From: Thermoanaerobaculia bacterium | GTDB taxonomy: Bacteria > Acidobacteriota > Thermoanaerobaculia > Multivoradales > UBA5704 | DNA: 64,000 bases | NCBI GenBank assembly: GCA_036275055.1 | Contig: DASUEN010000222.1 | Location: 26,498-90,497, forward strand | Direction: 5' to 3' | In this document: one piece after another, positions 1 to 64,000 of the stretch | Numbering within the stretch: the first letter of the stretch is position 1 | How the letters are laid out: every line of letters begins with the position of its first letter | Translations under genes and position numbers: made by a program | Notes under the pieces: generated by a model | The model's database searches: none | Told to the model about the DNA's origin: nothing | The model's input: the letters and a program-made list of their open reading frames with translations, nothing else

Positions 1-840
1 CCGCTCGATGGCATCGTGCGCGGCGCTGCCGAAGCCGCGGGAGGCCGCGATCCCGGAGCCGATCTCCACCCCTTTGACGGCGTGGATGGAGAGGATGGCC
101 TGGGCGAGGCGGCCGTCCAGCTTTTCGTCCCATTGCACGTGCGAGCCGAGCCCGGGCGGCACGTTGTGGGCGATCACCGTCACGGCGCCCCCCAGGGTGT
201 CCCCCTCCTCCTTGGCCTGATCGACCAGGCGGATCATCTCCGGCTCCAGCGCGCGGTGGATGGCCCGCAGCGGCGAGGTCTCGTCCACCTGCAGGAGGTC
301 GTCCCAGGTGGGAGGGGGAGCGTCGGCGCCGATGGGCCCCAGGAAGCGGACGCCGCTCTTGACGTCGATGCCGAATTCGCGCAGCAGCATGCGGGCGAAG
401 GCGCCGGCCGCGACGCGGGCCGTGGTCTCGCGGGCGGAGGCGCGCTCCAGGACGTCGCGCAGGTCGCGCCGGTCGTACTTGATCCCCCCGGCGAGGTCGG
501 TGTGGCCGGGGCGCGGCGACTTCAGGCGCCGCAGCTCGGCCAGGCGGGGATCGACTTCCTCCGGCCCCATCACCTTCTCCCAGTTGGCGTAGTCGCGGTT
601 GGCGATCCACAGCACCAGGGGGGAGCCGAGGGTCTCGCCGCCGCGCACCCCGGCGCGGACCTCCGCGGTGTCCTTCTCGATCTGCATGCGGCGCCCCCGG
701 CCGTGGCCGTGCTGGCGGCGGGCGAGGTCGTGGGCGAGCAGGCCGAAGTCCACCCGCAGCCCCGCGGGGAGACCCGTGAGCAGAGCGGTGAGGCCGGGGC
801 CGTGGCTCTCGCCGCCGGTGGTGAGCTGAAGCCGGCGCAT
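1..840 (-). CDS. aroC: chorismate synthase, 3' (C-terminal) end truncated by window edge
   Basis: Minus-strand translation starts MRRLQLTTGGESHGPGLTALLTGLPAGL... with ATG at 840 (CAT 838-840 on plus) and AGGAGG-like sequence upstream. Classic AroC N-terminus (TxGESHG) and FMN-binding segments. The ORF runs off coordinate 1. The listed + ORF 16..855 is its antisense shadow. Confidence 0.85.
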   Translation of the reverse strand, partial: MRRLQLTTGGESHGPGLTALLTGLPAGLRVDFGLLAHDLARRQHGHGRGRRMQIEKDTAEVRAGVRGGETLGSPLVLWIANRDYANWEKVMGPEEVDPRLAELRRLKSPRPGHTDLAGGIKYDRRDLRDVLERASARETTARVAAGAFARMLLREFGIDVKSGVRFLGPIGADAPPPTWDDLLQVDETSPLRAIHRALEPEMIRLVDQAKEEGDTLGGAVTVIAHNVPPGLGSHVQWDEKLDGRLAQAILSIHAVKGVEIGSGIAASRGFGSAAHDAIER

Positions 841-867
841 GGCGGGGAAGGATAGCAGGAGGCGGGG

Positions 868-2163
868 ATGGGGTGCGGTATCCTTCCTCCCGCCATGAAC
901 GAGACCTCTCCCACCCCCTCCTCCTGGAGCCCGATCCTTCCCCCCGAAACCGCCGGACGCGCTCTGCAGGTGGTCGGCGAGATCGCCGCCGCCCTCGAGT
1001 CGCGGCCGGCCTCGGCGTCTCCCGCGGGCGGCCCGGGCCTGGCGGGCGGCACCGCGGGGCTCGCCCTGTTCTTCTCCTATCTCGACCAGGCTCGCCCCGA
1101 GGAAGGCTTCGACGAGCTGGCCATGGAGCTGCTGGAGGAGGCCGTCACCGCCACCGCGGAGAGCCCGCTGCTGCCGAGTCTCTACAGCGGTTTCTCAGGG
1201 GTCGGCTGGATCATGGAGCACCTGCGGGGCCGGCTCTACGAAGACGAGGAAGGGGAGGACTCGGGCGAAGAAGTGGCCGCGGCGCTGGCCGAGCACGTGG
1301 GGATCACGCCGTGGCTCGGGCACTACGACCTCATCTCCGGCCTGGTGGGCTTCGGCGTCTACGCCCGCGAGCGGCTGCCGCGCTCAGGTGGCAAGGAGTG
1401 CCTGCGCCGGGTGGTGGAGCGCCTCTCTGAGCTGGCCGAGCACGGTCCCCACGGCGCCACCTGGCTCACCGGGCCGGGGCTGATGCCGCAGCGGGAGGTG
1501 GATTTGTTCCCGGCGGGCTCCTACAACCTGGGCCTCGCCCACGGCGTCCCCGGCGTGATCGCCCTGCTGGGAGTGGCGCAGGAGTCCGGCATCGAGAGCC
1601 AGCCGCTGCTGGACGATGCCGTCGCCTGGCTGCTGGCGCAGAAGCTGCCGGCGGACGAGGAGTCGGTTTTCGGCTACAGCGTGGCCGCTGGGGTCGAGCA
1701 GGGCTCGTCGCGCGTCGCCTGGTGCTACGGCGACCTGGGGATCGCCGCCTCCCTGCTGGTGGCCGCCCGGGCGATCGGAGAGAGCGACTGGGAACGCGAG
1801 GCCCTGGCGATCACCCACCGGGCCGCGGCGAGGTCGCTGGAGAGCTCGGGAGTGATCGACGCCGGCCTTTGCCATGGCGCCGCCGGCGTCGCCCACCTCT
1901 TCAACCGCCTCCACCAGGCGACCGGTGATCCGGCCCTGGGGGACGCGGCCCGGCGCTGGATCGATCAAACCCTGGCCTTGCGCACCCCGGGGGTGGGCAT
2001 CGGCGGTTATCAGATGTGGGTGCCGGATGAGGACAGGAACCTCGGCTGGCGCGACGATCCGGGCTTCCTCACCGGCTCTCTCGGAGTGGGGCTCGCCCTG
2101 CTGGCGGCGGCCACGGAGGTCGAGCCGGAGTGGGACCGGGTGCTGCAGGTTTCGCCGCTGTGA
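868..2163 (+). CDS. LanC-like (lanthionine synthetase C-like) cyclase-domain protein, stand-alone
   Basis: 431 aa. LanC motifs seen: GFSGVGW, LGLAHGVPGV (Gx2HG), AWCYGDLGIA (WCxG), CHGAAGVAHLF (CHG). AGGAGG at 853-858 precedes ATG 868. No LanA/LanB/LanM-like neighbour. Confidence 0.75.
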   Translation: MGCGILPPAMNETSPTPSSWSPILPPETAGRALQVVGEIAAALESRPASASPAGGPGLAGGTAGLALFFSYLDQARPEEGFDELAMELLEEAVTATAESPLLPSLYSGFSGVGWIMEHLRGRLYEDEEGEDSGEEVAAALAEHVGITPWLGHYDLISGLVGFGVYARERLPRSGGKECLRRVVERLSELAEHGPHGATWLTGPGLMPQREVDLFPAGSYNLGLAHGVPGVIALLGVAQESGIESQPLLDDAVAWLLAQKLPADEESVFGYSVAAGVEQGSSRVAWCYGDLGIAASLLVAARAIGESDWEREALAITHRAAARSLESSGVIDAGLCHGAAGVAHLFNRLHQATGDPALGDAARRWIDQTLALRTPGVGIGGYQMWVPDEDRNLGWRDDPGFLTGSLGVGLALLAAATEVEPEWDRVLQVSPL

Positions 2164-2242
2164 AGGGGGTGGGAGCGCGGCCTCTATTTGAGCCGCGTCT
2201 AAAGCTGAGCGATGGGAGCGCGTTTTTACGTCTTTATAGGGC

Positions 2243-4528
2243 ATGGACAAACGAACCGCTCCCATGCTCCTGCCGGCCGCGGGCTTCGCCGCCGGTTCCC
2301 TGCTCGCTTTCGAGCTCTCCTACCTGACGGTGCCGCTGCTGGCGGCCCTGGCCCTGCTGGCCTTCGCCCTGCGGCGGACCGCCTTCACCTGCCTGGCCTT
2401 CTTCAGCCTCGGCCTGCTCGCCGCCGCCGTGCGCCTCGGGCTCCCCGCGGATCCTGCCGCGGGGCTGATCCGGGAGAGCCCGGTCGAGGCCGTGGTGCGC
2501 GTCGCCGGCCACTGGTCCCCGGACGACGACGGCTGGTCCGCTCCCTGCCGCCTGCTGCGCCTGCGCCAGGGGGAGGCCATCCGGTCTCTTCCTCTGGAGG
2601 TCGCCGTCCACCTCCCCGGTCCCGAGGAGCCGCCGCCGCCCTTTGGCTCGACCCTGCGCATTCGGGGCTATCTCAGCCGCTCGCCGGGGTTCGCCAACCG
2701 CATCCCCGTGCCGCCGGGGCCGTGGCGGCTGCGAGTGAAGAGCCGCCAGCTCCTGGAGGTCGAGGCGCAGCCCGGTTGGATCGACCGCCTCTCCGGCTCC
2801 CTGCGCCGGCGGGTGGAGGAGGCCTACCAGGCGGTGGGCCCCGGCAGCGAGGGCGAGCGGCAGGGGAAGGCCCTGGCCCGCGCCCTGGTGCTGGGCGACG
2901 CCGGCCAGCTTCCCGTGGACTGGAAGCGAGGGCTGCGGGTGACGGGCGTCTACCATCTCCTCTCCGTCTCCGGCGTCCACGTGGCCTTGGTGGCGGGGGC
3001 GGTCTGGCTCCTCGGGGCGTTCCTCCCCAGGCGGCTCCGCCTCCTCGCGATGCTGGCGGTCAGCGCTCTCTACCTGTTGCTCGTGGGGCCGCTGCCGGCG
3101 ATGGTGCGCTCCGCCGTCATGGCCTGGCTGGCGGTCCTGGCCCTCCTCGCCGAGCGTCCGCCGGCAGCCGCCAACGCCCTGGGCTGGGCGGTGATCCTGC
3201 TGGTGCTCGACCGCCCCGAGGTGGTGCAGTCCCCGGCCTTCCAGCTCACCGTATCGGCCACGGTGGGCCTCCTCCTGCTGGCGCCGCCCCTCGCCGCCCG
3301 CTGGCGGAGCCGCTGGGCTCCGGGGTGGCTCACGGCGTCCCTGGCGGCGAGCGTCAGCGCGCAGCTCGCCACCCTCCCCTGGGCGCTGCCACGGTTCTAC
3401 CTCCTCTCGCCCGCGGCGCTGCTGCTCAACCTGCCCGCCGTGCCCTGGACAGGTTTGACGCTCGCGGCCTCCCTCGTCTGGACCCTGATCGCTCTCGCCT
3501 CCCCGTCTCTGGCAGCATGGCTGCTGCCGGCTCTCGATCACCTCGCGGTGCCCTTCGCCTGGCCTGCGCATACGCCGCCCGGCCTGTGGTGCTCGCTGCC
3601 GGTCGCGATCCCCTTGTGGGGCGCCTGGCTCCTCGCCGCCTGCCTCGGGCTGGCGCTCCTGTTGCCGCCCCGCCTGCGGGCTCTGCGCCTTGCCGCCGCC
3701 CTCTGCGCCGGAGCCGGTCTCTGGGCCGCCGCGGCGGGAGCCGGTACCGGGCGCCGCGGACCTGAGCTGGCGATGCTCGACGTGGGGCAGGGCGACTCCA
3801 TCCTGCTGCGCGACGGCGGCCGCGCCATCCTGGTGGACGGCGGCGGGTGGGACAACGCCGACCTGGGAGGGCGCGTGCTGCTGCCAGCCCTGCTGGGCGA
3901 GGGCGTCCATCGCCTCGAGGCCGTCGTGATGACTCATCCCGACCGCGACCACTGCGGAGGGCTGGTGGACGTCAGCTCCTACCTCCCGGTGAAGGAGGTC
4001 TGGAGCGCCCCGGGATGGGAGCCCAAGGGGTGCGCCGGCCGGCTGTTGTCCCTCCCCGGCCTGCGTCATCGCTTCCTTTCGCGGGGCCAGCACCTCGCCC
4101 TCGGCCGCTGGCGGCTGACGGTTCTCCATCCGCAGGCCGACGGTCACCGCGCCACCAACGAGCGCTCGCTGGTGCTCCTCGCCTCGGTCCATGGCCGGAA
4201 GGCGCTCCTCACCGGCGACATCGAGCGGCAGTCGGAGCATGAGCTGGCGGACTGCTGCGCCCCGGCGCTGCGGACGGACGTCCTCAAGGTGGCCCACCAC
4301 GGCAGCCGGACTTCCTCGACTGCGTCCTTCCTGGAGGCCGCCACGCCCCGTCTGGCGCTGATCTCAGCCGGCGTGCGCAACGTCTACCATCACCCGTCGC
4401 CAGAGGTCGTGGCGCGGCTGCAGGAAGGGGGAGCCCACGTCCTGCGGACGGACCGCAGCGGCGAGATCCTCCTCGCCTTCGGAGCCGACGGGAAGATCCG
4501 CATCGCGACGCCGGGAGAGCCGAAATGA
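2243..4528 (+). CDS. comEC: DNA internalization competence protein ComEC/Rec2 (membrane domain + metallo-beta-lactamase domain)
   Basis: 761 aa. Multi-TM N-terminal region. C-terminal MBL motifs: LDVGQGDSILL, HPDRDHCGG, KVAHHGSRTS. Confidence 0.85.
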   Translation: MDKRTAPMLLPAAGFAAGSLLAFELSYLTVPLLAALALLAFALRRTAFTCLAFFSLGLLAAAVRLGLPADPAAGLIRESPVEAVVRVAGHWSPDDDGWSAPCRLLRLRQGEAIRSLPLEVAVHLPGPEEPPPPFGSTLRIRGYLSRSPGFANRIPVPPGPWRLRVKSRQLLEVEAQPGWIDRLSGSLRRRVEEAYQAVGPGSEGERQGKALARALVLGDAGQLPVDWKRGLRVTGVYHLLSVSGVHVALVAGAVWLLGAFLPRRLRLLAMLAVSALYLLLVGPLPAMVRSAVMAWLAVLALLAERPPAAANALGWAVILLVLDRPEVVQSPAFQLTVSATVGLLLLAPPLAARWRSRWAPGWLTASLAASVSAQLATLPWALPRFYLLSPAALLLNLPAVPWTGLTLAASLVWTLIALASPSLAAWLLPALDHLAVPFAWPAHTPPGLWCSLPVAIPLWGAWLLAACLGLALLLPPRLRALRLAAALCAGAGLWAAAAGAGTGRRGPELAMLDVGQGDSILLRDGGRAILVDGGGWDNADLGGRVLLPALLGEGVHRLEAVVMTHPDRDHCGGLVDVSSYLPVKEVWSAPGWEPKGCAGRLLSLPGLRHRFLSRGQHLALGRWRLTVLHPQADGHRATNERSLVLLASVHGRKALLTGDIERQSEHELADCCAPALRTDVLKVAHHGSRTSSTASFLEAATPRLALISAGVRNVYHHPSPEVVARLQEGGAHVLRTDRSGEILLAFGADGKIRIATPGEPK

Positions 4529-5916
4529 GCCGGGCCCGGCGCAGCTTCGACGTCGGGTCCAGGGCGGCCGGTGCCATGGACTTGCTGGACAAGAAGGGCA
4601 AGCGGACCGCGCTCACCTGCCTGGGCAGTGGGATCTTTTCCCGCGCCGGGAGGTCCCAGGACGATCCGCTGCCGGTGGTCTTCGAGGAGCAGGCGAGCGG
4701 ACTGCTGCGGGTCGCCCATCGGGAGATGGTGATCCGGTTCGAGCCTGCGGCTCCCGGCAGGCGGCGGCGAGCCATCCTGGGGTGGTATGACTTCGAGGTG
4801 CTCCGCAGGAACGCCTTCATCGCCGACCAGGTGGTCGTGGGCCACCCCGGAGGGAAGTATGCCGGCGAGGACCTGATCGAGATCGCCAATCGCCTGATCG
4901 CACTCGACGAGGTGGAGCTGGCGGCGCCGGCCTTCCTCTCCCAGTACCGGCGGGAGGCTCCTCCCTCCATCCTGCCGCAGGAGTGGCACCTGGGGAGCTC
5001 GGGCCTCGGCGTCCAGGCGGCCTGGAAGGTCACGACGGGAGACCGCGGGATCGTCGTCGCCGTGCTCGACGACGGCGTCGACGTGGATCACCCCGCCCTC
5101 ACAGACAATCTTTGGAGGAACCCGGACCCGAGCGCCCGCGACCGGACCGGCCGTGACTTCTTCCTCCCTGACGATCATCCCGGTCACTTCGATCCGCGAC
5201 CCAAGAGGTTTCAGTTCCCCTTCGACCGGACGAAGGGCAACGACCTCCACGGCACGGCCTGCGCCGGCCTCATTGCGGCGGGCGGAATCGGGTACGGCTC
5301 GGTCGGAGTGGCTCCGGGATGCCGCTTCCTCCCCGTCAAGATCTTCCTCGGCGATGCCCTGGTGCCGGACGAGCGGGTGGCGGACGCCATTCGCTACGCT
5401 GCGATCCATGCCGACGCTCTTTGCTGTTCCTGGACCGGGAGCGCGAGCCCGGACGTCGCTCTCGCCCTGGAGGACGCCGGCAGGTTGGGACGGCAGGGGC
5501 GAGGCTCGGCGGTTTTCTGCGCCGCGGGGAACGACGGCGGCCGCGTGGCCTTCCCGGCCCGTGATCCCCACGCCATCGCCGTGGGGGCCGTGACGGACCA
5601 GGGGGAACGGGCCGCCTACTCGAACACCGGGCCGGAGGTCGCGATCCTGGCGCCTTCGAGCGGGGGAGAGCGCTCGATCTTCACGACCGACATCTCGATT
5701 CCAGGCCGGGGCTACAATCCGGACGGTCTCTACACGAACCGCTTCGGCGGCACCTCGGCGGCCACGGCCCTGGCGGCCGGCGTCGGCGCGCTCGTGCTCT
5801 CCGTCCGTCCCGCCCTAAGCCGGGAGGAGCTGGCGGAGATCCTGAAAATCACAGCGGATGCCGGACGGCTCGACGCCTGCCGGGCGGTGGAAGAGACCCT
5901 CGAACAGGTGAAGTAG
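4525..5916 (+). CDS. S8 family subtilisin-like serine peptidase with N-terminal propeptide-like region
   Basis: 463 aa. Catalytic triad motifs: DDGVDVDHPAL (Asp), HGTACAGLIAAGG (His), GGTSAATALAAGV (Ser). Start ATGA-overlaps the comEC stop. Confidence 0.85.
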   Translation: MSRARRSFDVGSRAAGAMDLLDKKGKRTALTCLGSGIFSRAGRSQDDPLPVVFEEQASGLLRVAHREMVIRFEPAAPGRRRRAILGWYDFEVLRRNAFIADQVVVGHPGGKYAGEDLIEIANRLIALDEVELAAPAFLSQYRREAPPSILPQEWHLGSSGLGVQAAWKVTTGDRGIVVAVLDDGVDVDHPALTDNLWRNPDPSARDRTGRDFFLPDDHPGHFDPRPKRFQFPFDRTKGNDLHGTACAGLIAAGGIGYGSVGVAPGCRFLPVKIFLGDALVPDERVADAIRYAAIHADALCCSWTGSASPDVALALEDAGRLGRQGRGSAVFCAAGNDGGRVAFPARDPHAIAVGAVTDQGERAAYSNTGPEVAILAPSSGGERSIFTTDISIPGRGYNPDGLYTNRFGGTSAATALAAGVGALVLSVRPALSREELAEILKITADAGRLDACRAVEETLEQVK

Positions 5917-5926
5917 AGGGGTTTTG

Positions 5927-6202
5927 CTACGCGGCGCGCTGATAGCGGCTCGAGCGGTTGGCCCACACCGCTCGGGCCGTCCCCTCCTGCTCGATCGTCT
6001 GCACGAGATCGGAGAGGCTACGGGAAGGATCGGCCGGCTTGAACACGGCCTGCTCGCGGACGAATTCGTTGCGGCGGAGAAGGAGGAGGCCGTGCCGGCT
6101 GATAAGCTGGCGCAGCTCTTCATCCCCGGGGAACTGGGTGAAGCGGATGGTGATCTCGCCCGTAAGCTCGTACACCTCGTCATGGCTGGAGATCTGGTTC
6201 AT
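5927..6202 (-). CDS. small protein resembling the S8 peptidase propeptide region (stand-alone prodomain-like)
   Basis: 91 aa. ATG at 6202 with AAGGGAGAAG SD on the minus strand. 'ITIRFTQFPG...LLLLRRNEFVREQAVF...DLVQTIEQE' aligns with 'MVIRFEPAAPG...FEVLRRNAFIADQVVV...DLIEIANRL' of the adjacent peptidase. Convergent with the peptidase. Confidence 0.5.
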   Translation of the reverse strand: MNQISSHDEVYELTGEITIRFTQFPGDEELRQLISRHGLLLLRRNEFVREQAVFKPADPSRSLSDLVQTIEQEGTARAVWANRSSRYQRAA

Positions 6203-6277
6203 GGCTTCTCCCTTACGCCGCTCACTTTACCACACCCCGGTCATTCTCCGCCACAAACAAGATACCCTATCGTGGCC

Positions 6278-7216
6278 ATGGAGCCCGTGTTCGCCATCGT
6301 TGGACCCACCGCCACCGGCAAGAGCGCGCTGGGGGTGGCCCTCGCCGGCATCCTGGGGGGCGAGATCGTCAACGCCGACGCCCTTCAGGTCTACCGCGGG
6401 TTCGACATCGGCACGGCGAAGCCCGGCTCGGAGGAGCGCGCGCGGGTGCCGCACCACCTGGTCGACGTGCTCGAACCCCACGAGCGCTACTCGGCGGGCG
6501 AGTTCTCCCGCCGGGCGCGGGAGGCGATCGCTGAAATCCAGGGGCGGGGCCGCCTGCCCATCGTGGTGGGGGGGAGCGGCCTCTACCTGCGCGCCCTCTT
6601 CGCCGGCATCAGCCCGGTGCCCGCGGGCGATCCGCAGGTGCGGCGAACGCTGCGGCAGCGGCTGGAGGCCGAGGGGCTGGGGGTCCTGCGGGAGGAATTG
6701 AGGAGCCTCGATCCGCCCACGCTGGAGCGGCTCGGGGCCGGCGACACCCAGCGGGTGCTGCGTGCCCTGGAGGTCGTTCTCGTCTCTGGCCGGCCGCTCT
6801 CCGCTTGGATTTGCGAGCAACCCTTTGGCGCTCAGGGCATTGCGGCCATTCGTATCGGATTGACGCTCCCGCGCGCCATCTTATACGATCAAATCGTCGT
6901 ACGAGTCGCCCGGATGCTGGAAGCGGGCTGGGTGGAGGAGGTGAAGGCGCTTTTGCGCCGCGGCCTCGTGCCCACCCTTCCCGCTTTCCAGGCGATCGGG
7001 TATCGTCAGCTTGTTCGCCACCTGGAGGGGGCTCAATCTCTCGATCTGGCGGTCGCTGACATCGTGAGGGAGACGCGGCGTTTCGCCAAGCGGCAGGAGA
7101 CCTGGTTTCGGAAGGAGCCGGAGGTTACCTGGTTTTCCGCCCAGGATCTTGAACGGCAGATTCCGGGAGTACTTGAACATGCCAAGCACAGGGGTCTCGG
7201 GAGGGCGTATGGCTAA
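6278..7216 (+). CDS. miaA: tRNA dimethylallyltransferase
   Basis: MEPVFAIVGPTATGKSALGVALA (P-loop), DALQVYRGFDIGTAKP, HHLVDV. ATG at 6278 is in frame inside the longer track ORF 5924..7216. Confidence 0.9.
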   Translation: MEPVFAIVGPTATGKSALGVALAGILGGEIVNADALQVYRGFDIGTAKPGSEERARVPHHLVDVLEPHERYSAGEFSRRAREAIAEIQGRGRLPIVVGGSGLYLRALFAGISPVPAGDPQVRRTLRQRLEAEGLGVLREELRSLDPPTLERLGAGDTQRVLRALEVVLVSGRPLSAWICEQPFGAQGIAAIRIGLTLPRAILYDQIVVRVARMLEAGWVEEVKALLRRGLVPTLPAFQAIGYRQLVRHLEGAQSLDLAVADIVRETRRFAKRQETWFRKEPEVTWFSAQDLERQIPGVLEHAKHRGLGRAYG

Positions 7217-7424
7217 GCACAACATCAACATCCAGGATGGGTATCTCTTCCAGAGCCTCAAGGAAGGGCAGACCATGTATCTCGAGCTTGTCACCGGCAG
7301 GCACCTGCTGGGGCGCCTCAAGCGCTTCGACCGCTTCGCCGTGGTGCTCGAGAGCGAAGGCAAGGAAATCCTCATCTACAAGCATGCCATCGCCACCATC
7401 GCCGCGGCGCCCCACGCTTCCTGA
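7209..7424 (+). CDS. hfq: RNA chaperone Hfq
   Basis: 71 aa: MAKHNINIQDGYLFQSLKEGQTMYLELVTGRHLLGRLKRFDRFAVVLESEGKEILIYKHAIATI. Sm1/Sm2 (YKHAI) motifs present. GGGAGG SD at 7198-7203. Conserved miaA-hfq order, and the start overlaps the miaA 3' end. Confidence 0.9.
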   Translation: MAKHNINIQDGYLFQSLKEGQTMYLELVTGRHLLGRLKRFDRFAVVLESEGKEILIYKHAIATIAAAPHAS

Positions 7425-8790
7425 GGCAGGGCGCCATGGCTGCCGGGCTGCCGCGGCTCTCGTCCTGCTGGCCGTCTTACTGGCGGCGGGCACCGCTTGT
7501 AGCTCGGCGCCCCCGCCACCGGCGCGGGAGCCTGTCCGCCCCCCTGAGCCTCTCGCCCTCGCTCAGTCCGACCGGCCGTACCTGATCGATCCCTTCGAAG
7601 GCTATTCGCGCGAAGTCGACCCGGAGCGGCGCGAACGCCTGAGCGCCGCCTGGCGGAGCCTCATCGAGAGGGGGGAGTCCGCAGCCGCCAGCCGCATCGC
7701 CGGCGAGATGCTGGCGGAGGATCCGCAGCTTTTCCCGGCCCACGTCCTCGCCGCCCAGGTGGAGTTCGCGGCCGGCGACTACCGCGCCGTGCTCCTGCGC
7801 CTGCTCCCCGTGGGCGATACCCTTCCCGCTTACACGGCGAGCCAGCTCCTGCTGGGGCGCGCCACCGAGCGGATGGGGGACGTCGCCCTCGCCTACTCCG
7901 CCTACCGCGCCGTGGCCGCCCGCAGCCCGCTGGCCCTGAGGCGGGTCAACGAGCTCCATGCGCGGGCCCTGGAGATCGTCTCCAACCGCCTGGACGAGGC
8001 CCTGCGCGGCGGCAAGCTGCCGGAGGCCGAAAAGCAGCTCGACTTCCTGCGCAGTTGGGGGCCGTCCGAGACCCTCACCTACGAGGGCGCGCGCAAGGTG
8101 GCCGTGGCGCGCCAGGACCACAAGGCCGAGCTCGCCGCCGTCAAGGAGCTCGTGGGGCGCCACCCGGGCGACCGCCAGCTCCTCGAGCGCCGCTCGGACC
8201 TGGAGCTGGAGGTGGGGGACCCGGGCGCCGGTTTGAAGATCGTCCAGAACCTCGCCGCCGAGCACCCCAAAGACGCCGCCCTGGCGCAGAAGCTGGAATC
8301 CGCCAAGTTCCGCTGGCGGTTGTCGCAGCTCCCCCGCGACGTGCAGGAGGTGGCCACCAAGCCCGATTTGAGCCGCGCGGACTTCGCCCTCCTCCTCTAC
8401 TGGCTGGTGCCGGACGTGCGCAACAGCCGCCCCACGGCGGGGCGGATCGCCACCGACGTCCTCGACAATCCCCACCAGGAGGAGATCGTCCGCGTCGTCA
8501 ACCTCGGCCTGATGGACGTCGATCCCACTCTCCACCGCTTCTCCCCGGGTGGATCGATCCGCCGCGGCCCGGCGCTGCGGGTGGTGCTGCGCACCCTGGC
8601 GCGTTTCGGTGCGGGGAGCTGCGCCGGCCCGGGCGGGGCCAATGGCGGCAATGGCGGGAGTGTCTGCGATCCGGCCGTGGCGTGCGGGCTGCTGGGGGCC
8701 GACGACGACTGCGAGCCCACGGCTCCCCTCTCCGGCAGCGAGAGCATCGAGATCCTGCGGCGTACCGCGAAGCTCCTGGGCGGCTCATGA
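7384..8790 (+). CDS. hypothetical secreted/lipoprotein-like protein with TPR-like helical repeats and Cys-rich C-terminus
   Basis: ATG 7384 gives MPSPPSPRRPTLPEAGRHGCRAAAALVLLAVLLAAGTACSS (signal peptide). The start overlaps the hfq 3' end. The C-terminus holds a CAGPGGANGGNGGSVCDPAVACG...DDDCEP segment. The start call is uncertain. Confidence 0.55.
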   Translation: MPSPPSPRRPTLPEAGRHGCRAAAALVLLAVLLAAGTACSSAPPPPAREPVRPPEPLALAQSDRPYLIDPFEGYSREVDPERRERLSAAWRSLIERGESAAASRIAGEMLAEDPQLFPAHVLAAQVEFAAGDYRAVLLRLLPVGDTLPAYTASQLLLGRATERMGDVALAYSAYRAVAARSPLALRRVNELHARALEIVSNRLDEALRGGKLPEAEKQLDFLRSWGPSETLTYEGARKVAVARQDHKAELAAVKELVGRHPGDRQLLERRSDLELEVGDPGAGLKIVQNLAAEHPKDAALAQKLESAKFRWRLSQLPRDVQEVATKPDLSRADFALLLYWLVPDVRNSRPTAGRIATDVLDNPHQEEIVRVVNLGLMDVDPTLHRFSPGGSIRRGPALRVVLRTLARFGAGSCAGPGGANGGNGGSVCDPAVACGLLGADDDCEPTAPLSGSESIEILRRTAKLLGGS

Positions 8791-9356
8791 CCTTCACCGT
8801 CCCCAACCTGCTCACCTTTCTGCGCATGGGGCTCGTCCCCCTCTTCATCATCGCGGTGGTGAACGGGGATGCAACCAAGGCGCTCCTGATCTTCGTGGCG
8901 GCGGGCGCCACCGACGCCCTCGACGGCTTCATCGCCCGCTTCTGGGGGCAGCAGTCGCTCCTCGGCGCCTATCTCGACCCGATCGCCGACAAGCTCCTGC
9001 TGACCAGCGCCTACGTGGTGCTCTCCATCCCGAGCCTCGCCCACGGAGCACCCATCCCCGCCTGGGTCACCATCCTGGTGATCGCCCGCGACGTGCTGAT
9101 CCTCATCGTCGTCCTGACGCTCTACCTGGCCGCCAACATGCGCCGCTTCCCCCCGACCGTGCTGAGCAAGGTCAACACCCTCGTCCAGGTCGTGGCGGTG
9201 GTCCTCGTCCTCGCCGCCGGCTCCCTCGCCAGCCAGCACTGGCTCGCCGAGATCGCCACGGGCGCGGTTTACCTGGTCCCCGTGCTCACCGTGGCCTCCG
9301 GGCTCGACTACATCATCCGCGCCAGCCGGCTGGAGGCGACAAAGGCGAAGGGGTAG
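8787..9356 (+). CDS. pgsA: CDP-alcohol phosphatidyltransferase (phosphatidylglycerophosphate synthase-like)
   Basis: 189 aa. DALDGFIARFWGQQSLLGAYLDPIADK = D-x2-DG-x2-AR...G-x3-D-x3-D signature. ATGA overlap with the upstream stop. Confidence 0.75.
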   Translation: MTFTVPNLLTFLRMGLVPLFIIAVVNGDATKALLIFVAAGATDALDGFIARFWGQQSLLGAYLDPIADKLLLTSAYVVLSIPSLAHGAPIPAWVTILVIARDVLILIVVLTLYLAANMRRFPPTVLSKVNTLVQVVAVVLVLAAGSLASQHWLAEIATGAVYLVPVLTVASGLDYIIRASRLEATKAKG

Positions 9357-9413
9357 GGGGTAGGGGGCCATACCCGAATCTGATAACATCCCCCAAGGCG
9401 GAACGACCGCCCG

Positions 9414-12908
<3,495 letters not shown>

Positions 12909-12946
12909 ATCGTCCCTGTCCGTCCGTGTGTCGTCCTCGCGCGTCC

Positions 12947-14137
12947 GTGTTCGTCTCCCTCGCAGGAACCCCCGCCGGCCATCTCGCTGAAGACGCCCAA
13001 GGCAGGATTTCCTTCCAATTCCTGCCTGAATACCGAAACCTCCTTCGCCCGCCCGTTCTGAGCCAGTCCTTCGTGGGCGGCCTGCACCGGACCCATCGCG
13101 GCGAGCGCCACGAGCTGCCGCCGTTCTTCGCCAACCTCCTGCCCGAGGGCCCGCTGCGGGAGCTCATCGAGCGCCGCCTGCGGATTCCGCCCGGCGACGA
13201 TCTCGCGCTGCTCGCGGCCGTGGGGGGCGATCTCCCGGGAGCGGTGGAAGTCGCAGCCGGCGAAGGAGCTGCCGAGGAGGAGCCGGCGCTCCGCTTCTCC
13301 CTCTCGGGCGTGCAGTGGAAGTTTTCGGTTCTGCGCGAGGCGGGGAGGGTGATCCTTCCCGGCCCTGGCCAGCGGGGAGATTGGATCGTCAAGCTGGATT
13401 CGGCACGGTATCCGCGGCTCGCCGAAAACGAATTCGCCGTTCTCGAATGGGCTCGCGGCGCAGGCTTCGACGTTCCCGAAAGCCACCTGCAGCCGCTCAC
13501 CTCGCTGCCGCCGGCGCTCCAGGCTCATGCTCCCGCGGGAACGAACGTGCTGGCCCTCCGGCGCTACGACCGCGACGGCCAGCGCCGCATCCACCAGGAG
13601 GACTTCGCCCAGTGGGCCGGCGTGCCGCCGCGGCTCAAGTACGAAAAGGTGTCCTACGAGCGCTGCGCGCGGTGGGTGCGGGAGGTCCTCGGAGAAGCTG
13701 CCTACTTCGAGGTCGTCAGGCGGCTGGTCTTCATGGTGGTGAGCGGCAACATGGATGCTCACCTGAAGAATTGGTCCCTGACCTACCCCGACGGTCTGAA
13801 CGCCGCCCTCGCTCCGCTCTACGATCAGGTCTGTACAGTGGTCTGGGACGATCTCCCCCGCACCCTCGCCCTCCGGTTCACCGGCACGAAGAACCTTCTG
13901 AGGATCGACGAAGAATCCTTCGCGAAGCTCGCCCGCAAGGCGCAGGCGGGCATCGAGCAGACCCGCGCGGTGGTGCACGAGGCGATGCGGCGGCTCGTCG
14001 AAAGCTGGCACGCGGCGGAGATCGGCCAGCTCCTCCCCCCGGGCCACGCCGCCTCGCTCCACCGGTACTGGGAGGAGTCGCGCCTCGTGAAGCCCTGGTT
14101 GAAGCGGTTCGGGAGTCTTCGAGGGCATAGGCGCTGA
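12947..14137 (+). CDS. HipA-family serine/threonine kinase toxin (type II TA HipA-like)
   Basis: GTG 12947 (alternative GTG 12926). N-terminal VFVSLAGTPAGHLAEDAQGRISFQF, LSGVQWKFSV, catalytic-loop-like MDAHLKNWSL. No hipB-like HTH gene immediately upstream; dnaE ends at 12908. Confidence 0.7.
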   Translation: MFVSLAGTPAGHLAEDAQGRISFQFLPEYRNLLRPPVLSQSFVGGLHRTHRGERHELPPFFANLLPEGPLRELIERRLRIPPGDDLALLAAVGGDLPGAVEVAAGEGAAEEEPALRFSLSGVQWKFSVLREAGRVILPGPGQRGDWIVKLDSARYPRLAENEFAVLEWARGAGFDVPESHLQPLTSLPPALQAHAPAGTNVLALRRYDRDGQRRIHQEDFAQWAGVPPRLKYEKVSYERCARWVREVLGEAAYFEVVRRLVFMVVSGNMDAHLKNWSLTYPDGLNAALAPLYDQVCTVVWDDLPRTLALRFTGTKNLLRIDEESFAKLARKAQAGIEQTRAVVHEAMRRLVESWHAAEIGQLLPPGHAASLHRYWEESRLVKPWLKRFGSLRGHRR

Positions 14138-14370
14138 CTTTGCTGCCTGAGAGCGCCTCCGCCCAAGACCCTCATCCCCTGCCCCTTCTCCCGCATGCCC
14201 TCACCGGAGAAGGGGGCCCGGCCGAGGCGTTCTTGCTGCTCGTCCTTACCGTCCTTGGTGTCCTTTCCGTCCTTTCTTGGCTGTTCTCCCTCTTCTCCCG
14301 GTGAGGGGGATGTTGGGGGTCGGGAGAAGAGGGCCGGGGTGATGAGGGTCTTGGGCGGGGGGCGCCCTCC

Positions 14371-14587
14371 CCCAGCCGGGTACAGGCCTGTACCGGCCCG
14401 GTATACCCCCTTCCCCAGACAGGTACACCCCCGTACCCGTCGGGCACACCCCCCTCCCCAGACCGGTACGCCCCCCTCCCCAGATGGGTACACCCCCTCC
14501 CCGGCCCGGTACGCCCCCGTACCCGGCGGGTACACCCCCCTCCCCAGGCCGGTACGGCCCCGTACCCGTCGGGTATACCCCTCCCCC
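14371..14587. repeat. degenerate tandem repeat array (about 6 units of 21-43 nt) with GGTAC-centred (near-)palindromes
   Basis: Units AGRYSGGTACRCCCCC(+/-GTACCCGKCGGGYAYACCCC)CTCCCC. Perfect palindrome GGTACAGGCCTGTACC at 14379-14394. Near-palindromes GTACCCGGCGGGTAC and GGTACGGCCCCGTACC. Lies between the convergent hipA-like gene and the minus-strand gene ending at 14590. Confidence 0.7.
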
Positions 14588-14589
14588 GG

Positions 14590-15135
14590 TCAGGCGCCGG
14601 GGGCGCCCGCCTCGGCGGCCTCGCATCCCTGCTCTCTGGGGCGGGCCGGCACCGGAAAGCTGCGGCCCAGGATCTCTCCCAACTCTCCCTGCGTCGTGGG
14701 ACCTGCCAGGTCGAGCACCACGGCCAGGCCCTCCGCCAACTGGGCGGTGCCGGTCAGCACGTTCATGACGTCGATCCACTCCGGCTCGAAGGTCTGGAGC
14801 CGCCCTTTCTCCTCCCCCTCCCGCAGCACGGCATAGCCCTCCACCGGGTGCGGGAACTGCGGCTCGCGGAGCTGGTAATAGCGGGTCCTGCGGATCACCG
14901 AACGGGCCACCACGGCCAGCCGCGCGTCCGCGAGATCCGAGAACACGGCGATCGGCTGGTCCCCGGCCTGCGGGTTTTCCCACGGCCGGAAGAGGCCGTA
15001 GCCCTCGCCGTGCCTCCAGATCACCACGGGCTTCGCGGCGTCTCCAGCCCAGGGGCCATCCGGCTCGTCCCGCTCCTTCAGGGACTCCCGGTACTCTTCA
15101 GAAAAGGCGCTTCTCGACGGCGATCCCTCGCTCAT
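14590..15135 (-). CDS. hypothetical protein
   Basis: 181 aa from ATG 15135 (MSEGSPSRSAFSEEYRESLKERDEPDG...). GAGGAGG SD on the minus strand at 15139-15147. No recognisable family. Confidence 0.5.
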   Translation of the reverse strand: MSEGSPSRSAFSEEYRESLKERDEPDGPWAGDAAKPVVIWRHGEGYGLFRPWENPQAGDQPIAVFSDLADARLAVVARSVIRRTRYYQLREPQFPHPVEGYAVLREGEEKGRLQTFEPEWIDVMNVLTGTAQLAEGLAVVLDLAGPTTQGELGEILGRSFPVPARPREQGCEAAEAGAPGA

Positions 15136-15242
15136 GCGGTCCTCCTCTCGGTTCGGGTGGGGCTTGCCAGGAGCCGTTGCCGCCAGCCGGCAAAAGTTCC
15201 GCTCGCACGCCACCTCATTCCATGGGAGGGAGTTGTACACGC

Positions 15243-15283
15243 ATGGCGACATCATCGTCAAGATGGTTTTTGCATGTCGCCAT
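15243..15283. promoter_or_regulatory. 10-bp perfect inverted repeat ATGGCGACAT-N21-ATGTCGCCAT in divergent intergenic region (candidate operator)
   Basis: Seen directly at 15243-15252 and 15274-15283, between the minus gene 14590..15135 and the XRE-family gene 15319..15768. Confidence 0.4.
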
Positions 15284-15318
15284 TGATTTCGTGGGGAGGA
15301 GCGTGGTAGAGTAGTTCC

Positions 15319-15768
15319 ATGAGCCAGGAAAAAGATGAGGTCCGCCGTCTCCTTGGGGTGCTTCAGACCCTCGTTCGTATGCTTGCCGTCTCCAGCCGAG
15401 AGATCGAGCGCCGGCTGAACCTTCAGCACGGCACCATCGGCCGGCTGTTCAGCGGCCATGTCGAGGCCAAGCTCGAGCTGGTGCTGGGAGTGAGCCGGGC
15501 GCTCGGGCTGGAATTCGAGGAGCTGTTCTCCTTCCTCTATCCCAACCGGCCGTCGACCAAGCCGGAGAGCCAGGCGGCGCGCAAGATTCGCTCCATGCTG
15601 GAGGATCTCCGGCCGGTCACCGCGGGAACCGCGGCCGCCGGGGAGCCGCCGCCGAAACCCGCCTTGCCCTTGGATCGCGGCGAGGTCAAGCAGGTCGTTC
15701 GCGAGGTTCTGGAGGAGATTGGAACGCCGAAGCCCGGCGAGCCGAAGGCGGAAAACGGCGGCCGGTAG
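15319..15768 (+). CDS. XRE-family helix-turn-helix transcriptional regulator
   Basis: 149 aa. HTH: REIERRLNLQHGTIGRLFSGHVEAKLELVLGVSRALGLEFEELF (Cro/C1-type). Confidence 0.65.
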   Translation: MSQEKDEVRRLLGVLQTLVRMLAVSSREIERRLNLQHGTIGRLFSGHVEAKLELVLGVSRALGLEFEELFSFLYPNRPSTKPESQAARKIRSMLEDLRPVTAGTAAAGEPPPKPALPLDRGEVKQVVREVLEEIGTPKPGEPKAENGGR

Positions 15769-15780
15769 AGGCCGAGCCGC

Positions 15781-17106
15781 CTATCCCAGCCTCATCTCGA
15801 TCATCTTCTTCCGCAGGTACTTGACGGAAGCTTCGATGAGCTCCAGGTTCGTGGTCTGGGCGCGGAAGGCTCCGTCCAGTAGGACGGCGGTGCCGAGGAT
15901 CTCGCGGTGGAGGCTCAAGGAGGAGAACAGGGTCGCCGCTTCGAGCCCGTGGTGCACGGCTTCGGCTTGGCGCCCCTGCCGCAGCAGGGTGAGCGCCAGG
16001 TCGAGACCGGAAAGCGCGCAGGCGAACGGCATTTCCGCTTTGGCGAACCCCTCCTTGGCTTCGCTGATGGCGATCTCCGCGCTCGCGAGTTCCAGCAGGC
16101 CGTAGCTGATCCGCCCCTCGATCCAGCGCAGCTTGAGCCCAGCCAATTTGCCCGGGCTCTTGAGCCACGAGCGGTTCTCGAAGATCGCTCTCTTCGCCTG
16201 CTTGAACCGGCCGCTCTCGACGAGAAACAGGATCTGGTCGAAGGCCGCCACCAGCGCCAGTGTCGGATCGCGGTCCGGGTTGATCAAGGAGAGCCCTTCG
16301 CCGACCTCCTGGCAGGCCTTGTCCACGTCGCCCCAGTAGAAGGTGTACAAGGCCTTGGCGATGAGGGCTTTGCCGGCGAGGTGAAGGTCGCCGTCGGCCT
16401 GGTACATCTCGGCGAGAGTGGTCAGAGACTGCAAGGCCAGCGAGAACTCGCGTAGCGTGCCGAAGAGGGAGGCTTGGAGGTCCAGCAGCCGCATCCGCAG
16501 GCTGCGGTCGCTGGAACCCAGCTGATACCACTCGAAGGCTTTGCCGAAGGCGGTTTCGGCCTCGCGGTACCTATTTGCAACTCTGTAGGCGTTCGCGAGC
16601 TCGCCCCAAGCTCTCGCTCTCAAGTCTGCCACTCGGCAAGCGCTGAACGCTTCTTGCTCGAAGCTGTCACACATTTCGACGGCCAGGTTGGCGAGGTGGC
16701 ACATCTCGCGGGGATCGTCGTAACGGACGGCCCAGCTTCGGGCGAGGAGGGCCTCGTAGACTCCCAGTCCTTCGAGCGACATCCCGCCGGTTTCCACCAA
16801 CGCTCGCAGGCCGTCTCCCGAGCGCAGCAGGGTGATGGCCCTCTGGAAACGCTGCTGCTCTGCTTCCGGCAGATACGCTATCCGGCGGACGTTCTCCAGA
16901 GCCCGGTCCAGCGCTGCCTCGTAGGCGTCGCTCTGCTTGGGCGACAGCACCTCGAGGTGTGTGCCTACTTTCCTGGTGAGCCATTCCTGCTTGACGGCTT
17001 CCTGGCAAGGTCCACAGCGCTGAAGCAGGTGCCGGATGACCTCCTTCGAGGACAGCATCTTCTCCAAGTCACCGGCCAGTCCGTTCAAAGCCTCGTGATC
17101 GCCCAT
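15781..17106 (-). CDS. zf-HC2 (HX3CX2C) anti-sigma-like N-terminus fused to TPR-repeat domain protein
   Basis: 441 aa from ATG 17106 (AGGAGG SD on minus). N-terminal MGDHEALNGLAGDLEKMLSSKEVIRHLLQRCGPCQEA contains H-x3-C-x2-C. The remainder is TPR-like helical repeats. Confidence 0.6.
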   Translation of the reverse strand: MGDHEALNGLAGDLEKMLSSKEVIRHLLQRCGPCQEAVKQEWLTRKVGTHLEVLSPKQSDAYEAALDRALENVRRIAYLPEAEQQRFQRAITLLRSGDGLRALVETGGMSLEGLGVYEALLARSWAVRYDDPREMCHLANLAVEMCDSFEQEAFSACRVADLRARAWGELANAYRVANRYREAETAFGKAFEWYQLGSSDRSLRMRLLDLQASLFGTLREFSLALQSLTTLAEMYQADGDLHLAGKALIAKALYTFYWGDVDKACQEVGEGLSLINPDRDPTLALVAAFDQILFLVESGRFKQAKRAIFENRSWLKSPGKLAGLKLRWIEGRISYGLLELASAEIAISEAKEGFAKAEMPFACALSGLDLALTLLRQGRQAEAVHHGLEAATLFSSLSLHREILGTAVLLDGAFRAQTTNLELIEASVKYLRKKMIEMRLG

Positions 17107-17186
17107 TGCCCCTCCTGCCGCCAATGCAGATCCCCGATTATAGATCTTGAAAGAGTAGAAGCGGAAGGAAGGGAACAGGGTGCCGG

Positions 17187-17519
17187 TCAACCTTTGGGGT
17201 TACCGCCGCCGGTGGTGTCTTCACAGGTTGGGCATCTGGGCATGGTCACAGTAGGCTTTGGATTGGTCGAACCGTTCGGATCCAGCCCCGGACCCTCATA
17301 GGCGAAGTAAGGAATAAGGTTGGTGTTCCTGGAGCGGGTCGCGCCACGGCCGCCTCCATCCCACAGATTGGAGAAACCCTGCTCCCACACCGCCTGGACC
17401 CACGTCCAGGCGCGGCCGGCCATTCCGAGGTCCCGGGCGTTTCCAGGAACGGCGCCGGCCGTGGCCAGCAGAACGGCGAGGACTCCCACGGTGAGGCAGC
17501 GTCGAAGATTCGAGGACAT
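17187..17519 (-). CDS. small secreted Cys-containing protein (signal peptide), first gene of operon with zf-HC2/TPR gene
   Basis: 110 aa from ATG 17519 (GGAGGGAG SD on minus). MSSNLRRCLTVGVLAVLLATAGAVPGNA signal peptide. C-terminus ...PRCPTCEDTTGGGNPKG. Confidence 0.5.
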   Translation of the reverse strand: MSSNLRRCLTVGVLAVLLATAGAVPGNARDLGMAGRAWTWVQAVWEQGFSNLWDGGGRGATRSRNTNLIPYFAYEGPGLDPNGSTNPKPTVTMPRCPTCEDTTGGGNPKG

Positions 17520-17820
17520 GTCGTGCTCTCCCTCCGCCGCGGTGCAGGCCGAACCGTCATGGCCGGCAGCCCGCGGGCTTGAGCGCCGTGGAGCACCGCA
17601 CCCCCGGGTGGAGGCAGGTCCGGTGCGGAGCGGTCTCGACGGAGACTCCCGGTTCCTAACGATACTCGCCCGGCGCTGCAAAGTTCCGCTCAACCACGCT
17701 ACCGCCCGGAAACCATTCCCATCCCGGGAATCGAAACGACCTCACCGTCGCGGGCATCCACGTCTTTCATCTCTGGTTACACGACCAGAAAAAAACCGAA
17801 AAATCATCTTCGTCACCGTA

Positions 17821-17848
17821 TTGATATTATCGTCGCCATGTGTAGAAT
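17821..17848 (+). promoter_or_regulatory. sigma70-like promoter TTGATA-N16-TAGAAT upstream of the DCoH-like gene
   Basis: -35 TTGATA 17821-17826 and -10 TAGAAT 17843-17848, in an AT-rich patch of an otherwise GC-rich region. About 75 nt upstream of ATG 17928. Confidence 0.45.
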
Positions 17849-17927
17849 GCAGCGCATCAGTGGTTGTTGCCGGATCGATCTTCCGGCGTCATGAAGGCGC
17901 CGGATTCTTGAACCAAGGAGGTTCAAA

Positions 17928-18287
17928 ATGAGAGTGACGAGTAGCATCCAGGCCATCACGGTCAAGACCCCTCTGGTACGGCAGCCTCCCGGACCGGAGC
18001 CGATCAAAGAGAGGCTGAAGCCCGAGCGGGTGCAGGAGATGCTCATGGCCGCCGCGTCCTGGCAGCTTCTGGGCGACACGGCCTGCCTGAAGCGGGAGAA
18101 GACGTTCCCCGACGCGGTGTCGGCGCTCACGTACTCCTCCCTCGTCAGCTCGCTCGCCGCGAGCCTCAAGGTGAGGGCGGGAGTGCGGCTTCAAGGGTCG
18201 CAGGTGACCGTGACCCTGGGGAGCTTGCGGAAAGGGCGCGGCCCGCTTTCCGAAGCGCAAGTGCACTTCGCCGTGCTGATCAGTTGA
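17928..18287 (+). CDS. pterin-4a-carbinolamine dehydratase (PCD/DCoH)-like fold protein lacking the His-His-Pro catalytic motif
   Basis: 119 aa. AAGGAGG SD at 17914-17920. W-x-L...LKREKTFPDAVSAL...VTVTLGS...GLSEAQVHFAVLI matches the PCD/DCoH topology, but the HHP position reads SLKVRAG. Confidence 0.6.
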   Translation: MRVTSSIQAITVKTPLVRQPPGPEPIKERLKPERVQEMLMAAASWQLLGDTACLKREKTFPDAVSALTYSSLVSSLAASLKVRAGVRLQGSQVTVTLGSLRKGRGPLSEAQVHFAVLIS

Positions 18288-18317
18288 AGACGCTTCCGGC
18301 CCGAAAGGAGGCTGACC

Positions 18318-18464
18318 ATGCCGGAAGCCACGTATTCGGAGCTGTATGAACAGTGGAAGAAGCTGCTGGCGGCCCTCCAGACGAACAAGGACGTCCCCGG
18401 AGGGACCGGGCTGCAGCACAAACAACGAACGAAAACAGAAAGGAGAGTAGGAACATGTCGAAAC
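18318..18464 (+). CDS. small ORF (48 aa) sharing N-terminal motif with the downstream gene
   Basis: AAAGGAGG SD at 18304-18311, ATG 18318. MPEATYSELYEQWKKLLAALQTNKDVPGG... Not in the ORF track (<60 aa). Confidence 0.3.
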
Positions 18465-18832
18465 TAGGATTCAACAGTACGACCGGAGGATGGGAGAAGC
18501 TGCTGACCACCGTGGAGGCGAACAAGGCGGACTTGGAATTCCTGGATCCGCTGCGTTTGCAGCTCACGGCGGCCCTCGAAGGCGCCAAGGCCGCGAACGT
18601 TCGTCAGAGCACTTCCCAGGCTCAAGTCCAGCAGGCGACCCGGGACCTGGAGAAGTTCATGGCGACCGGGCGGGACCTGGCCACGCGTCTGCGCAACGGC
18701 ATTCGGACGCAGTACGGTCTGAAGGGTGAGAAGCTCACCGAGTTCGGTCTGCAGCCGCTCCGCAAGCCGAAGAAGGCGGTGAAGCCGGCCGAGACGCCCA
18801 CGCCGGCCACCCCTGTGCCGGCCGCCAAGTAG
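18456..18832 (+). CDS. hypothetical protein (125 aa)
   Basis: AAAGGAGAG SD, ATG 18456. MSKLGFNSTTGGWEKLLTTVEANKADLEF... Lys/Pro/Thr-rich C-terminus. Real start lies inside the track ORF 18353..18832. Confidence 0.5.
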
Positions 18833-18862
18833 CAAGCTCGAAGCAGGCTCGAAGCAGGAAGA

Positions 18863-18891
18863 CCGCCGGGGGGCGCCAAGCCCCCCGGCGG
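18863..18891 (+). terminator. GC-rich 11-bp perfect stem hairpin (CCGCCGGGGGG-cgccaa-CCCCCCGGCGG) after the 18456..18832 gene
   Basis: Perfect inverted repeat seen directly. No U-tract, as is common in high-GC genomes. Confidence 0.4.
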
Positions 18892-19061
18892 GTTCGAACC
18901 CCCCGGAACCCCAGGCTGTCCGTCCCTCAAGTCCCTGTTTGTCCCTGCTGTCCCTCGACCCCGCGACGATTTCTCCTTCTCCCGGACTCATCCGCGCCGC
19001 CCCGATCCTCCGTAGAATGGAGCGAGCGCCCTTTCCGGGCGGATTCCAAGGAGGAGATGAG

Positions 19062-19676
19062 ATGAAAAAGATGGTCTCGTTAGCGAGCGGGCCCTGCGTG
19101 TGTGCCATGGTGGCGATCCTGGCATTGACCTTCCTGAGCGCGTTCCCGGTGTTTGCCCAGGCGCCCGCGAAAGCGAAGGGCGCCCCGCCGGCCGCACCCG
19201 CTGAGATGGCGCCTCCGGTCGAGCTCGGCCAGCTCTCGTTCTTCGACGGCGAATGGAGCTGCAAAGGCAAGGCGGAAGCGTCCCCCATGGGGCCGGCGCA
19301 TCCCACCGAGGCGACGGTGCGCATCAATCGCGACTTGGGCGGCTACTGGTTCGTGGGGCACTATGCCGAGAAGAAGTCGGCCGCCAATCCTCATCCCATG
19401 GTGTTCCACTTCGTGCAAGGCTACGACGCGACGGCCAAGTCGTTCACCATGGACTGCTACGACGCCTTCGGCGGCCACTGCCACCAGACCGCGACAGGCT
19501 GGAAGGACGGCAAGATCGTCTACTCCGGCCAGGGCCTGGGCAACGGTCCGCCGACGCCGGTCCGCGACACCTTCACCAAAACAGGGGAGGCGAGCCTGGA
19601 GCACGCCGGCGAAATCCAGATGGACGGCAAGTGGGTCGCCATCGACCACGAGACCTGCACGAAGGGCAAGAAGTAG
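19062..19676 (+). CDS. hypothetical secreted protein
   Basis: AGGAGGAG SD at 19048-19055, ATG 19062. MKKMVSLASGPCVCAMVAILALTFLSAFPVFAQAP signal peptide. 204 aa. Confidence 0.6.
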   Translation: MKKMVSLASGPCVCAMVAILALTFLSAFPVFAQAPAKAKGAPPAAPAEMAPPVELGQLSFFDGEWSCKGKAEASPMGPAHPTEATVRINRDLGGYWFVGHYAEKKSAANPHPMVFHFVQGYDATAKSFTMDCYDAFGGHCHQTATGWKDGKIVYSGQGLGNGPPTPVRDTFTKTGEASLEHAGEIQMDGKWVAIDHETCTKGKK

Positions 19677-19681
19677 GGACC

Positions 19682-20152
19682 TCAGCCCCGGTTCTTCCGC
19701 CGCAGGGCACGGGTGAGCACCCGGTCCAGAGTGGCGGAGAAGGTCTGCTTGTCCTTGGGGCTGTAGGGGCGCGGTCCGCCGGATTCGAGGAGGCCCGAGC
19801 CCCGCAGGCCATCCATCAGGTCGCGCACGGCGAGGCGGTCGGCCACGTTGTCCTCGGTGTACTCCTCGCCCCGCACGTCGATCACCGCGACCTGCTTTTC
19901 CACCAGGCGGGCGGCGAGGGGGATGTCGGCGGTGATGGCCACGTCCCCCGGCTCGGCGTGGTCCGCGATGTGGCGGTCCGCGACGTCGGGACCGCCCGCC
20001 ACCTGCACGGCAGTCACGAAATCGTTGTTTTCAGGAGCACTCAGCCACTGGTTGGCGACCAGCACGGTCTCCAATTGGAGGCGCCGGGCGGCGCGGAAGA
20101 CCATCTCTTTCACGTCTTGCGGTGCGGCGTCGGCATCGATCCAGATCTTCAT
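19682..20152 (-). CDS. yaiI: UPF0178/YaiI family protein (DUF188)
   Basis: MKIWIDADAAPQDVKEMVFRAARR... characteristic YaiI N-terminus. 156 aa. Confidence 0.8.
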   Translation of the reverse strand: MKIWIDADAAPQDVKEMVFRAARRLQLETVLVANQWLSAPENNDFVTAVQVAGGPDVADRHIADHAEPGDVAITADIPLAARLVEKQVAVIDVRGEEYTEDNVADRLAVRDLMDGLRGSGLLESGGPRPYSPKDKQTFSATLDRVLTRALRRKNRG

Positions 20153-20213
20153 GAAATTCCCCGTCCCTCGTCCGTCCTCTCAGCCTATCAGAAGAATCGG
20201 GTAGGATGGCGGC

Positions 20214-20855
20214 ATGACGATACACCGTATGGCGATCCTCCGGAACCTGCCTGGGACGATCGGGACGATCCTCCTGGCCCTGAGCCTGGGGCTGGCCGCC
20301 GAGAGCCGGGCCCAGGACACCAACTGCTACTGCCGGCTCGCCCTGCTGAGCGGCTCCGATCCGCTGACCGGCGGCGTCGAGATCCTGCCCTGGGAATCGC
20401 TCCACGTCTACAACACCAGCCCCTTCGAAATGGCCGATATCCAGGCCAAGAACTGCGTCTCCCGCTGCTTCGAGAGGGCGAGCCAGGACCCGCTCTTCTC
20501 CGATCCCGCCGCTCTCTGCAAGAAGCTGGCGCGCCCCTTCGACGGCCGGCGGCAAGCGGTCGCGCGGCTGGAGGACGACCCGCCGGTCAGCGCTCTCTTT
20601 TTCCCCCTGAAGTGCTGCCCCGTGTCCGCGGCTCCGGTTTCCTGCCCCAGCGGCTGGACCTCCGACCCAAAGGGCCCGGGCACCCTCAAATGCCGCCGCA
20701 ACGCAGGGCACCTCACCGCCGATCCCCTTCCCCCCAACGGCACCCCTATTGGGACCTGGGGCGTCGTGCTGGGAGCGGACATCTGGCAGTGGGGACCTCC
20801 AGCCCCGCCGCCCCCGGGGACGGCCGCGCCGGTTGAGGTTCGTCCCTGCCCGTAA
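20214..20855 (+). CDS. hypothetical secreted Cys-rich protein
   Basis: 213 aa. Signal-peptide-like ILLALSLGLAAESRAQD. Multiple Cys and a Pro-rich C-terminus. Confidence 0.45.
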   Translation: MTIHRMAILRNLPGTIGTILLALSLGLAAESRAQDTNCYCRLALLSGSDPLTGGVEILPWESLHVYNTSPFEMADIQAKNCVSRCFERASQDPLFSDPAALCKKLARPFDGRRQAVARLEDDPPVSALFFPLKCCPVSAAPVSCPSGWTSDPKGPGTLKCRRNAGHLTADPLPPNGTPIGTWGVVLGADIWQWGPPAPPPPGTAAPVEVRPCP

Positions 20856-20979
20856 GAGGGCAGGTCCCCCCTCTTGCCGTTCATCCCTGTCCGTCCGTGT
20901 CGTCCTTGTCCGTCCGTGCCTGCTGTCATAAACTCCCCCACGCCAACTCACCAACTCACAGACAGGGGGGCAATGACCG

Positions 20980-21342
20980 ATGGGAACCGTCGCGAACGTC
21001 GTCGTGGGCGTGGTGGCCGCTCTGCACCTGTACTTCCTGGCGCTCGAGATGTTCTTCTGGAAGAAGCCGCTCGGCCGCAAGGTGTTCGGCCTCACCCGCG
21101 AATTTGCGGAGTCCACGGCCTCGCTCGCCGCGAACCAGGGGCTCTACAACGGCTTTCTGGCCGCCGGGCTGATCTGGGGGTTGAGCCTCGGCGAGGCCGG
21201 CTTCAGCATCAAGGTCTTCTTCCTCGTCTGCGTCCTCGTGGCGGGGATCTTCGGCGCCGCCACGGCGAACCGGAAGATCCTTTTCGTGCAGGCGATTCCC
21301 GCGGCGGTGGCCCTCGCGCTGGTGCTGCTGGCGCGGCCCTGA
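20980..21342 (+). CDS. DUF1304-like small membrane protein
   Basis: 120 aa: MGTVANVVVGVVAALHLYFLALEMFFWKKP... Three or four TM helices. Confidence 0.55.
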   Translation: MGTVANVVVGVVAALHLYFLALEMFFWKKPLGRKVFGLTREFAESTASLAANQGLYNGFLAAGLIWGLSLGEAGFSIKVFFLVCVLVAGIFGAATANRKILFVQAIPAAVALALVLLARP

Positions 21343-21363
21343 AGGCTCAACGAGAGCCCTGCC

Positions 21364-22059
21364 ATGCCCTCCACTCCTCACGTCGAAAAACACTTCACCG
21401 CCGGCGAGCGGGTGCGCGACGTCGTGATCGGCATGTCCGACGGCCTCACCGTTCCCTTCGCCCTGGCGGCGGGCCTTTCGGGCGCGGTGTCCTCGTCCGG
21501 CATCGTGGTCACGGCGGGGCTCGCGGAGATCGCGGCGGGCGCCATCGCCATGGGGCTCGGCGGCTACCTCGCGGCGCGCAGCGACGCCGAGCACTACGCC
21601 AGCGAGCGGCGGCGGGAAGATCAGGAGATCGTCGAGAAGCCGGAGGACGAGAAGGCGGAGGTCAAACAAATCTTTCTCACCTACGGCCTCACCGAGCCGG
21701 AAGCGGATCAGATCGTCGAGAGCATGAGCCAGCGTCCCAAGGCGTGGGCGGAGTTCATGATGCGGTTCGAGCTGGGGCTCGAGGAGCCGGACCCCAAGCG
21801 CGCCGTGACCAGCGCGGCGACCATCGGCCTCTCCTACGTCGCCGGAGGAGCGATTCCTTTGGCGCCGTACTTCTTCGTTTCCCGGGCCGCGTCGGCGCTG
21901 CTCGTTTCGATCGTGGTGACCCTCCTGGCCCTGCTGGTGTTCGGCTACGTCAAGGCCCGGCTCACGGGAGCCCATCCCGTGCGCGGCGCCTTCCAAACCG
22001 TGGCGATCGGCGGCGTGGCGGCCGCGGTCGCTTTCGCAATCGCCAAGGCCGTTTCCTGA
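21364..22059 (+). CDS. VIT1/CCC1 family Fe/Mn transporter
   Basis: 231 aa. GMSDGLTVPFALAAGLSGA N-terminal VIT motif. Cytoplasmic EKPEDEKAE loop. C-terminal TM bundle. Confidence 0.8.
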   Translation: MPSTPHVEKHFTAGERVRDVVIGMSDGLTVPFALAAGLSGAVSSSGIVVTAGLAEIAAGAIAMGLGGYLAARSDAEHYASERRREDQEIVEKPEDEKAEVKQIFLTYGLTEPEADQIVESMSQRPKAWAEFMMRFELGLEEPDPKRAVTSAATIGLSYVAGGAIPLAPYFFVSRAASALLVSIVVTLLALLVFGYVKARLTGAHPVRGAFQTVAIGGVAAAVAFAIAKAVS

Positions 22060-22075
22060 GGAGAGAGGATAAACG

Positions 22076-23530
22076 ATGCCCAATCTCGGTTTTCTCGACG
22101 TCATCATCGCCCTGGTCGTCGTGCTGGTCGTCCTCAGCCTGATCGTGCAGTCTCTCCAGCAGCTCGTCAAAAAGGTTTTCAAGCTGAAGTCGAGCGTCAT
22201 CCTGGGCTCGCTCGAAGACCTCTTCAGCCGCGTGGTGGCGGATGCGAGCCATGCCGCAGGGGGAGCAGCCGCGGGAAGCGCCGCGCCCAAACCGTCCGCC
22301 GCCGTGAGCGCGGGCAAAGCGGAAGTGGCGAAGATCGTCGCCGAGCTCAAGACGCTGGGCCGGCGGTCCTTGTTCAACCGCCCCATGCTCGATTCGATCG
22401 CGAAAGCCGACGTGGTGAAAGTGCTCACCCGTCTCGGCGCTTCGAACATCGCCGCTACGAGCTTCTCGGACATCCAGAAGTCTCTCAAAAACGTGAGCGA
22501 CGCGCTGAAGGAGGCGACGAACGAATTCCTGAAAGGGAGCGCCAGCGCCAAGATCGCATCGCTCCAGCAGGCCCTCGCTCCGCTGGCGAGCGACCTCGAA
22601 GCCCTCGCCAGTGGCACCGGCGTCCAGCCCGCGACGATCCTGAACGATCTGCTCAACCTGCGGAAAATCCGCCTGAACGACGCCTTCGGGCTGCTCGGGG
22701 ACGTGCAGGACCAGGTGAAGAAAGACCTCGCGGACGCCCAGTCGGCGGCGGCCAAGGACCCGGTGCTCATCGCGGGGCTCACCGCCGTGGACACGGCCTT
22801 GCGTAGCGCCGCCGCCGAGCTGCAGAGCCTGGGAAAGCTGATCGAGGACGCCGTCGCGCCCCTCGCTGGCCGGCTGAGCTCCGTCGAGCTCTGGTACGAC
22901 ACGGTGATGCAGGGGTTCGACGAGCGTTATACACGGAACATGAAGACCACTGCGGTGATCATCGCCGCCGTCCTGGTCATCGTCCTCAACGCCAACTTCT
23001 TCGCCCTCTACCGGCGCATCGCGGGTGATCCCGATTTTCAGCGGAACGCGAGCGAGGTTGGCCAAACGATCCTGGCGAACGAGCAAAAGCAGCGGCAGGC
23101 TGCCGGAGCTCAATCTACACCGCCTGAAGCCACGCCCACTCCGGCGGCGACACCGACTCCGTCCCCTGCGCCTACTCCCACTCCCACTCCGGCCCCGGCG
23201 ACGACGCCTGCTGCGGATACCTCCATTCAGGACCTCAAGCAGCAAGGGCAGGACGTCCACAAACAGCTCGAATTGTACGATAGGCTGGGCTTCGAGCCCT
23301 TGGCCTGGAAAACCGTCGAGGACTACTGGAATAGCCCCAAAGACACGAAATGGTATCGAGAGGGCTTCCAGACCCTGGTGGGCTGGCTCCTCACCATCCT
23401 TCTCCTGAGCGCCGGCGCGCCCTTCTGGGAAGACGTGCTGGAATCCCTCTTCGGCCTCAAGAGCCTGATGCGGCAGAAGACCTCGACGCGCAACGTGGAG
23501 GATGACGGGGGAGGGCAGCCGAAGCCGTAG
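22076..23530 (+). CDS. hypothetical membrane-anchored protein with Pro/Thr/Ala-rich linker
   Basis: GAGGAGAGAGGA SD, ATG 22076. N-terminal TM helix. TPPEATPTPAATPTPSPAPTPTPTPAPATTPAADT linker. Confidence 0.55.
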   Translation: MPNLGFLDVIIALVVVLVVLSLIVQSLQQLVKKVFKLKSSVILGSLEDLFSRVVADASHAAGGAAAGSAAPKPSAAVSAGKAEVAKIVAELKTLGRRSLFNRPMLDSIAKADVVKVLTRLGASNIAATSFSDIQKSLKNVSDALKEATNEFLKGSASAKIASLQQALAPLASDLEALASGTGVQPATILNDLLNLRKIRLNDAFGLLGDVQDQVKKDLADAQSAAAKDPVLIAGLTAVDTALRSAAAELQSLGKLIEDAVAPLAGRLSSVELWYDTVMQGFDERYTRNMKTTAVIIAAVLVIVLNANFFALYRRIAGDPDFQRNASEVGQTILANEQKQRQAAGAQSTPPEATPTPAATPTPSPAPTPTPTPAPATTPAADTSIQDLKQQGQDVHKQLELYDRLGFEPLAWKTVEDYWNSPKDTKWYREGFQTLVGWLLTILLLSAGAPFWEDVLESLFGLKSLMRQKTSTRNVEDDGGGQPKP

Positions 23531-23587
23531 AGCGCCGATAGCCCGGGATTTCGATCCCGGGCTCTATCTCAGAATCCTGCTCGCGCC

Positions 23588-26500
23588 TCAACGCACGTCG
23601 AGCCTCCGCCGGATCAACACGAGGCCGGCCAGTGCCAGGACGGCTGCGAGCATCGCCAGCGCCCATTGCGAAAGCGTGGGGACGTCCGCAGGACCGCCAG
23701 GCTCCGCGATCACCTGCACGTTTTCGCGCGACTGCGCCGTGCCCACGCCGAAGCTCAGGGCACCGGACACCGTGGGTGCGGTCACGGAAGCGGTGTTGTC
23801 GATCGATACCGGGGTTGCCGGCATCAGGGCCTGATACGTGAACTGCAAGGCGGTATTGGGGCCGAACGTCGTAATCGTCGCGCTCAGTCCCGACGCGTTG
23901 CTGGTGAACGCCGGGCACGCCGCGGTCCCGTGAGGCAACGGTACGAACGCCGAGGACGTGAGGTCGATACACGTCACGTTGCTGTAGCCGCTGGGATTGG
24001 ACGACAGGAGCGCCGCGGGCAAGGGATCGGTGAATACCGAGTTGTTGGCCGGAACGGTGCCGATGTTGGTCACGATCACCGTGTAGGTGACCAGGGTGTT
24101 CGGCGCCGCGATCTGCGGCGAAACCTTCTTCTGCAGGCTGAGCTCGGGCGCGCGAGGCGGGGTGATCGAAACGAAATCGCTCGCCGGAGTCCAGCCGTTG
24201 GGATCGTTCTCGCCCGCGAACGTCGCTGTGTTGAAGAGGGAATTGAACCCCCGGGTGGGATTGCTGAGCTGCACGGTGATCGTGAACTTGACCGCGCTCT
24301 GGGGCGGGAACGTGTTGTTGCCCACGAAGCCCCATTCATGGTCGATGTCGAAGGGGTCCGGCAGCGGCGTCGGGCTACCCACGGCGGGGTGCTTGGTGCC
24401 TGCGACCACCGGAGTCGGCGGGCATTTCGCCCCGCCGCTCAGCACCGTGCAGCCGATGCTGACCACGGAGAGCGCCACGCCGGGAGCATTCGGGGTATCG
24501 ACGAAATGAGGGACGTCCAAAGTGGTCGTCGTGGACGTATTGGTCAACGTGACCTCGTACGTGACCAAACCGGTCGGTGGAATGCTGCCTGGGTTGCCTG
24601 CGACCGCAGGGGGCAGCACCGTCTTCTGGATGCTCAACGTGCCGGGCGTGCAAGGTGGCGTGCCCACGTAGTGGGTCACCGTGCTGGGGAGGGTGACCTC
24701 GTTGCCGCCCAGAGCGTCGACAAACGCTGCTGACACGGTGTTTTGCGTCAACGACGCCGGCTGGCACTTGTTCGTGTGCATGGGCGTCGTAAAGGGGACC
24801 AGGTACGTCAGAGTTGCGCTGGGTGCCAGGAGGGCCTGCGCGTTGCCGCCATGCAGTGCGGGGTCGTACTTGAGGACGAATTGATTGTTGTAACCGGTGA
24901 GGACGGGGGTGCTGGCCAGCTCGTGACAGGTTTGGTTCGCCGGCGAAGGCGTGCAGGTGATGCCCCAGCCGGCCAGGGTATTGCCCGAGTGGAGGAAGCC
25001 CGAAGGCGGCGCCGTATCGATCATGGCCGGGGAGAAGTAGCTGTCCGTGACGTCTCCGAGCAGCAGAGACTGAGCGGGATTGGTGTTGGTCACCACGACC
25101 TTGTACCAGATCTGGGTCCCGTCCGGCACGAAGGCGCCCATGCTTTGACCGATGAGCGGTGTGCCGGCATTGGCGTCCGCGGCGGATGCAAAGGGACCGG
25201 ACTTGACGATGGAGATGCCTGGAGGCGTGCCGCCACCGCTCCCTGGGCACTGCATCACCGCACCGACCGTGACGACCGCTTGCTCGCCATTGTTTCCCAG
25301 GAAGATCCCCGGCGTGAAATCGATGGGCTGAGTCGCCAGGGGGTTGTAATTCGGATCGAACAGCGCCGGCGACGGATCCGCATGGCCAGAGAGATTGATC
25401 GGCGCCGTAGTGCCGGCCCACCAGCAGACGTTCTGGGTTTCGGTGACCTGCTGCGAGAACGTCACGGACGCCAGGGGCGGCAGGGATGGGATCGTGGCCG
25501 TGAAGGAGAAACCGCTGGGGCTCGAGATCCCTCCCGTGAGCGGGGGACAGAGCGACGCCGGTGTACACGTCAAGGGACCTTGCGTCTCGGTGAACGCGAA
25601 CTGGTGATGCTCGAACTTGACCGGTACGTTCGTGGCCGTGCCGGCGGTGCCCCCCGAGCTGATGTTGGTGACGGTGACGGTTTGGGTCCAGGTGCCGACG
25701 CCGCTGCCGTTGAGGTTGAAGCTGGGAGGGGTTGGGGTGGTATGGAATTGAATATCGGCCACCTTGCAAGTACCCGGTACCTGGGTCGTGGCGGAATCCG
25801 AGGCTACGTTCTGGCCGAGGTGCGGACCGACCTTCGTCTGCGGTAAACCGTTCGCGCTGACCGTGAGCACCAGGTCACGGGTGCCGGTGTCGCCCGCACC
25901 CACGCAGACCGGATCGCCGACGAGAACGTGGGCCCGGAACCTCAACACGCCTCCGGCTGGCGGCCCATCCACGGTCCCCGGCAGGTTGTCCAGGAAATTG
26001 ACAGGCGGAAATCCGGTGATCGGAGGAGAATTGGTCGGGCTGATCAGCAATTGATTCGGAATCAGGTTCGTCGTCGGGCAGGTCTGCCAGGGCAACGGCA
26101 TGCTGGGGAACACCGACGCGAGAGGAAAGGGCGCCACGCTCGCCGAGAGGCAATCGATGGATTGCAATATGGTATTGGGCAAGGTGGAGCCATTTCCGCC
26201 ATAGGGGTTGTTGGACGCCGTCAGCGGCAGCATCGTTCCCGTCTGCCCCTGAATCGTCGCCGTGAGCCTCAGCTTGTCGGACGGCTGGTTCCCCGTGCTT
26301 TGCACCTCGAAGTCATAGTCCACCATGGTTCCGGGAACTGCCGTGGCGGGAGCGCTCGTAATGACGACGTTGTATTCGATCACCGGAGGATAGAGAAAGA
26401 TGTTGGTGGTGGCCGTATTGGTCGGGCTCAGCGCATCGGTCTCGGCCGAGCTGACGGTGGCCGTGATGGGGTAGTTCCCCACAGGCGCGCCGAAACACCT

Positions 26501-27085
26501 CGACTCCTGGCCGCCGGCCGGCGAGCCGTTGGCGGGGCAGCGTGACCTGTTGTCGAACTGAACCATCACCTGGCTTTGGCTGGGGATGGTTGGAATCGTG
26601 ACCTCCAGCAGCGTGCCCACCCGCGTAAAGGCCGGCGACGGCGCGGTTCCCGATCCGGCGGGGCAAATCGCCGGCCCGTTGGGATTGGGGCCTGGCACGG
26701 GCTGGCAGGTGGCGCTGGCTTCGAAGGGAACGTCCGCCAGCGGGTGATTCACGGCGAGCGCCACGTTGGTGGCGGGATCCGGTCCATTGTTGGAGATCGT
26801 GACGGTGAAGTGCTCGAGATCGAAAGACATGTACGCGGGCTGGTCGCTGACGATGTTGACGACCAGGTCGACCGTTGCCGCATCGGCCGGCGCCATCCCT
26901 GCGAAAGTAAAACCGAGCTGGACGAAGAAGGCAACGAAAAGGAGTGCCATGCTGCGGCGAGGATTGGATGTTCTATTCCTGAAAGTGCCTCGATGTCGAT
27001 GAGTGCATGGCTGCTGACCAGGAACGTTGAGCTGACCTGGGGTCCGGAGACCACCATCCGTCCGTTGCGGATTCTCGCCGTTCAT
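23588..27085 (-). CDS. large DUF11-repeat surface protein with IPTL-CTERM sorting signal
   Basis: 1165 aa. GGAGGTG SD before ATG 27085; alternative start ATG 26950. RRSMALLFVAFFVQLGFTFAGMAPADA is signal-like and possibly Tat. DUF11-type repeats (HFTVTISNNGPDPATNVALAV, YTVIVTNIGTVPANNSVFTDPLPAAL). C-terminus VPTLSQWALAMLAAVLALAGLVLIRRRLDVR = IPTL-CTERM. Confidence 0.75.
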   Translation of the reverse strand: MNGENPQRTDGGLRTPGQLNVPGQQPCTHRHRGTFRNRTSNPRRSMALLFVAFFVQLGFTFAGMAPADAATVDLVVNIVSDQPAYMSFDLEHFTVTISNNGPDPATNVALAVNHPLADVPFEASATCQPVPGPNPNGPAICPAGSGTAPSPAFTRVGTLLEVTIPTIPSQSQVMVQFDNRSRCPANGSPAGGQESRCFGAPVGNYPITATVSSAETDALSPTNTATTNIFLYPPVIEYNVVITSAPATAVPGTMVDYDFEVQSTGNQPSDKLRLTATIQGQTGTMLPLTASNNPYGGNGSTLPNTILQSIDCLSASVAPFPLASVFPSMPLPWQTCPTTNLIPNQLLISPTNSPPITGFPPVNFLDNLPGTVDGPPAGGVLRFRAHVLVGDPVCVGAGDTGTRDLVLTVSANGLPQTKVGPHLGQNVASDSATTQVPGTCKVADIQFHTTPTPPSFNLNGSGVGTWTQTVTVTNISSGGTAGTATNVPVKFEHHQFAFTETQGPLTCTPASLCPPLTGGISSPSGFSFTATIPSLPPLASVTFSQQVTETQNVCWWAGTTAPINLSGHADPSPALFDPNYNPLATQPIDFTPGIFLGNNGEQAVVTVGAVMQCPGSGGGTPPGISIVKSGPFASAADANAGTPLIGQSMGAFVPDGTQIWYKVVVTNTNPAQSLLLGDVTDSYFSPAMIDTAPPSGFLHSGNTLAGWGITCTPSPANQTCHELASTPVLTGYNNQFVLKYDPALHGGNAQALLAPSATLTYLVPFTTPMHTNKCQPASLTQNTVSAAFVDALGGNEVTLPSTVTHYVGTPPCTPGTLSIQKTVLPPAVAGNPGSIPPTGLVTYEVTLTNTSTTTTLDVPHFVDTPNAPGVALSVVSIGCTVLSGGAKCPPTPVVAGTKHPAVGSPTPLPDPFDIDHEWGFVGNNTFPPQSAVKFTITVQLSNPTRGFNSLFNTATFAGENDPNGWTPASDFVSITPPRAPELSLQKKVSPQIAAPNTLVTYTVIVTNIGTVPANNSVFTDPLPAALLSSNPSGYSNVTCIDLTSSAFVPLPHGTAACPAFTSNASGLSATITTFGPNTALQFTYQALMPATPVSIDNTASVTAPTVSGALSFGVGTAQSRENVQVIAEPGGPADVPTLSQWALAMLAAVLALAGLVLIRRRLDVR

Positions 27086-27149
27086 CGGGCACCTCCGACG
27101 TGCTTGGCTTGGAGTGTGTAGGTCACTCTACGCCTGACTCGGGGGCGCG

Positions 27150-27848
27150 TCAAATGCCGGGGATGGCCTTCCAGATCTCCCAGTGAAGGCGGGCGAAGAC
27201 GCCCGCGACGATACGGTCACAGCGGGGACCGTCGAAGAGGTAGAGCCGGCGCACCTCGCGGCCGATCCGCGCGTCGAGGGTCTGTCGCAGGCTGCGTTTG
27301 GCCCGGTGCAGGCGCACCCGCACGTTCTCCACCGTGAGACCGAGGGCGTCGGCGGTCTCCTCGGTCGAGAGGTCCTCGATCTCGCGCAGACAGAAGACGG
27401 CCCGCAGGGGATCGGGGAGGACCTCGACGGCCTCGCGGAGAACGGCTTGAAGCTCGCGGTTCTCGAACTCTCGTTCGGGACCGGCCGCCGGGGACGGCGG
27501 ATCTGGAGGCTCGCCGCCGGCCGTCGGAACAAGCCGGACCAGCCGCTGCCGTTTCCGGGCGCGGGCCAGCGCTTCGTGGCAGGCGATCCGGGTGAGCCAG
27601 GTGGAGAAGAGGGCGTCGCCGCGGAAGTTGGCGAGCTCGCGGAAAGCCCGCATGTAGGCCTCCTGCACGACGTCCTCGGCCTCCTCGTCGTCCGTGACGA
27701 TACCGCGGGCAACGCGGAAGAGCCGCTGATTGTAGCGCCGCATCAAGATCTCGAAGATCGAGATATCGCCCGCCAGCACGCGCTCCACGGCCTCCTCATC
27801 GGAGAGGACCGTGGGCGCGACGGCGGGTTGAAGTGCAGTCTGGCTCAT
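27150..27848 (-). CDS. ECF (sigma-70 family, group 4) RNA polymerase sigma factor
   Basis: 232 aa. Region 2 DDEEAEDVVQEAYMRAFRELANFRGDALFSTWLTRIACHEA. Region 4 LSTEETADALGLTVENVRVRLHRAKRSLRQ. Confidence 0.85.
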   Translation of the reverse strand: MSQTALQPAVAPTVLSDEEAVERVLAGDISIFEILMRRYNQRLFRVARGIVTDDEEAEDVVQEAYMRAFRELANFRGDALFSTWLTRIACHEALARARKRQRLVRLVPTAGGEPPDPPSPAAGPEREFENRELQAVLREAVEVLPDPLRAVFCLREIEDLSTEETADALGLTVENVRVRLHRAKRSLRQTLDARIGREVRRLYLFDGPRCDRIVAGVFARLHWEIWKAIPGI

Positions 27849-27874
27849 CGGCTCGCCTCGTCTCCAAGGCGAGT

Positions 27875-28306
27875 CTACACCCGCCTCTCCCGCAGGGTGG
27901 ACGCGCTCACCGCCGCGGGAGCCTCCTGCCGCAACTCGGCAAGCCGGGCGAGCGTGTACGCGCCCACCGCCATCGCGAGGTCGCGCACGGCGATGTCGAA
28001 CAGGCCCAACGTGGCGAGGTTGATCGCGATGAGCACCAGCCAGGCGGCGGCGATCCAGGATCCGACCCGCGTCCAGCGCGTGAGCACCAGCAGGCCGACG
28101 GCGATCTCGATGATCCCCACCACGTGCATGAAGGTCTGGGCCGACACCGGCAGCAGGTTAGCCACCCACGGGGCGAGGTACTTCGGCCAGTCCGTAAGCA
28201 GGTTGAAGAACTTGTCGAGCCCCGCGAGCAGCGGGACCAGTCCATAAGTGAGCCACAGAGGGCGGTAGAGCGATTCGAGGTTCGGGCCAGGTTGTGTCGT
28301 AGGCAT
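27875..28306 (-). CDS. DoxX-family membrane protein
   Basis: ATG 28306 with AAAGGAGGA SD on the minus strand. GLDKFFNLLTDWPKY...VGIIEIAVGLLVL DoxX-like. Upstream of the ECF sigma on the same strand. Confidence 0.55.
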   Translation of the reverse strand: MPTTQPGPNLESLYRPLWLTYGLVPLLAGLDKFFNLLTDWPKYLAPWVANLLPVSAQTFMHVVGIIEIAVGLLVLTRWTRVGSWIAAAWLVLIAINLATLGLFDIAVRDLAMAVGAYTLARLAELRQEAPAAVSASTLRERRV

Positions 28307-28596
28307 TGGATCGTCCTCCTTTCTCCTATACAGAGTCGTGAGGCCGGCCAACGTTACACTCGGTGCAAAAAAGAGGCCATGACCTGGGGCAGGGTCTCAG
28401 ACTCCCCAGGCCTCACGGCCAGGCCGATCGAGGCGCCGCAGACCGTCCCCAGGATCAGGATAGACGCATAGGCCTTGGTGATGATCGCATCCGGCAGGCT
28501 CACCAGGAAGGAAGCGTTCTGGGAGGTGACGTCCAAGAGCTGGCGTTTTTGGTGTTCATGGCTTGGTGTTATAGTGGATGAAACGGAGGATAGAGG

Positions 28597-29604
28597 ATGA
28601 GGGAGAAGAGGCGTGGCTTGATCGTCGGCATCGACCACTACAGCCATGCGAGCATGAAATTGAGATCCGCTGTGGCGGACGCGCGCTCCATGGCGCGGAT
28701 GCTCGTAAACCATGCCGACGGTACGGCCAACTACGACTGCGTCCTTTGGGCGGACAGAACCGAGCACGATCAACTCATTACTCGCGCCGCCTTGCGCGGG
28801 GCGCTGCAGCAGCTCTTCGCGAATTTCAGAGGCGATCTCGTATTCTATTTTTCCGGCCACGGCGTCATCACCGCCACCGGCGGTTGGCTGGTGACCTACG
28901 ACGGGATTCGGAACGACTGGGGAGTCTCGATGAGCGAGGTTTCCGAGCTGGCCCTGCAATCCCAGGCGAACGACATCCTGATCCTTCTCGACTGCTGCCA
29001 CGGCGGAGACCTCGGCAACTCGGTGCTGCTGAATGGCGGAGGGGGTGGCAGAGAGACGGCTCTCATGCGCGAGGACATGACGGTGATCGCTGCCTCTTTG
29101 CCCCAAGAGTCCGCCATCGAGGCGCCTGATCACGGCATGTTCACCGCGGCGGTCCTCAATGCCCTCGAAGGAGGATCGGCGGATCCCATGGGATGGGTGA
29201 CGGCGCCGTCCATCTACACCTATGTCGAGCGCCGTTTCGGTGGCTGGCCCCAGCAGCCCGTCTACAAGTCTCACGCCACCAAGGTCACGGTCGTGCGTCA
29301 ATGCCCGCCACAGATCGACCGGGTGAAGCTGGGCCGGCTGACCGAGCTGTTTCCCAAACGGGATTCTCTTTACCGGATGCATCCGGACTACGAACCGGAA
29401 GACGAGCACGGAAAAGTGCACAAGCCGGTCCACCGGGACAAAGTGGAAATTGCACAGCTCTTCAAGCTGTACCGGGATGCAGGGCTCCTCAAGCCCACCA
29501 TTGCCGGCGAGCAGTTGTACTGGACGGCCCGCCGGTCGCATACCGTCGAGCTGACGCTGCGCGGCCAGGAGTATTGGGTTCTGGTGAAAGACAACAAGGT
29601 CTGA
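28597..29604 (+). CDS. caspase-like (peptidase C14/orthocaspase) domain protein with uncharacterised C-terminal domain
   Basis: 335 aa. GGAGGATAGAGG SD. Catalytic dyad contexts LVFYFSGHGV (His) and ILILLDCCHGGDLG (Cys) = C14 signature. Confidence 0.75.
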   Translation: MREKRRGLIVGIDHYSHASMKLRSAVADARSMARMLVNHADGTANYDCVLWADRTEHDQLITRAALRGALQQLFANFRGDLVFYFSGHGVITATGGWLVTYDGIRNDWGVSMSEVSELALQSQANDILILLDCCHGGDLGNSVLLNGGGGGRETALMREDMTVIAASLPQESAIEAPDHGMFTAAVLNALEGGSADPMGWVTAPSIYTYVERRFGGWPQQPVYKSHATKVTVVRQCPPQIDRVKLGRLTELFPKRDSLYRMHPDYEPEDEHGKVHKPVHRDKVEIAQLFKLYRDAGLLKPTIAGEQLYWTARRSHTVELTLRGQEYWVLVKDNKV

Positions 29605-29605
29605 C

Positions 29606-30106
29606 ATGCGGATCGCGATCACCGGACACCAGACTCTCCGGGGGTCTCGCGGATGGGGCTGGATCGAGGGAGAGCTGCGCAGGATCGTCACCGGGTGCAG
29701 CCCGCCCTGGATCGGCCTGTCCTCGCTCGCCGTCGGTGCGGATCAGCGTTTCGCTGAGATCGTATTGCAACTCGGCGGTGCGATCGAAGTGATCGTGCCC
29801 TTTCCGGGCTACGAAACCCGATTCGCCGCTGAGGAGGAGCGTGCTGCCTATCGCCGGCTGCTCGCCGCGGCCCAGGCGGTGAAAGTTCTGCCGCGCGTGA
29901 GCGAGAACGACGAGGAGCTGTACTTCATCGCCGGACGGCGAGTGGTCGACGAGTCCGACCTGCTCATCGCCGTCTGGGACGGCCGTCCCGCTGCCGGCCT
30001 CGGCGGCACCGCGGACGTGGTGGCCTACGCCGGCCGGCAAGGGATCAAGGTCGTACAGGTCAACCCTGTCGATGGGCTCGTCACCGAGAGCCCTCGCGGA
30101 GCCTGA
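29606..30106 (+). CDS. SLOG-superfamily (YpsA/DUF1273-like) nucleotide-binding protein, translationally coupled to the caspase-like gene
   Basis: 166 aa. Start is 1 nt after the upstream stop (TGACATG). MRIAITGHQTL..SSLAVGADQRFAEIVLQLGGAIEVIVPFPGYETRF...LYFIAGRRVVDESDLLIAVWDG..GGTADVVAYA follows the YpsA/SLOG motif spacing (ITG, GxD, PF, DG, GGT). Confidence 0.5.
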   Translation: MRIAITGHQTLRGSRGWGWIEGELRRIVTGCSPPWIGLSSLAVGADQRFAEIVLQLGGAIEVIVPFPGYETRFAAEEERAAYRRLLAAAQAVKVLPRVSENDEELYFIAGRRVVDESDLLIAVWDGRPAAGLGGTADVVAYAGRQGIKVVQVNPVDGLVTESPRGA

Positions 30107-30214
30107 GGCGGGGATGTCCCGGCAAGCGAACGCCGCCGCACTGAGCCTCTAGGAGATCCAACCGGATCGCCAACGAACCCGCCCCTCAGGGGCTTCTTCG
30201 AGAGGACAACCACG

Positions 30215-30535
30215 ATGCGCAGACTGACTCTGACTCTCCTCGGATTGGCGTTGCTCTTCACCGCTACGGCCGTCTTGGCGGCGGAACCTGTCGCGACCGA
30301 CGGGGCCGCACCCGCGAGCGCGCTGGCCACGACCGTCGCCCCACCGGCCCTCATCGACCAGATCCTCGAGCCTTCGCCATCCGCCATCACGCCCATCTGT
30401 CCCCCGGAGCCGGTCGTGAGCTGCAACTCCTGTTTCTTGTTCGGAACGACGACCAGCTTCCAATGCACGCTGTTCTGCTCGAATGGGGTCCTCCACAGGA
30501 GCTGCAGCCCCTGCGGCACGGGGTGTCCGCTGTAG
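30215..30535 (+). CDS. small secreted Cys-rich protein (10 Cys in about 80-aa mature region)
   Basis: 106 aa. MRRLTLTLLGLALLFTATAVLAAEP signal peptide. C-terminus ICPPEPVVSCNSCFLFGTTTSFQCTLFCSNGVLHRSCSPCGTGCPL. Confidence 0.5.
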   Translation: MRRLTLTLLGLALLFTATAVLAAEPVATDGAAPASALATTVAPPALIDQILEPSPSAITPICPPEPVVSCNSCFLFGTTTSFQCTLFCSNGVLHRSCSPCGTGCPL

Positions 30536-30877
30536 GGGACTGCCCCTGGCGGCGTAAGCCCTGGAGAAGGGATCCTTAACAAACTCCGAAATGCCCCGAG
30601 GGGCGAGAGCGGGCCCCTATCGTGAAGGCCGCTGTCGCCCTTTCAGGGTTTTCAATGCTCGACGTGGTCCGCGCCTTCCAGTCAGTATCGCGGATCGCCC
30701 CAACCACGGCTAAGCCTTAGGGCTCCACTGGAACCGTTATGCCCGGGCGAAGGTGGGCTTTGCCTTGAAAATCCCCCAACACCTGGTGGATTTTCAAGGG
30801 AAACGCCCCCTCGGGTGCTCTCGGCCGCCGGCTCCGCTACCACCTAGAGGCCGCGTCCCTGATACCATCCCCCACCG

Positions 30878-31870
30878 ATGACGACCCTGCCGATCACCGC
30901 CGAAGCCGACCGCAGCCTCCTGCTCTGGATGTACGAGCAGATGGGGCTGATTCGCGAATTCGAGGAACGGCTGAAAAGCCTGGTGGAGCGGGGGGTGCCG
31001 GTGGGGCCGGTCCACTTCTATACGGGACAGGAGGCGGTGGCCGTGGGGGTGTGCGCGGCGCTGCGGCCGGGAGACTGGATCGCTTCGACCCATCGCGGCC
31101 ATGGCCACTGCATCGCCAAGGGGGTGGACGTGCGCCCCATGATGGCCGAGCTCTACGGCAAGGCCACGGGGACCAACCGCGGCAAGGGCGGCTCGATGCA
31201 CATCACGGACGTGCGAGCCGGGATGCTCGGGGTCAACCCCATCGTGGGCATGGGGGTGCCCCATGCCGTGGGGGCCGCGCTCTCGGCCCGCGTGCGCGGC
31301 ACGGACGAGGTGGCCGTGGCCTTCTTCGGCGAGGGGGCGACGAGCATGGGTGTGGTGCACGAGGCCATGAACCTCGCGGCCATCTGGTCGCTGCCCGTGG
31401 TCTTCGTCTGCGAGAACAACGGCTACGCCCAGGCCACACCCGTCGAGTACGCGGTGGCCGCCGATCGCATCTCGGACCGCGCCGCCGCCTATCGCATGCC
31501 GGGGGTCACCGTGGATGGGCAGGATGTGCTCGCCGTATTCGCGGCGGCTCAGGAAGCCGTCCGCCGGGGGCGCGCCGGCGAGGGGCCGAGCCTCGTCGAG
31601 TGCCTCACCTATCGCTACTACGGCCATCACCAGGGGGACGAGACCCACCGCTACCGCACGGCGGACGAGGAGAGGACGGCCCGCGAGCGCGACTGTATCC
31701 GGCGCTTCCGGGAGGTGCTCTTCGCTCGAGGGTTCGCGGGCGCGGAGGTCGATGGCCTCGACGCGCGCAACCGGGAGCGGCTGGACGAAGCGATCGCCTT
31801 CGCCGAGACGAGCCCCCTTCCCGGGCCCGAAGAGCTGCTGGCGAACGTGTACGTGGAGACGCGGTCGTGA
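30878..31870 (+). CDS. pdhA: 2-oxoacid (pyruvate/acetoin) dehydrogenase E1 component alpha subunit, TPP-dependent
   Basis: 330 aa. TPP motif GEGATSMGVVHEAMNLAAIWSLPVVFVCENNGYA. Confidence 0.9.
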   Translation: MTTLPITAEADRSLLLWMYEQMGLIREFEERLKSLVERGVPVGPVHFYTGQEAVAVGVCAALRPGDWIASTHRGHGHCIAKGVDVRPMMAELYGKATGTNRGKGGSMHITDVRAGMLGVNPIVGMGVPHAVGAALSARVRGTDEVAVAFFGEGATSMGVVHEAMNLAAIWSLPVVFVCENNGYAQATPVEYAVAADRISDRAAAYRMPGVTVDGQDVLAVFAAAQEAVRRGRAGEGPSLVECLTYRYYGHHQGDETHRYRTADEERTARERDCIRRFREVLFARGFAGAEVDGLDARNRERLDEAIAFAETSPLPGPEELLANVYVETRS

Positions 31871-32928
31871 GCACGGAAGCTCCTTTCGAGGTCACCCGCG
31901 AGCTGACCTTCAGCCAGGCGATCAACGACGCCCTGCGCCTCGCCCTGCGGCGCGATCCCACGGTGATCGTGATGGGGGAGGACGTGGCCGGAGCCGCCGG
32001 CCGCGCCCACCTGGGGCTCTCCGATGCCTGGGGCGGCCCGTTGCGCGCCACCCGCGGCTTGATCGGCGAGTTCGGGCCGCAACGAGTGATCGATACGCCG
32101 ATCTCCGAAATGGGTTTCGTAGGCGCCGCCGTGGGCGCGGCCATGACGGGGCTGCGGCCGGTGGTGGAGATCATGTTCGCGGATTTGATCGGCTGCTGTT
32201 ACGATCAGATCATCAATCAGGCGGCCAAGATGCATTACATGATGGGCGGACAGGTGACGCTTCCCCTCGTCATTCGCACCGCCTATGGAATGCACGGTTT
32301 CAAACGGAGCTACGGCGGGGGTGCCGCGGCGCAGCACTCACAGACGCTGTACGCCGTGCTGGCCCACGTCCCGGGGCTCAAAGTCGTCGTTCCCTCGACG
32401 GCCTACAATGCCAAGGGGCTCACGCTTGCCGCCATTCGCGACGACGGGCCGGTGGTGATGATGGAGCACAAGTTCCTCGGCAGCGCGGCCAAGGGACACG
32501 TGCCGGAGGGGGAGTACTATGTGCCCATCGGCAAGGCGGAGGTCGTGCGCCGCGGCACGGACGTCACGCTCTGCGGCATCGGCCGCATGACTCACGTTTG
32601 CCTGGAGGCGGCGGAAATGCTGGCGGCACGCGGTACGAGCGCTGAGGTGGTGGACGTGCTGACCCTGGCGCCGCTCGACGAGGCTACCATCCTCGAATCC
32701 GTCACCCGCACGCACCGGCTGGTGGTGGTGGACGAGGATACGCCCACCGCCTCGATGGCGCGCGACATCGCGGCGCGCGTGGCCGACAAAGGTTTCGATT
32801 GGCTCGACGCGCCGATCAAGACTGTCACCGCTCCGGAGGCGCCGGTGCCTTTCGCCGCCGTCCTCGAAGCCCTTTACGCCCCGCAGGCCGCGAACGTCGT
32901 GGCGGCGGTGGACGAGCTCTTCGGCTAG
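31867..32928 (+). CDS. pdhB: 2-oxoacid dehydrogenase E1 component beta subunit
   Basis: GTG 31867 overlaps the alpha stop (GTGA). MSTEAPFEVTRELTFSQAINDALR..., transketolase-like pyrimidine-binding and C-terminal domains. 353 aa. Confidence 0.9.
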   Translation: MSTEAPFEVTRELTFSQAINDALRLALRRDPTVIVMGEDVAGAAGRAHLGLSDAWGGPLRATRGLIGEFGPQRVIDTPISEMGFVGAAVGAAMTGLRPVVEIMFADLIGCCYDQIINQAAKMHYMMGGQVTLPLVIRTAYGMHGFKRSYGGGAAAQHSQTLYAVLAHVPGLKVVVPSTAYNAKGLTLAAIRDDGPVVMMEHKFLGSAAKGHVPEGEYYVPIGKAEVVRRGTDVTLCGIGRMTHVCLEAAEMLAARGTSAEVVDVLTLAPLDEATILESVTRTHRLVVVDEDTPTASMARDIAARVADKGFDWLDAPIKTVTAPEAPVPFAAVLEALYAPQAANVVAAVDELFG

Positions 32929-32940
32929 GAATTTCCTCCG

Positions 32941-34065
32941 GTGGCGCAGCGCATCGTCATGCCGTCCTTCGGGATGTACACGGCCGAAGGGAATCTCGGC
33001 CACTGGCTGGTGCCGGCCGGCTCGCGCGTGGAGGCGGGAGACCTGATCGTGGAGATCGTCACGGAGAAAGCCACCTACGAGGTGGAATCGCCCGCGGCGG
33101 GCATCCTTCATCCCGTGGCCGCCGAGGGGGAAAACCTTACGGTGGAGGGATTGATCGGCTGGATCCTCGCCGAGGGCGAGGCGGTGCCGGCAGCGGAGGT
33201 TTCCGCGCGGGCGGAGGCAAGCTCCGCCCCTACCCAGAGAGAAGAGTCAGGGGCCGAAGCGGGGCGGATCAAGGTGAGCCCCATCGCGCGGCGGCTGGCG
33301 GCGGAGAAGGGGATCGACCTGGCGAATCTGACGGGGACGGGCCCGGGCGGGCGGATCGTGGAGGCGGACGTGCTCGCTGCGGCCTCGGCGGCCCCGCGCG
33401 AGACTCCTTGGAAGATCCGCGAGCGGGTCCCCCTGGCTGGAGCGCGGAAGACGATCGGTGAGCGCCTGCGGCGCACGGTGGAGACAGCCGTTTCGCTCAC
33501 GCTCACCCGCGAGGCCCGCGCCGGCGCTTTGGTGGCGGTACGGAAAAACCTTGCAGTCTCGTGGGATGCGCTGTTCGTCAAGATCTTCGCCGAGTCGCTG
33601 CGGGAGCGGCCGGAGCTCAACGCGGTGATCGAAAACGGCGAGATCCTGATCCTCGACGAGGTGCACGTAGGCTTCGCCGTCTCGCTCCCCGCCGGCCTGG
33701 TGGTGCCGGTGATTCGGAACGCCGATTCCAGGCCGCTCACGGAGATCGCAGGGGAGGTTCAGGATCTCGCCGTCCGTGCCCGCTCGGGAGCGTTGCGCCC
33801 GCAGGACGTCCTCGGCGGCACGGCGACGATCACCAATCTCGGCGCGCACGGCGTCGATGCCTTCACTCCCGTGATCAATCCGCCGCAGTCCGTGATCCTC
33901 GGCATCGGCCGGATCGCCCAGCGGCCGGTGGTGGAGGAGGAGCGGCTCGTGGTGGGATGGACGTGCACGCTGAGCCTCACCTTCGATCACCGGGTGACCG
34001 ACGGCGCGCCCGCAGCGGATCTGCTGGCGGCGGTGGCCCGGCGGATGAAAGAAAAACGGAGTTAG
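32941..34065 (+). CDS. dihydrolipoamide acyltransferase E2 component (lipoyl, E3-binding and catalytic domains)
   Basis: GTG 32941. Lipoyl domain GDLIVEIVTEKATYEVESP. PSBD PIARRLAAEKGIDLANLTGTGPGGRIV. Catalytic LSLTFDHRVTDGAPAA. 374 aa. Confidence 0.9.
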   Translation: MAQRIVMPSFGMYTAEGNLGHWLVPAGSRVEAGDLIVEIVTEKATYEVESPAAGILHPVAAEGENLTVEGLIGWILAEGEAVPAAEVSARAEASSAPTQREESGAEAGRIKVSPIARRLAAEKGIDLANLTGTGPGGRIVEADVLAAASAAPRETPWKIRERVPLAGARKTIGERLRRTVETAVSLTLTREARAGALVAVRKNLAVSWDALFVKIFAESLRERPELNAVIENGEILILDEVHVGFAVSLPAGLVVPVIRNADSRPLTEIAGEVQDLAVRARSGALRPQDVLGGTATITNLGAHGVDAFTPVINPPQSVILGIGRIAQRPVVEEERLVVGWTCTLSLTFDHRVTDGAPAADLLAAVARRMKEKRS

Positions 34066-34115
34066 CAGGCCGGCGGGACGCCAGCGGTCCCAGGCAATGC
34101 CAAGAGAGAACGATT

Positions 34116-34964
34116 ATGCCCGTTGATACGTCTACCTTACCGTCCACCACTGAGCTGGCGCGCCGCATCCGGCGCCACTCAGTGCTGATGACGAGCCGCG
34201 CGAACGCTTCGCACATCGGCTCCTCGCTCTCCATGGCGGATCTGCTGGCCGTGCTGTATGGCGAGTTTCTGCGTTTCGATCCCCAGCAGCCGGAGTGGCC
34301 GGAGCGCGACCGCTTCATCCTCAGCAAGGGGCACGGTTGCGCCGCTCTCTACGCGGTGCTGGCGGAGACCGGATATTTTCCCGTCGAGCGGTTGGAAACG
34401 TTTTATCAGGACGGCTCGCCGCTCGCCGGCCATTCGACGCACAAGGACGTGGCGGGGGTGGAGGTCTCGACGGGCTCGCTCGGCCATGGCCTCTCGCTCG
34501 GCACGGGGATGGCGCTCGCGGGGAAACGGGATGGCAAAGCCTACCGCGTCGGGTGCTTGCTGAGCGACGGCGAATGCGACGAGGGCTCCACCTGGGAGCC
34601 GGCGCTCTTCGCTCCGCATCATCAATTGGACAACTTGGTGGCGATCGTCGACTACAACAAGATCCAGAGCTTCGGCACGGTGAAGGAGGTGCTCGACCTC
34701 GATCCCCTGGCCGACAAATGGCGCGCATTCGGCTGGGGCGTGCGGGAGATCGACGGCCACGATCACGCGGCCATTCGCGAGGCGTTCGCCGCCGTGCCGT
34801 TCGTGGCGGGCCGGCCGAGCTGCATCGTGGCCCATACCATCAAGGGGAAGGGCGTGAGCTACATGGAAAACCAGCTCCTCTGGCACTACCGGGCGCCGCG
34901 CGGCGCGGACCTGGAGACGGCTTTGCGCGAGATCGATTGCGAGATCGGCGAGGAGGTCCCGTGA
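34116..34964 (+). CDS. transketolase, N-terminal section (split transketolase subunit A)
   Basis: 282 aa. SKGHGCAALYAVL and GSLGHGLSLGTGMALA TPP-binding motifs. Confidence 0.85.
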   Translation: MPVDTSTLPSTTELARRIRRHSVLMTSRANASHIGSSLSMADLLAVLYGEFLRFDPQQPEWPERDRFILSKGHGCAALYAVLAETGYFPVERLETFYQDGSPLAGHSTHKDVAGVEVSTGSLGHGLSLGTGMALAGKRDGKAYRVGCLLSDGECDEGSTWEPALFAPHHQLDNLVAIVDYNKIQSFGTVKEVLDLDPLADKWRAFGWGVREIDGHDHAAIREAFAAVPFVAGRPSCIVAHTIKGKGVSYMENQLLWHYRAPRGADLETALREIDCEIGEEVP

Positions 34965-35881
34965 GGACGGCCTTCCTGGAAACCCTTTTCGAGCTGGCGA
35001 AGGCGGACGAGCGGATCGTCTTCCTCACCGGCGACCTCGGTTTTTCCGTGATCGAGCCGTTCGCACAGCAGCTTCCGAAACAGTTTGTCAACGCCGGCGT
35101 GGCCGAGCAGAACATGACGGCCATCGCCGCCGGGATGGCGCTCTCGGGGAAGATCGCCCTCACCTATTCGATCGCCAATTTCCCCACTCTGCGCTGCCTG
35201 GAGCACATCCGCAACGACGTGTGCTACCACGAGGCGAACGTCAAGATCGTGGCCGTGGGTGGCGGCTTCGCCTACGGCGCCCTGGGCGCGAGCCATCACG
35301 CCACGGAGGAGCTGGGCGTGATGCGGATGATGCCGGGAATGACGGTGGTGGCGCCGGCCGATCCCATCGAGGCGCGCCTCGCCACGAGGGCCATCGTGGC
35401 CCATCCCGGCCCGTGTTACATCCGGCTCGGCAAGGCAGGAGAGCCGAACGTCCACGCAGGACCGGTCGATTTTCAGCTCGGCCGCGTCATCCGGGTGCGC
35501 GAAGGGAAGGACGTCACCTTGATCTCGACCGGCGGCATGCTCAAGACGGCCGTGGGCGTGGCCTGCCGGCTGGCGAAACAAGGCCAGGAGGCGCGCGTCC
35601 TCAGCATGCACACCCTGAAGCCGCTGGACGAAGAGGCCGTGCTTGCCGCGGCGCGGGAGACGGGCGCGATCTTCACCCTGGAGCAGCACAGCGTGATCGG
35701 CGGCCTGGGAGGGGCGGTGGCGGAGGTCCTCGCCGAATCGGGGCTGGCGGTGAAATTCAAGCGAATCGGATTGCCCTCGGCGTTCTCGCCGCGGGTGGGG
35801 AGCCAGCAGTATCTCGAAGAGCAGAATGGGTTGGATGAGGCGGGGGTGTTGCGGGTGGTGGAGGGGGTGGTGGGGCGGTGA
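34961..35881 (+). CDS. transketolase, C-terminal section (split transketolase subunit B)
   Basis: GTG 34961 overlapping the upstream stop (GTGA). MRTAFLETLFELAKADERIVFLTGDLG...VAEQNMTAIAAGMALSG. 306 aa. Confidence 0.85.
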   Translation: MRTAFLETLFELAKADERIVFLTGDLGFSVIEPFAQQLPKQFVNAGVAEQNMTAIAAGMALSGKIALTYSIANFPTLRCLEHIRNDVCYHEANVKIVAVGGGFAYGALGASHHATEELGVMRMMPGMTVVAPADPIEARLATRAIVAHPGPCYIRLGKAGEPNVHAGPVDFQLGRVIRVREGKDVTLISTGGMLKTAVGVACRLAKQGQEARVLSMHTLKPLDEEAVLAAARETGAIFTLEQHSVIGGLGGAVAEVLAESGLAVKFKRIGLPSAFSPRVGSQQYLEEQNGLDEAGVLRVVEGVVGR

Positions 35882-35953
35882 ATTCGTCGCCTGCACCGCT
35901 GCGCCCGGGCGAAGGCGGCCGATACGAAATCCCCTCGTCTGGGGAAGCTATCC

Positions 35954-36973
35954 TCACCTACCATTGCCCACCGACTCCTCCGCCGCCCTCAAATCCCCCT
36001 GCACCGCCAGCCCATCCTCGAACGAAGCATCCCCTTCGCCAATCCCACCCCGCAGGCAGGCATCCACGAAGCTCCGCATCATGCGGCCCAAGGCGTGGGG
36101 CTTGCCGTCGCGCGCTTCTTCGGGGAGAGGGAGGTCCTCCCACCCCGCCTTGCCGGGCGTGGCGATACGCAGAGCATCCAAGGCGCCGCGGGAGAGGAGG
36201 GCTTCGAGCGCCCCTTCGCGCCCCACGACCTGCACGTAGTTTTGGGCGCGTGGCGGCGTGATCCGGCTGGCGTGCCAGTGACCATGGGCCCCCGAGGCGA
36301 AGCGGAACCAGGCCATGGCGAGGTCGTCCGTTTCGACCCCGGGGCGCGGCAGGAGCTGGAGGTCCGCTTTTACGTCCTCGACCGGCCCCAGGAGGTGGCG
36401 GGCGAGGTCGAAGAAGTGCGAGCCCAGATCGTAGAGCACGCCGCCGCCGGAAGGTCCTTTCAGCTCCCGCCAGCCGCTGGCTCGCAGACCGTCCCAATAT
36501 TCGTGATGGGCGCGGAAGAGGAAGGGCTCCCCCGCGTCTCCGGCCTGGACGCGGCGGCGCAGCTCTTCCACGCCGTAGAGGTAGCGGTAGGAGAAGGCCA
36601 CCTGGTTCACCCGCCCGCTCACCGCGGCGGCGCGGGCCATCTCCTCCGCCTCGGCGACGGAGAGCCCCAGGGGCTTCTCGCAGAAGACGTGCTTGCCGCG
36701 GGCGAAGGCGAGGAGGGCCTGCTCGCGGTGCGCGGCATTGGGAGTGCAGAGGGTGACGCCGTCGAGGTCCTCCCGTTCGAGGAGCTCGGCGGGATCGTCA
36801 TGGACGGCGGGGATGCCGAAGCGGCCGGCGAGGGCCTCGGCCCGCTCGCGCCGCCGGCCGCAGATCGCCACCACCTCGGCCTGCGGGTGGCTCTGCAAGC
36901 CGGGGACGTGGCAGGCCTCGGCGAAGGCGCCGGCCCCGATCACCCCGAAACGGAGCTTGCGTGGCTCGCTCAC
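35954..36973 (-). CDS. Gfo/Idh/MocA family NAD(P)-dependent oxidoreductase
   Basis: 339 aa. LRFGVIGAGAFAEACHVPGL Rossmann N-terminus, EKPLGLSVAEAEEM. Confidence 0.85.
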   Translation of the reverse strand: MSEPRKLRFGVIGAGAFAEACHVPGLQSHPQAEVVAICGRRRERAEALAGRFGIPAVHDDPAELLEREDLDGVTLCTPNAAHREQALLAFARGKHVFCEKPLGLSVAEAEEMARAAAVSGRVNQVAFSYRYLYGVEELRRRVQAGDAGEPFLFRAHHEYWDGLRASGWRELKGPSGGGVLYDLGSHFFDLARHLLGPVEDVKADLQLLPRPGVETDDLAMAWFRFASGAHGHWHASRITPPRAQNYVQVVGREGALEALLSRGALDALRIATPGKAGWEDLPLPEEARDGKPHALGRMMRSFVDACLRGGIGEGDASFEDGLAVQGDLRAAEESVGNGR

Positions 36974-36995
36974 GCGGGGATGATATCCGACGGTT

Positions 36996-38741
36996 TCACG
37001 GCAGCGTCAGGCTCGTCTCGGCCGTGGCGATCTTGCCGCTGATCGGATCGTAGACGGTCGCCACCAGGCGGTTTGCCTTCCCCTTGAGGGTGATCTTGGT
37101 TTCGTACTTGATGAAGCCGCCGGGTTTCGCCGGCTTCTCCGAGGTGATGTCGAGGGGGGCGACGGGGATCTTCGAGTCGTTGCCGGAATTGTCGGTCGCC
37201 GCGAACCGCAGCTCGGCGTGGGCCGCGTATTTGTTGCCCACCGGCACCAGCGTCACGACGTCGGAAGGCAGGCCGAGGGTGACCGGGATCTCCACCCCCG
37301 CCCGCGTGCGCACGGGCGTGCCGACCCGCATGGGCAGCGTCAGGCCGCCCGGCAGGTTGCCGAAGAGCAGGGAGCTCTCGGCCAGCATCGAGACCTCCGC
37401 CTTTTTCGACAGGTCGAGGAAGTCCGTCCGTGAGCGGACCTTGAGACCCGCTCTGGCGAGGGTGACCGCGATCTTGTGGCTCGCGTCGTTGCGCTCCCAG
37501 GTGGGGGAGAAGCCGAGCCAGTAGTAGGAGCGGGTGTCGGCCACGGCCGTGGTAAGGGCCACGAGGCGGTTGTCGTTGCGCAGGGGCTTGCCGCCGGTCT
37601 CCTGGGCCACGAACTCGAGGGTGCCTTTGATCTCCTGATCGCGGAACGATCCGTTCGCGGACCCGGACGCCCTCTTGGCCTCCTGATCGCGGAACGCCCC
37701 GGCCCTGGCCGGTGCCTCGATCCCCTGATCGAGGTACGATCCGCCCGCCTCTGTGATCGACGGATCGCCGGCTGACTGAACCCCGGGAACGTCGACGGGA
37801 TAGACGGTGAAGCCGAGGAGGTTGGCCGTGCTGGTGAGCTTCCTCAGGAGCTGGTCGCCGTCCTTGAGCTCCCGCGCGGCGGGCATCGCGGCGCCGCCGC
37901 GAATGTAGCTCTGAATCGAATACGGCCAGCCGCCGGCCAGGAGCAGCAGGACCTTGCGCCCCGGCGACGAGGCGAAGGTGCGCAGCGTCCGCGCCGCGGC
38001 GTTCACCACCCCTTCCTCCTGGCGGAAGAGCGTCTCGCCATAGGCCCGCTCCGGCAGGTTCAGGCCAGAGCTATCCATCCGGCTGGTGATGGAGAGGGGC
38101 GCGTTGTCGCCCACCGTCCCCCTGGCGAAGGTCTGGTCGTGCTGGAAGCTGTTGAATTCGGCGATCCGGTCGAGCCCCCGTGCCGGGCGGGTCATGGCTT
38201 GATCGAAGGCCCGGGCCAGCTCGCTCTGCGACTGCGACCAGCCCGAGACGATGGCGAGTCGGCCGCCGTCGTAGGCGACGATCGCCATGCGGTCCCCCGG
38301 GCCCAGGCGGGCGAGGTCGCCCTGCAAGGACTTGAGCACCTCGTTGCGCCGGGTCTCGGTGGAGAAGTATTCGTCGATGAACACGAGATAGCTGGTGCCC
38401 ACGGCGCCGCCTGGCTCCATGCCTGGAACGGCCACGGCGGCGGGGGCGCCCTCGGCCGCGGCCGGCGGCGCCACGGATTGCCCCCCGGCGACCTCGGTGA
38501 AGTAGGTGACGGGCACGTCCTTGCCGTCCACTTTCAGCTTGAAGTCGCCGGGTTTCAAGCCCGTGACCCGGTTGCCATCTTTATCGGTGATCACCACCTC
38601 GACGTTGACCACCCGCACCTCGACCGTCTCGCCGAAGACCGGGGGCTCCTGAGATGGAGACGGTTTCTGCTGCTGCGTGCGTGCGGGCACGCCAGCGAGG
38701 ATCCAGGCCAGGCAGAGAGCAGACAGGGCTGACTTCTTCAT
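36996..38741 (-). CDS. VWA-domain protein of the 'VWFA-related Acidobacterial domain' type (tandem paralog 1)
   Basis: ATG 38741 with GGGAGGT SD on the minus strand. MKKSALSALCLAWILAGVPA signal peptide. Conserved N-domain VVNVEVVITDKDGNRVTGLKPGDFKLKVDGKDVPVTYF. 581 aa. Confidence 0.75.
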   Translation of the reverse strand: MKKSALSALCLAWILAGVPARTQQQKPSPSQEPPVFGETVEVRVVNVEVVITDKDGNRVTGLKPGDFKLKVDGKDVPVTYFTEVAGGQSVAPPAAAEGAPAAVAVPGMEPGGAVGTSYLVFIDEYFSTETRRNEVLKSLQGDLARLGPGDRMAIVAYDGGRLAIVSGWSQSQSELARAFDQAMTRPARGLDRIAEFNSFQHDQTFARGTVGDNAPLSITSRMDSSGLNLPERAYGETLFRQEEGVVNAAARTLRTFASSPGRKVLLLLAGGWPYSIQSYIRGGAAMPAARELKDGDQLLRKLTSTANLLGFTVYPVDVPGVQSAGDPSITEAGGSYLDQGIEAPARAGAFRDQEAKRASGSANGSFRDQEIKGTLEFVAQETGGKPLRNDNRLVALTTAVADTRSYYWLGFSPTWERNDASHKIAVTLARAGLKVRSRTDFLDLSKKAEVSMLAESSLLFGNLPGGLTLPMRVGTPVRTRAGVEIPVTLGLPSDVVTLVPVGNKYAAHAELRFAATDNSGNDSKIPVAPLDITSEKPAKPGGFIKYETKITLKGKANRLVATVYDPISGKIATAETSLTLP

Positions 38742-38802
38742 GCCGTAACCTCCCAATGGCAGTTTCAAATAGTATAGGGCATCTTGCCGAGTCCCGCCCT
38801 CT

Positions 38803-40458
38803 TCAAGGCATCGTCAGGGCCGTTTCGGCCGTGGCGAGCTTGCCGCTCACGGGATCGTAGACGGTCGCCACCAGGCGGTTCGCCTTCCCCTTGAGGGTGA
38901 TCTTGGTCTCGTACTTGATGAAGCCGCCCGGCTTGGCGGGCTTGTCCGAGGCGATGTCGAGGGGGACGACGGGGATCTCGGAGCCGTTCCCCGTTTCGTC
39001 CGAGGCCGCGAAGCGGAGCTCGGCGTGCGCCGCGTATTTGTTTCCCACCTGCACCAGCGTCACCACGTCGGCGGGCAAGCCCAAGGTGATGGGGATCTCC
39101 GTGCCCCCCTTGACCTTCTTCAGTGCGCCGATGCGCAGGGGGAGCGGTGAGTCGCCCGGGAGGTTGCCGAAGAGCAGGGCGCTCTCGACCATCATCGTCA
39201 CTTCCGTCTTTTTCGACAGGTCGAGGAAGCTGTTGCGGGAGCGCACCTTGAGGCCCGGCTTGCTGACGCTCACGTCCACCTTGTGGCGCGCGTCGTTGTG
39301 CTCCCAGGAGGGGGAGAAGCCGAGCCAATAGTACGAGCGCGTGTCGCCTGCAGCCTTGGCGAGGGCCAGCGTCCGGTTGCCGGCGCGAAGAGTCGTGCCG
39401 CCGGTTTCCTGGGCCACGAAGTCGAGGGTGCCGGTGATCTCCTGGACGCGTGACGAGGTACTGGACTCGTCCGCCGACTGCAATCCCTGGCCGTCGATCG
39501 GGTAGACGGTGTAGCCGAGCAGGTTGGCCGTATTGGTCAGGTTGCGCAGCAGCTCTTCGCCGTCCTTGAACTCGCGCGAGGTCGAGGGCGCCGCATCGCC
39601 GCGGATGAAGCCCTGGATCGAGTACGGCCAGCCGCCGTCCAAAAGCAGCAGGACCTTGCGTCCCGGCGGCGCGGCGAAGGTGCGCAGCGTCCGCGCCACG
39701 GCGTTGACCACCCCCTGCTCCTGGCGGAAGAGGACCTCGCCGTACGCCTTCTCGCGCAGGTTGAGCTGCGAGAAGCCCTGCCGGGAGCTCGCGCTCGCCA
39801 GGTCCAGGGGCGCGCTGTCGCCGGCGGTGCCGCCGGCGAACTCCTCGTCGTGAGCGAACCGCTGGTACTCGACGATCCGGTCGAGCCCCCGCGGCCTGCG
39901 CCCCATGGCGTCGTCGAAGGCCCGTGCCAGTTGGGCCTGCGACTGCGACCAGTTGGAGATCATGGCGAGCCGGCCGCCGTCGTAGGTGACGATGGCCATG
40001 CGGTCCTCCGGACCCAAGCGGGCGAGGTCGCTCTTGAGCGAGCGGAGGATCTCGTTGCGTTTGACCTCGGTCGAAAAATAGTCGTCGATGAAGACGAGGT
40101 AGCTGGTACCCACGCCGCCGCCTGGCTCCACACCGGGAACGGCCGCGGTGGCGGGAGCGGGAGCACCCTCGGCCGCGGCCGGCGGCGCCACGGATTGCCC
40201 CCCGGCGACCTCGGTGAAGTAGGTGACGGGGACGTCCTTGCCGTCCACCTTCAGCTTGAAATCTCCCGGCTTCAAACCCGTGACCCGGTTGCCGTCCTTG
40301 TCGGTGACCACCACCTCGACGTTGACCACCCGCACCTCGAGAGTCTCGCCGAAGACCGGCGGCTCGGGAGCTTGGGGGGGCTTTTTCTGCTGTGCCAGGG
40401 CCGGCAGGCCGGCGACGGCCCAGGCCAGGCAGAGAGCAGAAAGGGCTGACTTCTTCAT
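38803..40458 (-). CDS. VWA-domain protein of the 'VWFA-related Acidobacterial domain' type (tandem paralog 2)
   Basis: ATG 40458 with GAGGAGGT SD. Near-identical N- and C-termini to paralog 1. 551 aa. Confidence 0.75.
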   Translation of the reverse strand: MKKSALSALCLAWAVAGLPALAQQKKPPQAPEPPVFGETLEVRVVNVEVVVTDKDGNRVTGLKPGDFKLKVDGKDVPVTYFTEVAGGQSVAPPAAAEGAPAPATAAVPGVEPGGGVGTSYLVFIDDYFSTEVKRNEILRSLKSDLARLGPEDRMAIVTYDGGRLAMISNWSQSQAQLARAFDDAMGRRPRGLDRIVEYQRFAHDEEFAGGTAGDSAPLDLASASSRQGFSQLNLREKAYGEVLFRQEQGVVNAVARTLRTFAAPPGRKVLLLLDGGWPYSIQGFIRGDAAPSTSREFKDGEELLRNLTNTANLLGYTVYPIDGQGLQSADESSTSSRVQEITGTLDFVAQETGGTTLRAGNRTLALAKAAGDTRSYYWLGFSPSWEHNDARHKVDVSVSKPGLKVRSRNSFLDLSKKTEVTMMVESALLFGNLPGDSPLPLRIGALKKVKGGTEIPITLGLPADVVTLVQVGNKYAAHAELRFAASDETGNGSEIPVVPLDIASDKPAKPGGFIKYETKITLKGKANRLVATVYDPVSGKLATAETALTMP

Positions 40459-40582
40459 GCCGTAACCTCCTCGTGACAGCTTAAGTATAAGGCATGCGTT
40501 GACGGCGGCGGCTCGGCTGGCTTACCTTGGCGGCTGCGGCCTGAGCGCCGGCCATATTCGAGCAGAGAAGGGAGCTCATCCG

Positions 40583-41188
40583 ATGAGCGAGATCGACGAG
40601 GCGATTTCCGAGGCGGTGGAGAAGGCCAAGGAGTCTTCGGACCCTCTCAACTCCGTCGTCGCCGTGCTGGTGGCGCTGATCGCCACCTTCATGGCATTGT
40701 GCAACATCAAGGACGGCAACATCGTGCAGGCGATGTCGCAGGAGCAGGCCAAGGCCGTGGACCAATGGTCGTACTACCAGGCCAAGGGGACGAAGCAAAA
40801 CCTGGCGGAGAGCGTGCTCGATCAGCTCACGCTGCAGAAGCAGATGAGCCCCTCCCTGCCGGCTCCGGCGGCGGCGCTGCTCGACAAAGAGATCGCCACC
40901 TACACCGCGAGCGTCAAGAAGTACCAAAAAGAGAAGGAAGACATCAAGAAAGTGGCGGAGGGGGCGCAGGCCGAGTACGACCGGCTGAACGTGCACGACG
41001 ATCAGTTCGACATGTCAGAGGCGAGCCTCAGCATCTCGATCGCCCTCCTCGGCGTCAGCGCTCTGACCAAGAAGAAATGGCTGGTCGCCATCGCCGTCCT
41101 TTTCGCCGGCTTCGGCGTGGTGCTCGGGCTCGCCGGCTTCCTGGGCTGGGGCTTCCATCCCGACGCGTTCGCGAAGTTCTTGAGCTGA
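40583..41188 (+). CDS. DUF4337 family protein
   Basis: GAGAAGGGAG SD, ATG 40583. MSEIDEAISEAVEKAKESSDPLNSVVAVLVALIATFMALCNIKDGN...QWSYYQAKG. C-terminal TM helix. Confidence 0.7.
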   Translation: MSEIDEAISEAVEKAKESSDPLNSVVAVLVALIATFMALCNIKDGNIVQAMSQEQAKAVDQWSYYQAKGTKQNLAESVLDQLTLQKQMSPSLPAPAAALLDKEIATYTASVKKYQKEKEDIKKVAEGAQAEYDRLNVHDDQFDMSEASLSISIALLGVSALTKKKWLVAIAVLFAGFGVVLGLAGFLGWGFHPDAFAKFLS

Positions 41189-41197
41189 GGAGACGAG

Positions 41198-42511
41198 ATG
41201 ACGAAGACCTGCTGGCTGGTCCCGGCCCTGGCGCTGGCGCTTCCGGGAAGCGTGATGGCGCAGAAAGTGGCGCAGGAGGCGCCCCCGAAACCCGATCCGG
41301 CTTTGGTCGAGCGGGCGCGCAAGCTGCTCGATCAAGTGCCGCTCATCGACGGGCACAACGACCTCCCCTGGGAGTATCGCAAGCGGGTGCAGAACCATCT
41401 GGACAAAATCGACCTGAAAGGCGGCACCACGAAGCTCGATCCTCCCCTCCATACGGACATTCCGCGATTGCGCCGCGGCGGCGTGGGCGGCCAGTTCTGG
41501 TCGGTCTACATCCCGGTGGAGATCCTGGGCGCGGACGCCATTCAGGCGGTGATGGAACAGATCGACGACGTGCACCGCCTGGCCGAGCACTATCCCGATA
41601 CGTTCGAGGTGGCGCGGAACGCGGCGGACGTCGAGCGCATTCACAAAGCCGGGCGCATCGCTTCGCTGATCGGTATGGAGGGGGGGCACTCCATTCACAA
41701 TTCGCTCGCCGTGCTGCGCCAGCTTTACGCGGCGGGCGCCCGCTACATGACGATCACCCATTCGAAGAACACCGACTGGGCGGACTCCGCGACCGATGAG
41801 CCCAAGCACGGCGGCCTCACCCGCTTCGGCGAAGAGGTGGTCAAAGAGATGAACCGCATGGGGATGCTGGTGGACCTTTCGCACGTCTCGGCGGAGACGA
41901 TGAAGAAGGCGCTCGCCGTCACCCAGGCGCCCGTCATCTTCTCCCATTCTTCGGCGCGCGGTCTCGACGCTCATCCGAGAAACGTTCCCGATGACGTGCT
42001 GAAGCTGCTGCCCGGAAACGGCGGCGTGGTGATGGTGAGCTTCGTCCCCACCTTCACCTCCGAGACCGTGCGTGCCTGGAGCGCCGATCAGGACGCCGCG
42101 GAGGCCCGTCTCAAGACTCTCGATCCGGGCGATCCGGAGGCGGTCAAAAAAGGAATGGAAGGCTGGCGCGCCGAGCACCCGGCGCCCCGCGCCACGCTGG
42201 CGCAGGTGGCCGATCACGTCGAGCACGTGCGCAAGCTGGCGGGAATCGATCACGTGGGGATCGGCTCGGATTTCGACGGCATTACCAGTGTTCCCCTGGG
42301 GCTCGAAGGTGTGGATACCTACCCGGTCCTCTTCGCCGAGCTGTTGCGCCGGGGGTGGACGGACGAGGACGTGATGAAGCTCGCCGGCAAAAACCTCCTG
42401 CGCGTGCTGCGCCAGACCGAGCAGGTGGCGCAGCGTCTCCAGAAGGAGCGCCCCGCTTCCGACGCGCTGATCGAAGAGCTGGACGGGCCGGCGAAGGGGG
42501 CCGCGAAGTAG
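41198..42511 (+). CDS. membrane dipeptidase (peptidase M19, renal dipeptidase family), secreted
   Basis: Signal peptide MTKTCWLVPALALALPGSVMAQ. DGHNDLPWEYR, MTITHSKNTDWADS, IDHVGIGSDFDG motifs. Confidence 0.9.
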   Translation: MTKTCWLVPALALALPGSVMAQKVAQEAPPKPDPALVERARKLLDQVPLIDGHNDLPWEYRKRVQNHLDKIDLKGGTTKLDPPLHTDIPRLRRGGVGGQFWSVYIPVEILGADAIQAVMEQIDDVHRLAEHYPDTFEVARNAADVERIHKAGRIASLIGMEGGHSIHNSLAVLRQLYAAGARYMTITHSKNTDWADSATDEPKHGGLTRFGEEVVKEMNRMGMLVDLSHVSAETMKKALAVTQAPVIFSHSSARGLDAHPRNVPDDVLKLLPGNGGVVMVSFVPTFTSETVRAWSADQDAAEARLKTLDPGDPEAVKKGMEGWRAEHPAPRATLAQVADHVEHVRKLAGIDHVGIGSDFDGITSVPLGLEGVDTYPVLFAELLRRGWTDEDVMKLAGKNLLRVLRQTEQVAQRLQKERPASDALIEELDGPAKGAAK

Positions 42512-42562
42512 AGACACCAGGGCATCGGGCTTGCATCCGGTTGGTGGCTCGGAGGTGTGGTC

Positions 42563-44626
42563 ATGCGGAGAGTGGTTGCTGGCCTCGTTCCTTGGCTCTG
42601 CGCCCACTGGGTTTCGACGGTTTTAGGGGCGCAGGTCCCCGACCGGTTCCGCGATTGGCTGGAGAGCGTCGATCCCCTGGTCACCCAGCGGGAGCGTGAC
42701 GCCTTCGTAAACCTTGCAACCGATGCCGACCGCGAGGCTTTCGTGCAGCGGTTCTGGGAGGTGCGCGATCCCTATCCCGAAACCCCGCGCAACGAGGCGC
42801 GGGAACGCTGGGAGTCCCGCCTCGAAGACGTCCGCCGGCGCTGGGGAGGGACGCGGGACGACCGCGCCCGCGTCTTCCTGTTGAACGGCGAGCCGGATTC
42901 CGTCCTCGCCGCGCAATGCGACGGCAAACTGTTGGAGCTGTGGAATTATCAACCCCGTTTCCAGGTCAAGGACCGCACGGTGCTCGCCTTCCTGATCGAT
43001 CCGGCGGGCGGGGAGGCCCGGCTCTGGCGCCCCGGGGAAGGAGGGCTCGACCTCCTCGCCGTTGCCAAGGAGGGGCGGTGCGCCGCCGATGCCGGTGCCG
43101 CCGATGCCCTCTTCTGGCTTCGCCTGGCCGGCAAGGACGGCTGTGATTTCGTGGCCAGGCGGGCGCTCTCGGCGCCGAAGCCGCGGGAGTGGGTCTCCGA
43201 ATTCCATCCCGAGGCTCCTGCCGCGGCTGCCGCGCTCCCATCTCCAGAGACCCGTTCGTTGCAAGCGGCCGGCGGCGCCGAGCCTGTTCCTGCTCCCCCG
43301 CGGCCGAGCCTGCACATCACGGCTCCCACCGGCCATCTCCTCGCCGGGACTCAACGCTTCGAGGCCCGTGTGGACGAGCAGATCGAGCGCGTCGCCTTCA
43401 CGCTCGACGGCAAGCTGCTCTTGACCCGCAACCGCCCTCCCTTCATCGTGCAGGTGGACCTCGGGGGAGTGCCGCGCCCCCACCGCCTTGCCGCCCAGGG
43501 CTTCGGCCCCAACGGCCAGGTGCTGGCGAGCGATGAACTGATGATCAACGGCGGGGCGCAGCGCTTCGCCGTCCGCCTCGTCGAGCCCGCCCCGGGTGGA
43601 ACGTACCGCCAGAGCCTGCGGGCCCGGGTCGACGTCCAGGCTCCCGCGGACCGCAAGGTCGAGCGCGTCGAGATCTACCTGGGCGACCAGCGGATGGTCA
43701 CTCTGTATCAGCCGCCGTTCGTGCAGCCCCTGGTCCTGCCCGCGGTGGCGGGCGTGGGATACGTGCGCGCCGTGGCCTACCTGAGCGACGGCACGTCGGC
43801 CGAGGACGTGACGCTGCTCAACGCGCCCGAGGCGGAGAAGATGGACGTCCACCTCGTCAACCTCTACACCAACGTGGGCGACCGGGCGGGGCGGCCGTTC
43901 GAAGGTCTCGGGGCCGGCGACTTCCAGGTTTTCGAGGATGGCGTTCGCCAGACCCTGCGCCAGGTGGAGCGGGTGGACGACACGCCTCTGCGGCTGGTGA
44001 CGCTGCTCGACAACTCGGCCTCCATGGCGCCGCGCCTCGAGGCCTCCCGCCGCGCCGCGATCGATTTTCTCAAGCGGACCTTGCGTGCCAGGGACGAGGC
44101 CGCCGTGATCACTTTCAACAAGGCGCCGCACGTCGCCGTGGGGCTCACCGGCGACCTCGCGGCCCTGGCGGGGGGCTTCGACGGGCTGATGGCCTTCGAC
44201 GACACGGCGCTGTGGGACAGCCTGATCTATGCTCTGGGCTATCTCGGCGGCGCCGCCGGGCAGCGGGCCATCGTCCTGCTTTCCGACGGCGAGGACCATA
44301 CCAGCACCTACAAGTTCGAAGACGCGCTCGAAAGCGCCCGGCGGGCGGGGATCGCCGTCTACGTCCTCGGTATCGACTTACCGCGGGGCGAGGCCACGAA
44401 GCACCTCGCCCGGCTGGCGGCGGAGACGGGCGGGCGGAGCTTCTTCTTCAAGTCGATGAACGACCTACCCGGCATCTACAGCGCGATCGAAAAGGACCTC
44501 CGCTCGCGCTACCGGATCACCTATCAATCCTCGAACACCCGCCCCGGCGAGGCCTTCCGCACCGTGCGGGTGCAGGTGGACAAGCCCGGGGCGGAGGCGC
44601 GGACGATCAGCGGGTATTATCCATGA
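42563..44626 (+). CDS. GWxTD-domain protein fused to C-terminal von Willebrand factor A domain
   Basis: GGAGGTG SD, ATG 42563. RFWEVRDPYPETPRNEARERWESRLEDVRRRWGG...RVFLLNGEPD (GWxTD-like). VWA LVTLLDNSASM...AIVLLSDGEDHTS. 687 aa. Confidence 0.75.
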   Translation: MRRVVAGLVPWLCAHWVSTVLGAQVPDRFRDWLESVDPLVTQRERDAFVNLATDADREAFVQRFWEVRDPYPETPRNEARERWESRLEDVRRRWGGTRDDRARVFLLNGEPDSVLAAQCDGKLLELWNYQPRFQVKDRTVLAFLIDPAGGEARLWRPGEGGLDLLAVAKEGRCAADAGAADALFWLRLAGKDGCDFVARRALSAPKPREWVSEFHPEAPAAAAALPSPETRSLQAAGGAEPVPAPPRPSLHITAPTGHLLAGTQRFEARVDEQIERVAFTLDGKLLLTRNRPPFIVQVDLGGVPRPHRLAAQGFGPNGQVLASDELMINGGAQRFAVRLVEPAPGGTYRQSLRARVDVQAPADRKVERVEIYLGDQRMVTLYQPPFVQPLVLPAVAGVGYVRAVAYLSDGTSAEDVTLLNAPEAEKMDVHLVNLYTNVGDRAGRPFEGLGAGDFQVFEDGVRQTLRQVERVDDTPLRLVTLLDNSASMAPRLEASRRAAIDFLKRTLRARDEAAVITFNKAPHVAVGLTGDLAALAGGFDGLMAFDDTALWDSLIYALGYLGGAAGQRAIVLLSDGEDHTSTYKFEDALESARRAGIAVYVLGIDLPRGEATKHLARLAAETGGRSFFFKSMNDLPGIYSAIEKDLRSRYRITYQSSNTRPGEAFRTVRVQVDKPGAEARTISGYYP

Positions 44627-44632
44627 GGGAGT

Positions 44633-45037
44633 CTACGCCACGTGCACCAGCACCTTGCGCGTGCCGGGGTGACGGCGATGCTCCCAGAGATAGATTCCCT
44701 GCCAGGTGCCGAGGCCGAGCTCGCCGTCCAGGATGGGGATCGCGAGTGAGGTCGCGGTGAGCATCGCCTTGATGTGCGAGGGCATGTCGTCCGGTCCTTC
44801 GGCGGTGTGAGTGTAAAGGGGATCGCGCTCGGGCACCAGGCGTTTGAGCCAGGCCTCCAAGTCGCGCCGCGCGGAAGGATCGGCGTTCTCCTGGATGGTC
44901 AGACTGGCCGAGGTGTGCTGAATGAACAGCGTGCAGAGACCCTCGCGGACGCCGCTCGCCCGTACGGCGTCGCGCACCTCGTTGGTGATCTCGTGAAGCC
45001 CCTGGCCGGGGCTTTTGTGGGAGAGCTTGGTGACCAT
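44633..45037 (-). CDS. yjbQ: YjbQ/UPF0047 family secondary thiamine-phosphate synthase-like protein
   Basis: 134 aa. CTLFIQHTSASLTIQENADPSARRDLEAWLKRLVPE...GTWQGIYLWEHRRH. Confidence 0.85.
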   Translation of the reverse strand: MVTKLSHKSPGQGLHEITNEVRDAVRASGVREGLCTLFIQHTSASLTIQENADPSARRDLEAWLKRLVPERDPLYTHTAEGPDDMPSHIKAMLTATSLAIPILDGELGLGTWQGIYLWEHRRHPGTRKVLVHVA

Positions 45038-45063
45038 ACCATCTTCTCACTGTTAAGAGTTTA

Positions 45064-48000
45064 TTACCCACGCCGCTCCTGGCGGATCGACTGCTCGATC
45101 TGATCCCGGCGGTCCCAATAGGCGCTCAAAGCGGGTTCTTCTTTGATCAACGGCTCGATCCTTTCTAGGAGGGCGAGATATTCCGATGGATTCAATCCCA
45201 GAGTCTGAGACCTCGTGCGGAGCAGGAGATCTTCCTGTTGGTGCGGTGATGACTTTTCGAGGACGCTTTGCCACTCGGAGGGCCTAAAGGAGCGCATTGG
45301 AAGATGGCGCCGCAAGACGCGCGCCGTGGGCCGGGCAATCGCAGCGATCGACGCCCCCAGGAAGAGGGCGAGGATCGCGATGATAAGGTACCGGGAAATC
45401 GACCGGAACAGGTCGACGTTGAAAATGATCAGGCCCGCGACGATCAAGTGAATCGCGCCTATGATCAGCTTGTCGTAACCAGGAAATCCGATGTCGCTAA
45501 CGGCCTCCCGTGAGATCTTTTTCAACCAGACTGCGCCCCCGGAGAGAGAATGGATAAAGCGCTCCAATCGTTTGGGGAGGTAACGGCCCGTGAGAAGCCG
45601 ATAGACCAGCCAGCAGGCTAGGAGCAGACCAGTGAGCACGAGAAGCTCGGAAGTACCCTTCGCGTAGGGCAGCCCCAAGAGCCGGCAGAGCCAGACCGCG
45701 AGATCGTGAAGCTTCCGGCTCCCGAAGACGATAGCGAAGGCAAGCGCTGCGCTGCCTGTCACAATACCGATCAACGCGCCGAAGAGTCCCACCGAGAGGC
45801 GATGGCATTCCTCCCAGGGGAGCTTCAAGATGGCACCGGTGTTGTAACCTGAATGCCTCCAGCGCCGGGTAGAGAAGGAATAGCCGGCGAGGGTGCCGAG
45901 ATGGGCCAGGGCAGGGATCGGAATCAGGGCGATGCAAGCGGCGATGTAAAATCCCCCGAAAAATGAATCCAACGCGCCGAGCTTCCATCGCAAGAGATCC
46001 GGCAAAGCCTGAGAGAGGCCAAGACCGAGGCCCGCACTTCCAAAGCAGAAGAATCCCACGATGATGGGCCGGTATCTCAGCGAAAGACCCATCGTCAAAA
46101 GTACGGCAACGACCTGAGGGAGCAAGGATTCTCCTGGTTGAACATGGGCCAGGCCGCCGAGGATCTTCAGGATCCCCGCGTCGTGAGTGGAGCGAAGCAG
46201 GAAGAGGGTTGTCTCGGTCAGGGCGCACGCCGCAGCCAGCACGATTCCCAGATGAAGCAGGCCGAACGCCGTGGCCACCCCGAAGGTTAGCCATGGCTTC
46301 AGCCTACGGTTCTCCTTCGCGGCTTTGGCAAAGGCCAGGAAGCGTGCGAAGAAGGAGTTGTCCGCGAGAGCGAGCCCCATCTGCGTGGCGAAGTCCGCTC
46401 CTCCGGCGTAAGGCTCCTGTTGGGATGCGAGGACGATGAGAGCCTGGTTCCGTACCCACTTCACGGGAGATTGCAAAAGTTTTTCGAGCGAGCTCTGAAG
46501 ATCGATCTCCGCGAGGTTCCGGCAGGAGCGCATCATCTTGACCTGGGTTATGGGGCGGCCCTGTTCCGCGATGGTCTCGACGGCTTCCTGCAGGCAGGGG
46601 CGAAGGCGCTCCCGCACGGCTTGCGACCTGCTGGCGCCGTGACGGACCAGACGGGCGCCGAGCTCGACCCGGTCGCCGAGCAGCGACTCCCGCTTGTACC
46701 GGGTCTCTCTTCCTTCTTCCCGATGGAGACTCTGCCATCTCGGCTCGTACGGCTGATGGAGCTCCGGCGTGATCTCTTTGATCGAGTCCGCGAGGGTTGT
46801 CACGCCCTCTTCGGCTCCCCCCATCAATACCAAGTTGACCATCGTCTCCTGCCAGCGGGGAGCGTCGAGCTTGACGAGCCACTCGATGGGAGGAGTGGCC
46901 TTCTGGATCCAGAGGGCCGCGAAATATTCCTGGAAGCGATGGTGCGCGAAACGGACCAGGTGGGGCCGCTCCGGAAGGGATTCCGCCAGCACGCCGCAAG
47001 ACCTGCCCGCCCGGATCAACGACTGCAAGCGTTCGATCTCTCCGGAACCGGCGGACTCTTCGATCAGATCCTCCACACCTGCCGCCGTGCCAAGGTTCCT
47101 GTCCGTAATGACGAAGGCGATTCGAGCCCATGCCGCGAAGGCTTCATTCCGGCTCGGGAAAGGCAGGCCTTCCTCCTCGCTTTCCTGCTGCTTGCGCTCG
47201 AAGCTCCGTTCGTACAGATAACCGAGCAGTTGGGTGCGCGACGTGGGCCAGGTCTTTTCCGCTTGCAGGAACAGACAAAGGAGCCAAAGGGTGAAAGGAT
47301 TAGTGGCATCAACGGTCAGCTCTCCCGCTGCCAAGCGCCGGGCGAGGCGGGGGAGGGGCCAGATCGTGCCGTCGATCTCCAGGCTCGGGACCCTTAGGAA
47401 ACGGCGCAGGTAGAGAGCGATCTGCTCGCGGTCGAAGGCGAGGAGAACCAGCCGCCGGTGAATGAACGAAGGGCTGAAGTCCGCGATCCGGCAGGAGAAA
47501 AGAGTCCGGGTGCGACCGCTCCGCGAGCCTGCGAAGACGCTCAGAGCCTCGGTGTGCTCGTTGTACCGGTCCCGGCTCATCTCGTCCATGCCGTCGAAGA
47601 GGAGGACCAGCCGGCCCTGCCGGTCGAGAGCGTCGATCCAGGGACGGATTCTCTCGGGAGCGGAGCGTTTGACGTGATCGAGCACTTCCTCCGGCCCTAC
47701 GCGGCCCTCCACATGGAACTCACCCAGCCGCACGAAGACGACGACCGAGGGGAAGACTCGCCGCACCTCGGATTTGAGCAGATCCCGAGCCGCTTCCTGG
47801 AGCGTCATCGTCTTGCCGCTGCCCGGGTCGCCCAGCAAAACGAGAGGGTCCGGACTTCTGAGCAGTTTCTCGACGAGATTCCTGACCGGCCGGCTTCGAC
47901 GATCGAGGGCGGCGATCTGCGCGCTCGCGGAATCCCCACCCTCCGACCGGCCCAGCACCTGGCGGACGAGCAATTGCACGGGCCGTTCGAAAGGATCGTT

Positions 48001-48678
48001 GGACTGCTCGTCCGCGGCCCCTTGGGGTACGTTGCGCGCGGCGAGTGGCAGATACTCCTTCAGCCGGGTTTTCCTTTGAATCTCGTTCTGGATGTGCGAG
48101 AGGGAATCGCAGAGGTAGCCCTGGATCTCGGCTGCTTCCGGCGGCTCGGGCAGGGTTCCCAACCGAGTCAAATCCGAATGAAGCCGAGGGAAGAGGCGAT
48201 CCAGCAGATGGCGGATCAGCCCAGGCCGGACGAGAGAGTAGGAACGGATTTCCGGAGAAGCTCCCTTCGAGCGCAAACGGTCGAGGATCAGCGAGGCGAT
48301 ATCTCCCGGACTGTAACCTTGAATACCGACCCAGCCATCGATCGTGAGAAGTCCGGAAATAGGTGCTTCGTCGAAACGGAGCAGCAGAATCCGATCGGGA
48401 CGTTGTTTCTTGATGATTTCCCTGACCACTCTCCACTCGACGCCGCAGCACCACTCGCCGGCGGCATAGTCCGCGCTCAGAAAGGCTACGATCAGGGGCG
48501 ACTTCTCATAGATGGATTGGAGATAGACGTCCAGATCCGGCCGGCCCAGCTCGGCTTCGTGATCTCGATCGTAGAAAACCTGGCCTTCGCCGAGAGATCC
48601 TTCCAGCAGGTTGGCGACTTTCGAGACGACGTCGCGCTGCCTGCCGGCAAACGAGAGGGCGACAAGGGGCGGAGACAT
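45064..48678 (-). CDS. TIR-NACHT (STAND NTPase) protein with HEAT-like region and C-terminal multi-pass transmembrane domain
   Basis: 1204 aa. N-terminal TIR ALSFAGRQRDVVSKVANLLEG..VFYDRDHEAELGRPDLDVYLQSIYEKSPLIVAFLSADYAAGEWCCGVEW. Walker A LLGDPGSGKTMTL. Walker B RLVLLFDGMDEM. C-terminal about 400 aa holds about 8 predicted TM helices. GC is lower than flanking housekeeping DNA. Confidence 0.75.
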   Translation of the reverse strand: MSPPLVALSFAGRQRDVVSKVANLLEGSLGEGQVFYDRDHEAELGRPDLDVYLQSIYEKSPLIVAFLSADYAAGEWCCGVEWRVVREIIKKQRPDRILLLRFDEAPISGLLTIDGWVGIQGYSPGDIASLILDRLRSKGASPEIRSYSLVRPGLIRHLLDRLFPRLHSDLTRLGTLPEPPEAAEIQGYLCDSLSHIQNEIQRKTRLKEYLPLAARNVPQGAADEQSNDPFERPVQLLVRQVLGRSEGGDSASAQIAALDRRSRPVRNLVEKLLRSPDPLVLLGDPGSGKTMTLQEAARDLLKSEVRRVFPSVVVFVRLGEFHVEGRVGPEEVLDHVKRSAPERIRPWIDALDRQGRLVLLFDGMDEMSRDRYNEHTEALSVFAGSRSGRTRTLFSCRIADFSPSFIHRRLVLLAFDREQIALYLRRFLRVPSLEIDGTIWPLPRLARRLAAGELTVDATNPFTLWLLCLFLQAEKTWPTSRTQLLGYLYERSFERKQQESEEEGLPFPSRNEAFAAWARIAFVITDRNLGTAAGVEDLIEESAGSGEIERLQSLIRAGRSCGVLAESLPERPHLVRFAHHRFQEYFAALWIQKATPPIEWLVKLDAPRWQETMVNLVLMGGAEEGVTTLADSIKEITPELHQPYEPRWQSLHREEGRETRYKRESLLGDRVELGARLVRHGASRSQAVRERLRPCLQEAVETIAEQGRPITQVKMMRSCRNLAEIDLQSSLEKLLQSPVKWVRNQALIVLASQQEPYAGGADFATQMGLALADNSFFARFLAFAKAAKENRRLKPWLTFGVATAFGLLHLGIVLAAACALTETTLFLLRSTHDAGILKILGGLAHVQPGESLLPQVVAVLLTMGLSLRYRPIIVGFFCFGSAGLGLGLSQALPDLLRWKLGALDSFFGGFYIAACIALIPIPALAHLGTLAGYSFSTRRWRHSGYNTGAILKLPWEECHRLSVGLFGALIGIVTGSAALAFAIVFGSRKLHDLAVWLCRLLGLPYAKGTSELLVLTGLLLACWLVYRLLTGRYLPKRLERFIHSLSGGAVWLKKISREAVSDIGFPGYDKLIIGAIHLIVAGLIIFNVDLFRSISRYLIIAILALFLGASIAAIARPTARVLRRHLPMRSFRPSEWQSVLEKSSPHQQEDLLLRTRSQTLGLNPSEYLALLERIEPLIKEEPALSAYWDRRDQIEQSIRQERRG

Positions 48679-48723
48679 GGCTCGGGAACCTACTCTGGGA
48701 ACCGCGGCTTGTCCACACGGCGC

Positions 48724-48948
48724 CTAAACATCGAGATAGCTTCCGAACCGCTTCACCAGCTCCCGGATGAAGCTCCACTCCTCGGCGGAGGGATCGGCGA
48801 GGACGCCGTTGAAGCGCCAGCCGGCTTCGTAGCGCCGCAGCATGTCGAGCGGCTCGAGGTCTCGGTACTTGCAGTCGAACCAGGAAATGCTCTCCAGGAA
48901 AGGCAGTCGCTCAGGGATGGCGATCTCGAAGACGGGTCCGGCGGCCAT
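48724..48948 (-). CDS. small hypothetical protein (74 aa) immediately upstream of the TIR-NACHT gene
   Basis: ORF MAAGPVFEIAIPERLPFLESISWFDCKYRDLEPLDMLRRYEAGWRFNGVLADPSAEEWSFIRELVKRFGSYLDV. Same strand, 12 nt after the upstream small gene. Confidence 0.4.
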   Translation of the reverse strand: MAAGPVFEIAIPERLPFLESISWFDCKYRDLEPLDMLRRYEAGWRFNGVLADPSAEEWSFIRELVKRFGSYLDV

Positions 48949-48960
48949 GGGAGCATGGTA

Positions 48961-49290
48961 TCAGGTTCTGGCCGCCTTCAGGGTGCCGAGCGAAGTCAGG
49001 ACGCTCTGCGTTACGTCCCGGCCACCGTGGAAGTTCACCCAGACGGACTGGATGGTGTAGATCGGCCCCCAGGGGATTCCCCACCAGCCGGCGAGAAGGG
49101 AGAGCAGGGTGAAGCCGAGCCCTTGGGTTACGGCACTCTCGTTGGGGCGGACGTAATAAATGTCCGACGGCCGCTTGAACGTGATCACCAGTACCGAGAT
49201 GCAATATTGGTAGATCACGAACTTCGCGCCATGCTGAACCTCGAGTTGGATCTGTTCCTTCGTCGCTCCTTCGAGTCCCTTGATTTGCAT
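48961..49290 (-). CDS. small hypothetical protein (109 aa), first gene of putative 3-gene operon
   Basis: ATG 49290 with AAGGGGGA SD on minus. MQIKGLEGATKEQIQLEVQHGAKFVIYQYCISVLVITF...GWWGIPWGPIY. Confidence 0.45.
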   Translation of the reverse strand: MQIKGLEGATKEQIQLEVQHGAKFVIYQYCISVLVITFKRPSDIYYVRPNESAVTQGLGFTLLSLLAGWWGIPWGPIYTIQSVWVNFHGGRDVTQSVLTSLGTLKAART

Positions 49291-49541
49291 GCCCGGTCCC
49301 CCTTCTCAGTAGAGATGGATGGATCTCGTAGCACCTCACCGCGCGGCAGCGTGCAGCGGTGCCATCCGGCTGAGGCCAGTGTTATACGATTCCACATCTG
49401 ACTTTTGTTCATTGGTGCCACTTTTAGAATCCTCGGCCGGCGTCCTCTCTGGTTTCGCTGCTGGTTTCTCAGTCTTGCCTTATCTGTAGGCTCCCCGCCT
49501 CTGCCTTGCCGCCACCCTTTCCAACCACTCTTTTTCCAACG

Positions 49542-50285
49542 TTATGGCCGTGAGCGGTGGGGCCGCGCTTTTTGCGGTGCCGTCCGCTCGACGACCGGAG
49601 TTGGGCGCCCATTGTTCCCGAATCTCCAGAGGAAATACCCGCTTCCCCTCTGTACCTCTTCAAGCGGCAAGACTCGCTTGTAGTAGCTGACCAGATGTCT
49701 TAGTTCATGCTTGAAGAGTTGTTCTGCTGAGGGATCGCTGGGCTGATCGTCTGGCGCAGAATCGAACTGGAGGGGTACCGGCTGCATTACTGCAGCGTGC
49801 AGGCCGATCTTCTGCTGTAGGTATTCGGCGAGTGCTTTCGTGGCCTGGATACCAAGGCCGTTACCGGCGTACGAGGGACGCACCTCAAGCAGATGCATAA
49901 ATGCGATCGGTCCCAATCGAAGCATGCTAGTCACGTCTAGCTTGCGGGCGCTGAACAGAAGCGCGGCGAAATCGCAAAGTTCTTGGCTCTGCGCGTCACA
50001 GGCGTCGAAGAAGGTCCACCGGCTGACCTCTGCGTTCTCCTCAGTCTTCGCGAATATGTACCAGTGGAGATAACCTACGGCGACGCCATTCTGAGAATCG
50101 CGGATCTGCCCTTCGACCTCTTGAATTGAGATATCGTCCTCAAGCTCGTTCTCGATGTGAGCCAAATACCAGTTAAGGATTAGCCCAGGAGCAACGCTGA
50201 GCCTTTTGGAGCCGCGCTGTGGCGGAAGTTGCTCCCGTCGGTAGAACCCCAAGTGGTTACGCGAAGCAAGACGGGGGCTATTCAT
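49542..50285 (-). CDS. hypothetical protein, possible GNAT-family acetyltransferase
   Basis: 247 aa. VRPSYAGNGLGIQATKAL resembles the GNAT acetyl-CoA motif (Q/R-x-x-G-x-G/A). Lower-GC region. Confidence 0.4.
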   Translation of the reverse strand: MNSPRLASRNHLGFYRREQLPPQRGSKRLSVAPGLILNWYLAHIENELEDDISIQEVEGQIRDSQNGVAVGYLHWYIFAKTEENAEVSRWTFFDACDAQSQELCDFAALLFSARKLDVTSMLRLGPIAFMHLLEVRPSYAGNGLGIQATKALAEYLQQKIGLHAAVMQPVPLQFDSAPDDQPSDPSAEQLFKHELRHLVSYYKRVLPLEEVQRGSGYFLWRFGNNGRPTPVVERTAPQKARPHRSRP

Positions 50286-50901
50286 GAATCTGAAACCTTA
50301 AGGTGGCGCCGAACGTCTCAGAAGCTCACCGGCGACGACCGCACTATAGTGCGTGCTTGGCGGCGAAGCGATCTTGTCGCGAGATCCCCAACACCGTCCC
50401 GCTTCTCTCTCCCACTCTCCGGCTCCTCGAGTTCACGCCGCCACCAAAGCCGCACGAAAGGCATTCTACGAAATCTACGCCGCTTTCGTCAGCACTTTCC
50501 GTGAGGCGTCTGAGCGGCTGAGGCACGGTGATCGCAATGCGCCGTTCCCAGTCGGAAGCTTCCCGCCGGCCCTGCCCTTCGTGGCCGGATAGCAGCATCG
50601 CCGCCACTCTTTGACAGCCTCGTCGGCCGCCGAGGGCCACTCCTACGAGCTGATTCGCTCGCTTGAGTGGAGGTGTGCCCATTTCGGCCCGAAGTGGCTC
50701 GCTCCGGCCGCTGCCAGCACCCAATCCGCAGGTCCAAGCCCCGCACCAGCCGCGAAATCGTCTTGGGTTTCTAAAACTACGCTGGCACTTTTTACTCCGG
50801 GCACCTGCTATGCACTTCACCTTATTGACTCCCGCGCCATACCGAGAGATGCAATCGCTATCGAGAGTACTCCTGACGCACCTGAAGTTACCCGTGCGAG
50901 G

Positions 50902-53265
50902 TCACTTCCCAAGAAATATCTTGAGAGCACGCAAGAATGGTGCACCGTTCTCACTCTTACTAGAAGTCAGTGCCTGAAAAAAATCGCGATGCTTCCGCGT
51001 TTTCTGCACGCCCAGAGTTCGGAAGAACTCCAGTGCTACGCGTTCGGCAATCAAATCGCACGTCTGTCTCGCTTCTTCTGACAGAACTACTCCGTTTCTG
51101 TCTGCGGTCAAGGGCAATGCAAGAGGCGGAATGATGTTGATGTCGTAAGTGACAGGCAACGGGAAAGGCACAGTAGGCGGCTCTGAGTTGTGCGACCACG
51201 TAGAGCGCGATGGAAACAATGAATGACGCACCGTGAATCCATGCTGGCTCCAGCGTCCGGTAGAAGACGCATGAATGGAATAGCCATGGCTGATGCCTTC
51301 CTTGCTGGTGCGATCAACGTGCACATGCTCGATCGCCGACCATACATGACGGAGGCGGTCCGAGAGGTCCTCGCCATCCTCGCCAAATTCTTCCTCAAGG
51401 AACACCTCGTTAGTGAGGCCAGAAAGAAAATGAACACGCACTTCACCTTCAATCCCACTCTTCGGATCAAGCACAACGTCGACGTACGAGCAGCGTTCAT
51501 ACTCGTCACCCGCGCGTTGCACTGCCCAGCCTTGGGACAGTTGCGACGTTGCGCCATCGGGCTCGGCGACCTGAATGAGAACGTGCGTATGCGGAGCCAG
51601 AACCGCGACCGTAGAACTTAGCGTTGGCGTATCTTTGATACCGGACTTGAGCCACAGTTGCTTCGGGTCGGCGGATAAACGAACGGAGATATGCGTGCCC
51701 GGCGAAGCACGAGCGCTTTTATTGAACCAGAACAAACTGCCTTGGCTAGCGACCTGAATCGCAAGCGGCGTCGTATTGTTACCTATGCGTCGCGTGTCAA
51801 CCTCAAGCAGGTCTCCCACCATAAACACCGACAGAATACCGATCCCAAACTGAGAGACCGGCTTAAACTCCAACCCTACGCGTGCTCGGTGCTGCAAAAA
51901 CTCGCTAGACGTGTAATAGCTCCGGCCGACTCGCGCGAAGTAGTTGCGCACGATGGGTTCATCCATGCCCATGCCGTTGTCTTCTACGTCCATATACCAG
52001 TAACCGTCGCTCTGCCTACAACTCACTCGCACGATGGGCTCATACGGGCCGAGTTCAGGCTGGCGCCGGTGCAAAGCATCCCGGTGCCGACACGAATCTA
52101 CCGCATTTTGAAGCAACTCACGTAAAAACAGAATTGGCGTTCGATATAGATTCAACCCCATGAGGAGGCTGGTGATACGATCCTCATCCAACGAGAACCC
52201 GATATCGAGATACGTATACCGCGGCCCAGCCGGTCCGAACTCGGCACGAACGTCTACGGTCGAAACTTCCAGAGGTAAGTCTAGAGCATAGTGCGCCGAC
52301 AGAGCGTTCACGGCTGGGTCGTGCATGCCAGCAAGCACGCTGCGCACACCTCGAAGTTCCCGCTCGATCATTCGCACAAAGTCTCGGACACACTTCTCGA
52401 TGACCGGGTCTGAGCACTGTGCAGCAAATGCTATTCGCGTCGGCTGAATGTCCCAGGCCGTAATGGCTCGATGCTTCTTCCACTCTCTCACGCTTACCGA
52501 GTCACGGATCCCAAGGTGCTCAAACAGGACGGCCGGAGTGCGCTTGGGGTCGAAGTCCAGAATATCGGCGAGCCGAAGCACGCAAGCAACAAAACGCCAG
52601 TTGCAATACTCGCCACCCGCACGGACGAGTTCGCGCGCGGGTATCGCGTTGACGGAGGACGCGTCTTCATTATGACTGAAGCAGACATCTGCTAGCCGGC
52701 TGGTAAAGTTATAGTTGTCGTAGACGAGTTTGTTGCCATAGCTCTCAAAGAGCAGCTTGCTAGCGCGCGCAGCATGAGTTCTACGCAAGTACTCAACGAG
52801 AAGTCCAGCCTCGATCTCCTGAGCCTCGAAGTGACGCTCGGCATGCCTAAGGGAAGCTTGCCGCTTCAGGAGCCCTGGATATGCTTCTCGAAGCGCGAGG
52901 TACTGCTGTTTTTCCTCTATCGTCGGGTCTGCGTCTGAGGAGAGGAGCGCACGCACCTCAGCATCCGACGGCGCCATCCCAATATCATGGTAGGCCGCAC
53001 TCAATATCAGCGCAGCAAGTTCAAGAGCATCCAATTTGCTGAGCGTGCGCTCAGGAATGACGCGTCCCATGAGCCTGACGACCTCAACCAGATGCACCTC
53101 GTCATGCAAGGTGTACTCTGGCATATGCTTCACAACCGTCTTGGTCCGCTGGATGGCGTCGTCAAAGCATTCTTCGACGGTGAGCAGCAGTCGATTGGCG
53201 GCGCGGTCGTCGCTAGCCTTCGTAGCCAGGAGTTGGTAGAGCGTAAGGTCGCGCAGGGTGGACAT
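50902..53265 (-). CDS. HD-domain phosphohydrolase fused to GHKL/HATPase_c (Hsp90-like) ATPase
   Basis: 787 aa. HD: YTLHDEVHLVEVVRLM ... AALILSAAYHDIGM. Bergerat fold: LRELLQNAVDSC (N-box), MDVEDNGMGMDEPIVRNYFARVGRSYY (G1), QFGIGILSVFMVGD (G2). Low-GC island. Confidence 0.75.
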   Translation of the reverse strand: MSTLRDLTLYQLLATKASDDRAANRLLLTVEECFDDAIQRTKTVVKHMPEYTLHDEVHLVEVVRLMGRVIPERTLSKLDALELAALILSAAYHDIGMAPSDAEVRALLSSDADPTIEEKQQYLALREAYPGLLKRQASLRHAERHFEAQEIEAGLLVEYLRRTHAARASKLLFESYGNKLVYDNYNFTSRLADVCFSHNEDASSVNAIPARELVRAGGEYCNWRFVACVLRLADILDFDPKRTPAVLFEHLGIRDSVSVREWKKHRAITAWDIQPTRIAFAAQCSDPVIEKCVRDFVRMIERELRGVRSVLAGMHDPAVNALSAHYALDLPLEVSTVDVRAEFGPAGPRYTYLDIGFSLDEDRITSLLMGLNLYRTPILFLRELLQNAVDSCRHRDALHRRQPELGPYEPIVRVSCRQSDGYWYMDVEDNGMGMDEPIVRNYFARVGRSYYTSSEFLQHRARVGLEFKPVSQFGIGILSVFMVGDLLEVDTRRIGNNTTPLAIQVASQGSLFWFNKSARASPGTHISVRLSADPKQLWLKSGIKDTPTLSSTVAVLAPHTHVLIQVAEPDGATSQLSQGWAVQRAGDEYERCSYVDVVLDPKSGIEGEVRVHFLSGLTNEVFLEEEFGEDGEDLSDRLRHVWSAIEHVHVDRTSKEGISHGYSIHASSTGRWSQHGFTVRHSLFPSRSTWSHNSEPPTVPFPLPVTYDINIIPPLALPLTADRNGVVLSEEARQTCDLIAERVALEFFRTLGVQKTRKHRDFFQALTSSKSENGAPFLRALKIFLGK

Positions 53266-53546
53266 TTGAAGCGAGCTTACAGCAACGCTGCCATGCCACG
53301 CAACTTCAACGATCGCTGATCCGTCGAGCGGAGAGGGCGCGCTGCCGCCTTACGCGGTCGACTCGTGACCCGCGCTGCGGCCCCCCGATGCGTTCAAAGA
53401 ATTCCCATTTTGACGGCGATAGCCGCGCCACCTGGGGCAACCGTGTCGGCCGGTCATGCCAGGCTGGGAGTTCAACACCTCGTCCGCCCAACGCCTTGAC
53501 GCCTCACCGATGGACGGCGGAGACGGCCGCTCGGTGCAGGCGGGGG

Positions 53547-54260
53547 TTAAGCGGTGCCACGGCCTCGACTTGCGCCGGTATGCTGAAAGTTGTATAGTGT
53601 CTTTCGGCTAGGAAGAAGCTCTTCTGGGTAGGCTCCACCCTCCAGGATCTGCGAGCTTTCCCAGAAGCTGCCAGACGCCTCGCAGGCCATGAGCTGCACC
53701 TGGTTCAACAAGGGCTTGATCCGGATGACTGGAAGCCCATGACCAGCGTGGGGCCCGGTGTCCAGGAGCTGCGGATACACACCGGCGTGGAGCATCGGGT
53801 CTTCTACTTGGCGAAGTTCGAAGAAGGAGTATAGGTAGTTGCCTTCCAGGTATGGATCACCGCGCAGGTCAATGTAGACCTTTCCTCGTAGGATTGAGGT
53901 AGCCGCCTCTCTCCAGTCACCTGACCGAAGTAGGGGAACGAACTTCCTGTCGTTGCGTTCAGTCATCACTTCGGCCGTAATGATATGTCCTTCGTAGCCG
54001 ACGCCACCTATGCGTCGATCTGACTTCTCTTTGTACTTAGGAGTGCAGACCATGAGGACGAAGTCACTGTCTCGTATTGCAGTTTCCATAAACTGAGGCA
54101 GCTGATCCCCGGGAGCAACCTTCCACTCGTCCAAGATCAGATCGATGCCGTCACTGCGGAGACGGGCACCAAGCCTCTTGACCCATTCCTTATGCTCCTC
54201 GCTATCCCACGAGTACGAGATGAATGCCGTGGGTATCTGCTTAAGAAGTTCGCTTGTCAC
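53547..54260 (-). CDS. TIR-domain protein (bacterial TIR_2-like)
   Basis: GTG start at 54260; no in-frame ATG nearby. AFISYSWDSEEHKEWVKRLGARLRSDGIDLILDEWKVAPGDQL..FMETAIRDSDFVLMVCTPKY = canonical TIR core. 237 aa. Sits upstream of the HD-GHKL gene on the same strand with a 281-nt gap. Confidence 0.7.
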   Translation of the reverse strand: MTSELLKQIPTAFISYSWDSEEHKEWVKRLGARLRSDGIDLILDEWKVAPGDQLPQFMETAIRDSDFVLMVCTPKYKEKSDRRIGGVGYEGHIITAEVMTERNDRKFVPLLRSGDWREAATSILRGKVYIDLRGDPYLEGNYLYSFFELRQVEDPMLHAGVYPQLLDTGPHAGHGLPVIRIKPLLNQVQLMACEASGSFWESSQILEGGAYPEELLPSRKTLYNFQHTGASRGRGTA

Positions 54261-54410
54261 GGTCGACTCTTGTGCCGTTTAACGGGATCGGGCCTGGCGC
54301 CGCCAAGCATCCGCTTGAGGCCCTGTGTTAGGCGTCGGGCCACAAGCGGTGATGTTTTGCATGTGTTGCATTACTGCAACCCGATGCGACCGCGGCTAGC
54401 AGCCGTCATC

Positions 54411-54800
54411 TCAGTGCCTCGTAGAAGGTGTGCACGAAACTGTGCATGCGGAATACGGCGAAAGGCTCTCAAGCTGCCAGCCCTGGTCATAAAGTCTGTA
54501 GACGATCATGAGATTCGTGCTTAGTACGCAAGGTGTACCGTAGAATGGATCCTCGCTTTCGAGGTTGACGGCTGCATAGATCGTATCATTACCGGCGCGC
54601 CGGTTTGTAGATCGCCGTATCAGCTGCCAGCTGCTGACTGCCTGGACGGTGTTGACGTGCGGTATGAACTGGTTGCCGCAGCGGAGTTGCTGCCCGACCA
54701 GGTCAGCTTGCATGCGGGTTTCGCTGGTTAACGGTCTCAGGTAGCCGCAGTCGAGGAGAAGCAACGCGGTTCCTAAGAGAGCAACTTTCCACTGGATCAT
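54411..54800 (-). CDS. hypothetical secreted protein
   Basis: ATG 54800 with GAGGA upstream (track start 54812 is TTG). MIQWKVALLGTALLLLDCGYL signal-like. 129 aa. Confidence 0.35.
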   Translation of the reverse strand: MIQWKVALLGTALLLLDCGYLRPLTSETRMQADLVGQQLRCGNQFIPHVNTVQAVSSWQLIRRSTNRRAGNDTIYAAVNLESEDPFYGTPCVLSTNLMIVYRLYDQGWQLESLSPYSACTVSCTPSTRH

Positions 54801-54889
54801 TGGCGTCCTCAATAAGTCAGAAATAGAGCAGGCGATGATCCCTGCGTTTAGTCTTAAGTTCGCCCTCGGCTACTACGTTGCCGGCCGAC

Positions 54890-56988
54890 GCCGCCGAGTA
54901 GGCCAGGGGCCCTTACGGGCCCCCAGCCCCTCTAAGAACCGTACGTGCGAGTTTCCCCGCATACGGCTCAAGCCTTTCAGAAGGCCGATTGCTCGACCCG
55001 GCTGTTGGGTTGTCCGGGTTGACTCGTTCCATGGCCGTGAGTGGTTTCCTACGAGCTCGGAGCCCGAGCCGGCCTTGACGCTTCCGCAGCCAACGCTGGT
55101 AGAAGTACTCGTCGTAGGCAGGATCGTACTCCCTGGCTTCGGCTCGTATCTTAACATGCCGGCGAATCGGCATGCTACTCACCCGAAACAGGTCCAGAGA
55201 CCCCCAGGTCCCGTCCCGGTTCCGGAGAGGCGCCGTGAAGGTCCACCGACCGGAGGGCTCGATGCGGAAGTATTTCTGTCGCACCCAGCCTTTCCCCTTG
55301 GTGGGGTGCCTTCTCTTCGCCCATCGCCATAGAGCTTCGAAGACGCGCTTATCTACATATCGAAAGGCCCGACTGGAGACCAGGTGTCTCTGGCTGTTCG
55401 CCCAACCTCGCAGCTTGCTGTTGAGCCGGCGAATCAAGTCCAGAGCCGTGGCCGCCTTCTGGGTTCGGATCACTTCCCGGACATTCCGCAGCAGACCCAG
55501 GACGTTGTCCTTCGACGGCCTGATCAGCAGCTTGCGTCCATACTTCCGGACGTTGGCTCCGAGAAAGTCGAATCCAGCCTCGATCTGCGTGATCTTCGTC
55601 TTCTCCTGTGAGAGATTCAGACCCCGTTCTGCGAGGAAGGCAGCTACCGCAGGCAAGACTTTCTCCTCCAACTGCTCTCGCGAGCGGCCGGTGATGACAA
55701 AGTCGTCTGCGTAGCGCACCACGTTGATCTTCGGGCGGAGGTTCCCCTGACGGCGGGAATCCGCCTGCAAGGCCACCGTTTCCAGGCCATCCAAGGCTAG
55801 GTTCGCTAGAACCGGGGAGATGATTCCTCCCTGGGGCGTACCTTCCTCGGTCGAATAGAGGACCGGGCCTTCCATGTAGCCGGCCTTCAGCCATTTCCGC
55901 AGGATGTCGCGGTCCATTTGGACGTTGCCGAGCAGCCAGCGGTGGCTGATCCGATCGAAGCAGGATTCGATATCCCCTTCGAGGATCCACTGGGGAGAAT
56001 CCTCTTTGGCCAACGCACAGTAGCACTGGCCCAAGGCATCGGCGGTTGAACGCCGCGGCCGGAAGCCGTAGGAGTTCAGGTCGGCCTGGGTTTCCGCCAC
56101 CGGAAGCAGCGCCAGCAGGTGAAGCGCCTGCATGGCTCGATCCTTCATCGTAGGGATTCCCAGGGGCCGACGCTTGCCGTTCCTTTTGGGGATGTAGAGC
56201 CTGCGCAGAGGCAGTGGCTTGTAGCCAAACCGCCTCAGAGATCGGGAGGCCTGCATCTTCTGCCGAGGCGTTTTCCAGAGAACCTTGTCAACGCCCGGCG
56301 TACGTTTCCCTTGATTGGAGACAACCCTTCGCACCGCCCAGAGCTTTGCCGCCCATGAGCGGGTGAGGAGCCGCTGGAGAAAGTGGACCTTGCCCCAGCA
56401 CTTCTCGTGTACAGCCTTTGCGATACGCACCTGCAGCCGTCTGACCTTACGGAAGATGGCACGCCAGTCGATGGCGTTCCAGTTCTCTCGCCAGACCGGG
56501 AGTGCACCGGCGTCAAGCGCCTCTCTTTGCTCTCTCCCTTTCCAAGACGGTTCCACAAGCTCTCTCGCAACGAAAGACCTGTCGGACGTGGGCTCACTTT
56601 CGTGCCGGGTAACGTTGAAACCCGTATCCGCCCCATTACAGGACGGCCTTCGCTTCTTCCGACATCCCAAGCCCGCACCTCCGTCAGTTCCCCTCACGGG
56701 TCGCCTTCCCTTTACGGGAGGAGATACAGGGTTACCACGTTCCGCTCCTGAAGTCTGTGCGGGGTTAGGTACCTGCTGTCGACCGGGAAGCGCTGTTGAC
56801 CACGAGGTGGCACCGTTAAATCCACCTCCGGCTTCCGCGCCTTTTGGCTCAAGCTTATCAGCCACTTTAGCTCGTGCTCCATGACGGTCGTTGCACAGGT
56901 TCACATGCGTTTACCCTACCCGCTACCTAGCCATCGCCCGGCTCGTGGCTGCCAGGAGAGCAGGTTCCTCACGGTCCCTGCCCCGCAC
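54890..56988 (-). mobile_element. bacterial group II intron (about 2.1 kb) with intron-encoded RT/maturase
   Basis: 5' end GTGCG on minus strand (complement of plus 56984-56988). Canonical domain V GAGCCGTATGCGGGGAAACTCGCACGTACGGTTC at 54936-54969 (minus). Domain VI hairpin with GTAA tetraloop at about 54895-54930. Domain I-like sequence (GAGCCAAAAGGCGCGGAAGCCGGAGGTGGATTTAACGGTGCC) upstream of the ORF. Confidence 0.8.
54913..56556 (-). CDS. group II intron reverse transcriptase/maturase (IEP)
   Basis: Likely GTG start about 56556 (VEPSWKGREQ... precedes the NWNAIDWRAIFRKVRRLQVRIAKA thumb-0 motif). RT motifs include YADDFVITG; maturase X domain. No En domain. The frame stays open through domain V/VI to 54913. 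The track ORF 54913..56904 over-extends at the N-terminus into domain I. Confidence 0.8.
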   Translation of the reverse strand: MEPSWKGREQREALDAGALPVWRENWNAIDWRAIFRKVRRLQVRIAKAVHEKCWGKVHFLQRLLTRSWAAKLWAVRRVVSNQGKRTPGVDKVLWKTPRQKMQASRSLRRFGYKPLPLRRLYIPKRNGKRRPLGIPTMKDRAMQALHLLALLPVAETQADLNSYGFRPRRSTADALGQCYCALAKEDSPQWILEGDIESCFDRISHRWLLGNVQMDRDILRKWLKAGYMEGPVLYSTEEGTPQGGIISPVLANLALDGLETVALQADSRRQGNLRPKINVVRYADDFVITGRSREQLEEKVLPAVAAFLAERGLNLSQEKTKITQIEAGFDFLGANVRKYGRKLLIRPSKDNVLGLLRNVREVIRTQKAATALDLIRRLNSKLRGWANSQRHLVSSRAFRYVDKRVFEALWRWAKRRHPTKGKGWVRQKYFRIEPSGRWTFTAPLRNRDGTWGSLDLFRVSSMPIRRHVKIRAEAREYDPAYDEYFYQRWLRKRQGRLGLRARRKPLTAMERVNPDNPTAGSSNRPSERLEPYAGKLARTVLRGAGGP

Positions 56989-57411
56989 GCTTGCGCGTGC
57001 CTCTGTACATTGTCAGGGCCGCTCTTTATTCAGGCCCCTAGGTTCACCCGGTGGTACGGGTGGTTTCACCTCCTACTTCGAGAGAAACAACTTCATATTA
57101 AGAGCGACATTGTGTCGCAGTAACGCCTCTGAAGCTCACCGGGCGGCAAGTGCGCAAAGCGCGGTTGCCGCCCGGTGTAGCGCTGTGGTTGGCCGTCCCT
57201 CCTTGAAACTGCCTAATAATTGCACAGACTGCTGGCTTTTCAAGGAGAGGTTAGCCTTTCTGTATATGGAATTGTTGGTCACCGATTCCCAAGTTTTAGT
57301 TCTTGGAGAGTACGTCCAACGTTGTTAGACTTAAAGTCCTCAGCCCGTTTGCTTACATCTGCTGCCACCATCTTCCATTGCTTGTCGAACGGGTCATATT
57401 TAAGGAGAACT

Positions 57412-57993
57412 TTAAGGCGCCGGTCCCGAGCATGGTCCCAACCTCGGGCTCTCGAAGGCCGCTGACATTTCATCCGGCACGTCGTAAGTATACGTCCCAA
57501 GCACCACTCTATATCGATCCGTTCCCACAACTTCCTCATCGTTGGAAACGATGCTCTCGATCTTTATGGTAGCAACTTTCGTGAACAGCTCATCGAAGTC
57601 GCCATTATGCTTGATAGTGCCGGCCTTACCGCCGCCCTCAGTTAGTTTGATCGTCGCAGTCTTCCTGACACCGCTCTGAGTAAGGCTGAACCAATCGTTC
57701 CAACCGCTGAAATTCTGCGTCAGATCCTTAACATTGCCGATAGTGATCACGCCTTTCTTTGCAAAGGCTTGGTACAAAGGCCACTCACTGATAGATTCTC
57801 GGCCTTTCGCTGCGTCTGGATTCTCAGCGACGAACTTCACCTCACCCAGCATCAACCCAACGTCTGGCTTATTCCAGAGATTCTCTATCAAATTCCGTGC
57901 TTCGCCATCTCCAAGGGCATCGGACCGGGAACAATAACTCAGGGCGACTGCGCTAACAACAATACCTACCAGGCGTAAACTTCGTCCAATCAT
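57412..57993 (-). CDS. hypothetical secreted/lipoprotein-like protein
   Basis: ATG 57993 with AGGAGA SD on minus. MIGRSLRLVGIVVSAVALSYCS signal. 193 aa. Low-GC island. Confidence 0.45.
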   Translation of the reverse strand: MIGRSLRLVGIVVSAVALSYCSRSDALGDGEARNLIENLWNKPDVGLMLGEVKFVAENPDAAKGRESISEWPLYQAFAKKGVITIGNVKDLTQNFSGWNDWFSLTQSGVRKTATIKLTEGGGKAGTIKHNGDFDELFTKVATIKIESIVSNDEEVVGTDRYRVVLGTYTYDVPDEMSAAFESPRLGPCSGPAP

Positions 57994-58435
57994 CGTATCG
58001 TCTCCTGTACAACTGAACTCGTGGCCAACCTCAAGATCAACTGTATCCGGCTCCTCCCCAATGCCTTCCCGACAGTCTCCACGTCTGCTCAGGCTACCGG
58101 TGAATGGGATGTATATCATTCATTCTATGGAGTGTAAGCATTGTACACCGATCCCTAATCCTCGTCAACGTTGGTTGGGTTGTCGGGTTGGAGCCTGGCC
58201 GCGCGGAGCGGCACAAAACTTAGCCAGACCGGTTTCCGGTGGCCTATTCTACTGATGAGAATGAAGTTAGCACCGCCCGTACCGGCTAAGCGGTTCGAAG
58301 TGCGGGGCGAGTGGAACGTTATCCGACAAAGGAGTGTCGGGTTTGCAGCTCATGGTTGGTGCTAAGCTCAATGGAATGAGACTCATCGGCTGAGCTGGCG
58401 CGATGATTGACCGACACGACGCCTGTCGGCTAAGG

Positions 58436-58739
58436 GCTCGTCACAGAATAACTGTGCCAGTTTGCGTCCGGCCCAACGGGCCTGGATACCTTAGCCCAGG
58501 GCCGAGGCCGAAGGCCGATGCCCTGGGAAAAAGGCGCCCCATCGGTGCGGCCTGAAGGGCCGCAAATCGTTTCGACAAGAAGAGTATCGCTGCCCTTCAG
58601 GCCGCACTGCTTTGGGATCCTGCCACCCAGGGCGTCGGCCTTCGGCCTCGGCCCTGGGCTAAGGTATCCAGGCCCGTTGGGCCAGACGCCCTAGTAGGAC
58701 TGAGCTCCGGGGAACTGGCGCAGTTATTCTGTGACGAGC
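58436..58739. repeat. about 300-bp near-perfect palindrome: two about 95-115 nt inverted arms (about 95% identical apart from a 22-nt indel) around a spacer with a nested 16-bp IR
   Basis: Arm 1 58436-58527 and arm 2 58627-58739 are reverse complements. The inner IR GTGCGGCCTGAAGGGC / GCCCTTCAGGCCGCAC is at 58544-58607. Each arm also has internal hairpins (CCCAGGGC...GCCCTGGG; GGCCCaacGGGCC). Confidence 0.8.
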
Positions 58740-58809
58740 CCTAAGAGGCCGTCGCCAAGCCGACAGAGGAATGGGAGGGGCCTTTCTCGGCGCGCCAAGC
58801 CGGTCAAGC

Positions 58810-59012
58810 TACAGGATGTCCACGGGGCTCCTTACGCCACGCCCGTCTCGGTTGAGCACGCGGGTGTAGATCATCGTCGTTTTCACGGTCTTGTGACCCA
58901 GGAGCTCCTGCAGGGTCCGGAAGCGGAGCTCGTTGCCTTCGGGACGCCGGCGCTCCCAGGCAATGGCCCTCGGACAGGTTTTGCCGGAATGGACGTTCCT
59001 TGAGGAGGGGTG
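58810..59012 (-). pseudogene. C-terminal remnant of an integron-integrase-like tyrosine recombinase (IntI/XerC-like)
   Basis: The minus frame between two in-frame TAG stops translates to ...[40 protein letters not shown]. This is very similar to the IntI C-terminus (LGHSDVSTTMIYTHVL..GGAGVRSPLD). No start codon, and the upstream 250+ aa are missing. Confidence 0.6.
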
Positions 59013-59132
59013 CTACCCTCCCCTGGCCGCCTCAGGGAGTACGAGGCTCCGGTTCTCTCCTCGTTCCGGGGTCCGAGCTGCGTAGCAAGCTCCCGAGCTC
59101 ATGGGTTGAGGCTCCGCAACAGTGTTCCTGGA

Positions 59133-59360
59133 ACCAAACACATTGTAGGAGCTTCCCAACACATTGTGGTAGCGTTCCCCAACAATGTAGTTCGGCCCAG
59201 CAACAATGTGGTTGGGCTCACCAACAATGTGTTTCGGCCCAGCAACAATGTTGGGGAACCAAAACACATTGTTGCTGGCGCTCCCCACATTGTGTTTTGG
59301 CTCTCCCACAATGGGTCGGGCCCCAGCAACAATGTGTGCAGCCGCTCCAACATTGAGGCG
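59133..59360. repeat. iteron-like array: 11 copies of a 21-bp repeat with (C/A)ACAATGT / ACATTGT core in mixed orientation, perfectly phased
   Basis: Cores at 59140, 59161, 59182, 59203, 59224, 59245, 59266, 59287, 59308, 59329, 59350. Spacing is exactly 21 bp. The ACAATGT and ACATTGT cores are reverse complements of each other. Confidence 0.8.
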
Positions 59361-59458
59361 GGAGGTTTTTTCACCAGGGTGGGACGCTGCACCGACGTGG
59401 GGAAGCCCGCTTCCATTGGGTGCGGCGAGTTTTTCAATGGGATGAAGCGGTGACCGCT

Positions 59459-59866
59459 TCACAGCTCCGAGGATGCTGTGTCGAGTCCTAACTCCAGCTC
59501 CTCTTGAAGCCGCTGGCGCAGCTCGCCGGGTGCGAGGAGGAGGCCGGGATCCTCCGGGGTGGGGAAGAGGGCGACGCGCAGGGCATCTTCCGCCAGCAGG
59601 GGGAGGAGGTCTTCCAGGAGGTCTTCGAGCGCGATCGGGGCCGGCTCGGCGCCTTCCCAGTTGCCGCGGGCACAGGCTCTCGCCAGCTCGGGATGGGGCC
59701 AGAGGGGGAAGGCGTCCATCTCCTTGGACACCACCCAGCCGCGATCGTCCTGGAGCCCCCAGACCTCGTCCCAGTCGGCGGCGAGCTGCACGAGGTGGAC
59801 GGCCCGGTCCGCGGCGGGCAGGGCCTGGAGCGTGCGGAGCTCGCCGTCGCCGGTCTCCCAGCTCAT
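59459..59866 (-). CDS. small acidic hypothetical protein, co-transcribed downstream of the NYN-domain gene
   Basis: 135 aa. MSWETGDGELRTLQALPAADRAVHLVQLAADWDEVWGLQDD... Start 7 nt after the upstream stop. Confidence 0.5.
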   Translation of the reverse strand: MSWETGDGELRTLQALPAADRAVHLVQLAADWDEVWGLQDDRGWVVSKEMDAFPLWPHPELARACARGNWEGAEPAPIALEDLLEDLLPLLAEDALRVALFPTPEDPGLLLAPGELRQRLQEELELGLDTASSEL

Positions 59867-59872
59867 CGCGGA

Positions 59873-61525
59873 TCAGCCACCCGCGTCCTCGTCCTCGATC
59901 TCCTCGGCCGCCGTCCCCACCGTCACCGGCTCGCGCGGGTCAGACCCTTCCGCGCGTTTCAGGTCGCCCAAGATCCAGTCGGAGAGGGTCTGCATCTCCG
60001 TGGCGTCCAGGGAGATGCCGGCGCTGTCGCAAAGGCTGATGACGTTGCGGAAGAAGCAGGCGGCGAGGGCTAGCGGGTCTTCTGGCACGCTCTGGCCGAA
60101 GCGGTGGCCGCCGAAGGTGATGCCGCGCAGGATGAAGTTGACGCTGGCGCGGGCGATCGGCGAGCCCTCTTCGATGCACCGGTCGCGCACCGCTTTCGAG
60201 GTGCGGGTGAGGAAGTAGCTGTGCTCGCTGACCTCCTCGGCGGTGAGGCGGAAGACGCGGGCATAGTCGCCGCGCGTCAGGTACGGAGTGTCCGTGAGCT
60301 GGTGGACGCGGTAGGCGAGCGAGTTCAGCTCGGGATCGCCCACCAGCTCCTCGGGACGGCCGTCGATGGGGAGCTGATGGCGGGCCGGGTCGTAGATGTA
60401 GCCCGGCTTCAGGGCCGAGATGGCGAAGCCCGGGTTCTCCCGCCCTTCGAGCAGGTCGCGGAAGGTGCCGGCGCCGGCCCAGCGGGTGGAGAGCACCTGC
60501 TCGCCGAAGCGGCTGATCACCATCTGCGCGGCGCGCGCCATGGGCACCGCCGAATCCGAGGAATCCACCACCGAGCGCACGTGGCCGAGCACCTCCTCGA
60601 TCAGCCGGCTGCGGTCGGCCGGAGGGAGGAAGCGAGGGACTACCGGCACGATGGGGCGTCCCAGATCCGGGAGCGGCCCGGGCTCGCTCACCGCTTCGCC
60701 TTCGGCCACGATCCCCACCCGCCAGGGATCGCCGTCCAGCATGGCGAGGTCCTGGCGCGTCTGGATCACTCCCGTCGTCATGTTGCGCAAGCTGTTGAAG
60801 CCCAGCCAGTTGGTGCTCGCCGTGAACTCCGGGAACTCGCGGAAGATGGGGGGAAGCTCGGTGGCGATCAGCTCGCCGCTGGCGCTCGCCCGCTCGTAGA
60901 CCTTGTCGGCGATGCGCCGCAGCAGCTCGCCCATCGCCGAGGTGGCCGAAGGACCGGAGGCGGCGCGCGTGGCCTGGCCCGGAGTGGCGCCGATGGCGTC
61001 CTCCAGGAAGGTGTCCTGGTCGATGAGCAGGTCGCAGGCCGCTTTGTAGGCCACGGAGGCAGGGCCGATGGCGAGCACGGCGCTGCGCCGGTCGTGCTTC
61101 GAGAGGCGCAGCAGCACCGGCGTGAAGTCGGCGTCGCCCGAGAGCAGGATGAACTCGTCGAAACGGGTGACGTGGGAGAGCGTGTCGAGGATGTCCATCA
61201 CCATGTGGATGTCGGCGCTCGTCTTGCCGCCGCTCGTCAGGGGCGGGCAGTCCACCACCTCGAAGGCCGAGCGGGTGAAGTAGGGGCGGAAGCGCCCGAA
61301 CTGCGACGGGTTCAGGTAGCAGCGGCGGAAGAGGATCATCCGCCGCCGTCCGTCCTCCGTGTACTCGGGGAGCTTGTCCTGGAGCCAGAGCAGCCAGCGG
61401 CCGGGGTCGGTCGCGAACTGTTCGGCGGCCACCGGGTCTTCACGCTGAAGGCCCAGGTAGATGTTGTCGAAGTCGACGAAGAGCGCCGTCCGCAAGTGCG
61501 TCGGGCTCGGGAGAGAATCCGGCAT
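59873..61525 (-). CDS. NYN (LabA-like PIN-fold) domain protein with large C-terminal extension
   Basis: 550 aa. ALFVDFDNIYLGL...MILFRRCYLNP...SADIHMVMDILDTL...FILLSGDADFTPVLLRLSKHDRRSAVL = NYN/LabA core with conserved acidic residues. Confidence 0.7.
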   Translation of the reverse strand: MPDSLPSPTHLRTALFVDFDNIYLGLQREDPVAAEQFATDPGRWLLWLQDKLPEYTEDGRRRMILFRRCYLNPSQFGRFRPYFTRSAFEVVDCPPLTSGGKTSADIHMVMDILDTLSHVTRFDEFILLSGDADFTPVLLRLSKHDRRSAVLAIGPASVAYKAACDLLIDQDTFLEDAIGATPGQATRAASGPSATSAMGELLRRIADKVYERASASGELIATELPPIFREFPEFTASTNWLGFNSLRNMTTGVIQTRQDLAMLDGDPWRVGIVAEGEAVSEPGPLPDLGRPIVPVVPRFLPPADRSRLIEEVLGHVRSVVDSSDSAVPMARAAQMVISRFGEQVLSTRWAGAGTFRDLLEGRENPGFAISALKPGYIYDPARHQLPIDGRPEELVGDPELNSLAYRVHQLTDTPYLTRGDYARVFRLTAEEVSEHSYFLTRTSKAVRDRCIEEGSPIARASVNFILRGITFGGHRFGQSVPEDPLALAACFFRNVISLCDSAGISLDATEMQTLSDWILGDLKRAEGSDPREPVTVGTAAEEIEDEDAGG

Positions 61526-61802
61526 TCAAACCTCCGCGAAAGGATCCGTTCCGCGCCGCCTGGCATGGGCCGGCGGCGTTGTGCGGCAAAGATATCAGGA
61601 GCCCCACATAAGTCGATCCCCGGCGGCCCCCTTCTTTGGACAGAACACGCGGAGAGGCTCCGGCATTGCCAGGAACGCGCGAAGCCAGGAACCAATTTCG
61701 CGCCTCCCCCCTCTAATCACACTAGGAGCGCTCCGAACGAACCCCTCGCAAAGCGGCGAGGACGAAGCGAGGAAAACTGAATCCGGGACCTGGAGGTGGA
61801 TC

Positions 61803-62582
61803 ATGTTCGAGCACTCTCTCATCGACCTTGAAGCAAAGCCTAAGCCACGCCGCTGGCTCTCTCTGCCCATCGCCGTCGGCCTGCACGTGGTGGGGATCAC
61901 CGCTTTCGCCTTCGCCAGCTACTGGAACGTGGGCTCGGTGCCGGAGCCCCAGGTGGCCGACGTGTTCGTAGTGAGCCTGCCGCCGCCTCTGGCGGGTGGC
62001 GGCGGGGGAGAAAAGCCCAAGCCGCAGCCTCAGGAGCAGAAGAAGCAGGCGGCGGAGCCGGAGCCTCAGAAGACCGTGCAGCCGAACCTGGATAAGATCC
62101 CCGAGAAGCCGGCGGCGCCGGCCGCGAACGATACGATCCAGGATCTCCGTCCCGCCGGCCCGGGACCGAGTGATCCCAGCACCGGCTGCGAAGGCTGCCC
62201 TCCTGGCCCGGGTATTGGCCCCGGCCCCGCCGGCCCCGGAGACAAACCCGGTGTGGATCCTGGCCCCGGCATCGGCGTCGGCGACACCATGCCCATTCAC
62301 CTCTCCGTGGGCATGACGAAGCCGGAGGTCATCCACCAGGTGCAGCCCCGCTATTCCGAGATGGCGCGCCGGGCGGGAGTCCAGGGAACGGTGATCGTGG
62401 AGGCGGTGATCGACGCGCAGGGCCAGGTCACCAACGTGCGGCTGCTCCGCGGCCTTCCCATGGGGCTCGACCAGGCTGCCGTGGACGCCATCCGCCAGTG
62501 GCGCTTCAAGCCGGCGCAGCTCGACGGCCACCCCGTGAAGGTGTACTTCACGCTGACGGTGAACTTCAGCCTGCAGCGCTAG
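61803..62582 (+). CDS. TonB family energy-transducer protein
   Basis: GGAGGTGGA SD, ATG 61803. N-terminal TM helix. Pro-rich spacer. C-terminal TonB domain (GTVIVEAVIDAQGQVTNVRLLRGLPMGLDQAAVDAIRQWRFKPA). 259 aa. Confidence 0.8.
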   Translation: MFEHSLIDLEAKPKPRRWLSLPIAVGLHVVGITAFAFASYWNVGSVPEPQVADVFVVSLPPPLAGGGGGEKPKPQPQEQKKQAAEPEPQKTVQPNLDKIPEKPAAPAANDTIQDLRPAGPGPSDPSTGCEGCPPGPGIGPGPAGPGDKPGVDPGPGIGVGDTMPIHLSVGMTKPEVIHQVQPRYSEMARRAGVQGTVIVEAVIDAQGQVTNVRLLRGLPMGLDQAAVDAIRQWRFKPAQLDGHPVKVYFTLTVNFSLQR

Positions 62583-62700
62583 ACGGCAGGGCCCTTTCTT
62601 CCCGGTTCCCCACCAACCTGCCCCGCGGTGCGAAAGCCCCGCGGGGTAGCACGTTGTAGGGGGTATTTGGCGAATTCGGTCGCGACGGCCGGCCTCCCCC

Positions 62701-62824
62701 GCCCGGGCATAAATACCCGGGCTAAGAACGACGCCGGATGAATCCGGCTTGCAAAGTCCCCTTCTCAGGGAGAAGCCCCCTTGAGGGGGCGCTGTTCATA
62801 GCCCCGGCATTTATGCCCGGGCGA
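62701..62824. repeat. structured intergenic element: 22-bp inverted repeats (GCCCGGGCATAAATACCCGGGC / CCCGGCATTTATGCCCGGGC) flanking three consecutive short hairpins
   Basis: IR arms 62701-62722 and 62803-62824. Internal hairpins GCCGGAtgaaTCCGGC, CTTCTCaggGAGAAG, GCCCCCttgaGGGGGC. Lies between convergent tonB-like and PP2C genes. Confidence 0.6.
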
Positions 62825-62867
62825 AGGTGGGTGCCGCGACTGGGTTGCGCACTTTCCAGCTACCCTC

Positions 62868-64000
62868 TCAGCCGATCCCAGCCACCACCAGCGTCAAGTC
62901 GTCGTCGAACGCCGCCGTCCGCCCTGTCCAGGCGGCGACCTGGGCGAGGAGGGCGCCGGCCGTGGCCTCGGCCGGCTGGGAGGCGTGGGAGACGAGGACC
63001 TGGCGGAGCCGCTCCTCGCCGAACATCTCGCCGCCGGGGCTCAGGGCTTCCGGAATGCCGTCCGTGAACAGCAGGACGCGGTCGCCGGCAGCGAGAGGGA
63101 CGGTGACCTGCGGATAGGCGGCCCGCCGCAGGCGGCCGATCACGAGGCCCCCCGGCGGCAGCTCCTCGACCTGCCCAGAATCGTGCCTCCAGACCAGGGG
63201 AGGAGGATGGCCGGCGCTGGCCGCGGTCATCTCGCCGGCTTCGAGGTCCAGGTAGACGTAGAGGGCGGTGATGAACTGGTTCTTGAGCTTGCCGTGGAAG
63301 ATGGCGTTGACCTCCGAGAGCACCCGGCCCGGGCTCGCGGCGTGGGTACCTTGAGCCGCCACCGCCACCTTCAGCATGGTGGCCACGAGGGCCGCGGGCA
63401 CGCCGTGGCCGGAAACGTCGGCCACCAGGATCCCCAGCCGCCGTCCCTCGCCGGGGAGGAACTCGTAGAAGTCCCCCGCCACCTCGGACGCCGGCACGTA
63501 GCGGGAGGCGAGGTCGAGACCGTCGATCCGCGGCGGCGCGCCCGGCAGGATGGATTCCTGGATCGCCCGCGCCGTCGCGAGTTCCTGGCGGATGGCCGCC
63601 AGCCGTTCCTGATCGCCGAAGACGCGCCGTGCCGCCACCGTCCCCAGGCCGCAGACGAAGAGCAGGAAGCCCACTGGCTCGACGTTCGTGGTCCTGGGGA
63701 TAGGCTCCATGGCGCGCACGTTCTCGTAGATCGCGAAGGCGAGGAGCACGAGGAAGCTGCCGCGCAGGATGTGCAGGTCCCCTGTGCGCCCCTGGCCTGG
63801 CAGGAACACGTTGGCGATCACCAGGAGGGCGCCCGTCAGCACCAGGAAGCGGTAAGGAGTCATCAGGGCGCCCGGCTGGCGAGCCATGATTTCGGCGGGG
63901 ACCGCGACCACCGCCAGGGCAACGAAGGCCTGCCAGAACCAGCGGAGCGATCCCTTCCAGCCCCTGCCGGCCAGGCTCTCGAACAGCAGGCCAGCGGGTA
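62868..64000 (-). CDS. PP2C-type (SpoIIE/RsbU-like) serine phosphatase with N-terminal membrane domain; 5' end beyond window
   Basis: PP2C motifs VAGDFYEF, VADVSGHGVPAALVATML, FTDGIPEA. The frame stays open upstream of the track start (GTG 63911) to the window edge (…WFWQAFVALAVVAVPAEIMARQ…), so the N-terminus is truncated by the window. Confidence 0.75.
   Translation of the reverse strand, partial: PAGLLFESLAGRGWKGSLRWFWQAFVALAVVAVPAEIMARQPGALMTPYRFLVLTGALLVIANVFLPGQGRTGDLHILRGSFLVLLAFAIYENVRAMEPIPRTTNVEPVGFLLFVCGLGTVAARRVFGDQERLAAIRQELATARAIQESILPGAPPRIDGLDLASRYVPASEVAGDFYEFLPGEGRRLGILVADVSGHGVPAALVATMLKVAVAAQGTHAASPGRVLSEVNAIFHGKLKNQFITALYVYLDLEAGEMTAASAGHPPPLVWRHDSGQVEELPPGGLVIGRLRRAAYPQVTVPLAAGDRVLLFTDGIPEALSPGGEMFGEERLRQVLVSHASQPAEATAGALLAQVAAWTGRTAAFDDDLTLVVAGIG

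Follow-up and report, generated by a model that had tools for sequence, protein, structure and literature searches.

Gene content of the locus

The window analysed here is a 64,000-nt stretch of contig DASUEN010000222.1 from a Thermoanaerobaculia bacterium. On its minus strand, we identified a 1204-aa ORF (45064..48678) with its full codon frame intact, henceforth the NACHT gene. It is preceded by two small co-directional ORFs, orf109 and orf74, whose sizes (109 and 74 aa) and gaps (12 nt between them and 45 nt between orf74 and the NACHT gene) agree exactly with a first-pass annotation of this DNA. The features of the locus are listed in Table 1.

Table 1. Predicted features of the NACHT gene and its immediate surroundings (window coordinates).
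Feature	Residues	Position	Strand	Basis or remark
TIR domain	1-140	48259..48678	-	Pfam TIR_2, AF2 fold, plant L6 TIR alignment; predicted NAD+-consuming effector
TIR catalytic-motif region EWCCGVEW	75-82	48433..48456	-	In-frame TGC duplication
Linker and conserved pre-NACHT region	141-237	47968..48258	-	Partly disordered
NACHT nucleotide-binding domain	238-440	47359..47967	-	Pfam, motifs, Foldseek, dN/dS
Helical and winged-helix part of NACHT module	441-600	46879..47358	-	AF2, Foldseek
Conserved all-helical region	601-790	46309..46878	-	Family consensus, AF2 helices
Polytopic membrane module, ~8 TM helices, predicted N-in/C-in	791-1120	45319..46308	-	Hydropathy, AF2, positive-inside
Conserved cytosolic C-terminal tail, four short helices	1121-1204	45067..45318	-	pLDDT, near-invariant residues
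37-nt leader		48679..48715	-	Conserved with L009
Single-gene cassette, 3.68 kb		45038..48719	-	Sits where syntenic relatives have AbiEii
orf74, short AbiEi-like resident gene	74 aa	48724..48948	-	PADLOC AbiEi, synteny
orf109, small predicted membrane protein	109 aa	48961..49290	-	Last gene of adjacent 10.5-kb insertion

The TIR-NACHT core

The first-pass annotation had described the large gene product as a TIR-NACHT STAND NTPase whose N-terminal domain should align to TIR profiles, and both points are borne out. The Pfam TIR_2 profile matched residues 6-115 with 34.7 bits (cut-off, 28), and the NACHT profile matched residues 278-428 with 45.5 bits (cut-off, 26.7). The Walker A motif GDPGSGKT (residues 283-290) and the NACHT-type Walker B motif D362-G-M-D-E366 showed no variation in 67 relatives; the sequence D[GAS]hDE is given as the NACHT-specific Walker B signature in Kibby et al. 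(bioRxiv 10.1101/2022.07.19.500537). In the full-length AF2 model (pLDDT 81.5, pTM 0.73), strands and helices alternate over residues 6-139 in the manner of a flavodoxin-like beta/alpha fold, and this domain aligns with the plant L6 TIR through the catalytic motif. The linker and pre-NACHT region has a mean identity of 0.40 with its relatives, and residues 208-260 are modelled with a pLDDT below 50. Further downstream, three short strands (532-534, 564-566 and 574-577) lie amid the helices of residues 441-600. A Foldseek search with the AF2 model returned NOD2, NLRC4, NLRP3 and NAIP5 as the top hits, and the top 40 were all NLR NACHT modules, with NLR alignments of 500-700 columns at E-values from 2e-9 to 1e-6. 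PADLOC and NCBIfam yielded no matching defence model for the NACHT protein. The antiphage NACHT EruA (NCBIfam NF058535) was considered and rejected, as the score was 34.3 bits where 1000 are required and the best stretch covered only the P-loop region (residues 269-300).

A HEAT-like stretch had also been annotated at residues ~600-790. Its helical nature was retained in the model, and it carries the family motifs DAPRWQETM, GNPITQVKMMR and WVRNQALIL; the HEAT identity was not retained. Pfam HEAT profiles gave no match to residues 568-800 even at E<=10, and hhalign against a hand-written HEAT consensus repeat gave a probability of 0.06% (E = 0.78), with TPR and ankyrin controls performing no worse. 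One single HEAT-like motif was recognised by eye (SPVKWVRNQALIVL), and a PDB sequence search with residues 601-790 found no match. The label of a HEAT-repeat sensor for this region has no statistical support from Pfam or hhalign.

The TIR catalytic motif of this copy departs from those of its closest homologs, which read WCGVE, WCRLE or WCALE. The DNA sequence is GAG TGG TGC TGC GGC GTC GAG TGG in the window and GAG TGG TGC GGC GTC GAG TGG in the homolog at locus L009, which is 79% identical. Owing to the duplicated TGC (Cys) codon, E81 is retained but is found at W+5, the canonical register being W-x-x-x-E. Based on this one-residue insertion (WCCGVE instead of WCxxE), the TIR of this copy may be enzymatically impaired. 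A stronger reading, in which the duplication has disabled the effector and the gene copy is inactive or decaying, would also accommodate the lower pLDDT (69-75) near residues 71-90. Nevertheless, we consider it unlikely: all 1204 codons are in frame, and comparison with the 79% homolog gives a dN/dS of 0.21 for the whole gene, indicative of purifying selection, and of 0.18 for the TIR domain. Moreover, the glutamate is kept, one added residue at the start of a helix may be tolerated, and the TGC duplication could be a variant of the MAG consensus or of the assembly.

The membrane module and the C-terminal tail

The C-terminal transmembrane domain of about eight helices proposed by the first-pass annotation was recovered. 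A Kyte-Doolittle scan delimited eight hydrophobic stretches within residues 801-1115, AF2 rendered residues ~791-1120 as long helices, and an 8-TM N-in/C-in topology places 24 K+R on the predicted cytosolic side versus 9 on the periplasmic side; the TM helices are thus predictions that combine hydropathy and the AF2 model with the positive-inside rule. Nearly all full-length homologs have 6-16 hydropathy peaks; therefore, the TM segments are not a chance feature. An even number of helices would place the TIR-NACHT part and the tail on the same, cytoplasmic, side of the membrane. Of the ~400 aa of membrane sequence originally annotated, the multi-pass character stood and the length did not, as ~330 aa of helices (791-1120) are followed by an 85-aa soluble tail. 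This tail was modelled with a pLDDT of 90-98, contains the near-invariant residues W1136, Q1148, P1182, Y1187, W1188, R1191 and Q1200, and was the best-matching portion of the protein in a search of 1.84 billion representatives; no match to it was found in Pfam or the PDB. We consider that the conserved, predicted cytosolic tail is a hallmark of the family.

Origin of the cassette and the two small ORFs

In a blastn comparison with the syntenic relative L013, homology to the window ends at 48720 and restarts at 45037, while the stretch common to the window and L009, a locus in a different genomic context, spans 48715..45065. The leader contains a -35-like TGGACA (48715-48710) and, after a 17-nt spacer, a -10-like TAGGTT (48692-48687) located 8 nt ahead of the ATG. 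These elements, read by eye, match the consensus weakly and were not flagged in a promoter scan; any promoter function of the leader is putative. As annotated at first, the GC content of the NACHT gene is below that of the neighbouring yjbQ (0.617 vs 0.662), and the same holds for GC3 (0.746 vs 0.859; backbone range, 0.84-0.93). Based on sequence comparison, we infer that the NACHT gene was horizontally acquired as a single-gene cassette and that it arrived with its own 37-nt leader.

The genes upstream have different histories. The product of orf74 matches the PADLOC AbiEi model PDLC02281, a short profile, with an E-value of 1.2e-17 and is 84% identical to its counterpart in L013. In related Thermoanaerobaculia, orf74 is normally followed either by AbiEii or directly by yjbQ; the slot between orf74 and yjbQ is empty or filled by AbiEii, by a cytochrome c gene or by the two together. 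AbiEii is present in four relatives (L013, L014, L022 and L024) and was not found anywhere in the window; in relatives, the orf74 counterpart overlaps the start of AbiEii. By profile match and synteny, orf74 is an orphan antitoxin-like backbone gene, and the NACHT cassette occupies the predicted AbiEii slot. As for orf109, its ~1,500 homologs are found in unrelated contexts, and a family search gave no hit. The boundary of the 10.5-kb insertion to which it belongs was located at 48965/48966 by blastn against L013. This neighbouring insertion contains TIR and HD-CE genes.

The first-pass annotation had grouped orf109, orf74 and the NACHT gene into a putative three-gene operon and had proposed a neighbourhood comparison for conserved partners. 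A functional three-gene system, with the small proteins as conserved partners or regulators, would fit the close co-directional arrangement; there is no terminator-like site between the genes, so read-through co-transcription is possible, and an antitoxin-like orf74 product could in principle regulate the downstream gene. The comparison, however, makes such a system very improbable. Neither small ORF was found near nine other family loci (L001-L009) by tblastn and ORF clustering; orf74 occurs with or without a downstream gene, orf109 lies in a different insertion and has homologs that are isolated genes elsewhere, and a conserved leader comes with the NACHT gene itself. In addition, GC3 is unequal among orf109, orf74 and the NACHT gene (0.79, a backbone-like 0.84, and 0.75, respectively).

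Family conservation and the role of the membrane module

Judged by homology, the family is widespread, and more than 150 relatives have the NACHT, the TM bundle and the tail in common. Their N-terminal domains are swapped among TIR_2, SEFIR, CHAT, Trypsin_2, PNP_UDP_1, SIR2_2, SMEK_N, DUF4062, EAD1/9/11 and bDLD1/3. Family loci adjoin other TIR, toxin-antitoxin, integrase or Prim-Pol genes, and no neighbour gene common to 10 family loci was found. The protein has the single-gene tripartite layout (effector, NACHT, sensor position) of bNACHT antiphage proteins; a literature search found no experimentally tested member of the family. Within this conserved scaffold, variation is greatest in the TM module. 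Its mean identity is 0.19, versus 0.42-0.61 in the flanking regions, a value that may partly reflect the poor alignability of hydrophobic helices and their variable number. Its dN/dS is also the highest (0.33), with 0.12-0.19 in the other parts and 0.12 in the NACHT.

The first-pass annotation had suggested a membrane-embedded sensor or effector. Because the module is located at the sensor position and varies more than any other part of the scaffold, a sensor is the best reading of it. The NACHT protein is probably an NLR-like (bNACHT-type) protein of conflict or defence, self-contained and encoded by one horizontally acquired gene; it would be anchored in the inner membrane and use the bundle as its sensor. 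A point against this reading is that the predicted periplasmic loops are short, with no obvious ligand-binding domain.

The loops, all of 23 aa or less, would suit a bundle that serves as an anchor only, sensing being left to the cytosolic helical region, the tail or both, for example by guarding a membrane-associated host factor. The tail and residues 601-790 are confidently folded and show good conservation (identity of 0.42, near-invariant residues), no conserved polar or charged residues were found in the TM stretch across the family, and an anchor could more readily accommodate a variable number of TM helices. Nevertheless, at least eight helices far exceed what anchoring requires, the bundle is kept in all full-length members under purifying selection, and the conserved cytosolic part suits a relay or latch more than an arms-race receptor. 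We regard the anchor as a possible but clearly less probable explanation.

Membrane-disrupting effectors are common among defence systems, and the bundle could instead be an effector, alone or with the TIR, if NACHT oligomerisation led to a pore or ion leak and to membrane collapse in a Tmn-like manner. Tmn, a transmembrane P-loop NTPase, is reported to export Mg2+ (PMC13001434). In line with this, approximately 10% of the members lack a fused N-terminal effector. However, a separate 150-aa TIR_2 gene is located 32-98 nt upstream in 3/3 of the effector-less members examined, so the effector would always be supplied outside the TM module. The swapped enzymatic effectors and adaptors at the N-terminus would be redundant if the bundle killed. 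It is usually the effector module that is conserved, yet here no part is less conserved than the TM stretch; furthermore, comparison of the bundle with solved structures found no fold match, known channels and pore formers included. An effector role is accordingly doubtful.

Returning to the bundle as a sensor, we infer a mechanism in which every step is part of the proposal, including the relay from tail to NACHT. The bundle would be the input module, responding to a membrane-located cue; candidates are a membrane protein of phage origin, the injection machinery or a perturbation of the envelope. The tail and the helical region would pass the signal to the NACHT, which would then bind nucleotide and oligomerise. 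Once clustered, the TIR domains would use up NAD+ or produce a signal, and growth would stop. In this scheme, orf74 and orf109 would be bystanders.

Comparison with known systems

The premise of the first-pass annotation that bNACHT C-termini are usually soluble repeats was half right, since 'TM regions' are one of the five C-terminal categories of bNACHT proteins in Kibby et al. (bioRxiv 10.1101/2022.07.19.500537). In that preprint, this category is given one sentence, and a multi-TM sensor position is predicted to read intramembrane or periplasmic signals. Our protein shares with the category a single-gene layout of effector, NACHT and C-terminal sensor position, TIR being a listed effector; the cytosolic tail after the TM helices and the helical region before them are not described there. 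The first third of that work's Table S2 yielded no tested protein whose C-terminus is a multi-pass module; bNACHT13, listed there without a phenotype, has one TM helix, at the N-terminus. Clade 5 of Kibby et al., '68TM-wHTH', also combines a NACHT with 6-8 TM helices, which are labelled there as part of the TM-wHTH element, i.e., inserted in the NACHT module. We rejected this type because the present bundle is C-terminal, starting at residue 793, ~200 residues past the winged helix (~532-577).

Among other P-loop NTPases, Tmn (PMC13001434) is likewise membrane-embedded and acts in phage defence. It belongs to another NTPase family, and its membrane part is the reported effector, whereas the window protein has a separate TIR effector. 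The likeness to AbiE (AbiEi/AbiEii) concerns orf74 only, through its profile match and the overlap with AbiEii in relatives; unlike in AbiE, orf74 is predicted to be an orphan, with the NACHT cassette in the place of the toxin.

The animal NLRs NOD2, NLRC4, NLRP3 and NAIP5 are the best structural matches of the NACHT, at 12-16% sequence identity, and follow the same effector-NOD-sensor logic. They differ in having soluble LRR sensors and CARD/PYD/BIR N-termini, and none has an integral membrane sensor. The NACHT protein is a member of the known bNACHT kind, within which TM-type C-termini are a category already named by Kibby et al.

Domain architecture of the TIR-NACHT protein

The first-pass annotation had described the large protein as a TIR-NACHT STAND NTPase, and this identification is sound, because Pfam domains, Walker motifs and Foldseek matches to NLRs all support it. 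In Pfam, TIR_2 matched residues 6-115 with 34.7 bits (cut-off 28), and NACHT matched residues 278-428 with 45.5 bits (cut-off 26.7). In an alignment of 67 relatives, both the Walker A motif GDPGSGKT (residues 283-290) and the NACHT-specific Walker B motif D[GAS]hDE (D362-G-M-D-E366) are invariant. The AlphaFold2 model of residues 1-1200, a check proposed with the annotation, was confident (pLDDT 81.5, pTM 0.73), and the solved structures closest to it were NOD2, NLRC4, NLRP3, NLRP9 and NAIP5 (Foldseek E = 2e-9 to 1e-6). All the sequence and structure tests applied for the NACHT clade were positive, as were the profile and fold tests for the TIR domain, and the protein fits the tripartite, single-gene bNACHT pattern. 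It is identical to a GenBank entry from a Thermoanaerobaculia bacterium annotated as a NACHT domain-containing protein, encoded on a 102.7-kb contig.

Sequence searches of the PDB, run with the whole protein and separately with its helical region and its tail, returned no significant match, and the C-terminal 600 residues are not covered by any PADLOC, NCBIfam or Pfam model. A named defence system was rejected, since PADLOC gave noise only, as was an EruA identity (34 bits against an NCBIfam cut-off of 1000). The protein is uncharacterised and carries no named-system assignment. The coordinates of this gene and of the other features described are collected in the table.

Coordinates of the features described, in the window unless a relative's contig is named
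Feature	Coordinates	Strand	Basis or remarks
1204-aa TIR-NACHT-TM ORF (NACHT gene)	45064..48678	-	ORF call
TIR catalytic motif region	48433-48456	-	EWCCGVEW
NACHT gene plus 37-nt leader	48715..45065		Common to the window and the 79% homolog
orf74	48724..48948	-	74 aa; short PADLOC AbiEi profile match, E = 1.2e-17
orf109	48961..49290	-	109 aa; last gene of the 10.5-kb insertion
Second, independent insertion (~10.5 kb)	48966-59491		Separates DUF2750 from orf74
GNAT-like ORF	49542..50285		247 aa; in insertion
HD-CE + HSP90-like HATPase protein	50902..53265	-	787 aa; in insertion
Stand-alone TIR_2/SEFIR protein	53547..54260		237 aa; in insertion
Group II intron, apparently complete	54893-57063	-	RT/maturase ORF and Rfam matches
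Rfam Intron_gpII	54893-54971		Flank of intron RT/maturase
RT/maturase ORF of the intron	54913..56904		RVT_N, RVT_1, GIIM
Rfam group-II-D1D4-7	56930-57063		Flank of intron RT/maturase
ORF with no assigned family	57412..58119		235 aa; in insertion
NYN and DUF2750 genes	59486-61525	-	Adjacent
NYN-DUF2750 fusion	L016 2972-4999		675 aa
Paired TIR-NACHT genes	L010 389-8106		Two 1199-aa genes, inverted orientation
Split TIR/NACHT-TM variant	L027 4519-8174; L028 4447-8108; L029 3516-7360		149-151-aa TIR_2 gene; three independent contigs

At the TIR catalytic motif, the closest homologs read WCGVE, WCRLE or WCALE. Comparison of the DNA with that of the 79% homolog revealed an in-frame duplication of a TGC (Cys) codon in the window copy, giving WCCGVE versus WCGVE. 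The catalytic glutamate E81 is kept, displaced by one residue, and the register problem is visible in an alignment to the plant L6 TIR. The protein may tolerate the extra residue, its NADase activity may be impaired, or the duplication may be a consensus artefact of the MAG.

Membrane bundle, tail and helical region

The TM helices were assigned from hydropathy, the AlphaFold2 model and a loop charge count. A Kyte-Doolittle scan detected eight hydrophobic stretches, all within residues 801-1115, the model has long helices at 793-1121, and an eight-helix N-in/C-in topology places 24 K+R in the cytosolic loops versus 9 in the periplasmic ones. The bundle is a real, conserved feature, because nearly all full-length homologs show 6-16 hydrophobic segments in the same position; every homolog without them is at most 866 aa long, and these are probably fragments. 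The C-terminal domain of about eight TM helices noticed at first reading was thus confirmed, but its extent of about 400 aa was only partly correct: about 330 aa are membrane helices, and the remaining 85 aa make up a soluble tail with four short helices (1133-1199, pLDDT 90-98).

The stretch preceding the bundle that had been called HEAT-like corresponds to residues ~600-790, and this label found no support. These residues are helical in the AlphaFold2 model and bear the strongly conserved family motifs DAPRWQETM, GNPITQVKMMR and WVRNQALIL. Excised residues 568-800 gave no Pfam match to HEAT or any other repeat even at E<=10. Using hhalign, the family sub-alignment matched a hand-written consensus HEAT repeat with a probability of 0.06% (E = 0.78), which was not above TPR and ankyrin controls of the same origin. 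A single motif in this region, SPVKWVRNQALIVL, resembles HEAT by eye only.

A shared scaffold with exchangeable N-termini

A full-length search identified 153 relatives in Acidobacteriota, Planctomycetota, Chloroflexota, Gemmatimonadota, Myxococcota and Proteobacteria, with Pseudoalteromonas luteoviolacea and Variovorax among the cultured hosts; the protein of P. luteoviolacea S2607 is a Trypsin-NACHT-TM and that of Variovorax sp. dw_954 a TIR-NACHT-TM. The matches span from residue ~130-150 to the C-terminus; therefore, the shared scaffold consists of the pre-NACHT region, NACHT, the helical region, the TM bundle and the tail. By hand count, the N-terminus is TIR_2 in about 50 of the 120 listed relatives, and others carry SEFIR, CHAT, Trypsin_2, PNP_UDP_1, SIR2_2, SMEK_N, DUF4062, EAD1/9/11 or bDLD1/3. 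These domains are the effectors and adaptors catalogued for bacterial NACHT proteins and related conflict systems (10.1101/2022.07.19.500537).

Searched alone against 1.84 billion representatives, the TM-plus-tail segment matched only this NACHT-TM family and short entries, which are probably C-terminal fragments; its last 110 residues matched best. The search for viral carriage returned two distant NACHT matches only, neither reaching the TM bundle or the tail. One metagenomic contig (GCA_016307145.1, JADMIO012970255.1) holds two inverted TIR-NACHT genes, one of them the 79% homolog (P0002); this pair may be a palindromic assembly artefact.

The mean identity of the relatives to the query is 0.61 in the nucleotide-binding domain, 0.46 in the helical/winged-helix part, 0.42 in the helical region, 0.19 in the TM bundle and 0.42 in the tail. 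Against the 79% homolog, the dN/dS of the gene is 0.21 overall, with a minimum of 0.12 in the nucleotide-binding domain and a maximum of 0.33 in the TM bundle. Based on these regional identities and dN/dS values, selection maintains the gene, with the bundle evolving fastest within a constant scaffold.

Sensor, anchor or effector

An N-terminal domain is missing from about 10% of the relatives, which begin at the conserved pre-NACHT region. In all three such relatives examined, a separate, co-oriented TIR_2 gene lies 32-98 nt upstream, and we rejected the bundle as the sole effector of these members on this basis. The effector therefore always comes from outside the membrane module. Near these split genes, we observed Prim-Pol, TacA1 together with a GNAT-like gene, an integrase fragment, a giant TIR-WD40 protein and one further TIR protein.

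Taken together, the exchange of N-terminal effectors, the split genes and the variability of the bundle assign it to the place that the sensor takes in NLRs. Of the membrane-embedded sensor or effector suggested earlier, the sensor position stands, but a role as sole effector in members lacking an N-terminal domain does not. The leading rival reading, judged less likely, is that the bundle serves as a mere anchor and sensing falls to the conserved cytosolic parts, in line with its lack of conserved polar residues and its short periplasmic loops (at most 23 residues). In the most far-reaching reading, to which we give clearly less than even odds, the hypervariable bundle would be a genuine pattern-recognition module inside the membrane, serving an NLR-type switch and folded in a way not seen before, on one chassis with lineage-swapped effectors. 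No solved counterpart was found for the fold of the bundle. On this view, the bundle would sense its cues within the bilayer, either membrane proteins encoded by phages or disturbance of the envelope, and the conserved cytosolic tail would relay the signal to NACHT. The effectors attached to the one membrane sensor chassis would differ between lineages: TIR, caspase-like CHAT, trypsin, SIR2, PNP or Death-like adaptors.

The upstream small ORFs and the genomic slot

Two small co-directional ORFs do precede the NACHT gene as first described, with gaps of 45 nt (NACHT gene-orf74) and 12 nt (orf74-orf109). Nevertheless, the three-gene operon with small partners was not borne out by the comparative neighbourhood analysis: neither ORF was found near nine other family loci, both occur in other contexts, and ORF clustering across ten loci identified no shared neighbour.

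In related Thermoanaerobaculia contigs, the backbone order is SpoIIE, TonB, NYN, DUF2750, orf74, a variable slot, YjbQ, VWA and peptidase M19, and the flanking genes are all present in the window (66-91% protein identity). The orf74-yjbQ slot holds AbiEii in three relatives (L013, L014 and L024), AbiEii plus cytochrome c in L022, cytochrome c alone in L023, nothing in L016 and the NACHT cassette in the window; it may be a small integration hotspot. orf74 itself is a short AbiEi-like gene, highly conserved (70-85% identity) in Thermoanaerobaculia-type genomes; in relatives, it overlaps the AbiEii start. The window copy is 84% identical to its counterpart in the syntenic relative L013 and has a backbone-like GC3 of 0.84. 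NYN and DUF2750 are adjacent in the window and in most relatives and are fused into one protein in L016, which suggests that they form a functional pair.

DNA homology between L013 and the window ends at 48720 and restarts at 45037, and the intervening 3.68 kb contain the NACHT gene only. The 79% homolog lies in an unrelated context, behind a xanthine/uracil permease gene, and shares the 37-nt leader. This leader starts exactly at a -35-like TGGACA, followed 17 nt on by TAGGTT, 8 nt before the ATG; the consensus match is weak, and an automated promoter scan did not flag it. The shared elements suggest that the gene carries its own candidate promoter, possibly near-leaderless.

The insertion on the other side of orf74 has a GC content of 0.52-0.61 per gene versus 0.66-0.72 in backbone genes, and its cargo looks defence- or mobile-element-like. 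Its HD-CE/HATPase protein matches part of PADLOC RT_UG24 (DRT; E = 1.1e-7, profile 694-903), probably through a shared HD-CE-like module. As mobility signatures, no shared 8-mers were found at the cassette edges, and the island edges gave one inverted 8-mer only, at chance level; no tRNA genes were found. orf109 belongs to a family of small predicted membrane proteins with about 1,500 matches at 60-72% identity in several phyla; the homologs are isolated genes in unrelated neighbourhoods, and the proteins are ~100-170 aa long with two stretches of weak hydrophobicity. In the window, the copy contains GWWGIPWGPIYT and has no match in Pfam or PHROG.

The tight spacing thus arises because two insertions flank the resident gene orf74. 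Read-through co-transcription of orf109, orf74 and the NACHT gene is conceivable, as no terminator-like site was found between them. For annotation, the lesson is that tight co-directional small ORFs can reflect cassette insertion in a variable slot and not a functional operon.

Comparison with known systems

To our knowledge, every NLR-type immune sensor whose mechanism is understood, whether from an animal, a plant or a bacterium, uses soluble domains to read its triggers. The NACHT-TM family is a large and tidy natural set with an integral membrane bundle in the sensor position, in which effectors and split variants are exchanged on an unchanging membrane chassis. Its exchangeable effectors, split-gene variants and cultured hosts make it a practical system in which to ask if, and by what means, an NLR-like switch can be triggered from within the membrane.

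The architecture type is already known, because 'TM regions' is a named C-terminal category of bNACHT proteins (Kibby et al., 10.1101/2022.07.19.500537). A search of their Table S1 by the organism names of our family members gave no match, the papers of Kaur et al. cited for the TM category do not describe this architecture, and our searches turned up no experimental study of a bNACHT member with a C-terminal multi-pass module. Within the first third of Table S2 of Kibby et al., the only visibly TM-bearing tested protein is bNACHT13, which has one helix, at the N-terminus, and for which no phenotype is given. The '68TM-wHTH' type of the same authors has its helices inside the NACHT module, whereas the bundle described here is C-terminal. 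Tmn, a transmembrane P-loop NTPase, provides a functional contrast, as its membrane part is reported to be the effector (PMC13001434).

Follow-up and report, generated by a model that had tools for sequence, protein, structure and literature searches.

A foreign low-GC gene array with attC-like hairpins in an acidobacterial genome: probably a decayed chromosomal integron

CALIN arrays accompanied by intI pseudogenes are on record (PMC4889954), and atypical integrons in which intI is co-oriented with the cassettes were described in Treponema (PMC3607928). Integron cassettes may encode phage defence proteins and acetyltransferases (bioRxiv 10.1101/2024.07.02.601719, PMC10661359), and there is a precedent for a sense-oriented intron with a 5′-UUGCG end adjoining an attC (PMC7923331). 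The locus described here lies in a 64,000-nt stretch from a Thermoanaerobaculia bacterium, hereafter the window, to which all positions refer (Table 1). Its low-GC gene array, designated layer B, probably represents a decayed chromosomal integron.

Foreign DNA between YjbQ and DUF2750

Twelve related genomes (Thermoanaerobaculia or Holophagales) have YjbQ 2-57 nt after DUF2750, whereas in the window the two genes are 14.4 kb apart. The gap was empty in these 12 relatives and held other genes in about 20, and comparison with them delimited the variable gap as a whole to 45038-59486, which appears from these gene neighbourhoods to be a recurrent insertion hot spot of Thermoanaerobaculia and Holophagales. 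Since the relatives carry the same flanking genes around an empty or otherwise filled gap, and since the composition also deviates, the horizontal acquisition proposed by an earlier, sequence-only reading was borne out: the low-GC stretch is inserted foreign DNA, and the gap holds two independent acquisitions, layers A and B.

A two-breakpoint likelihood segmentation placed the low-GC block at 45000-59500. The drop in GC that had been estimated by eye at about 50-55% is real, although the mean is slightly higher, namely 0.572 for 49300-58400 and 0.576 for 49300-59450 (0.50 to 0.64 per 400-nt window), and 57.7% for the low-GC stretch overall versus 67.6% (1-44500) and 69.2% (59451-64000) in the flanks. 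GC3 was 0.56-0.66 in the island core genes versus 0.85-0.92 in backbone genes, with intermediate values for TIR-NACHT (0.75; 0.746), p109 (0.79) and p74 (0.84). The correlation of GC-normalised tetranucleotide usage with the backbone, used as a signature measure, was 0.864 ± 0.049 in backbone windows and 0.51-0.71 in the 49-61 kb windows (z = -3.1 to -7.2). GC, GC3 and tetranucleotide usage are thus all off the backbone.

Layer A contains a TIR-NACHT ORF of 1204 aa (45064-48678; GC 0.617), and the homology of relatives stops exactly at the YjbQ start codon (45037) beside it. Its relative P0242 (79% aa and 81% nt identity) is found in unrelated contexts, and their nucleotide homology covers exactly 48715-45065. 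Layer A occupies the place that AbiEii has in relatives, behind the conserved p74, a gene present in about 13 of them, mostly followed by an AbiEii-family gene, and without a match in Pfam or NCBIfam. A single TIR-NACHT gene unit would have replaced AbiEii behind p74; layer A is a gene-sized swapped unit. The suspicion that this gene was compositionally atypical was right, and it concerns a separate, milder event, in which a gene-sized unit retains a native-like oligonucleotide signature (r = 0.87 for its region).

For layer B, homology to relatives ends at 48965-48991 and restarts at 59487-59492, which defines the junctions to ± 3 nt. The island read by eye at 49300-59450 is therefore real, with its edges moved to 48992 and 59486. 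The insertion supplies the last nine codons of DUF2750 (59459-59486). No tRNA was found, and the search for flanking direct repeats suggested by the earlier reading returned none around layer B.

Table 1. Coordinates of the features of the locus and the evidence for each.
Feature	Position	Strand	Evidence
YjbQ (UPF0047), conserved left flank	44633..45037	-	Pfam PF01894, E = 1.3e-44
Layer A, TIR-NACHT-transmembrane gene with 37-nt leader, 3.65 kb	45065..48715	-	TIR_2 and NACHT domains
p74, conserved 74-aa hot-spot gene	48724..48948	-	83-86% nt identity to L003, L006
Ancestral DUF2750 stop region and p74 leader, stranded beyond the insertion	48949..48991	-	aligns with 'GGCACCCTGA ... CCTGATACCATG' in L010, L011, L027, L032
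p109, small membrane protein	48961..49290	-	ORF; last 9 codons cross the left junction
Layer B, foreign block in last DUF2750 codons, 10.5 kb, GC 0.577	48992..59486	-	homology and composition
attC-like element, degenerate R′ box	49318..49387	-	R2 64.5 bits, training sequence
attC-like element ending the GNAT-like gene, GCCCAAC...GTTGGAA	49534..49606	-	R2 28.5 bits, E ~2.5e-6, untrained
GNAT-like gene, 247 aa	49542..50285	-	Acetyltransf_1 (Pfam), E = 0.0025, weak, below cut-off
Weak attC-like element with empty copy of the intron insertion site (CCGGTGAGCTTCTGAGACGTT^CGGCGCC)	50308..50380	-	R2 13.9 bits
Second weak attC-like element	50501-50564		R2 18.1 bits
HD-CE phosphohydrolase with HSP90-type GHKL ATPase, 787 aa	50902..53265	-	PF24391, E = 3.6e-56
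attC-like element GCTTAAC...GTTGGGC	53486..53552	-	strict pattern scan; R2 66.8 bits, training sequence
Short SEFIR/TIR protein, 237 aa	53547..54260	-	PADLOC bSEFIR, E = 6.6e-59; TIR_2, E = 1.1e-22
attC-like element GCCTAAC...GTTAAAC	54277..54333	-	strict pattern scan; R2 44.4 bits, training sequence
p133, small protein (133 aa), signal-like or lipobox-like N terminus	54411..54812	-	ORF
Complete group II intron (± 2 nt)	54894..57120	-	Rfam RF02012 at 56930-57063, RF00029 at 54893-54971
attC-like element cut by the intron at GTT^	57117..57194	-	R2 52.3 bits, trained on intron-less reconstruction
p235, lipoprotein-like gene	57412..58119	-	ORF; likely start 57993 (193 aa)
Nested palindrome, 316 nt	58430..58745	.	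arms 33, 64, 19 nt, 94-97% complementarity
IntI-type tyrosine recombinase C-terminal stub, ~42 aa	58812..58937	-	TIGR02249
21-nt repeat array	59119..59370	.	12 copies, palindromic ACAWTGT core
DUF2750, right flank	59459..59866	-	PF11042, E = 3.3e-24

Genes, integrase stub and hairpins of layer B

Every component that had been listed by eye was recovered: the GNAT-like, HD-GHKL and TIR genes, the mini-protein, the intron, the lipoprotein, the palindrome, the integrase remnant and the repeat array. What had been taken for mobile-element debris is present, but it is more ordered than that term implies, consisting of an integrase stub followed by genes that share one orientation, interspersed with attC-like hairpins of a single family. 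As an integron, layer B would comprise cassettes in the order p235, p133, bSEFIR/TIR, HD-CE with the HSP90-like domain, GNAT-like, an ORF-less unit and p109.

The GNAT-like protein presents a motif-A-like segment (residues 125-164). Residues 355-551 of the HD-CE protein match the HSP90 N-domain (HSP90 and HtpG in NCBIfam, TRAP1 and HSP90 in the PDB), and its homologues are distributed across scattered phyla, the best with 60% identity. The SEFIR/TIR match covers positions 36-173 of the 412 of the bSEFIR profile, the C-terminal 240 being absent. Family searches gave no match for p133 or p235, and both start forms of the latter (235 and 193 aa) are on record. The palindrome folds as DNA at -157 kcal/mol (z = -23) and is unique within the window and the loci fetched for comparison. 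Judging by their domains, the TIR, NACHT and HD-CE genes may act in defence against phages, with TIR depleting NAD+ after an infection signal.

The stub matched the integron integrase model TIGR02249 best (E = 2.2e-12 versus 4e-6 for XerC) and, by tblastn, the integrase of another locus, L048. It would have been transcribed towards the cassettes, as in atypical 'inverted' integrons. Only 42 aa survive, without the region for the IntI-specific insertion; the fetched DNA yielded no full-length intI, and neither an attI site nor a Pc promoter was identified. Loss of the integrase would have frozen the array, which would in effect be a CALIN (attC cluster without integrase, a term of IntegronFinder). 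The 21-nt array sits where the remaining integrase gene would be expected.

Each of the genes from p235 to the GNAT-like gene is followed by a hairpin of 57-78 nt with RYYYAAC...GTTRRRY ends, and five elements of this length share the pattern GCYYAAC-CC-GGCCTCA-CCGG...CGGTGAGG..AAGGC-GTTGGSC. The stop codon TAA of the GNAT-like gene directly precedes R′ of its element, and that of bSEFIR lies inside R″. In the proposed structure, 86% of cells are paired versus 27-40% in slid controls. Compensatory changes are seen at five of the pairs. The element at 53486 aligns full length with the L048 element, and the one at 49318 is 82% identical over 50 nt to the L048 element that separates the two TIR genes there. 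The empty insertion-site copy at 50308 matches repeat D12 at 19/21 nt, and a 3′-exon match lengthens it. The hairpins were searched for in 1.47 Mb, and in a further 0.51 Mb serving as control, with a covariance model of our own (R2), trained on four sites of the window, whose scores are therefore circular. Above 23 bits, R2 sites occurred only in low-GC gene arrays (the window, L048 and L032), and no site above 14 bits was found in the window outside layer B. In L032, five regularly spaced, co-oriented sites each lie 8-50 nt past a small ORF. These hairpins are probably attC sites recombined by an IntI. Of the seven sites, two score weakly (14-18 bits), the strict pattern alone yields at least two loci in about 5% of shuffles, and the folding of single hairpins exceeds that of shuffled sequence by little (z between -0.5, for the 54277 element, and -2.2).

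The group II intron is complete, sense-oriented and located inside one attC-like hairpin. It carries an RT-maturase ORF (~54913-56570; RVT_N, RVT_1 and GIIM domains), presents a YUGCGAC 5′ end and matches a Serratia plasmid intron up to 57119. When the exons were rejoined, the GGCCAAC/GTTCGGC pairing of the interrupted element was restored, with a fold of -42 kcal/mol. Its retrohoming, with the R′ box of an attC as target and in sense orientation, would be a later event.

Competing explanations for the insertion

It is rather unlikely that layer B represents a generic defence island, brought in by an integrative element with a tyrosine recombinase that targeted the 3′ end of DUF2750, maybe IS91-associated as in L048, and decayed since then, with hairpins that are terminators or lineage-specific intergenic repeats instead of attC sites. 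Such an origin is suggested by L048, where a low-GC island breaks DUF2750 at the same point, to the codon, and contains an IS91-linked integrase, which also fits the integron-integrase model best, an IS91 Y2 transposase and two TIR genes, all within 37-nt direct repeats; in both islands DUF2750 gains a new short tail, as in site-specific integration at gene ends. However, the window holds no Y2 transposase remnant and layer B no flanking direct repeats, its hairpins have the RYYYAAC/GTTRRRY ends and are always gene-oriented, one per gene, and in L032 they are regularly arrayed although no element of this kind is present.

It is less probable still that the gap was filled by homologous recombination through the NYN-DUF2750 and YjbQ-VWA flanks after DNA uptake, site-specific machinery playing no part at this locus and the integron array being a passive passenger. 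NYN is 89-93% identical among relatives, the gap contents vary gene by gene, the TIR-NACHT edges are gene-exact without a recombinase, and a p109 homologue (65% identical) is also present at this hot spot in L038. Nevertheless, the left junction of layer B falls in the old DUF2750 stop region and not in a long common flank, and the TIR-NACHT relative lies between unrelated genes, so that flank homology cannot explain its move. This explanation concerns DNA delivery only and is compatible with the integron reading of layer B.

An assembly or binning chimera is barely conceivable: the window does come from a MAG contig, and Logan contigs break within TIR-NACHT and the 21-nt array, but syntenic flanks on both sides would require two false joins, and the independent Logan contigs of run SRR25158407 reproduced every junction, L001, L215 and L002 spanning those at 45038-45065, 48715, 48992 and 59487 with 100% identity.

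Likeness to described systems

The gap resembles the cDHS of Pseudomonas aeruginosa (PMC10250203) and the hot spots of E. coli (PMC10121019) in its conserved flanks and variable contents, with known defence genes among them (AbiE in relatives; TIR, SEFIR and NACHT here). It differs from both in being tiny, empty in a third of genomes and embedded in a string of co-oriented genes; most occupants are one or two genes, and a large island occurs only here and in L048. The layer A protein shares with the bacterial NACHT (NLR-related) antiphage proteins (PMC12169576) a TIR N-terminal effector and a NACHT NTPase whose Walker A and B motifs are intact, whereas its C-terminal part is a multi-pass membrane region, matched by sequence to no solved structure. 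The short SEFIR/TIR protein resembles the PADLOC bSEFIR by its strong profile match, here to the N-terminal third of the profile only. The intron shares with IIC-attC introns the insertion at an attC-type hairpin; those enter the bottom strand and so run antisense to the cassettes, whereas this one has sense orientation and interrupts the R′ box behind its GTT.

The integron reading of layer B draws on several likenesses. First, co-oriented, mostly one-gene units ending in attC-type hairpins are found in CALIN and sedentary chromosomal integrons (Cury et al. 2016, PMC4889954), and mutually similar hairpins in chromosomal integrons. Second, the stub lies beside the array and points the same way, as in CALIN with an intI pseudogene. 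Third, as in integrons, an acetyltransferase-like gene is found among the cassettes together with unknowns and genes of defence type. On the other side, the array comes from an acidobacterial MAG, no more than a short stub is left of the integrase, the HD-CE cassette of 3.2 kb is large for a cassette, the spacers between stop codon and attC are partly long (218-338 nt), and attC recognition relied on our own model and not on the published one. Layer B would be an ordinary type of element, a decayed integron with candidate anti-virus genes, here in a little-studied phylum.

Two layers of inserted DNA at a hot spot shared across the lineage

The window belongs to a MAG of the Thermoanaerobaculia (Acidobacteriota), on a contig of 102,731 nt whose proteins include HEX4964420-27, and the insertion between YjbQ on its left and DUF2750 on its right is real, horizontally acquired and two-layered, in a hot spot found across the lineage. 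Layer A is a TIR-NACHT unit and layer B a 10.5-kb foreign block; p74, p109, p133 and p235 are small genes named by their length in amino acids. Independently assembled contigs of run SRR25158407 matched the window at 100% identity and spanned the YjbQ/TIR-NACHT, TIR-NACHT/p74, p74/p109 and 21-nt array/DUF2750 junctions, so that the island structure is not a chimera. Nucleotide homology to relatives stopped at the YjbQ start codon (45037), returned at 48720-48965 over p74 (83-86% identity) and again from 59487-59492 within DUF2750, and to the left of the larger insertion 'GGCACCCTGA...CCTGATACCATG' aligned with the relatives' DUF2750 stop region and p74 leader. These breaks, together with the stop-region alignment, indicated that layer B entered the last codons of DUF2750, which in the window ends in a new, island-encoded tail of nine residues. 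The same break was observed in L048, a Holophagales genome with a second low-GC island, in which the new tail is likewise supplied by the island. The sequence-only reading had set the edges at 49300 and 59450; comparison with relatives confirmed the insertion but moved them to 48992 and 59486 (± 3 nt). Neither the flanking direct repeats that it had proposed to seek nor a tRNA-adjacent position, both known from genomic islands, was found: no direct repeat of at least 14 nt flanks the island, whose junctions share at most AGGAC/GTCCT, no tRNA gene lies in the 64 kb window, and a search of the junctions for a target-site duplication returned none that was convincing.

GC content was 0.676 (1-44500) and 0.692 (59451-64000) on the two sides, compared with 0.572 at 49300-58400. 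The drop perceived by eye is therefore real, but its mean of 50-55% was slightly low, since 400-nt windows inside the island ranged from 0.50 to 0.64, and its start lay too far to the right: two-breakpoint likelihood segmentation placed the low-GC block at 45000-59500, with the TIR-NACHT gene inside it, so that the block begins about 4 kb further left. GC3 values fell into three classes, namely backbone genes (0.85-0.92), an intermediate set of p74 (0.84), p109 (0.79) and TIR-NACHT (0.75), and the six core island genes (0.56-0.66). The GC-normalised tetranucleotide correlation with the backbone was 0.864 ± 0.049 in backbone windows, 0.51-0.71 (z = -3.1 to -7.2) in the windows of 49-61 kb, and a native-looking 0.87 in the TIR-NACHT region. 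Composition and codon usage unlike the rest of the genome, seen in GC, GC3 and tetranucleotide usage alike, are those of a genomic island and, with the site empty in 12 relatives, bear out the horizontal acquisition proposed earlier. Elsewhere in the window, the most atypical backbone tetranucleotide signature (r = 0.68) belonged to a DUF11 / IPTL-CTERM gene with a strong GC skew (+0.10 to +0.16), adjoined by an ECF sigma factor gene.

One genome per species was scanned with an NYN alignment, which yielded 80 loci; a scan of genome contigs with the VWA protein alone had found no relative. Among three VWA orthologue contexts, one reads VWA-YjbQ-DUF2750-NYN-TonB-SpoIIE with YjbQ abutting DUF2750, and two have the 74-aa gene and AbiEii in the gap. 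The flanks were conserved in about 35 Thermoanaerobaculia or Holophagales loci, and the DUF2750-YjbQ gap measured 2-57 nt in 12 genomes and about 950-1075 nt (p74 + AbiEii) in some ten others, whereas in the remaining loci it held p74 alone, a cytochrome-c-like gene or small membrane proteins, or else other genes amounting to 3.8-6.2 kb. The gap of the window, at 14,421 nt, was the largest among the compared loci. A p109 homologue (65% identity) lies in the gap of locus L038, and none of the core island genes was present in any relative compared (about 35 loci with conserved flanks). Conserved flanks around variable, defence-enriched contents are those of a core defence hot spot. It also houses non-defence genes, among them small membrane proteins and the secreted cytochrome-c-like gene (143-160 aa, motif YRVYCQNCHG) that recurs in the gap of L019, L021, L022, L024 and L030.

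The conserved p74, which has no family assignment, stands upstream of AbiEii in about ten relatives, alone in L029, before the cytochrome-c-like gene in L019 and before TIR-NACHT in the window, where AbiEii is absent and the AbiE toxin-antitoxin pair is accordingly not represented; it may be a short AbiE partner outliving its toxin, or a module serving different effectors. The 550-aa NYN protein is 89-93% identical among relatives (neighbouring VWA, 69-75%), which is unusually strong conservation for a protein without a known role, and has orthologues at 42-49% identity in Chloroflexota, Geomonas and Myxococcales.

The TIR-NACHT protein of layer A combines a TIR_2 domain (E = 2.8e-8) with a NACHT domain (E = 9.7e-12) whose Walker motifs are intact, and ends in a C-terminal multi-pass membrane region. 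An NACHT NTPase with an N-terminal effector domain is the architecture of bacterial antiphage NACHT proteins, and such a role is predicted here from the domains; among its relatives, the N-terminal domain is exchanged among CHAT, SEFIR, PNP, trypsin and SMEK. The closest relative (79% amino acid identity) is flanked by unrelated genes in another assembly, and nucleotide homology to it (81%) spans exactly the ORF and its leader, the same segment that has no homology to the hot-spot relatives. Layer A is a unit of the size of one gene and contains neither a recombinase nor an attC-like end. In contig L212, two inverted copies of the TIR-NACHT relative stand head to head about a central palindrome, probably an assembly artefact.

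Features of the window and of comparison loci, numbered where they belong to the minus-strand order of layer B
Order	Feature	Coordinates	Strand	Remarks
	DUF11 / IPTL-CTERM gene	23588-27085		1165-aa surface protein
	ECF sigma factor gene	27150-27848		
	Layer A	48715-45065		TIR-NACHT ORF + 37-nt leader
	p74	48724-48948		
	Layer B	48992-59486 (± 3 nt)		
1	Integrase stub			
2	Nested palindrome	58430-58745		
3	p235		minus	Lipoprotein-like; no family match
4	attC-like site	57194-57117	minus	Intron-interrupted
	Intron domain I region	56930-57063		Rfam
	Intron domains V and VI	54893-54971		Rfam
5	p133		minus	Signal-like N terminus; no family match
6	attC-like site	54333-54277	minus	
7	SEFIR/TIR protein, 237 aa		minus	PADLOC bSEFIR, E = 6.6e-59, profile positions 36-173 of 412 only
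8	attC-like site	53552-53486	minus	
9	HD-CE-ATPase, 787 aa		minus	HD-CE domain fused to HSP90-type GHKL ATPase; HD, N-box, G-box motifs present
10	Two weak attC-like sites		minus	
11	GNAT-like protein, 247 aa		minus	Under Pfam cut-off
12	attC-like site	49606-49534	minus	
13	ORF-less unit			
14	attC-like site	49387-49318	minus	
15	p109		minus	
16	Left junction			
	Uninterrupted intron target	50308-50335		
	21-nt array	59119-59370		12 copies
	NYN gene	59873-61525		550-aa protein; relatives in L010-L054
	p74 in relatives	L010 5047-5271; L029 12030-12269		Examples
	attC-like array	L032 16117-18770		Five elements
	Unit with TIR genes	L048 14634-20213		
	Inverted TIR-NACHT pair	L212 389-8106		
	Similar 21-nt arrays	L090 6282-6533; L138 4061-4333; L193 8425-8609; L197 546-797		12-13 copies

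attC-like hairpins and the proposed cassette order of layer B

The most probable reading of layer B is a decayed array of integron cassettes. When a strict pattern for attC was applied (RYYYAAC, 40-150 nt, GTTRRRY, stable fold), it occurred in just two places in 64 kb, one on either side of the SEFIR gene, and is weak by itself, as about 5% of shuffled sequences also gave two loci and the fold z-scores of single sites ranged from -0.5 to -2.2; a relaxed AAC...GTT scan was dropped as non-specific in high-GC DNA. This initially weak case was strengthened by the homology found in L048 and by the building of a covariance model. Downstream of the GNAT-like gene, a stretch of 50 nt showed 82% identity to an element that separates the two TIR genes in L048, and the aligned attC-like sites formed a single family with 5′ and 3′ halves in common, in whose consensus hairpin 86% of cells were paired versus 27-40% in slid controls, with five compensatory pairs. 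The model, trained partly on window sites whose own scores are thus circular, was run over 1.47 Mb of relatives and 0.51 Mb of unrelated loci, where non-training matches above 23 bits were confined to low-GC arrays. Among them, the relative L032 contained five non-training sites, regularly spaced and co-oriented, each 8-50 nt past a small ORF. That array (spacing 510-710 nt, ORFs without known function) occupies a region of 52-60% GC adjoining VWA, with an IS630-like DDE transposase inserted within it.

In the window, a non-training site at the end of the GNAT-like gene scored 28.5 bits and, with filters off, two weak sites appeared between HD-CE and GNAT-like, no match above 14 bits being found outside layer B. 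Altogether, five sites scored at least 28 bits, and these, as well as the two weak ones, lie on the minus strand. An integron or CALIN is defined by at least two attC sites that lie within 4 kb of each other, have the boxes R″ RYYYAAC and R′ GTTRRRY and fold into an imperfect hairpin, and by our own model this definition applies. The cassette organisation, with an attC after each co-oriented ORF, is seen as well: an attC-like element stands after p235, p133, bSEFIR, HD-CE and GNAT-like, as in L032.

Homologues of the HD-CE-ATPase are patchily distributed over many phyla (best identity 60%). The pairing of HD-CE and TIR as an operon was rejected, as no conserved TIR neighbour was seen in three homologue contexts, and a literature search for 'HD-CE' returned nothing pertinent, only unrelated medical papers. 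The defence roles of the layer B cargo are predictions from domain content only.

The intron, the integrase stub and neighbouring repeats

The hairpin between p235 and p133 is interrupted by a group II intron, recognised by domains V and VI, by a region of domain I and by the RT-maturase ORF within domain IV, which carries RVT_N, RVT_1 and GIIM domains with the YADD motif intact in translation. Homology to an intron of Serratia plasmids extends to 57119 and defines the 5′ end as YUGCGAC; in the plasmid collection, the intron RNA region alone had matches, the right end of the island having none there. The 5′ exon (CCGGTGAGCTTCAGAGGCGTT) and the 3′ exon (CGGCGTC) match an uninterrupted copy within the window and, when joined, re-form a hairpin of attC type (fold energy -42 kcal/mol). 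The 21-nt repeat D12, considered as possible att sites, was rejected because it corresponds to the intron 5′ exon and the empty target copy.

The integrase stub comprises only the last 42 aa; its match to the final 36 positions in the integron-integrase model (E = 2.2e-12) is better than that to XerC (E = 4e-6). No intact intI bearing the extra domain specific to IntI is present and, with only these 42 aa left, the element is not a complete integron; attI sequences, for their part, are lineage-specific. The stub, being short, may alternatively derive from an IS91-linked recombinase like that of L048, which also matches the integron model best, but no remnant of a Y2 transposase was found in the window, on which ground an IS91 origin appears less likely. 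The L048 recombinase, a tyrosine recombinase, belongs to a 5.5-kb unit between 37-nt direct repeats (89% identical) that also contains an IS91-family Y2 transposase, a 178-aa gene and two TIR genes. This unit has the appearance of a small integrative element whose cargo is TIR genes, and it lies within the low-GC island at the same hot spot.

The 316-nt nested palindrome lies 66 nt past the stub (DNA fold -157 kcal/mol, z = -23) and had no second copy in the window or the comparison loci and no match in the plasmid collection. The 21-nt array, with a palindromic ACAWTGT core and a 42-nt super-period, stands at the position expected for the lost portion of the integrase gene. Arrays that share its period and core, and whose unit closely resembles its own ('ACATTGTAGGAGCTTC' identical over 16 nt), were found in ordinary intergenic chromosomal DNA of low-GC bacteria, on contigs of about 40% GC. 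A LytTR-domain gene lies 280 nt from one of them, and LytTR sites likewise show a 21-bp period; the action of a LytTR regulator on the array of the window was rejected, as no LytTR homologue is encoded there.

Significance and comparison with known systems

Integron cassettes have recently been shown to carry phage-defence genes, mostly in Proteobacteria, and this picture would be broadened by an uncultured acidobacterial lineage whose cassette array carries TIR/SEFIR and HD-CE-ATPase genes. It is possible, if doubtful as a whole, that Thermoanaerobaculia have an integron lineage of their own, marked by a distinctive attC family, that the DUF2750-YjbQ gap is a landing pad for arrays and single immune genes, that 5′-YUGCG introns home in sense into the R′ box (GTT^), and that the HD-CE-ATPase and the short SEFIR protein are candidate cassette-borne immune genes. 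If so, sense homing into the attC R′ box would constitute a second attC-targeting intron strategy, distinct from that of IIC-attC introns. Layer B yields a few compact genes that are candidates for a role in immunity, the attC family and its covariance model offer a handle for finding further arrays in the phylum, and the intron within an attC, together with its empty target copy, provides a clear case from nature of retrohoming into the boundaries of cassettes. No principle is altered by these findings, which describe a well-resolved instance of known processes.

Layer B is a known kind of element, resolved in some detail in an unusual host. Its order of genes and hairpins matches that of a CALIN with an intI pseudogene (PMC4889954), and the orientation of its stub that of the atypical co-oriented integrase arrangement (PMC3607928). 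Group IIC-attC introns occupy the bottom strand of the attC and run antisense to the cassettes (PMC3001079), whereas the intron of the window shares the strand of the genes and thus falls outside that group. In this sense orientation it is similar to the 5′-UUGCG intron UHB.I2, reported beside an attC (PMC7923331).

Follow-up and report, generated by a model that had tools for sequence, protein, structure and literature searches.

A long foldback sequence in a Thermoanaerobaculia genome is most likely a MITE dependent on an ISAzo13-family insertion sequence

The palindrome in the 64-kb window (the whole stretch of Thermoanaerobaculia DNA that was analyzed, 64,000 nucleotides) is, with a probability of roughly 90%, a MITE dependent on an insertion sequence (IS) of the ISAzo13 family. 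The initial annotation had offered several readings of this sequence, among them a recombination site or attC-like substrate, IS200/IS605-type ends, a MITE and a structured RNA. The MITE is the reading that the data favor: the sequence is bounded by terminal inverted repeats and by a direct duplication of TAA, members of its family are dispersed through many genomes, and its ends are common to elements that carry a transposase gene.

A repeat search of the window found a real foldback where it had first been reported, and resolved it into three nested inverted repeats that make up 308 bp (Table 1). The arms are near reverse complements, as described, with two mismatches in the 64 nt of the middle pair, and the spacer between them is indeed roughly 100 nt long. 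An inner inverted repeat is present as well; its length, originally given as 16 bp, was measured as 19 nt at 95% identity. The hairpins said to lie inside each arm were also recovered, for example GGCCCAACGGGCC and CCCAGGGC...GCCCTGGG. When the end bases were read one by one, they gave ...GGC TAA / GGGCTCGTCACAGAATAACTG ... CAGTTATTCTGTGACGAGCCC / TAA GAGG.... The outermost bases are therefore a direct repeat and not an inverted one (C TAA / GGGCTCG ... CGAGCCC / TAA G), which places the element proper at 58434–58741. Its left and right terminal inverted repeats match at 28 of 29 positions, and beyond the two TAA copies the flanking sequence reads CCTGTCGGC on the left and GAGGCCGTCG on the right. 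The element has no coding capacity; it contains two ORFs, of 50 and 58 aa, and neither has a Pfam match.

Table 1. Coordinates of the element, its parts and its neighbors in the window (TSD, target-site duplication).
Feature	Position	Strand	Evidence or remark
HD-CE + HATPase protein	50902-53265	-	in low-GC stretch
TIR-domain protein	53547-54260	-	in low-GC stretch
Group II intron, complete-looking	54893-57063	-	Rfam RF02012 (76 bits) and RF00029 (64 bits) flank RT/maturase ORF
Group II intron RT/maturase ORF	54913-56904	-	TIGR04416, 349.9 bits
235-aa ORF	57412-58119	-	its promoter-like site, 58168-58140, is the one nearest to the element, ~270 bp away
Outer arms	58430-58462 / 58713-58745		repeat search; 33 nt, 94% complementary
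Left TSD copy, TAA, within target C-TAA-G	58431-58433	.	direct sequence reading and family statistics
Left terminal inverted repeat, GGGCTCGTCACAGAATAACTGTGCCAGTT	58434-58462	+	first 19 nt recur without mismatch at each end of the L074 autonomous IS
Middle arms	58464-58527 / 58626-58689		repeat search; 64 nt, 97% complementary, 98 nt apart
Left long arm	58464-58527	+	pairs with 58626-58689; local hairpins GGCCCAACGGGCC; CCCAGGGC-CGAGGCCGAAGGCCGA-TGCCCTGGG
Central spacer, 98 nt, with conserved central hairpin	58528-58625	.	stems 58545-58563 / 58589-58607
Inner inverted repeat	58545-58563 / 58589-58607		repeat search; 19 nt, 95%
Right long arm	58626-58689	+	97% complementary to 58464-58527
Right subterminal module, CCTAGTAGGACTGAGCTCCGGGG	58690-58712	+	extra 23 nt, right arm only; short version of a module found in all family members
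Right terminal inverted repeat	58713-58741	-	reverse complement = GGGCTCGTCACAGAATAACTGCGCCAGTT
Right TSD copy, TAA	58742-58744	.	direct sequence reading and family statistics
Integrase remnant stop codon	58809-58811	-	64 bp from element; remnant lies outside element
C-terminal remnant (~37 aa) of integron-type tyrosine recombinase	58812-58922	-	TIGR02249 best model, E=1.4e-12, last 36 residues only
21-bp tandem array	59134-59356	.	ACAATGT/ACATTGT core; between integrase remnant and DUF2750 gene

The duplication was assessed across the family, with ends scored with the element read as GGGCTCG...CGAGCCC. TAA or TTA abuts 62 of the 73 ends in the genome set, where the flanking triplets of two-ended copies were identical (direct) in 13 cases and reverse-complementary in 2. 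In the metagenome set, ∼11 pairs were direct against 1 inverted, and the direct ones include the non-canonical ATA/ATA and CTA/CTA. The triplet is thus not part of the inverted repeat, since TAA would then pair with TTA. A logo built from 122 unique flanks gave C at 66%, T at 86%, W at 95% and A at 95% just outside GGGCTCG, with no information beyond. Taken together with the direct triplets, the logo identifies the target as the palindrome CTWAG, whose central TWA is duplicated, in insertion contexts that are otherwise unrelated. The window copy matches this target exactly (C TAA ... TAA G). An exact search of metagenome contigs for the reconstructed empty site CCTGTCGGCTAAGAGGCCGTCG gave no match, and the neighboring 235-aa protein has no exact match on record. 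Because no empty site was found for the window insertion, we infer its mobility from the evidence at the family level.

Searching for additional copies, the check that had been proposed for a MITE, was decisive, and the terminal repeat was found at more than 100 public loci with TWA duplications. Using an exact 19-mer from the element end as the query, we found 50 loci in a collection of species-representative genomes (49 of them in Acidobacteriota, mostly Thermoanaerobaculia MAGs) and 51 further loci in metagenome contigs, where a few matches would be expected by chance. Single MAGs (SMAG_U3506 and MFD00413) hold at least 10 loci each, and 18 of 19 copies lie outside GC3-supported ORFs. Many copies are found at contig ends, as expected of a repeat that breaks assemblies. 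Viral contigs yielded no match to the family, and the terminal-repeat query found a single weak match in the plasmid collection, beside an unannotated ISAzo13-like gene. Within the 64-kb window there was no further copy when up to 3 mismatches were allowed; multi-copy status is thus demonstrated for the relatives, the window's own genome being seen over 64 kb with one copy.

At many loci, paired ends lie 115–430 bp apart. Loci that seemed to be single-ended are foldbacks of ∼250–270 bp in which the second end has diverged, and they align with one another in both orientations. An all-against-all comparison of the genome loci revealed no long shared repeat, and other subfamilies have the same ends around different foldback interiors. 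Approximately 12 distinct full-length homologues, 320–345 bp long and 75–80% identical to the window copy, have its architecture. Read from the left, they consist of the terminal repeat, an optional left module TGATCGAGTCAAC... (7 of 12), the hairpin GGCCCAACGGG, the long arm AGCCCAGGGC.GAGGCCGAAGGCCGATGCCCTGGG, a spacer, the central hairpin, a second spacer, the mirrored arm, a right module of 23–40 nt (12 of 12) and the other terminal repeat. The left module is missing from the window copy, as from 5 of the 12, and so is part of the right module. The window copy is also more symmetric than the family consensus. What had been described as a 22-nt insertion in one arm is therefore no insertion; it is the right module, present in every distinct homologue. 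The nearest relative of the window copy is the one at locus L088 (80%), and the two have the variant GATACCTTAG / CTAAG..TCCAG in common.

The recurrence of this architecture also bears on the concern, raised from the outset, that the palindrome is a chimeric or collapsed product of assembly. Chimeric reads and assembly-graph errors can create perfect palindromes; here, however, the arms are not identical (2 mismatches in 64 nt, plus the asymmetric 23-nt module), and the ∼12 homologues with the same nested organization come from independent assemblies of different projects, including OY970373.1 and OY970330.1, whose records are titled complete MAG chromosomes. We therefore give an artifact practically no credence. 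Long palindromes were also said to be rare in chromosomes, but in this clade that is not so: foldback elements of several subfamilies are common. Other, unrelated imperfect palindromes lie between genes at 62693–62830 of the window (58-nt arms, 74%) and at L007:6984–7198 (36-nt arms, 94%, with a nested pair), and they suggest that these genomes hold several families of foldback repeats.

Five loci (L074, L055, L082, L063 and L052) have an ISAzo13-family transposase gene bounded by the terminal repeat. The element at L074:14–1308 (1295 bp) has the same 19-nt ends on both sides, is flanked by TAA/TAA, and is almost filled by a 410-aa ORF whose product matches NF033519 transpos_ISAzo13 with 602.7 bits (cut-off 200) and PF07592 (DDE_Tnp_ISAZ013) with 486.7 bits (cut-off 26.9; E=3e-146). 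L055:71–1366 (1296 bp) has the same 19-nt ends and TTA/TTA, and its transposase shares 89% aa identity with that of L074. At L082 and L063, elements of 1315 and 1330 bp encode transposases with 67% and 61% aa identity that adjoin the same end. The fifth locus, L052, is on the Methylocystis sp. MJC1 plasmid NZ_CP107559.1 (∼136077–136990); its terminal repeat differs at 2 of 19 positions and has a TAA flank, and its homologue of the transposase, ISAzo13-like with 60% aa identity across 285 residues, does not appear among the annotated genes of the plasmid and is possibly a pseudogene. Since the 1.3-kb elements with the same ends encode a DDE transposase of the ISAzo13 family, we conclude that an ISAzo13-family IS is the autonomous parent. 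All transposase-bearing copies are on unbinned metagenome contigs or on an alphaproteobacterial plasmid. A tblastn search with the parent transposase found no ISAzo13 transposase in the window, and none adjoins the 50 loci of the genome collection. ISAzo13 is among the least characterized IS families, and the indexed literature that mentions it describes no MITE derivative. ISAzo13-like transposases have been paired with the eukaryotic Zator superfamily (PMC5718144).

The ends and the parent bear on a second suggestion, namely that the palindrome is an IS200/IS605-type end, or else a palindrome-associated element (PATE) or REP-like sequence, handled by a Y1 (HUH) transposase that acts on single strands. 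A dispersed repeat with strong hairpins, both subterminal and internal, would fit such an origin. Terminal inverted repeats are absent from elements of these kinds, and their insertion duplicates no target sequence. The window element has such repeats as well as a duplication, its ends match those of a DDE element of the ISAzo13 family, and no TnpA, TnpB or RAYT gene adjoins any copy examined. These observations exclude the IS200/IS605 option as it was first put, and leave the chance of any such Y1-handled element close to nil.

A further relative, at L027:1298–2157 (860 bp), has the same ends and TAA/TAA and encloses two genes, one for a nucleotidyltransferase (MNT) and the other a HEPN gene with a frameshift. 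This makes it a mobile insertion cassette whose passenger is of the toxin-antitoxin type, and it shows that such ends can mobilize unrelated DNA. The gene upstream of the L027 element uses the duplicated TAA as its stop codon. The 374-aa ORF at L007:3382–4506, located upstream of a family copy, continues into the terminal repeat and stops at the TAA within ...ACAGAATAA; there, the family copy gives the host gene its last residues and its stop codon. The idea, taken from L027, that the element targets stop codons was rejected, as 12 of 52 ends fit it compared with 20% of background CTAAG sites.

We propose that a DDE transposase supplied from elsewhere, by a 1.3-kb IS such as that of L074, would recognize the ∼19–29-bp terminal inverted repeats and move the element into a CTWAG target by means of a 3-nt staggered cut, the repair of which would duplicate the central TWA (here TAA). 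The element itself encodes nothing, and its GC-rich foldback interior is unrelated to the parent IS. Mobilization in trans, the chemistry of the cut and the origin of the interior are inferences, whereas the terminal repeats, the direct duplication, the target consensus, the dispersed copies, the ends common to transposase-bearing elements and the lack of coding capacity were observed. On this reading, the window copy landed at a non-essential site in a low-GC island, 64 bp downstream of the stop codon of an integron-type integrase gene that has decayed, and it is presumably still mobilizable.

The position next to this integrase had been noted at the start and is correct, as is the resemblance to IntI, TIGR02249 being the best model for the remnant. 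It raises the possibility that the palindrome is an integron attC site, or another recombination site of the integrase, left as a single-strand-folding relic of an integron whose adjoining intI has decayed. Like attC sites, the element is an imperfect palindrome that can adopt a single-strand fold, and the fold predicted for the region is strong. There are also heptamers that conform to RYYYAAC (GCCCAAC, 58471) and GTTRRRY (GTTGGGC, 58676), ordered as expected for R'' and R'. In addition, a second locus, L002, has such a remnant beside a family copy. However, attC sites are ∼57–141 bp long, and the element, at 308 bp with 212 bp spanned by the R'' and R' motifs, is 2–5 times too long. The stems around its heptamers are perfectly paired, with no extrahelical bases and no unpaired central spacer, the features by which attC folding is defined. 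There is no cassette array; outside the element, the window contains no match to its terminal repeat or to its arm motif, and a scan of the whole window for R''/R' motifs found no complementary pair at attC spacing. Moreover, the element has the ends of a DDE transposon and a TSD, and its relatives, on 122 unrelated flanks with TWA duplications, have dispersed independently of integrases. An attC or other integrase site is, in our judgment, highly improbable.

The L002 locus is the only other one with such a remnant beside a family copy. Its integrase remnant (∼1340–1565) is 71% identical to that of the window and is followed, after 24 bp, by a member of the window copy's MITE subfamily, 180 bp long, in which the center between the arms has been lost. 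Common ancestry of the two remnant-plus-MITE loci was considered and rejected, because their flanks are unrelated, their orientations opposite and their spacings different. Given an independent insertion in L002 and a family dispersed among unrelated flanks, the link between element and integrase is positional, not functional. Both insertions probably went into decaying mobile DNA, where they could be tolerated.

The conservation of the arms is more than the MITE reading alone would lead one to expect. Folded as RNA, the element reaches −302 kcal/mol on the + strand and −292 kcal/mol on the − strand, compared with ∼−164±6 for shuffles, which corresponds to z-scores of ∼−21.7 and ∼−22.5, respectively. 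Pairwise identity between copies is 92–95% in the arms and central stem (87–95% for the left long arm), 77% in the left terminal repeat, and 45–74% in spacers, bulges and loops. Neither recent spread alone nor the neutral decay of selfish DNA would give such uneven conservation, which argues for some constraint or protection on the arms. In an alignment of 14 sequences, 97.7% of cells were paired and ∼70 of 110 pairs were invariant. Both-sided changes occurred at 7 of the 110 pairs, compared with 2.4±1.2 in shuffles, and 1 of 500 shuffles reached the observed value; this is a weak signal, which relatedness or arm-to-arm correction could produce.

These properties could mean that the foldback, besides being a MITE, has been co-opted or kept for a structural role, either as a transcribed hairpin RNA (a terminator, a stabilizer or an RNase III substrate) or as a protein-binding cruciform. 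Such a role would account for the near-invariant sequence of the arms, and it agrees with the concentration of identity in arms and central stem, the near-complete pairing, the excess of both-sided changes over shuffles and the fold z-score of ∼−21. It also agrees with a compensating block in the window copy, which reads CTGGATACCTTAG / CTAAGGTATCCAG against the consensus TCGGGAGAnCnCAG / CTCCGTTCTCCCGG. On the other hand, the RNAalifold covariation term is ∼0 and ∼70 of the 110 pairs never vary, relatedness alone can exceed the shuffle control, and arm-to-arm correction in a palindrome could yield compensating changes without selection. Rfam searches, run over the whole window at the gathering threshold and over 57–60 kb with E allowed up to 10, returned only the group II intron and spurious microRNA-hairpin matches. 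There is no promoter-like or terminator-like site within the element, and the orientation of copies to neighboring genes (∼9:3 upstream and 6:4 downstream, with duplicates removed and crude gene calls) is not significant. Finally, other subfamilies have different foldback interiors between the same ends. The structured RNA proposed in the initial annotation thus finds no backing in Rfam or in covariation, and we consider a structural role of the foldback unlikely. It is also rather unlikely, on the same pattern of identity, that the conserved arms and central stem are a functional module, whether for the ISAzo13 transposition machinery (a hairpin-dependent step or a site for a host factor) or as a transcribed hairpin co-opted by the host (a terminator, a stabilizer or an RNase III substrate). 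If they were, this would be a MITE family with a conserved structured payload and not a simple deletion derivative.

The element, most likely a MITE, lies near the right edge of a stretch of lower GC content (∼9 kb, window ∼50000–59400; 52–62% compared with ∼70%) that looks like an island. In addition to the TIR-domain protein and the HD-CE + HATPase protein, this stretch encodes a GNAT-like protein and several ORFs without a family match; the content could be defense-related cargo. The group II intron is in the same stretch, ∼1.4 kb from the palindrome. The element has no apparent effect on neighboring genes. Over ∼1.5 kb, nucleotide identity between the window and a contig of SMAG_U4286, a Thermoanaerobaculia MAG, is 81–83%. 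The genes on either side of the element are also present in Logan run SRR25158407.

Several other repeats were observed in passing. Intergenic arrays with a 21–22-bp period, similar to that downstream of the integrase remnant, occur at 14365–14587 of the window, at L007:5150–5440 and at L002:∼440–545, and their units differ in related MAG loci. Arrays of this period break short-read assemblies (L001 ends in one), and a look-up of the DUF2750 protein found its sole match on a 3.4-kb contig that ends in a 21-bp array. At 36995–40470 of the window, two tandem units of ∼1.7–1.8 kb, 77–87% identical to each other, are probably adjacent paralogous genes.

Read as a MITE, the conspicuous palindrome becomes ordinary mobile DNA, and a link to integron recombination that was tempting but mistaken falls away. 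For one clade, the uncultured Thermoanaerobaculia, the analysis defines ISAzo13 ends (GGGCTCGTCACAGAATAAC), a 3-bp TWA duplication and a palindromic CTWAG target, together with a set of MITE subfamilies and a cassette that carries MNT-HEPN cargo. Because ISAzo13 is so little characterized, this is of modest value for research on mobile DNA. There is also a practical side: with so many copies at contig ends, contigs of these soil Acidobacteria often break at members of the family, and repeat libraries for the annotation of these genomes should mask it.

Among known systems, the closest are the bacterial MITEs, such as Correia/NEMIS of Neisseria, RUP of Streptococcus, Nezha of cyanobacteria and those derived from IS630 and IS5. 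Like these, the window element is short (308 bp) and non-coding, has terminal inverted repeats common to an autonomous IS and a short TSD, can fold into a long hairpin, and belongs to a family with many dispersed, mostly intergenic copies. It differs in that its parent is an ISAzo13-family IS and its hosts are uncultured Thermoanaerobaculia, in that its interior is unrelated to the parent, and in that its arms are more conserved from copy to copy than its left terminal repeat. With ISAzo13 elements proper (DDE_Tnp_ISAZ013, NF033519), it has in common the terminal 19 nt, identical to those of L074 and L055, the 3-bp duplication and the TWA target. Lacking a transposase gene and measuring 308 bp compared with ∼1300 bp, it is not a strict member of that family, only a dependent derivative. 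Mobile insertion cassettes (MICs), such as the IS231-related MIC231 of Bacillus cereus, have their counterpart in the relative at L027, in which passenger genes (MNT-HEPN) replace the transposase between the same ends and duplication; the window copy, in contrast, has no passenger gene. The eukaryotic Tourist / PIF-Harbinger MITEs are also foldback structures with a 3-bp TWA (TAA/TTA) duplication and G-rich termini, all of which recur in the window element. This likeness is an analogy only, since those elements belong to another domain of life and depend on the PIF/IS5-like transposase superfamily rather than on an ISAzo13/Zator-like one.

Follow-up and report, generated by a model that had tools for sequence, protein, structure and literature searches.

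At the right-hand edge of an insertion in a Thermoanaerobaculia genome, a short core heptamer recurs every 21 bp beside the remnant of an integron integrase, which raises the question of what such an array is. We searched for the answer in the window (the whole 64-kb stretch of DNA that was analysed) and in genome, metagenome, plasmid, phage and protein collections. The array is a non-coding member of a dispersed family of intergenic arrays found in Thermoanaerobaculia and other Acidobacteriota. Most likely it docks a putative DNA-binding protein; that it is a gene, or the origin or centromere of a defunct plasmid, is less likely.

Layout of the array and the insertion that carries it

The heptamer ACAWTGT starts at 59140, 59161, 59182, 59203, 59224, 59245, 59266, 59287 and 59329, all in one exact 21-bp phase, with near-cores in the same phase at 59308 (ACAATGg), 59350 (ACATTGa) and 59119 (ACAgTGT). 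Nine of the 11 ACAWTGT heptamers in the window lie inside the array; the number expected in shuffled sequence is 1.6, and none of 100 shuffles reached 11. In Tandem Repeats Finder, the array has periods of 21 and 42, and its autocorrelation has maxima at lags of 21, 42 and 63 (z = 10-12; z = 12 at lag 21). The exact core spacing given in a preliminary description of this locus is thus confirmed by heptamer positions, Tandem Repeats Finder and shuffles, and the phasing by the autocorrelation that the same description had suggested. The shorter core CAWTG occurs 58 times in the 64-kb window, and all 13 occurrences between 59141 and 59439 fall in a single 21-bp phase.

The array had been described as 11 copies at 59133-59360. 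These copies are real, and they correspond to the best-kept part of the array (59133-59363, with CAWTG at 59141 + 21k for k = 0 to 10), but the array is longer. It has 16 unit slots (59119-59439), of which 13 contain CAWTG, one contains the leftmost in-phase core variant, ACAGTGT (59119-59125; k = -1; repeat family D2), and two are conserved variant units. Together with one decayed unit at its left, the whole element spans about 360 bp (59087-59444), the stretch over which blastn and colinear alignments detect homology to the arrays at two other loci, L262 and L132. Its right-hand end is a five-unit module (59344-59444) that includes two units lacking CAWTG, in the slots centred near 59374 and 59395, and two units with T-runs. 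This module is 80% identical over 101 bp to L262 751-850, is kept en bloc in L262, where a second match lies at 876-975, and is recognisable in both L132 and L007, which share the motif GGCGAGTTTTTCAATGGGATG with the window. The two CAWTG-less units are the same in L262; they are part of the end module and do not reflect random decay. The mixed orientation of the cores, also reported previously, is real but weak: ACAATGT and ACATTGT differ at the central base alone, and this base correlates with the flanks, such that units read as CAACAATGTGG or its reverse complement.

The array is the right-hand terminal element of a strain-specific insertion of about 10.5 kb (48966-59497), which is delimited by breaks in synteny with L118, L120 and L122 and is missing from all seven relatives examined. 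The gene order in these relatives (L118-L123 and L259-L261) is SpoIIE-TonB-NYN-DUF2750-(AbiEi/AbiEii)-YjbQ-VWA-peptidase M19, and the insertion site lies between the last DUF2750 codons and a 74-codon AbiEi-like gene. Within the insertion are TIR and HD-CE/HATPase genes, a group II intron, a 316-bp foldback, the integrase remnant, the array, and orphan ORFs without a family match. The DUF2750 gene (59459-59866, minus strand; Pfam PF11042, E = 3e-24) is the last gene of a conserved NYN-DUF2750 operon; the NYN protein is 100% identical to an NCBI entry assigned to Thermoanaerobaculia, the group to which the MAG of the window belongs. A palindrome read directly from the sequence, GAAGCGGTGACCGCTTC (59444-59460), overlaps the DUF2750 stop codon and lies between this gene and the array, which begins about 15 nt past the stop. 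At the insertion junction (59459-59500), the DUF2750 protein ends in …ELELGLDTASSEL, as compared with …ELELGAP in the relatives (L118 5000-5034). It is precisely at the junction that these codons depart from those of every relative, so the inserted DNA provides the gene with a new C-terminus and stop codon. The integrase remnant is confined to the final 36 codons of an integron integrase gene (58809-58916, minus strand; TIGR02249 positions 279-314 of 315, E = 2.2e-12; Pfam Phage_integrase, E = 6e-4). The neighbourhood is therefore as originally described, with an IntI-like remnant on one side, the NYN-DUF2750 operon to the right, and the array at the edge of a low-GC island that synteny with relatives now identifies as strain-specific. 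In the window, the array just terminates this defence-type insertion.

We note several other features of this region. The defence-type genes at 45064-54260 encode a TIR-NACHT protein (1204 codons), an HD-CE/HATPase protein and a TIR/SEFIR protein, and the NACHT gene stands where the relatives have the AbiEii gene. Between a 235-codon orphan ORF and the integrase remnant lies the single-copy foldback of about 316 bp (58430-58745), which has nested arms that are 94-97% complementary and looks MITE-like; a second copy in the window and a plasmid match were sought and not found. The group II intron (54830-57063, minus strand) contains an RT/maturase ORF (RVT_N, RVT_1, GIIM) and has an Rfam D1-D4 match. 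A group II intron also lies about 370 bp from the array at L101; its RT is only 32% identical to that of the window and its position relative to the array is different, and we rejected the RT as a shared neighbour of the arrays. Lastly, a 77-residue fragment (…SPAPRxHAATK…FPPALPFV) encoded at 50356-50590 (plus strand) is 58% identical to one at L101 3138-3369 (minus strand). It has no match in Pfam or NCBIfam, and it may resemble the C-terminus of Y1/IS200-like transposases.

A dispersed family of related arrays

Homologous arrays occur in related genomes, at least about eight in all among the matches listed, with three arrays in one sample and two in one metagenome-assembled genome (MAG). One of them is at L262, a contig from the same sample as L117, the twin contig of the window. 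This array is colinear with that of the window over 358 bp (74% identity by blastn, range 74-80%). The alignment is unambiguous; besides two 1-bp gaps, it requires a single indel of 21 bp and a duplication of six units, about 126 bp. The L262 array starts 18 nt past the stop codon of an unrelated 132-codon gene. A third array from this sample (L258) has 16 units and adjoins a TPR gene. The 18 units at L132 separate two divergent genes, one for an RlaP nucleotidyltransferase and one for a small secreted peptide, and the array there shares a 66-bp block with the window at 89% identity, with a 42-bp indel. Unit-by-unit diagonal analysis showed that the colinearity between the window and L132 is not unique to one orientation, an ambiguity that results from the quasi-palindromic nature of the units. 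In another Thermoanaerobaculia genome (L033), an array is found between convergent PhoD-like and multihaem cytochrome genes; two array loci (L007 and L101) are found in one Acidobacteriota MAG; and an array on a JGI contig lies about 230 bp upstream of tatA. Where array copies differ by large indels, these comprise complete units (21, 42 and about 126 bp), such that phase is preserved, and arrays that are about 75% identical still retain both phase and cores.

The genes beside these arrays are diverse. We found no neighbour shared among the array loci, the TPR, RlaP, cytochrome and tatA genes being unrelated, and no candidate for a protein that binds the array among the neighbours of the array loci. 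None of the arrays at L258, L262, L132, L033, L007 and L101 has an integrase beside it; the IntI remnant adjoins the array in the window only. Both the window array and that of L262 begin 15-18 nt past a stop codon, in the orientation of the gene, a placement that could reflect a 3'-UTR role or an insertion preference.

At L007 (6141-6380) and L132 (1034-1252), a gene for a small secreted Cys-rich peptide lies downstream, about 95 bp past the end of the array. A sigma-70-like promoter (TTGACT or TTGACA, N17) comes immediately after the array at L132 and L101. In the window, neither such a peptide gene nor such a promoter follows the array, and the peptide gene was dropped as an array partner.

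Unit architecture and models for the array

A matrix built from 45 oriented intact units has full information at CAATG only, with symmetric decay outward and a weak asymmetry at ±4 and ±6 that yields CAACAATGTGG. The site approximates CMACA-W-TGTKG, is palindromic at the level of the consensus, and is embedded in CCnnnCAACAWTGTGnnnGGG; its half-sites vary between CCAAAACACA and CTTAAATACA, the latter being the variant of L007 and L101. Exact CAWTG is kept in 45 of 58 units, while the spacers are near random, with a mean pairwise identity of 0.37. Between the window and L132, differences affect 7% of positions at ±1 and ±2 and about 50% at ±9 and ±10; between the window and L262, the core is only weakly better kept than the outer spacer (14% and 24% differences, respectively; p = 0.10). 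Among the 58 units, we detected no covariation in stems within or between units, and pairing at positions ±5 to ±10 matches the expectation from shuffling (z about 0). With no covariation beyond the core, palindromy belongs to the consensus and not to single units. This is what is expected if independent half-sites are recognised by a dimeric protein that binds double-stranded DNA, and it does not fit hairpins that are under selection as RNA or single-stranded DNA. Both strands of the array do fold far better than shuffles (z = -5.0 and -6.4), and the array may on that account have a role as RNA or single-stranded DNA; strong folding of both strands is, however, a trivial outcome of repeated quasi-palindromes. 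No Rfam 15 family reached its gathering score on the array, the only matches being sub-threshold microRNA noise, and a promoter and terminator scan found nothing at the array and no terminator-like site at its ends.

Each unit directly adjoins the next, so that neighbouring sites are separated by exactly two helical turns and lie on the same face of the duplex. The best-supported model, which we hold with moderate confidence, is that the arrays are a dispersed, lineage-specific family of multi-site platforms for a putative DNA-binding protein. We propose that a dimeric, sequence-specific protein most likely occupies 12-18 sites cooperatively, which would generate a one-sided filament or a wrapped nucleoprotein complex. 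Such a complex would be mechanically akin to a plasmid centromere or iteron set, with no link to a replicon, and candidate roles include local silencing or insulation, or structuring of the chromosome. Cooperative binding of multimers to palindromic sites has a precedent in bacterial regulators: ARG boxes are pairs of operators, 21 bp centre-to-centre, that are bound by hexameric ArgR, and Fur polymerises on extended arrays. Like these operators, the arrays place palindromic sites at two-turn intervals along one helix face, and they would likewise be bound cooperatively by multimers. By contrast, ArgR and Fur operators have 2-4 sites at one promoter, whereas the arrays have 12-18 sites, take no consistent position relative to promoters, and are unrelated in sequence.

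A more ambitious and tentative extension of the platform model, which we consider rather improbable, is that the arrays are cis-elements of a new chromosome-level system of Acidobacteriota, in which a filament-forming or DNA-wrapping protein is recruited to platforms of 12-18 sites. The platforms could then insulate or silence neighbouring genes or incoming DNA, or anchor the nucleoid, as dispersed "centromere-like" elements that would serve no plasmid. Acidobacteriota are abundant soil bacteria in which non-coding DNA is almost uncharted. Long site arrays in such strict phase, dispersed as a family, imply that a dedicated DNA-binding protein exists, along with a nucleoprotein structure of higher order, presumably undescribed so far, and the family offers a concrete bait sequence for finding the putative binding protein.

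The main rival of the binding platform is a REP/BIME- or MITE-like dispersed selfish element, spread by a transposase or by recombination, or a REP/BIME-like element whose effects, if any, would come from hairpins of RNA or single-stranded DNA, such as those of a 3'-UTR stabiliser or a terminator. We regard this alternative as somewhat improbable. REP/BIME elements, like the arrays, are short palindromic units that are clustered, dispersed between genes, often at gene 3' ends, and lineage-specific (PMC3733652); the arrays are also multi-copy and variable in length, their strong folding on both strands would suit hairpins, and those of the window and L262 begin just past a stop codon in the orientation of the gene. 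On the other hand, what defines a REP is a tetranucleotide, GTAG or CGTC, that tags one end of the palindrome (PMC3733652), and the array units have no consistent tag of this kind. They also show no compensatory covariation for any unit- or spacer-level hairpin and no linker motifs, and the array ends lack terminal inverted repeats, target duplications and terminator-like sites. There is no adjacent transposase, of the RAYT or any other type, and neither the strict 21-bp phase nor indels of whole units are properties of REP/BIME elements. Our search of the literature on the motif or on such arrays returned nothing relevant beyond these REP definitions.

An alternative possibility is that the array is a neutral minisatellite, in which a 21-bp unit was amplified by slippage and is now decaying without function. 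In its favour, the core is missing from two unit slots in the window, and most of the other 21-bp ACAWTGT arrays among the matches listed are near-perfect tandem repeats of unrelated families. Nonetheless, exact CAWTG persists in most units amid near-random spacers, the seemingly decayed units are conserved as a module in L262, and homologous arrays that are about 75% identical keep their phase and cores. We consider a minisatellite unlikely.

The origin, iteron or centromere of a decayed plasmid or integrative element, as favoured in the preliminary description, fares worse, and we judge it to be quite unlikely. Its attraction is that iteron sets and repeat centromeres have repeats phased at about 21 bp, and that the array ends a strain-specific insertion beside an integrase remnant. 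Nevertheless, Pfam, NCBIfam and PHROGs searches of the ORFs in the island and its neighbours detected no Rep, ParA, ParB or ParR; there is no DnaA box (TTATCCACA, with up to one mismatch) between 58500 and 60000, no AT-rich stretch near the array, where the lowest GC content in 60 bp is 45%, and no parS-like 16-mer in the window. BLAST comparison of the array with plasmid and phage collections gave no match, viral scans found no contig with a member of the family, and the homologous arrays are found between ordinary chromosomal genes, with neither an integrase nor plasmid genes nearby. The proposal that this is a replication or partition region is accordingly not upheld.

Iterons of theta plasmids are repeats of 17-22 bp spaced 21-23 bp apart; they are direct and asymmetric, and next to them lie a rep gene, an AT-rich unwinding element and DnaA boxes. 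The array shares their unit length and two-turn phasing, and its 21-bp phase is exact, but it lacks the rep gene, AT-rich element and DnaA boxes, and its sites are palindromic in consensus and occur in both orientations. Among repeat-type plasmid centromeres, pSK41 parC has four contiguous 20-bp repeats bound by ParR, R1 parC has ten 11-bp repeats, and F sopC has twelve 43-bp units, each with a palindromic SopB site. The likeness here is to contiguous, helically phased repeats with one dimer site each, which for the array is putative, and the presence of 10-18 units suggests a higher-order nucleoprotein complex, as at these centromeres. Unlike them, the arrays have no par operon, occur several per genome at chromosomal intergenic sites, match no plasmid, and have an unrelated core sequence. 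We conclude that a phased array beside an integrase remnant is not necessarily an origin or a centromere.

Several other candidates were considered and dropped, namely an integron att site, type III toxin-antitoxin RNA repeats, a CsrA-type sponge RNA and a Tn7-like transposon end, because their partner genes are absent and the copy number and symmetry of the arrays do not fit. Integron sites have a functional intI adjacent, and attC is an imperfect palindrome of 57-141 bp at cassette ends; for attI/attC, only the last 36 intI codons are left in the window, and the homologous arrays elsewhere lack an integrase.

Translation of the array and unrelated 21-bp repeats

The least likely explanation, to which we give very little weight, is that the array encodes a protein with a heptad repeat, an xxNxVxG beta-roll, on minus-strand ORF 59462-59013. 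This ORF begins 3 nt past the DUF2750 stop codon, translates into x-[HNY]-[IN]-V-x-G-x heptads, and matches the grass antifreeze beta-roll family of Pfam (PF21300, LbR_Ice_bind) with 40.4 bits (E = 3e-10), above the gathering cut-off of 30 bits. The plus strand of the array matches PF21300 too, however, as do translations of both strands of the related arrays, at 16-38 bits, the sole exception being the plus strand of L033. The match arises artefactually, from the return of xAC-AWT-GTx at each interval of 21 bp, or seven codons, and PF21300 is a reproducible false positive on non-coding 21-bp arrays. Its threshold is passed or approached on both strands at window positions 59013-59462 (minus strand) and 59010-59453 (plus strand), and at L064 1-420. 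The broader lesson is that a curated Pfam threshold can be passed by a non-coding repeat on both strands.

Protein searches and codon-level tests likewise argue against a gene. A word-based search of 5.8 billion proteins with the repeat ORF returned only 1-2 homologues, one of which, P0121, results from reading out of an array into the signal peptide of a genuine downstream gene with an AGGAGG-ATG start of its own; two further array ORFs came from a profile search. Exhaustive HMMER comparison with 1.84 billion representative proteins gave 14 matches at E ≤ 0.001, four of them long multi-stretch proteins; the short ones that were traced (P0121, P0122 and P0126) derive from arrays. The exact product of ORF 59462-59013 is absent from records as a called gene. 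In the arrays at L007, L101 and L033, the NxV frames are interrupted by stop codons. Substitutions show no codon periodicity between the window and L132 (32/101, 37/101 and 28/102 for the three codon positions; p = 0.37), or between the window and L262, where there is no excess at third positions (p = 0.55). After the protein searches, frame check, codon-phase tests and Pfam comparison with other arrays, we dropped the coding repeat. The original view of the array as non-coding, of a protein-binding type, with overlapping ORFs that are just the repeat translated, is upheld by the stop codons, the substitution pattern and the PF21300 matches on both strands; a conserved protein-coding gene with such a repeat, the finding that would have spoken against it, was looked for, and almost no protein homologues were found.

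Lastly, scans of genomes (pattern, four phased ACAWTGT) and metagenomes (pattern, three MACAWTGTK) yielded, among the matches listed, mostly near-perfect 21-bp tandem repeats unrelated to the array family, from Nostocales, Bacteroidota and Ruminococcaceae; a specific 42-bp-spaced pattern had no match in the metagenomes. The Nostocales loci (within L002-L116; for example, L005 6072-6345 and L020 324-680) carry the near-perfect 21-bp repeat TACATTAACAATGTAAGCCGA and variants of it, with at least nine loci in one genome among the matches listed. A Bacteroidota MAG (MFD04780.bin.1.106) has at least six loci (L029, L043, L075, L103, L110 and L111) with 17-39 copies of CGAATAGACAATGTCTCTAAG-type 21-mers. 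In Ruminococcaceae/Clostridia arrays (L068 6201-6494, L134 784-867, L031, L061, L077 and L082), CGCGCACAATGTGCGC and GCGTCACAATGTGCAC alternate, giving a 42-bp super-period, and the arrays at L068 and L134 are followed by a long AG-rich tract. A Verrucomicrobia array (L064 1-420) shares the architecture of the window array; it lies about 130 bp upstream of a 248-codon gene without a family match, and in it six perfect AATTACATCGATGTTCCCGCG units are followed by degenerate GGAACAACATTGTTCC units.
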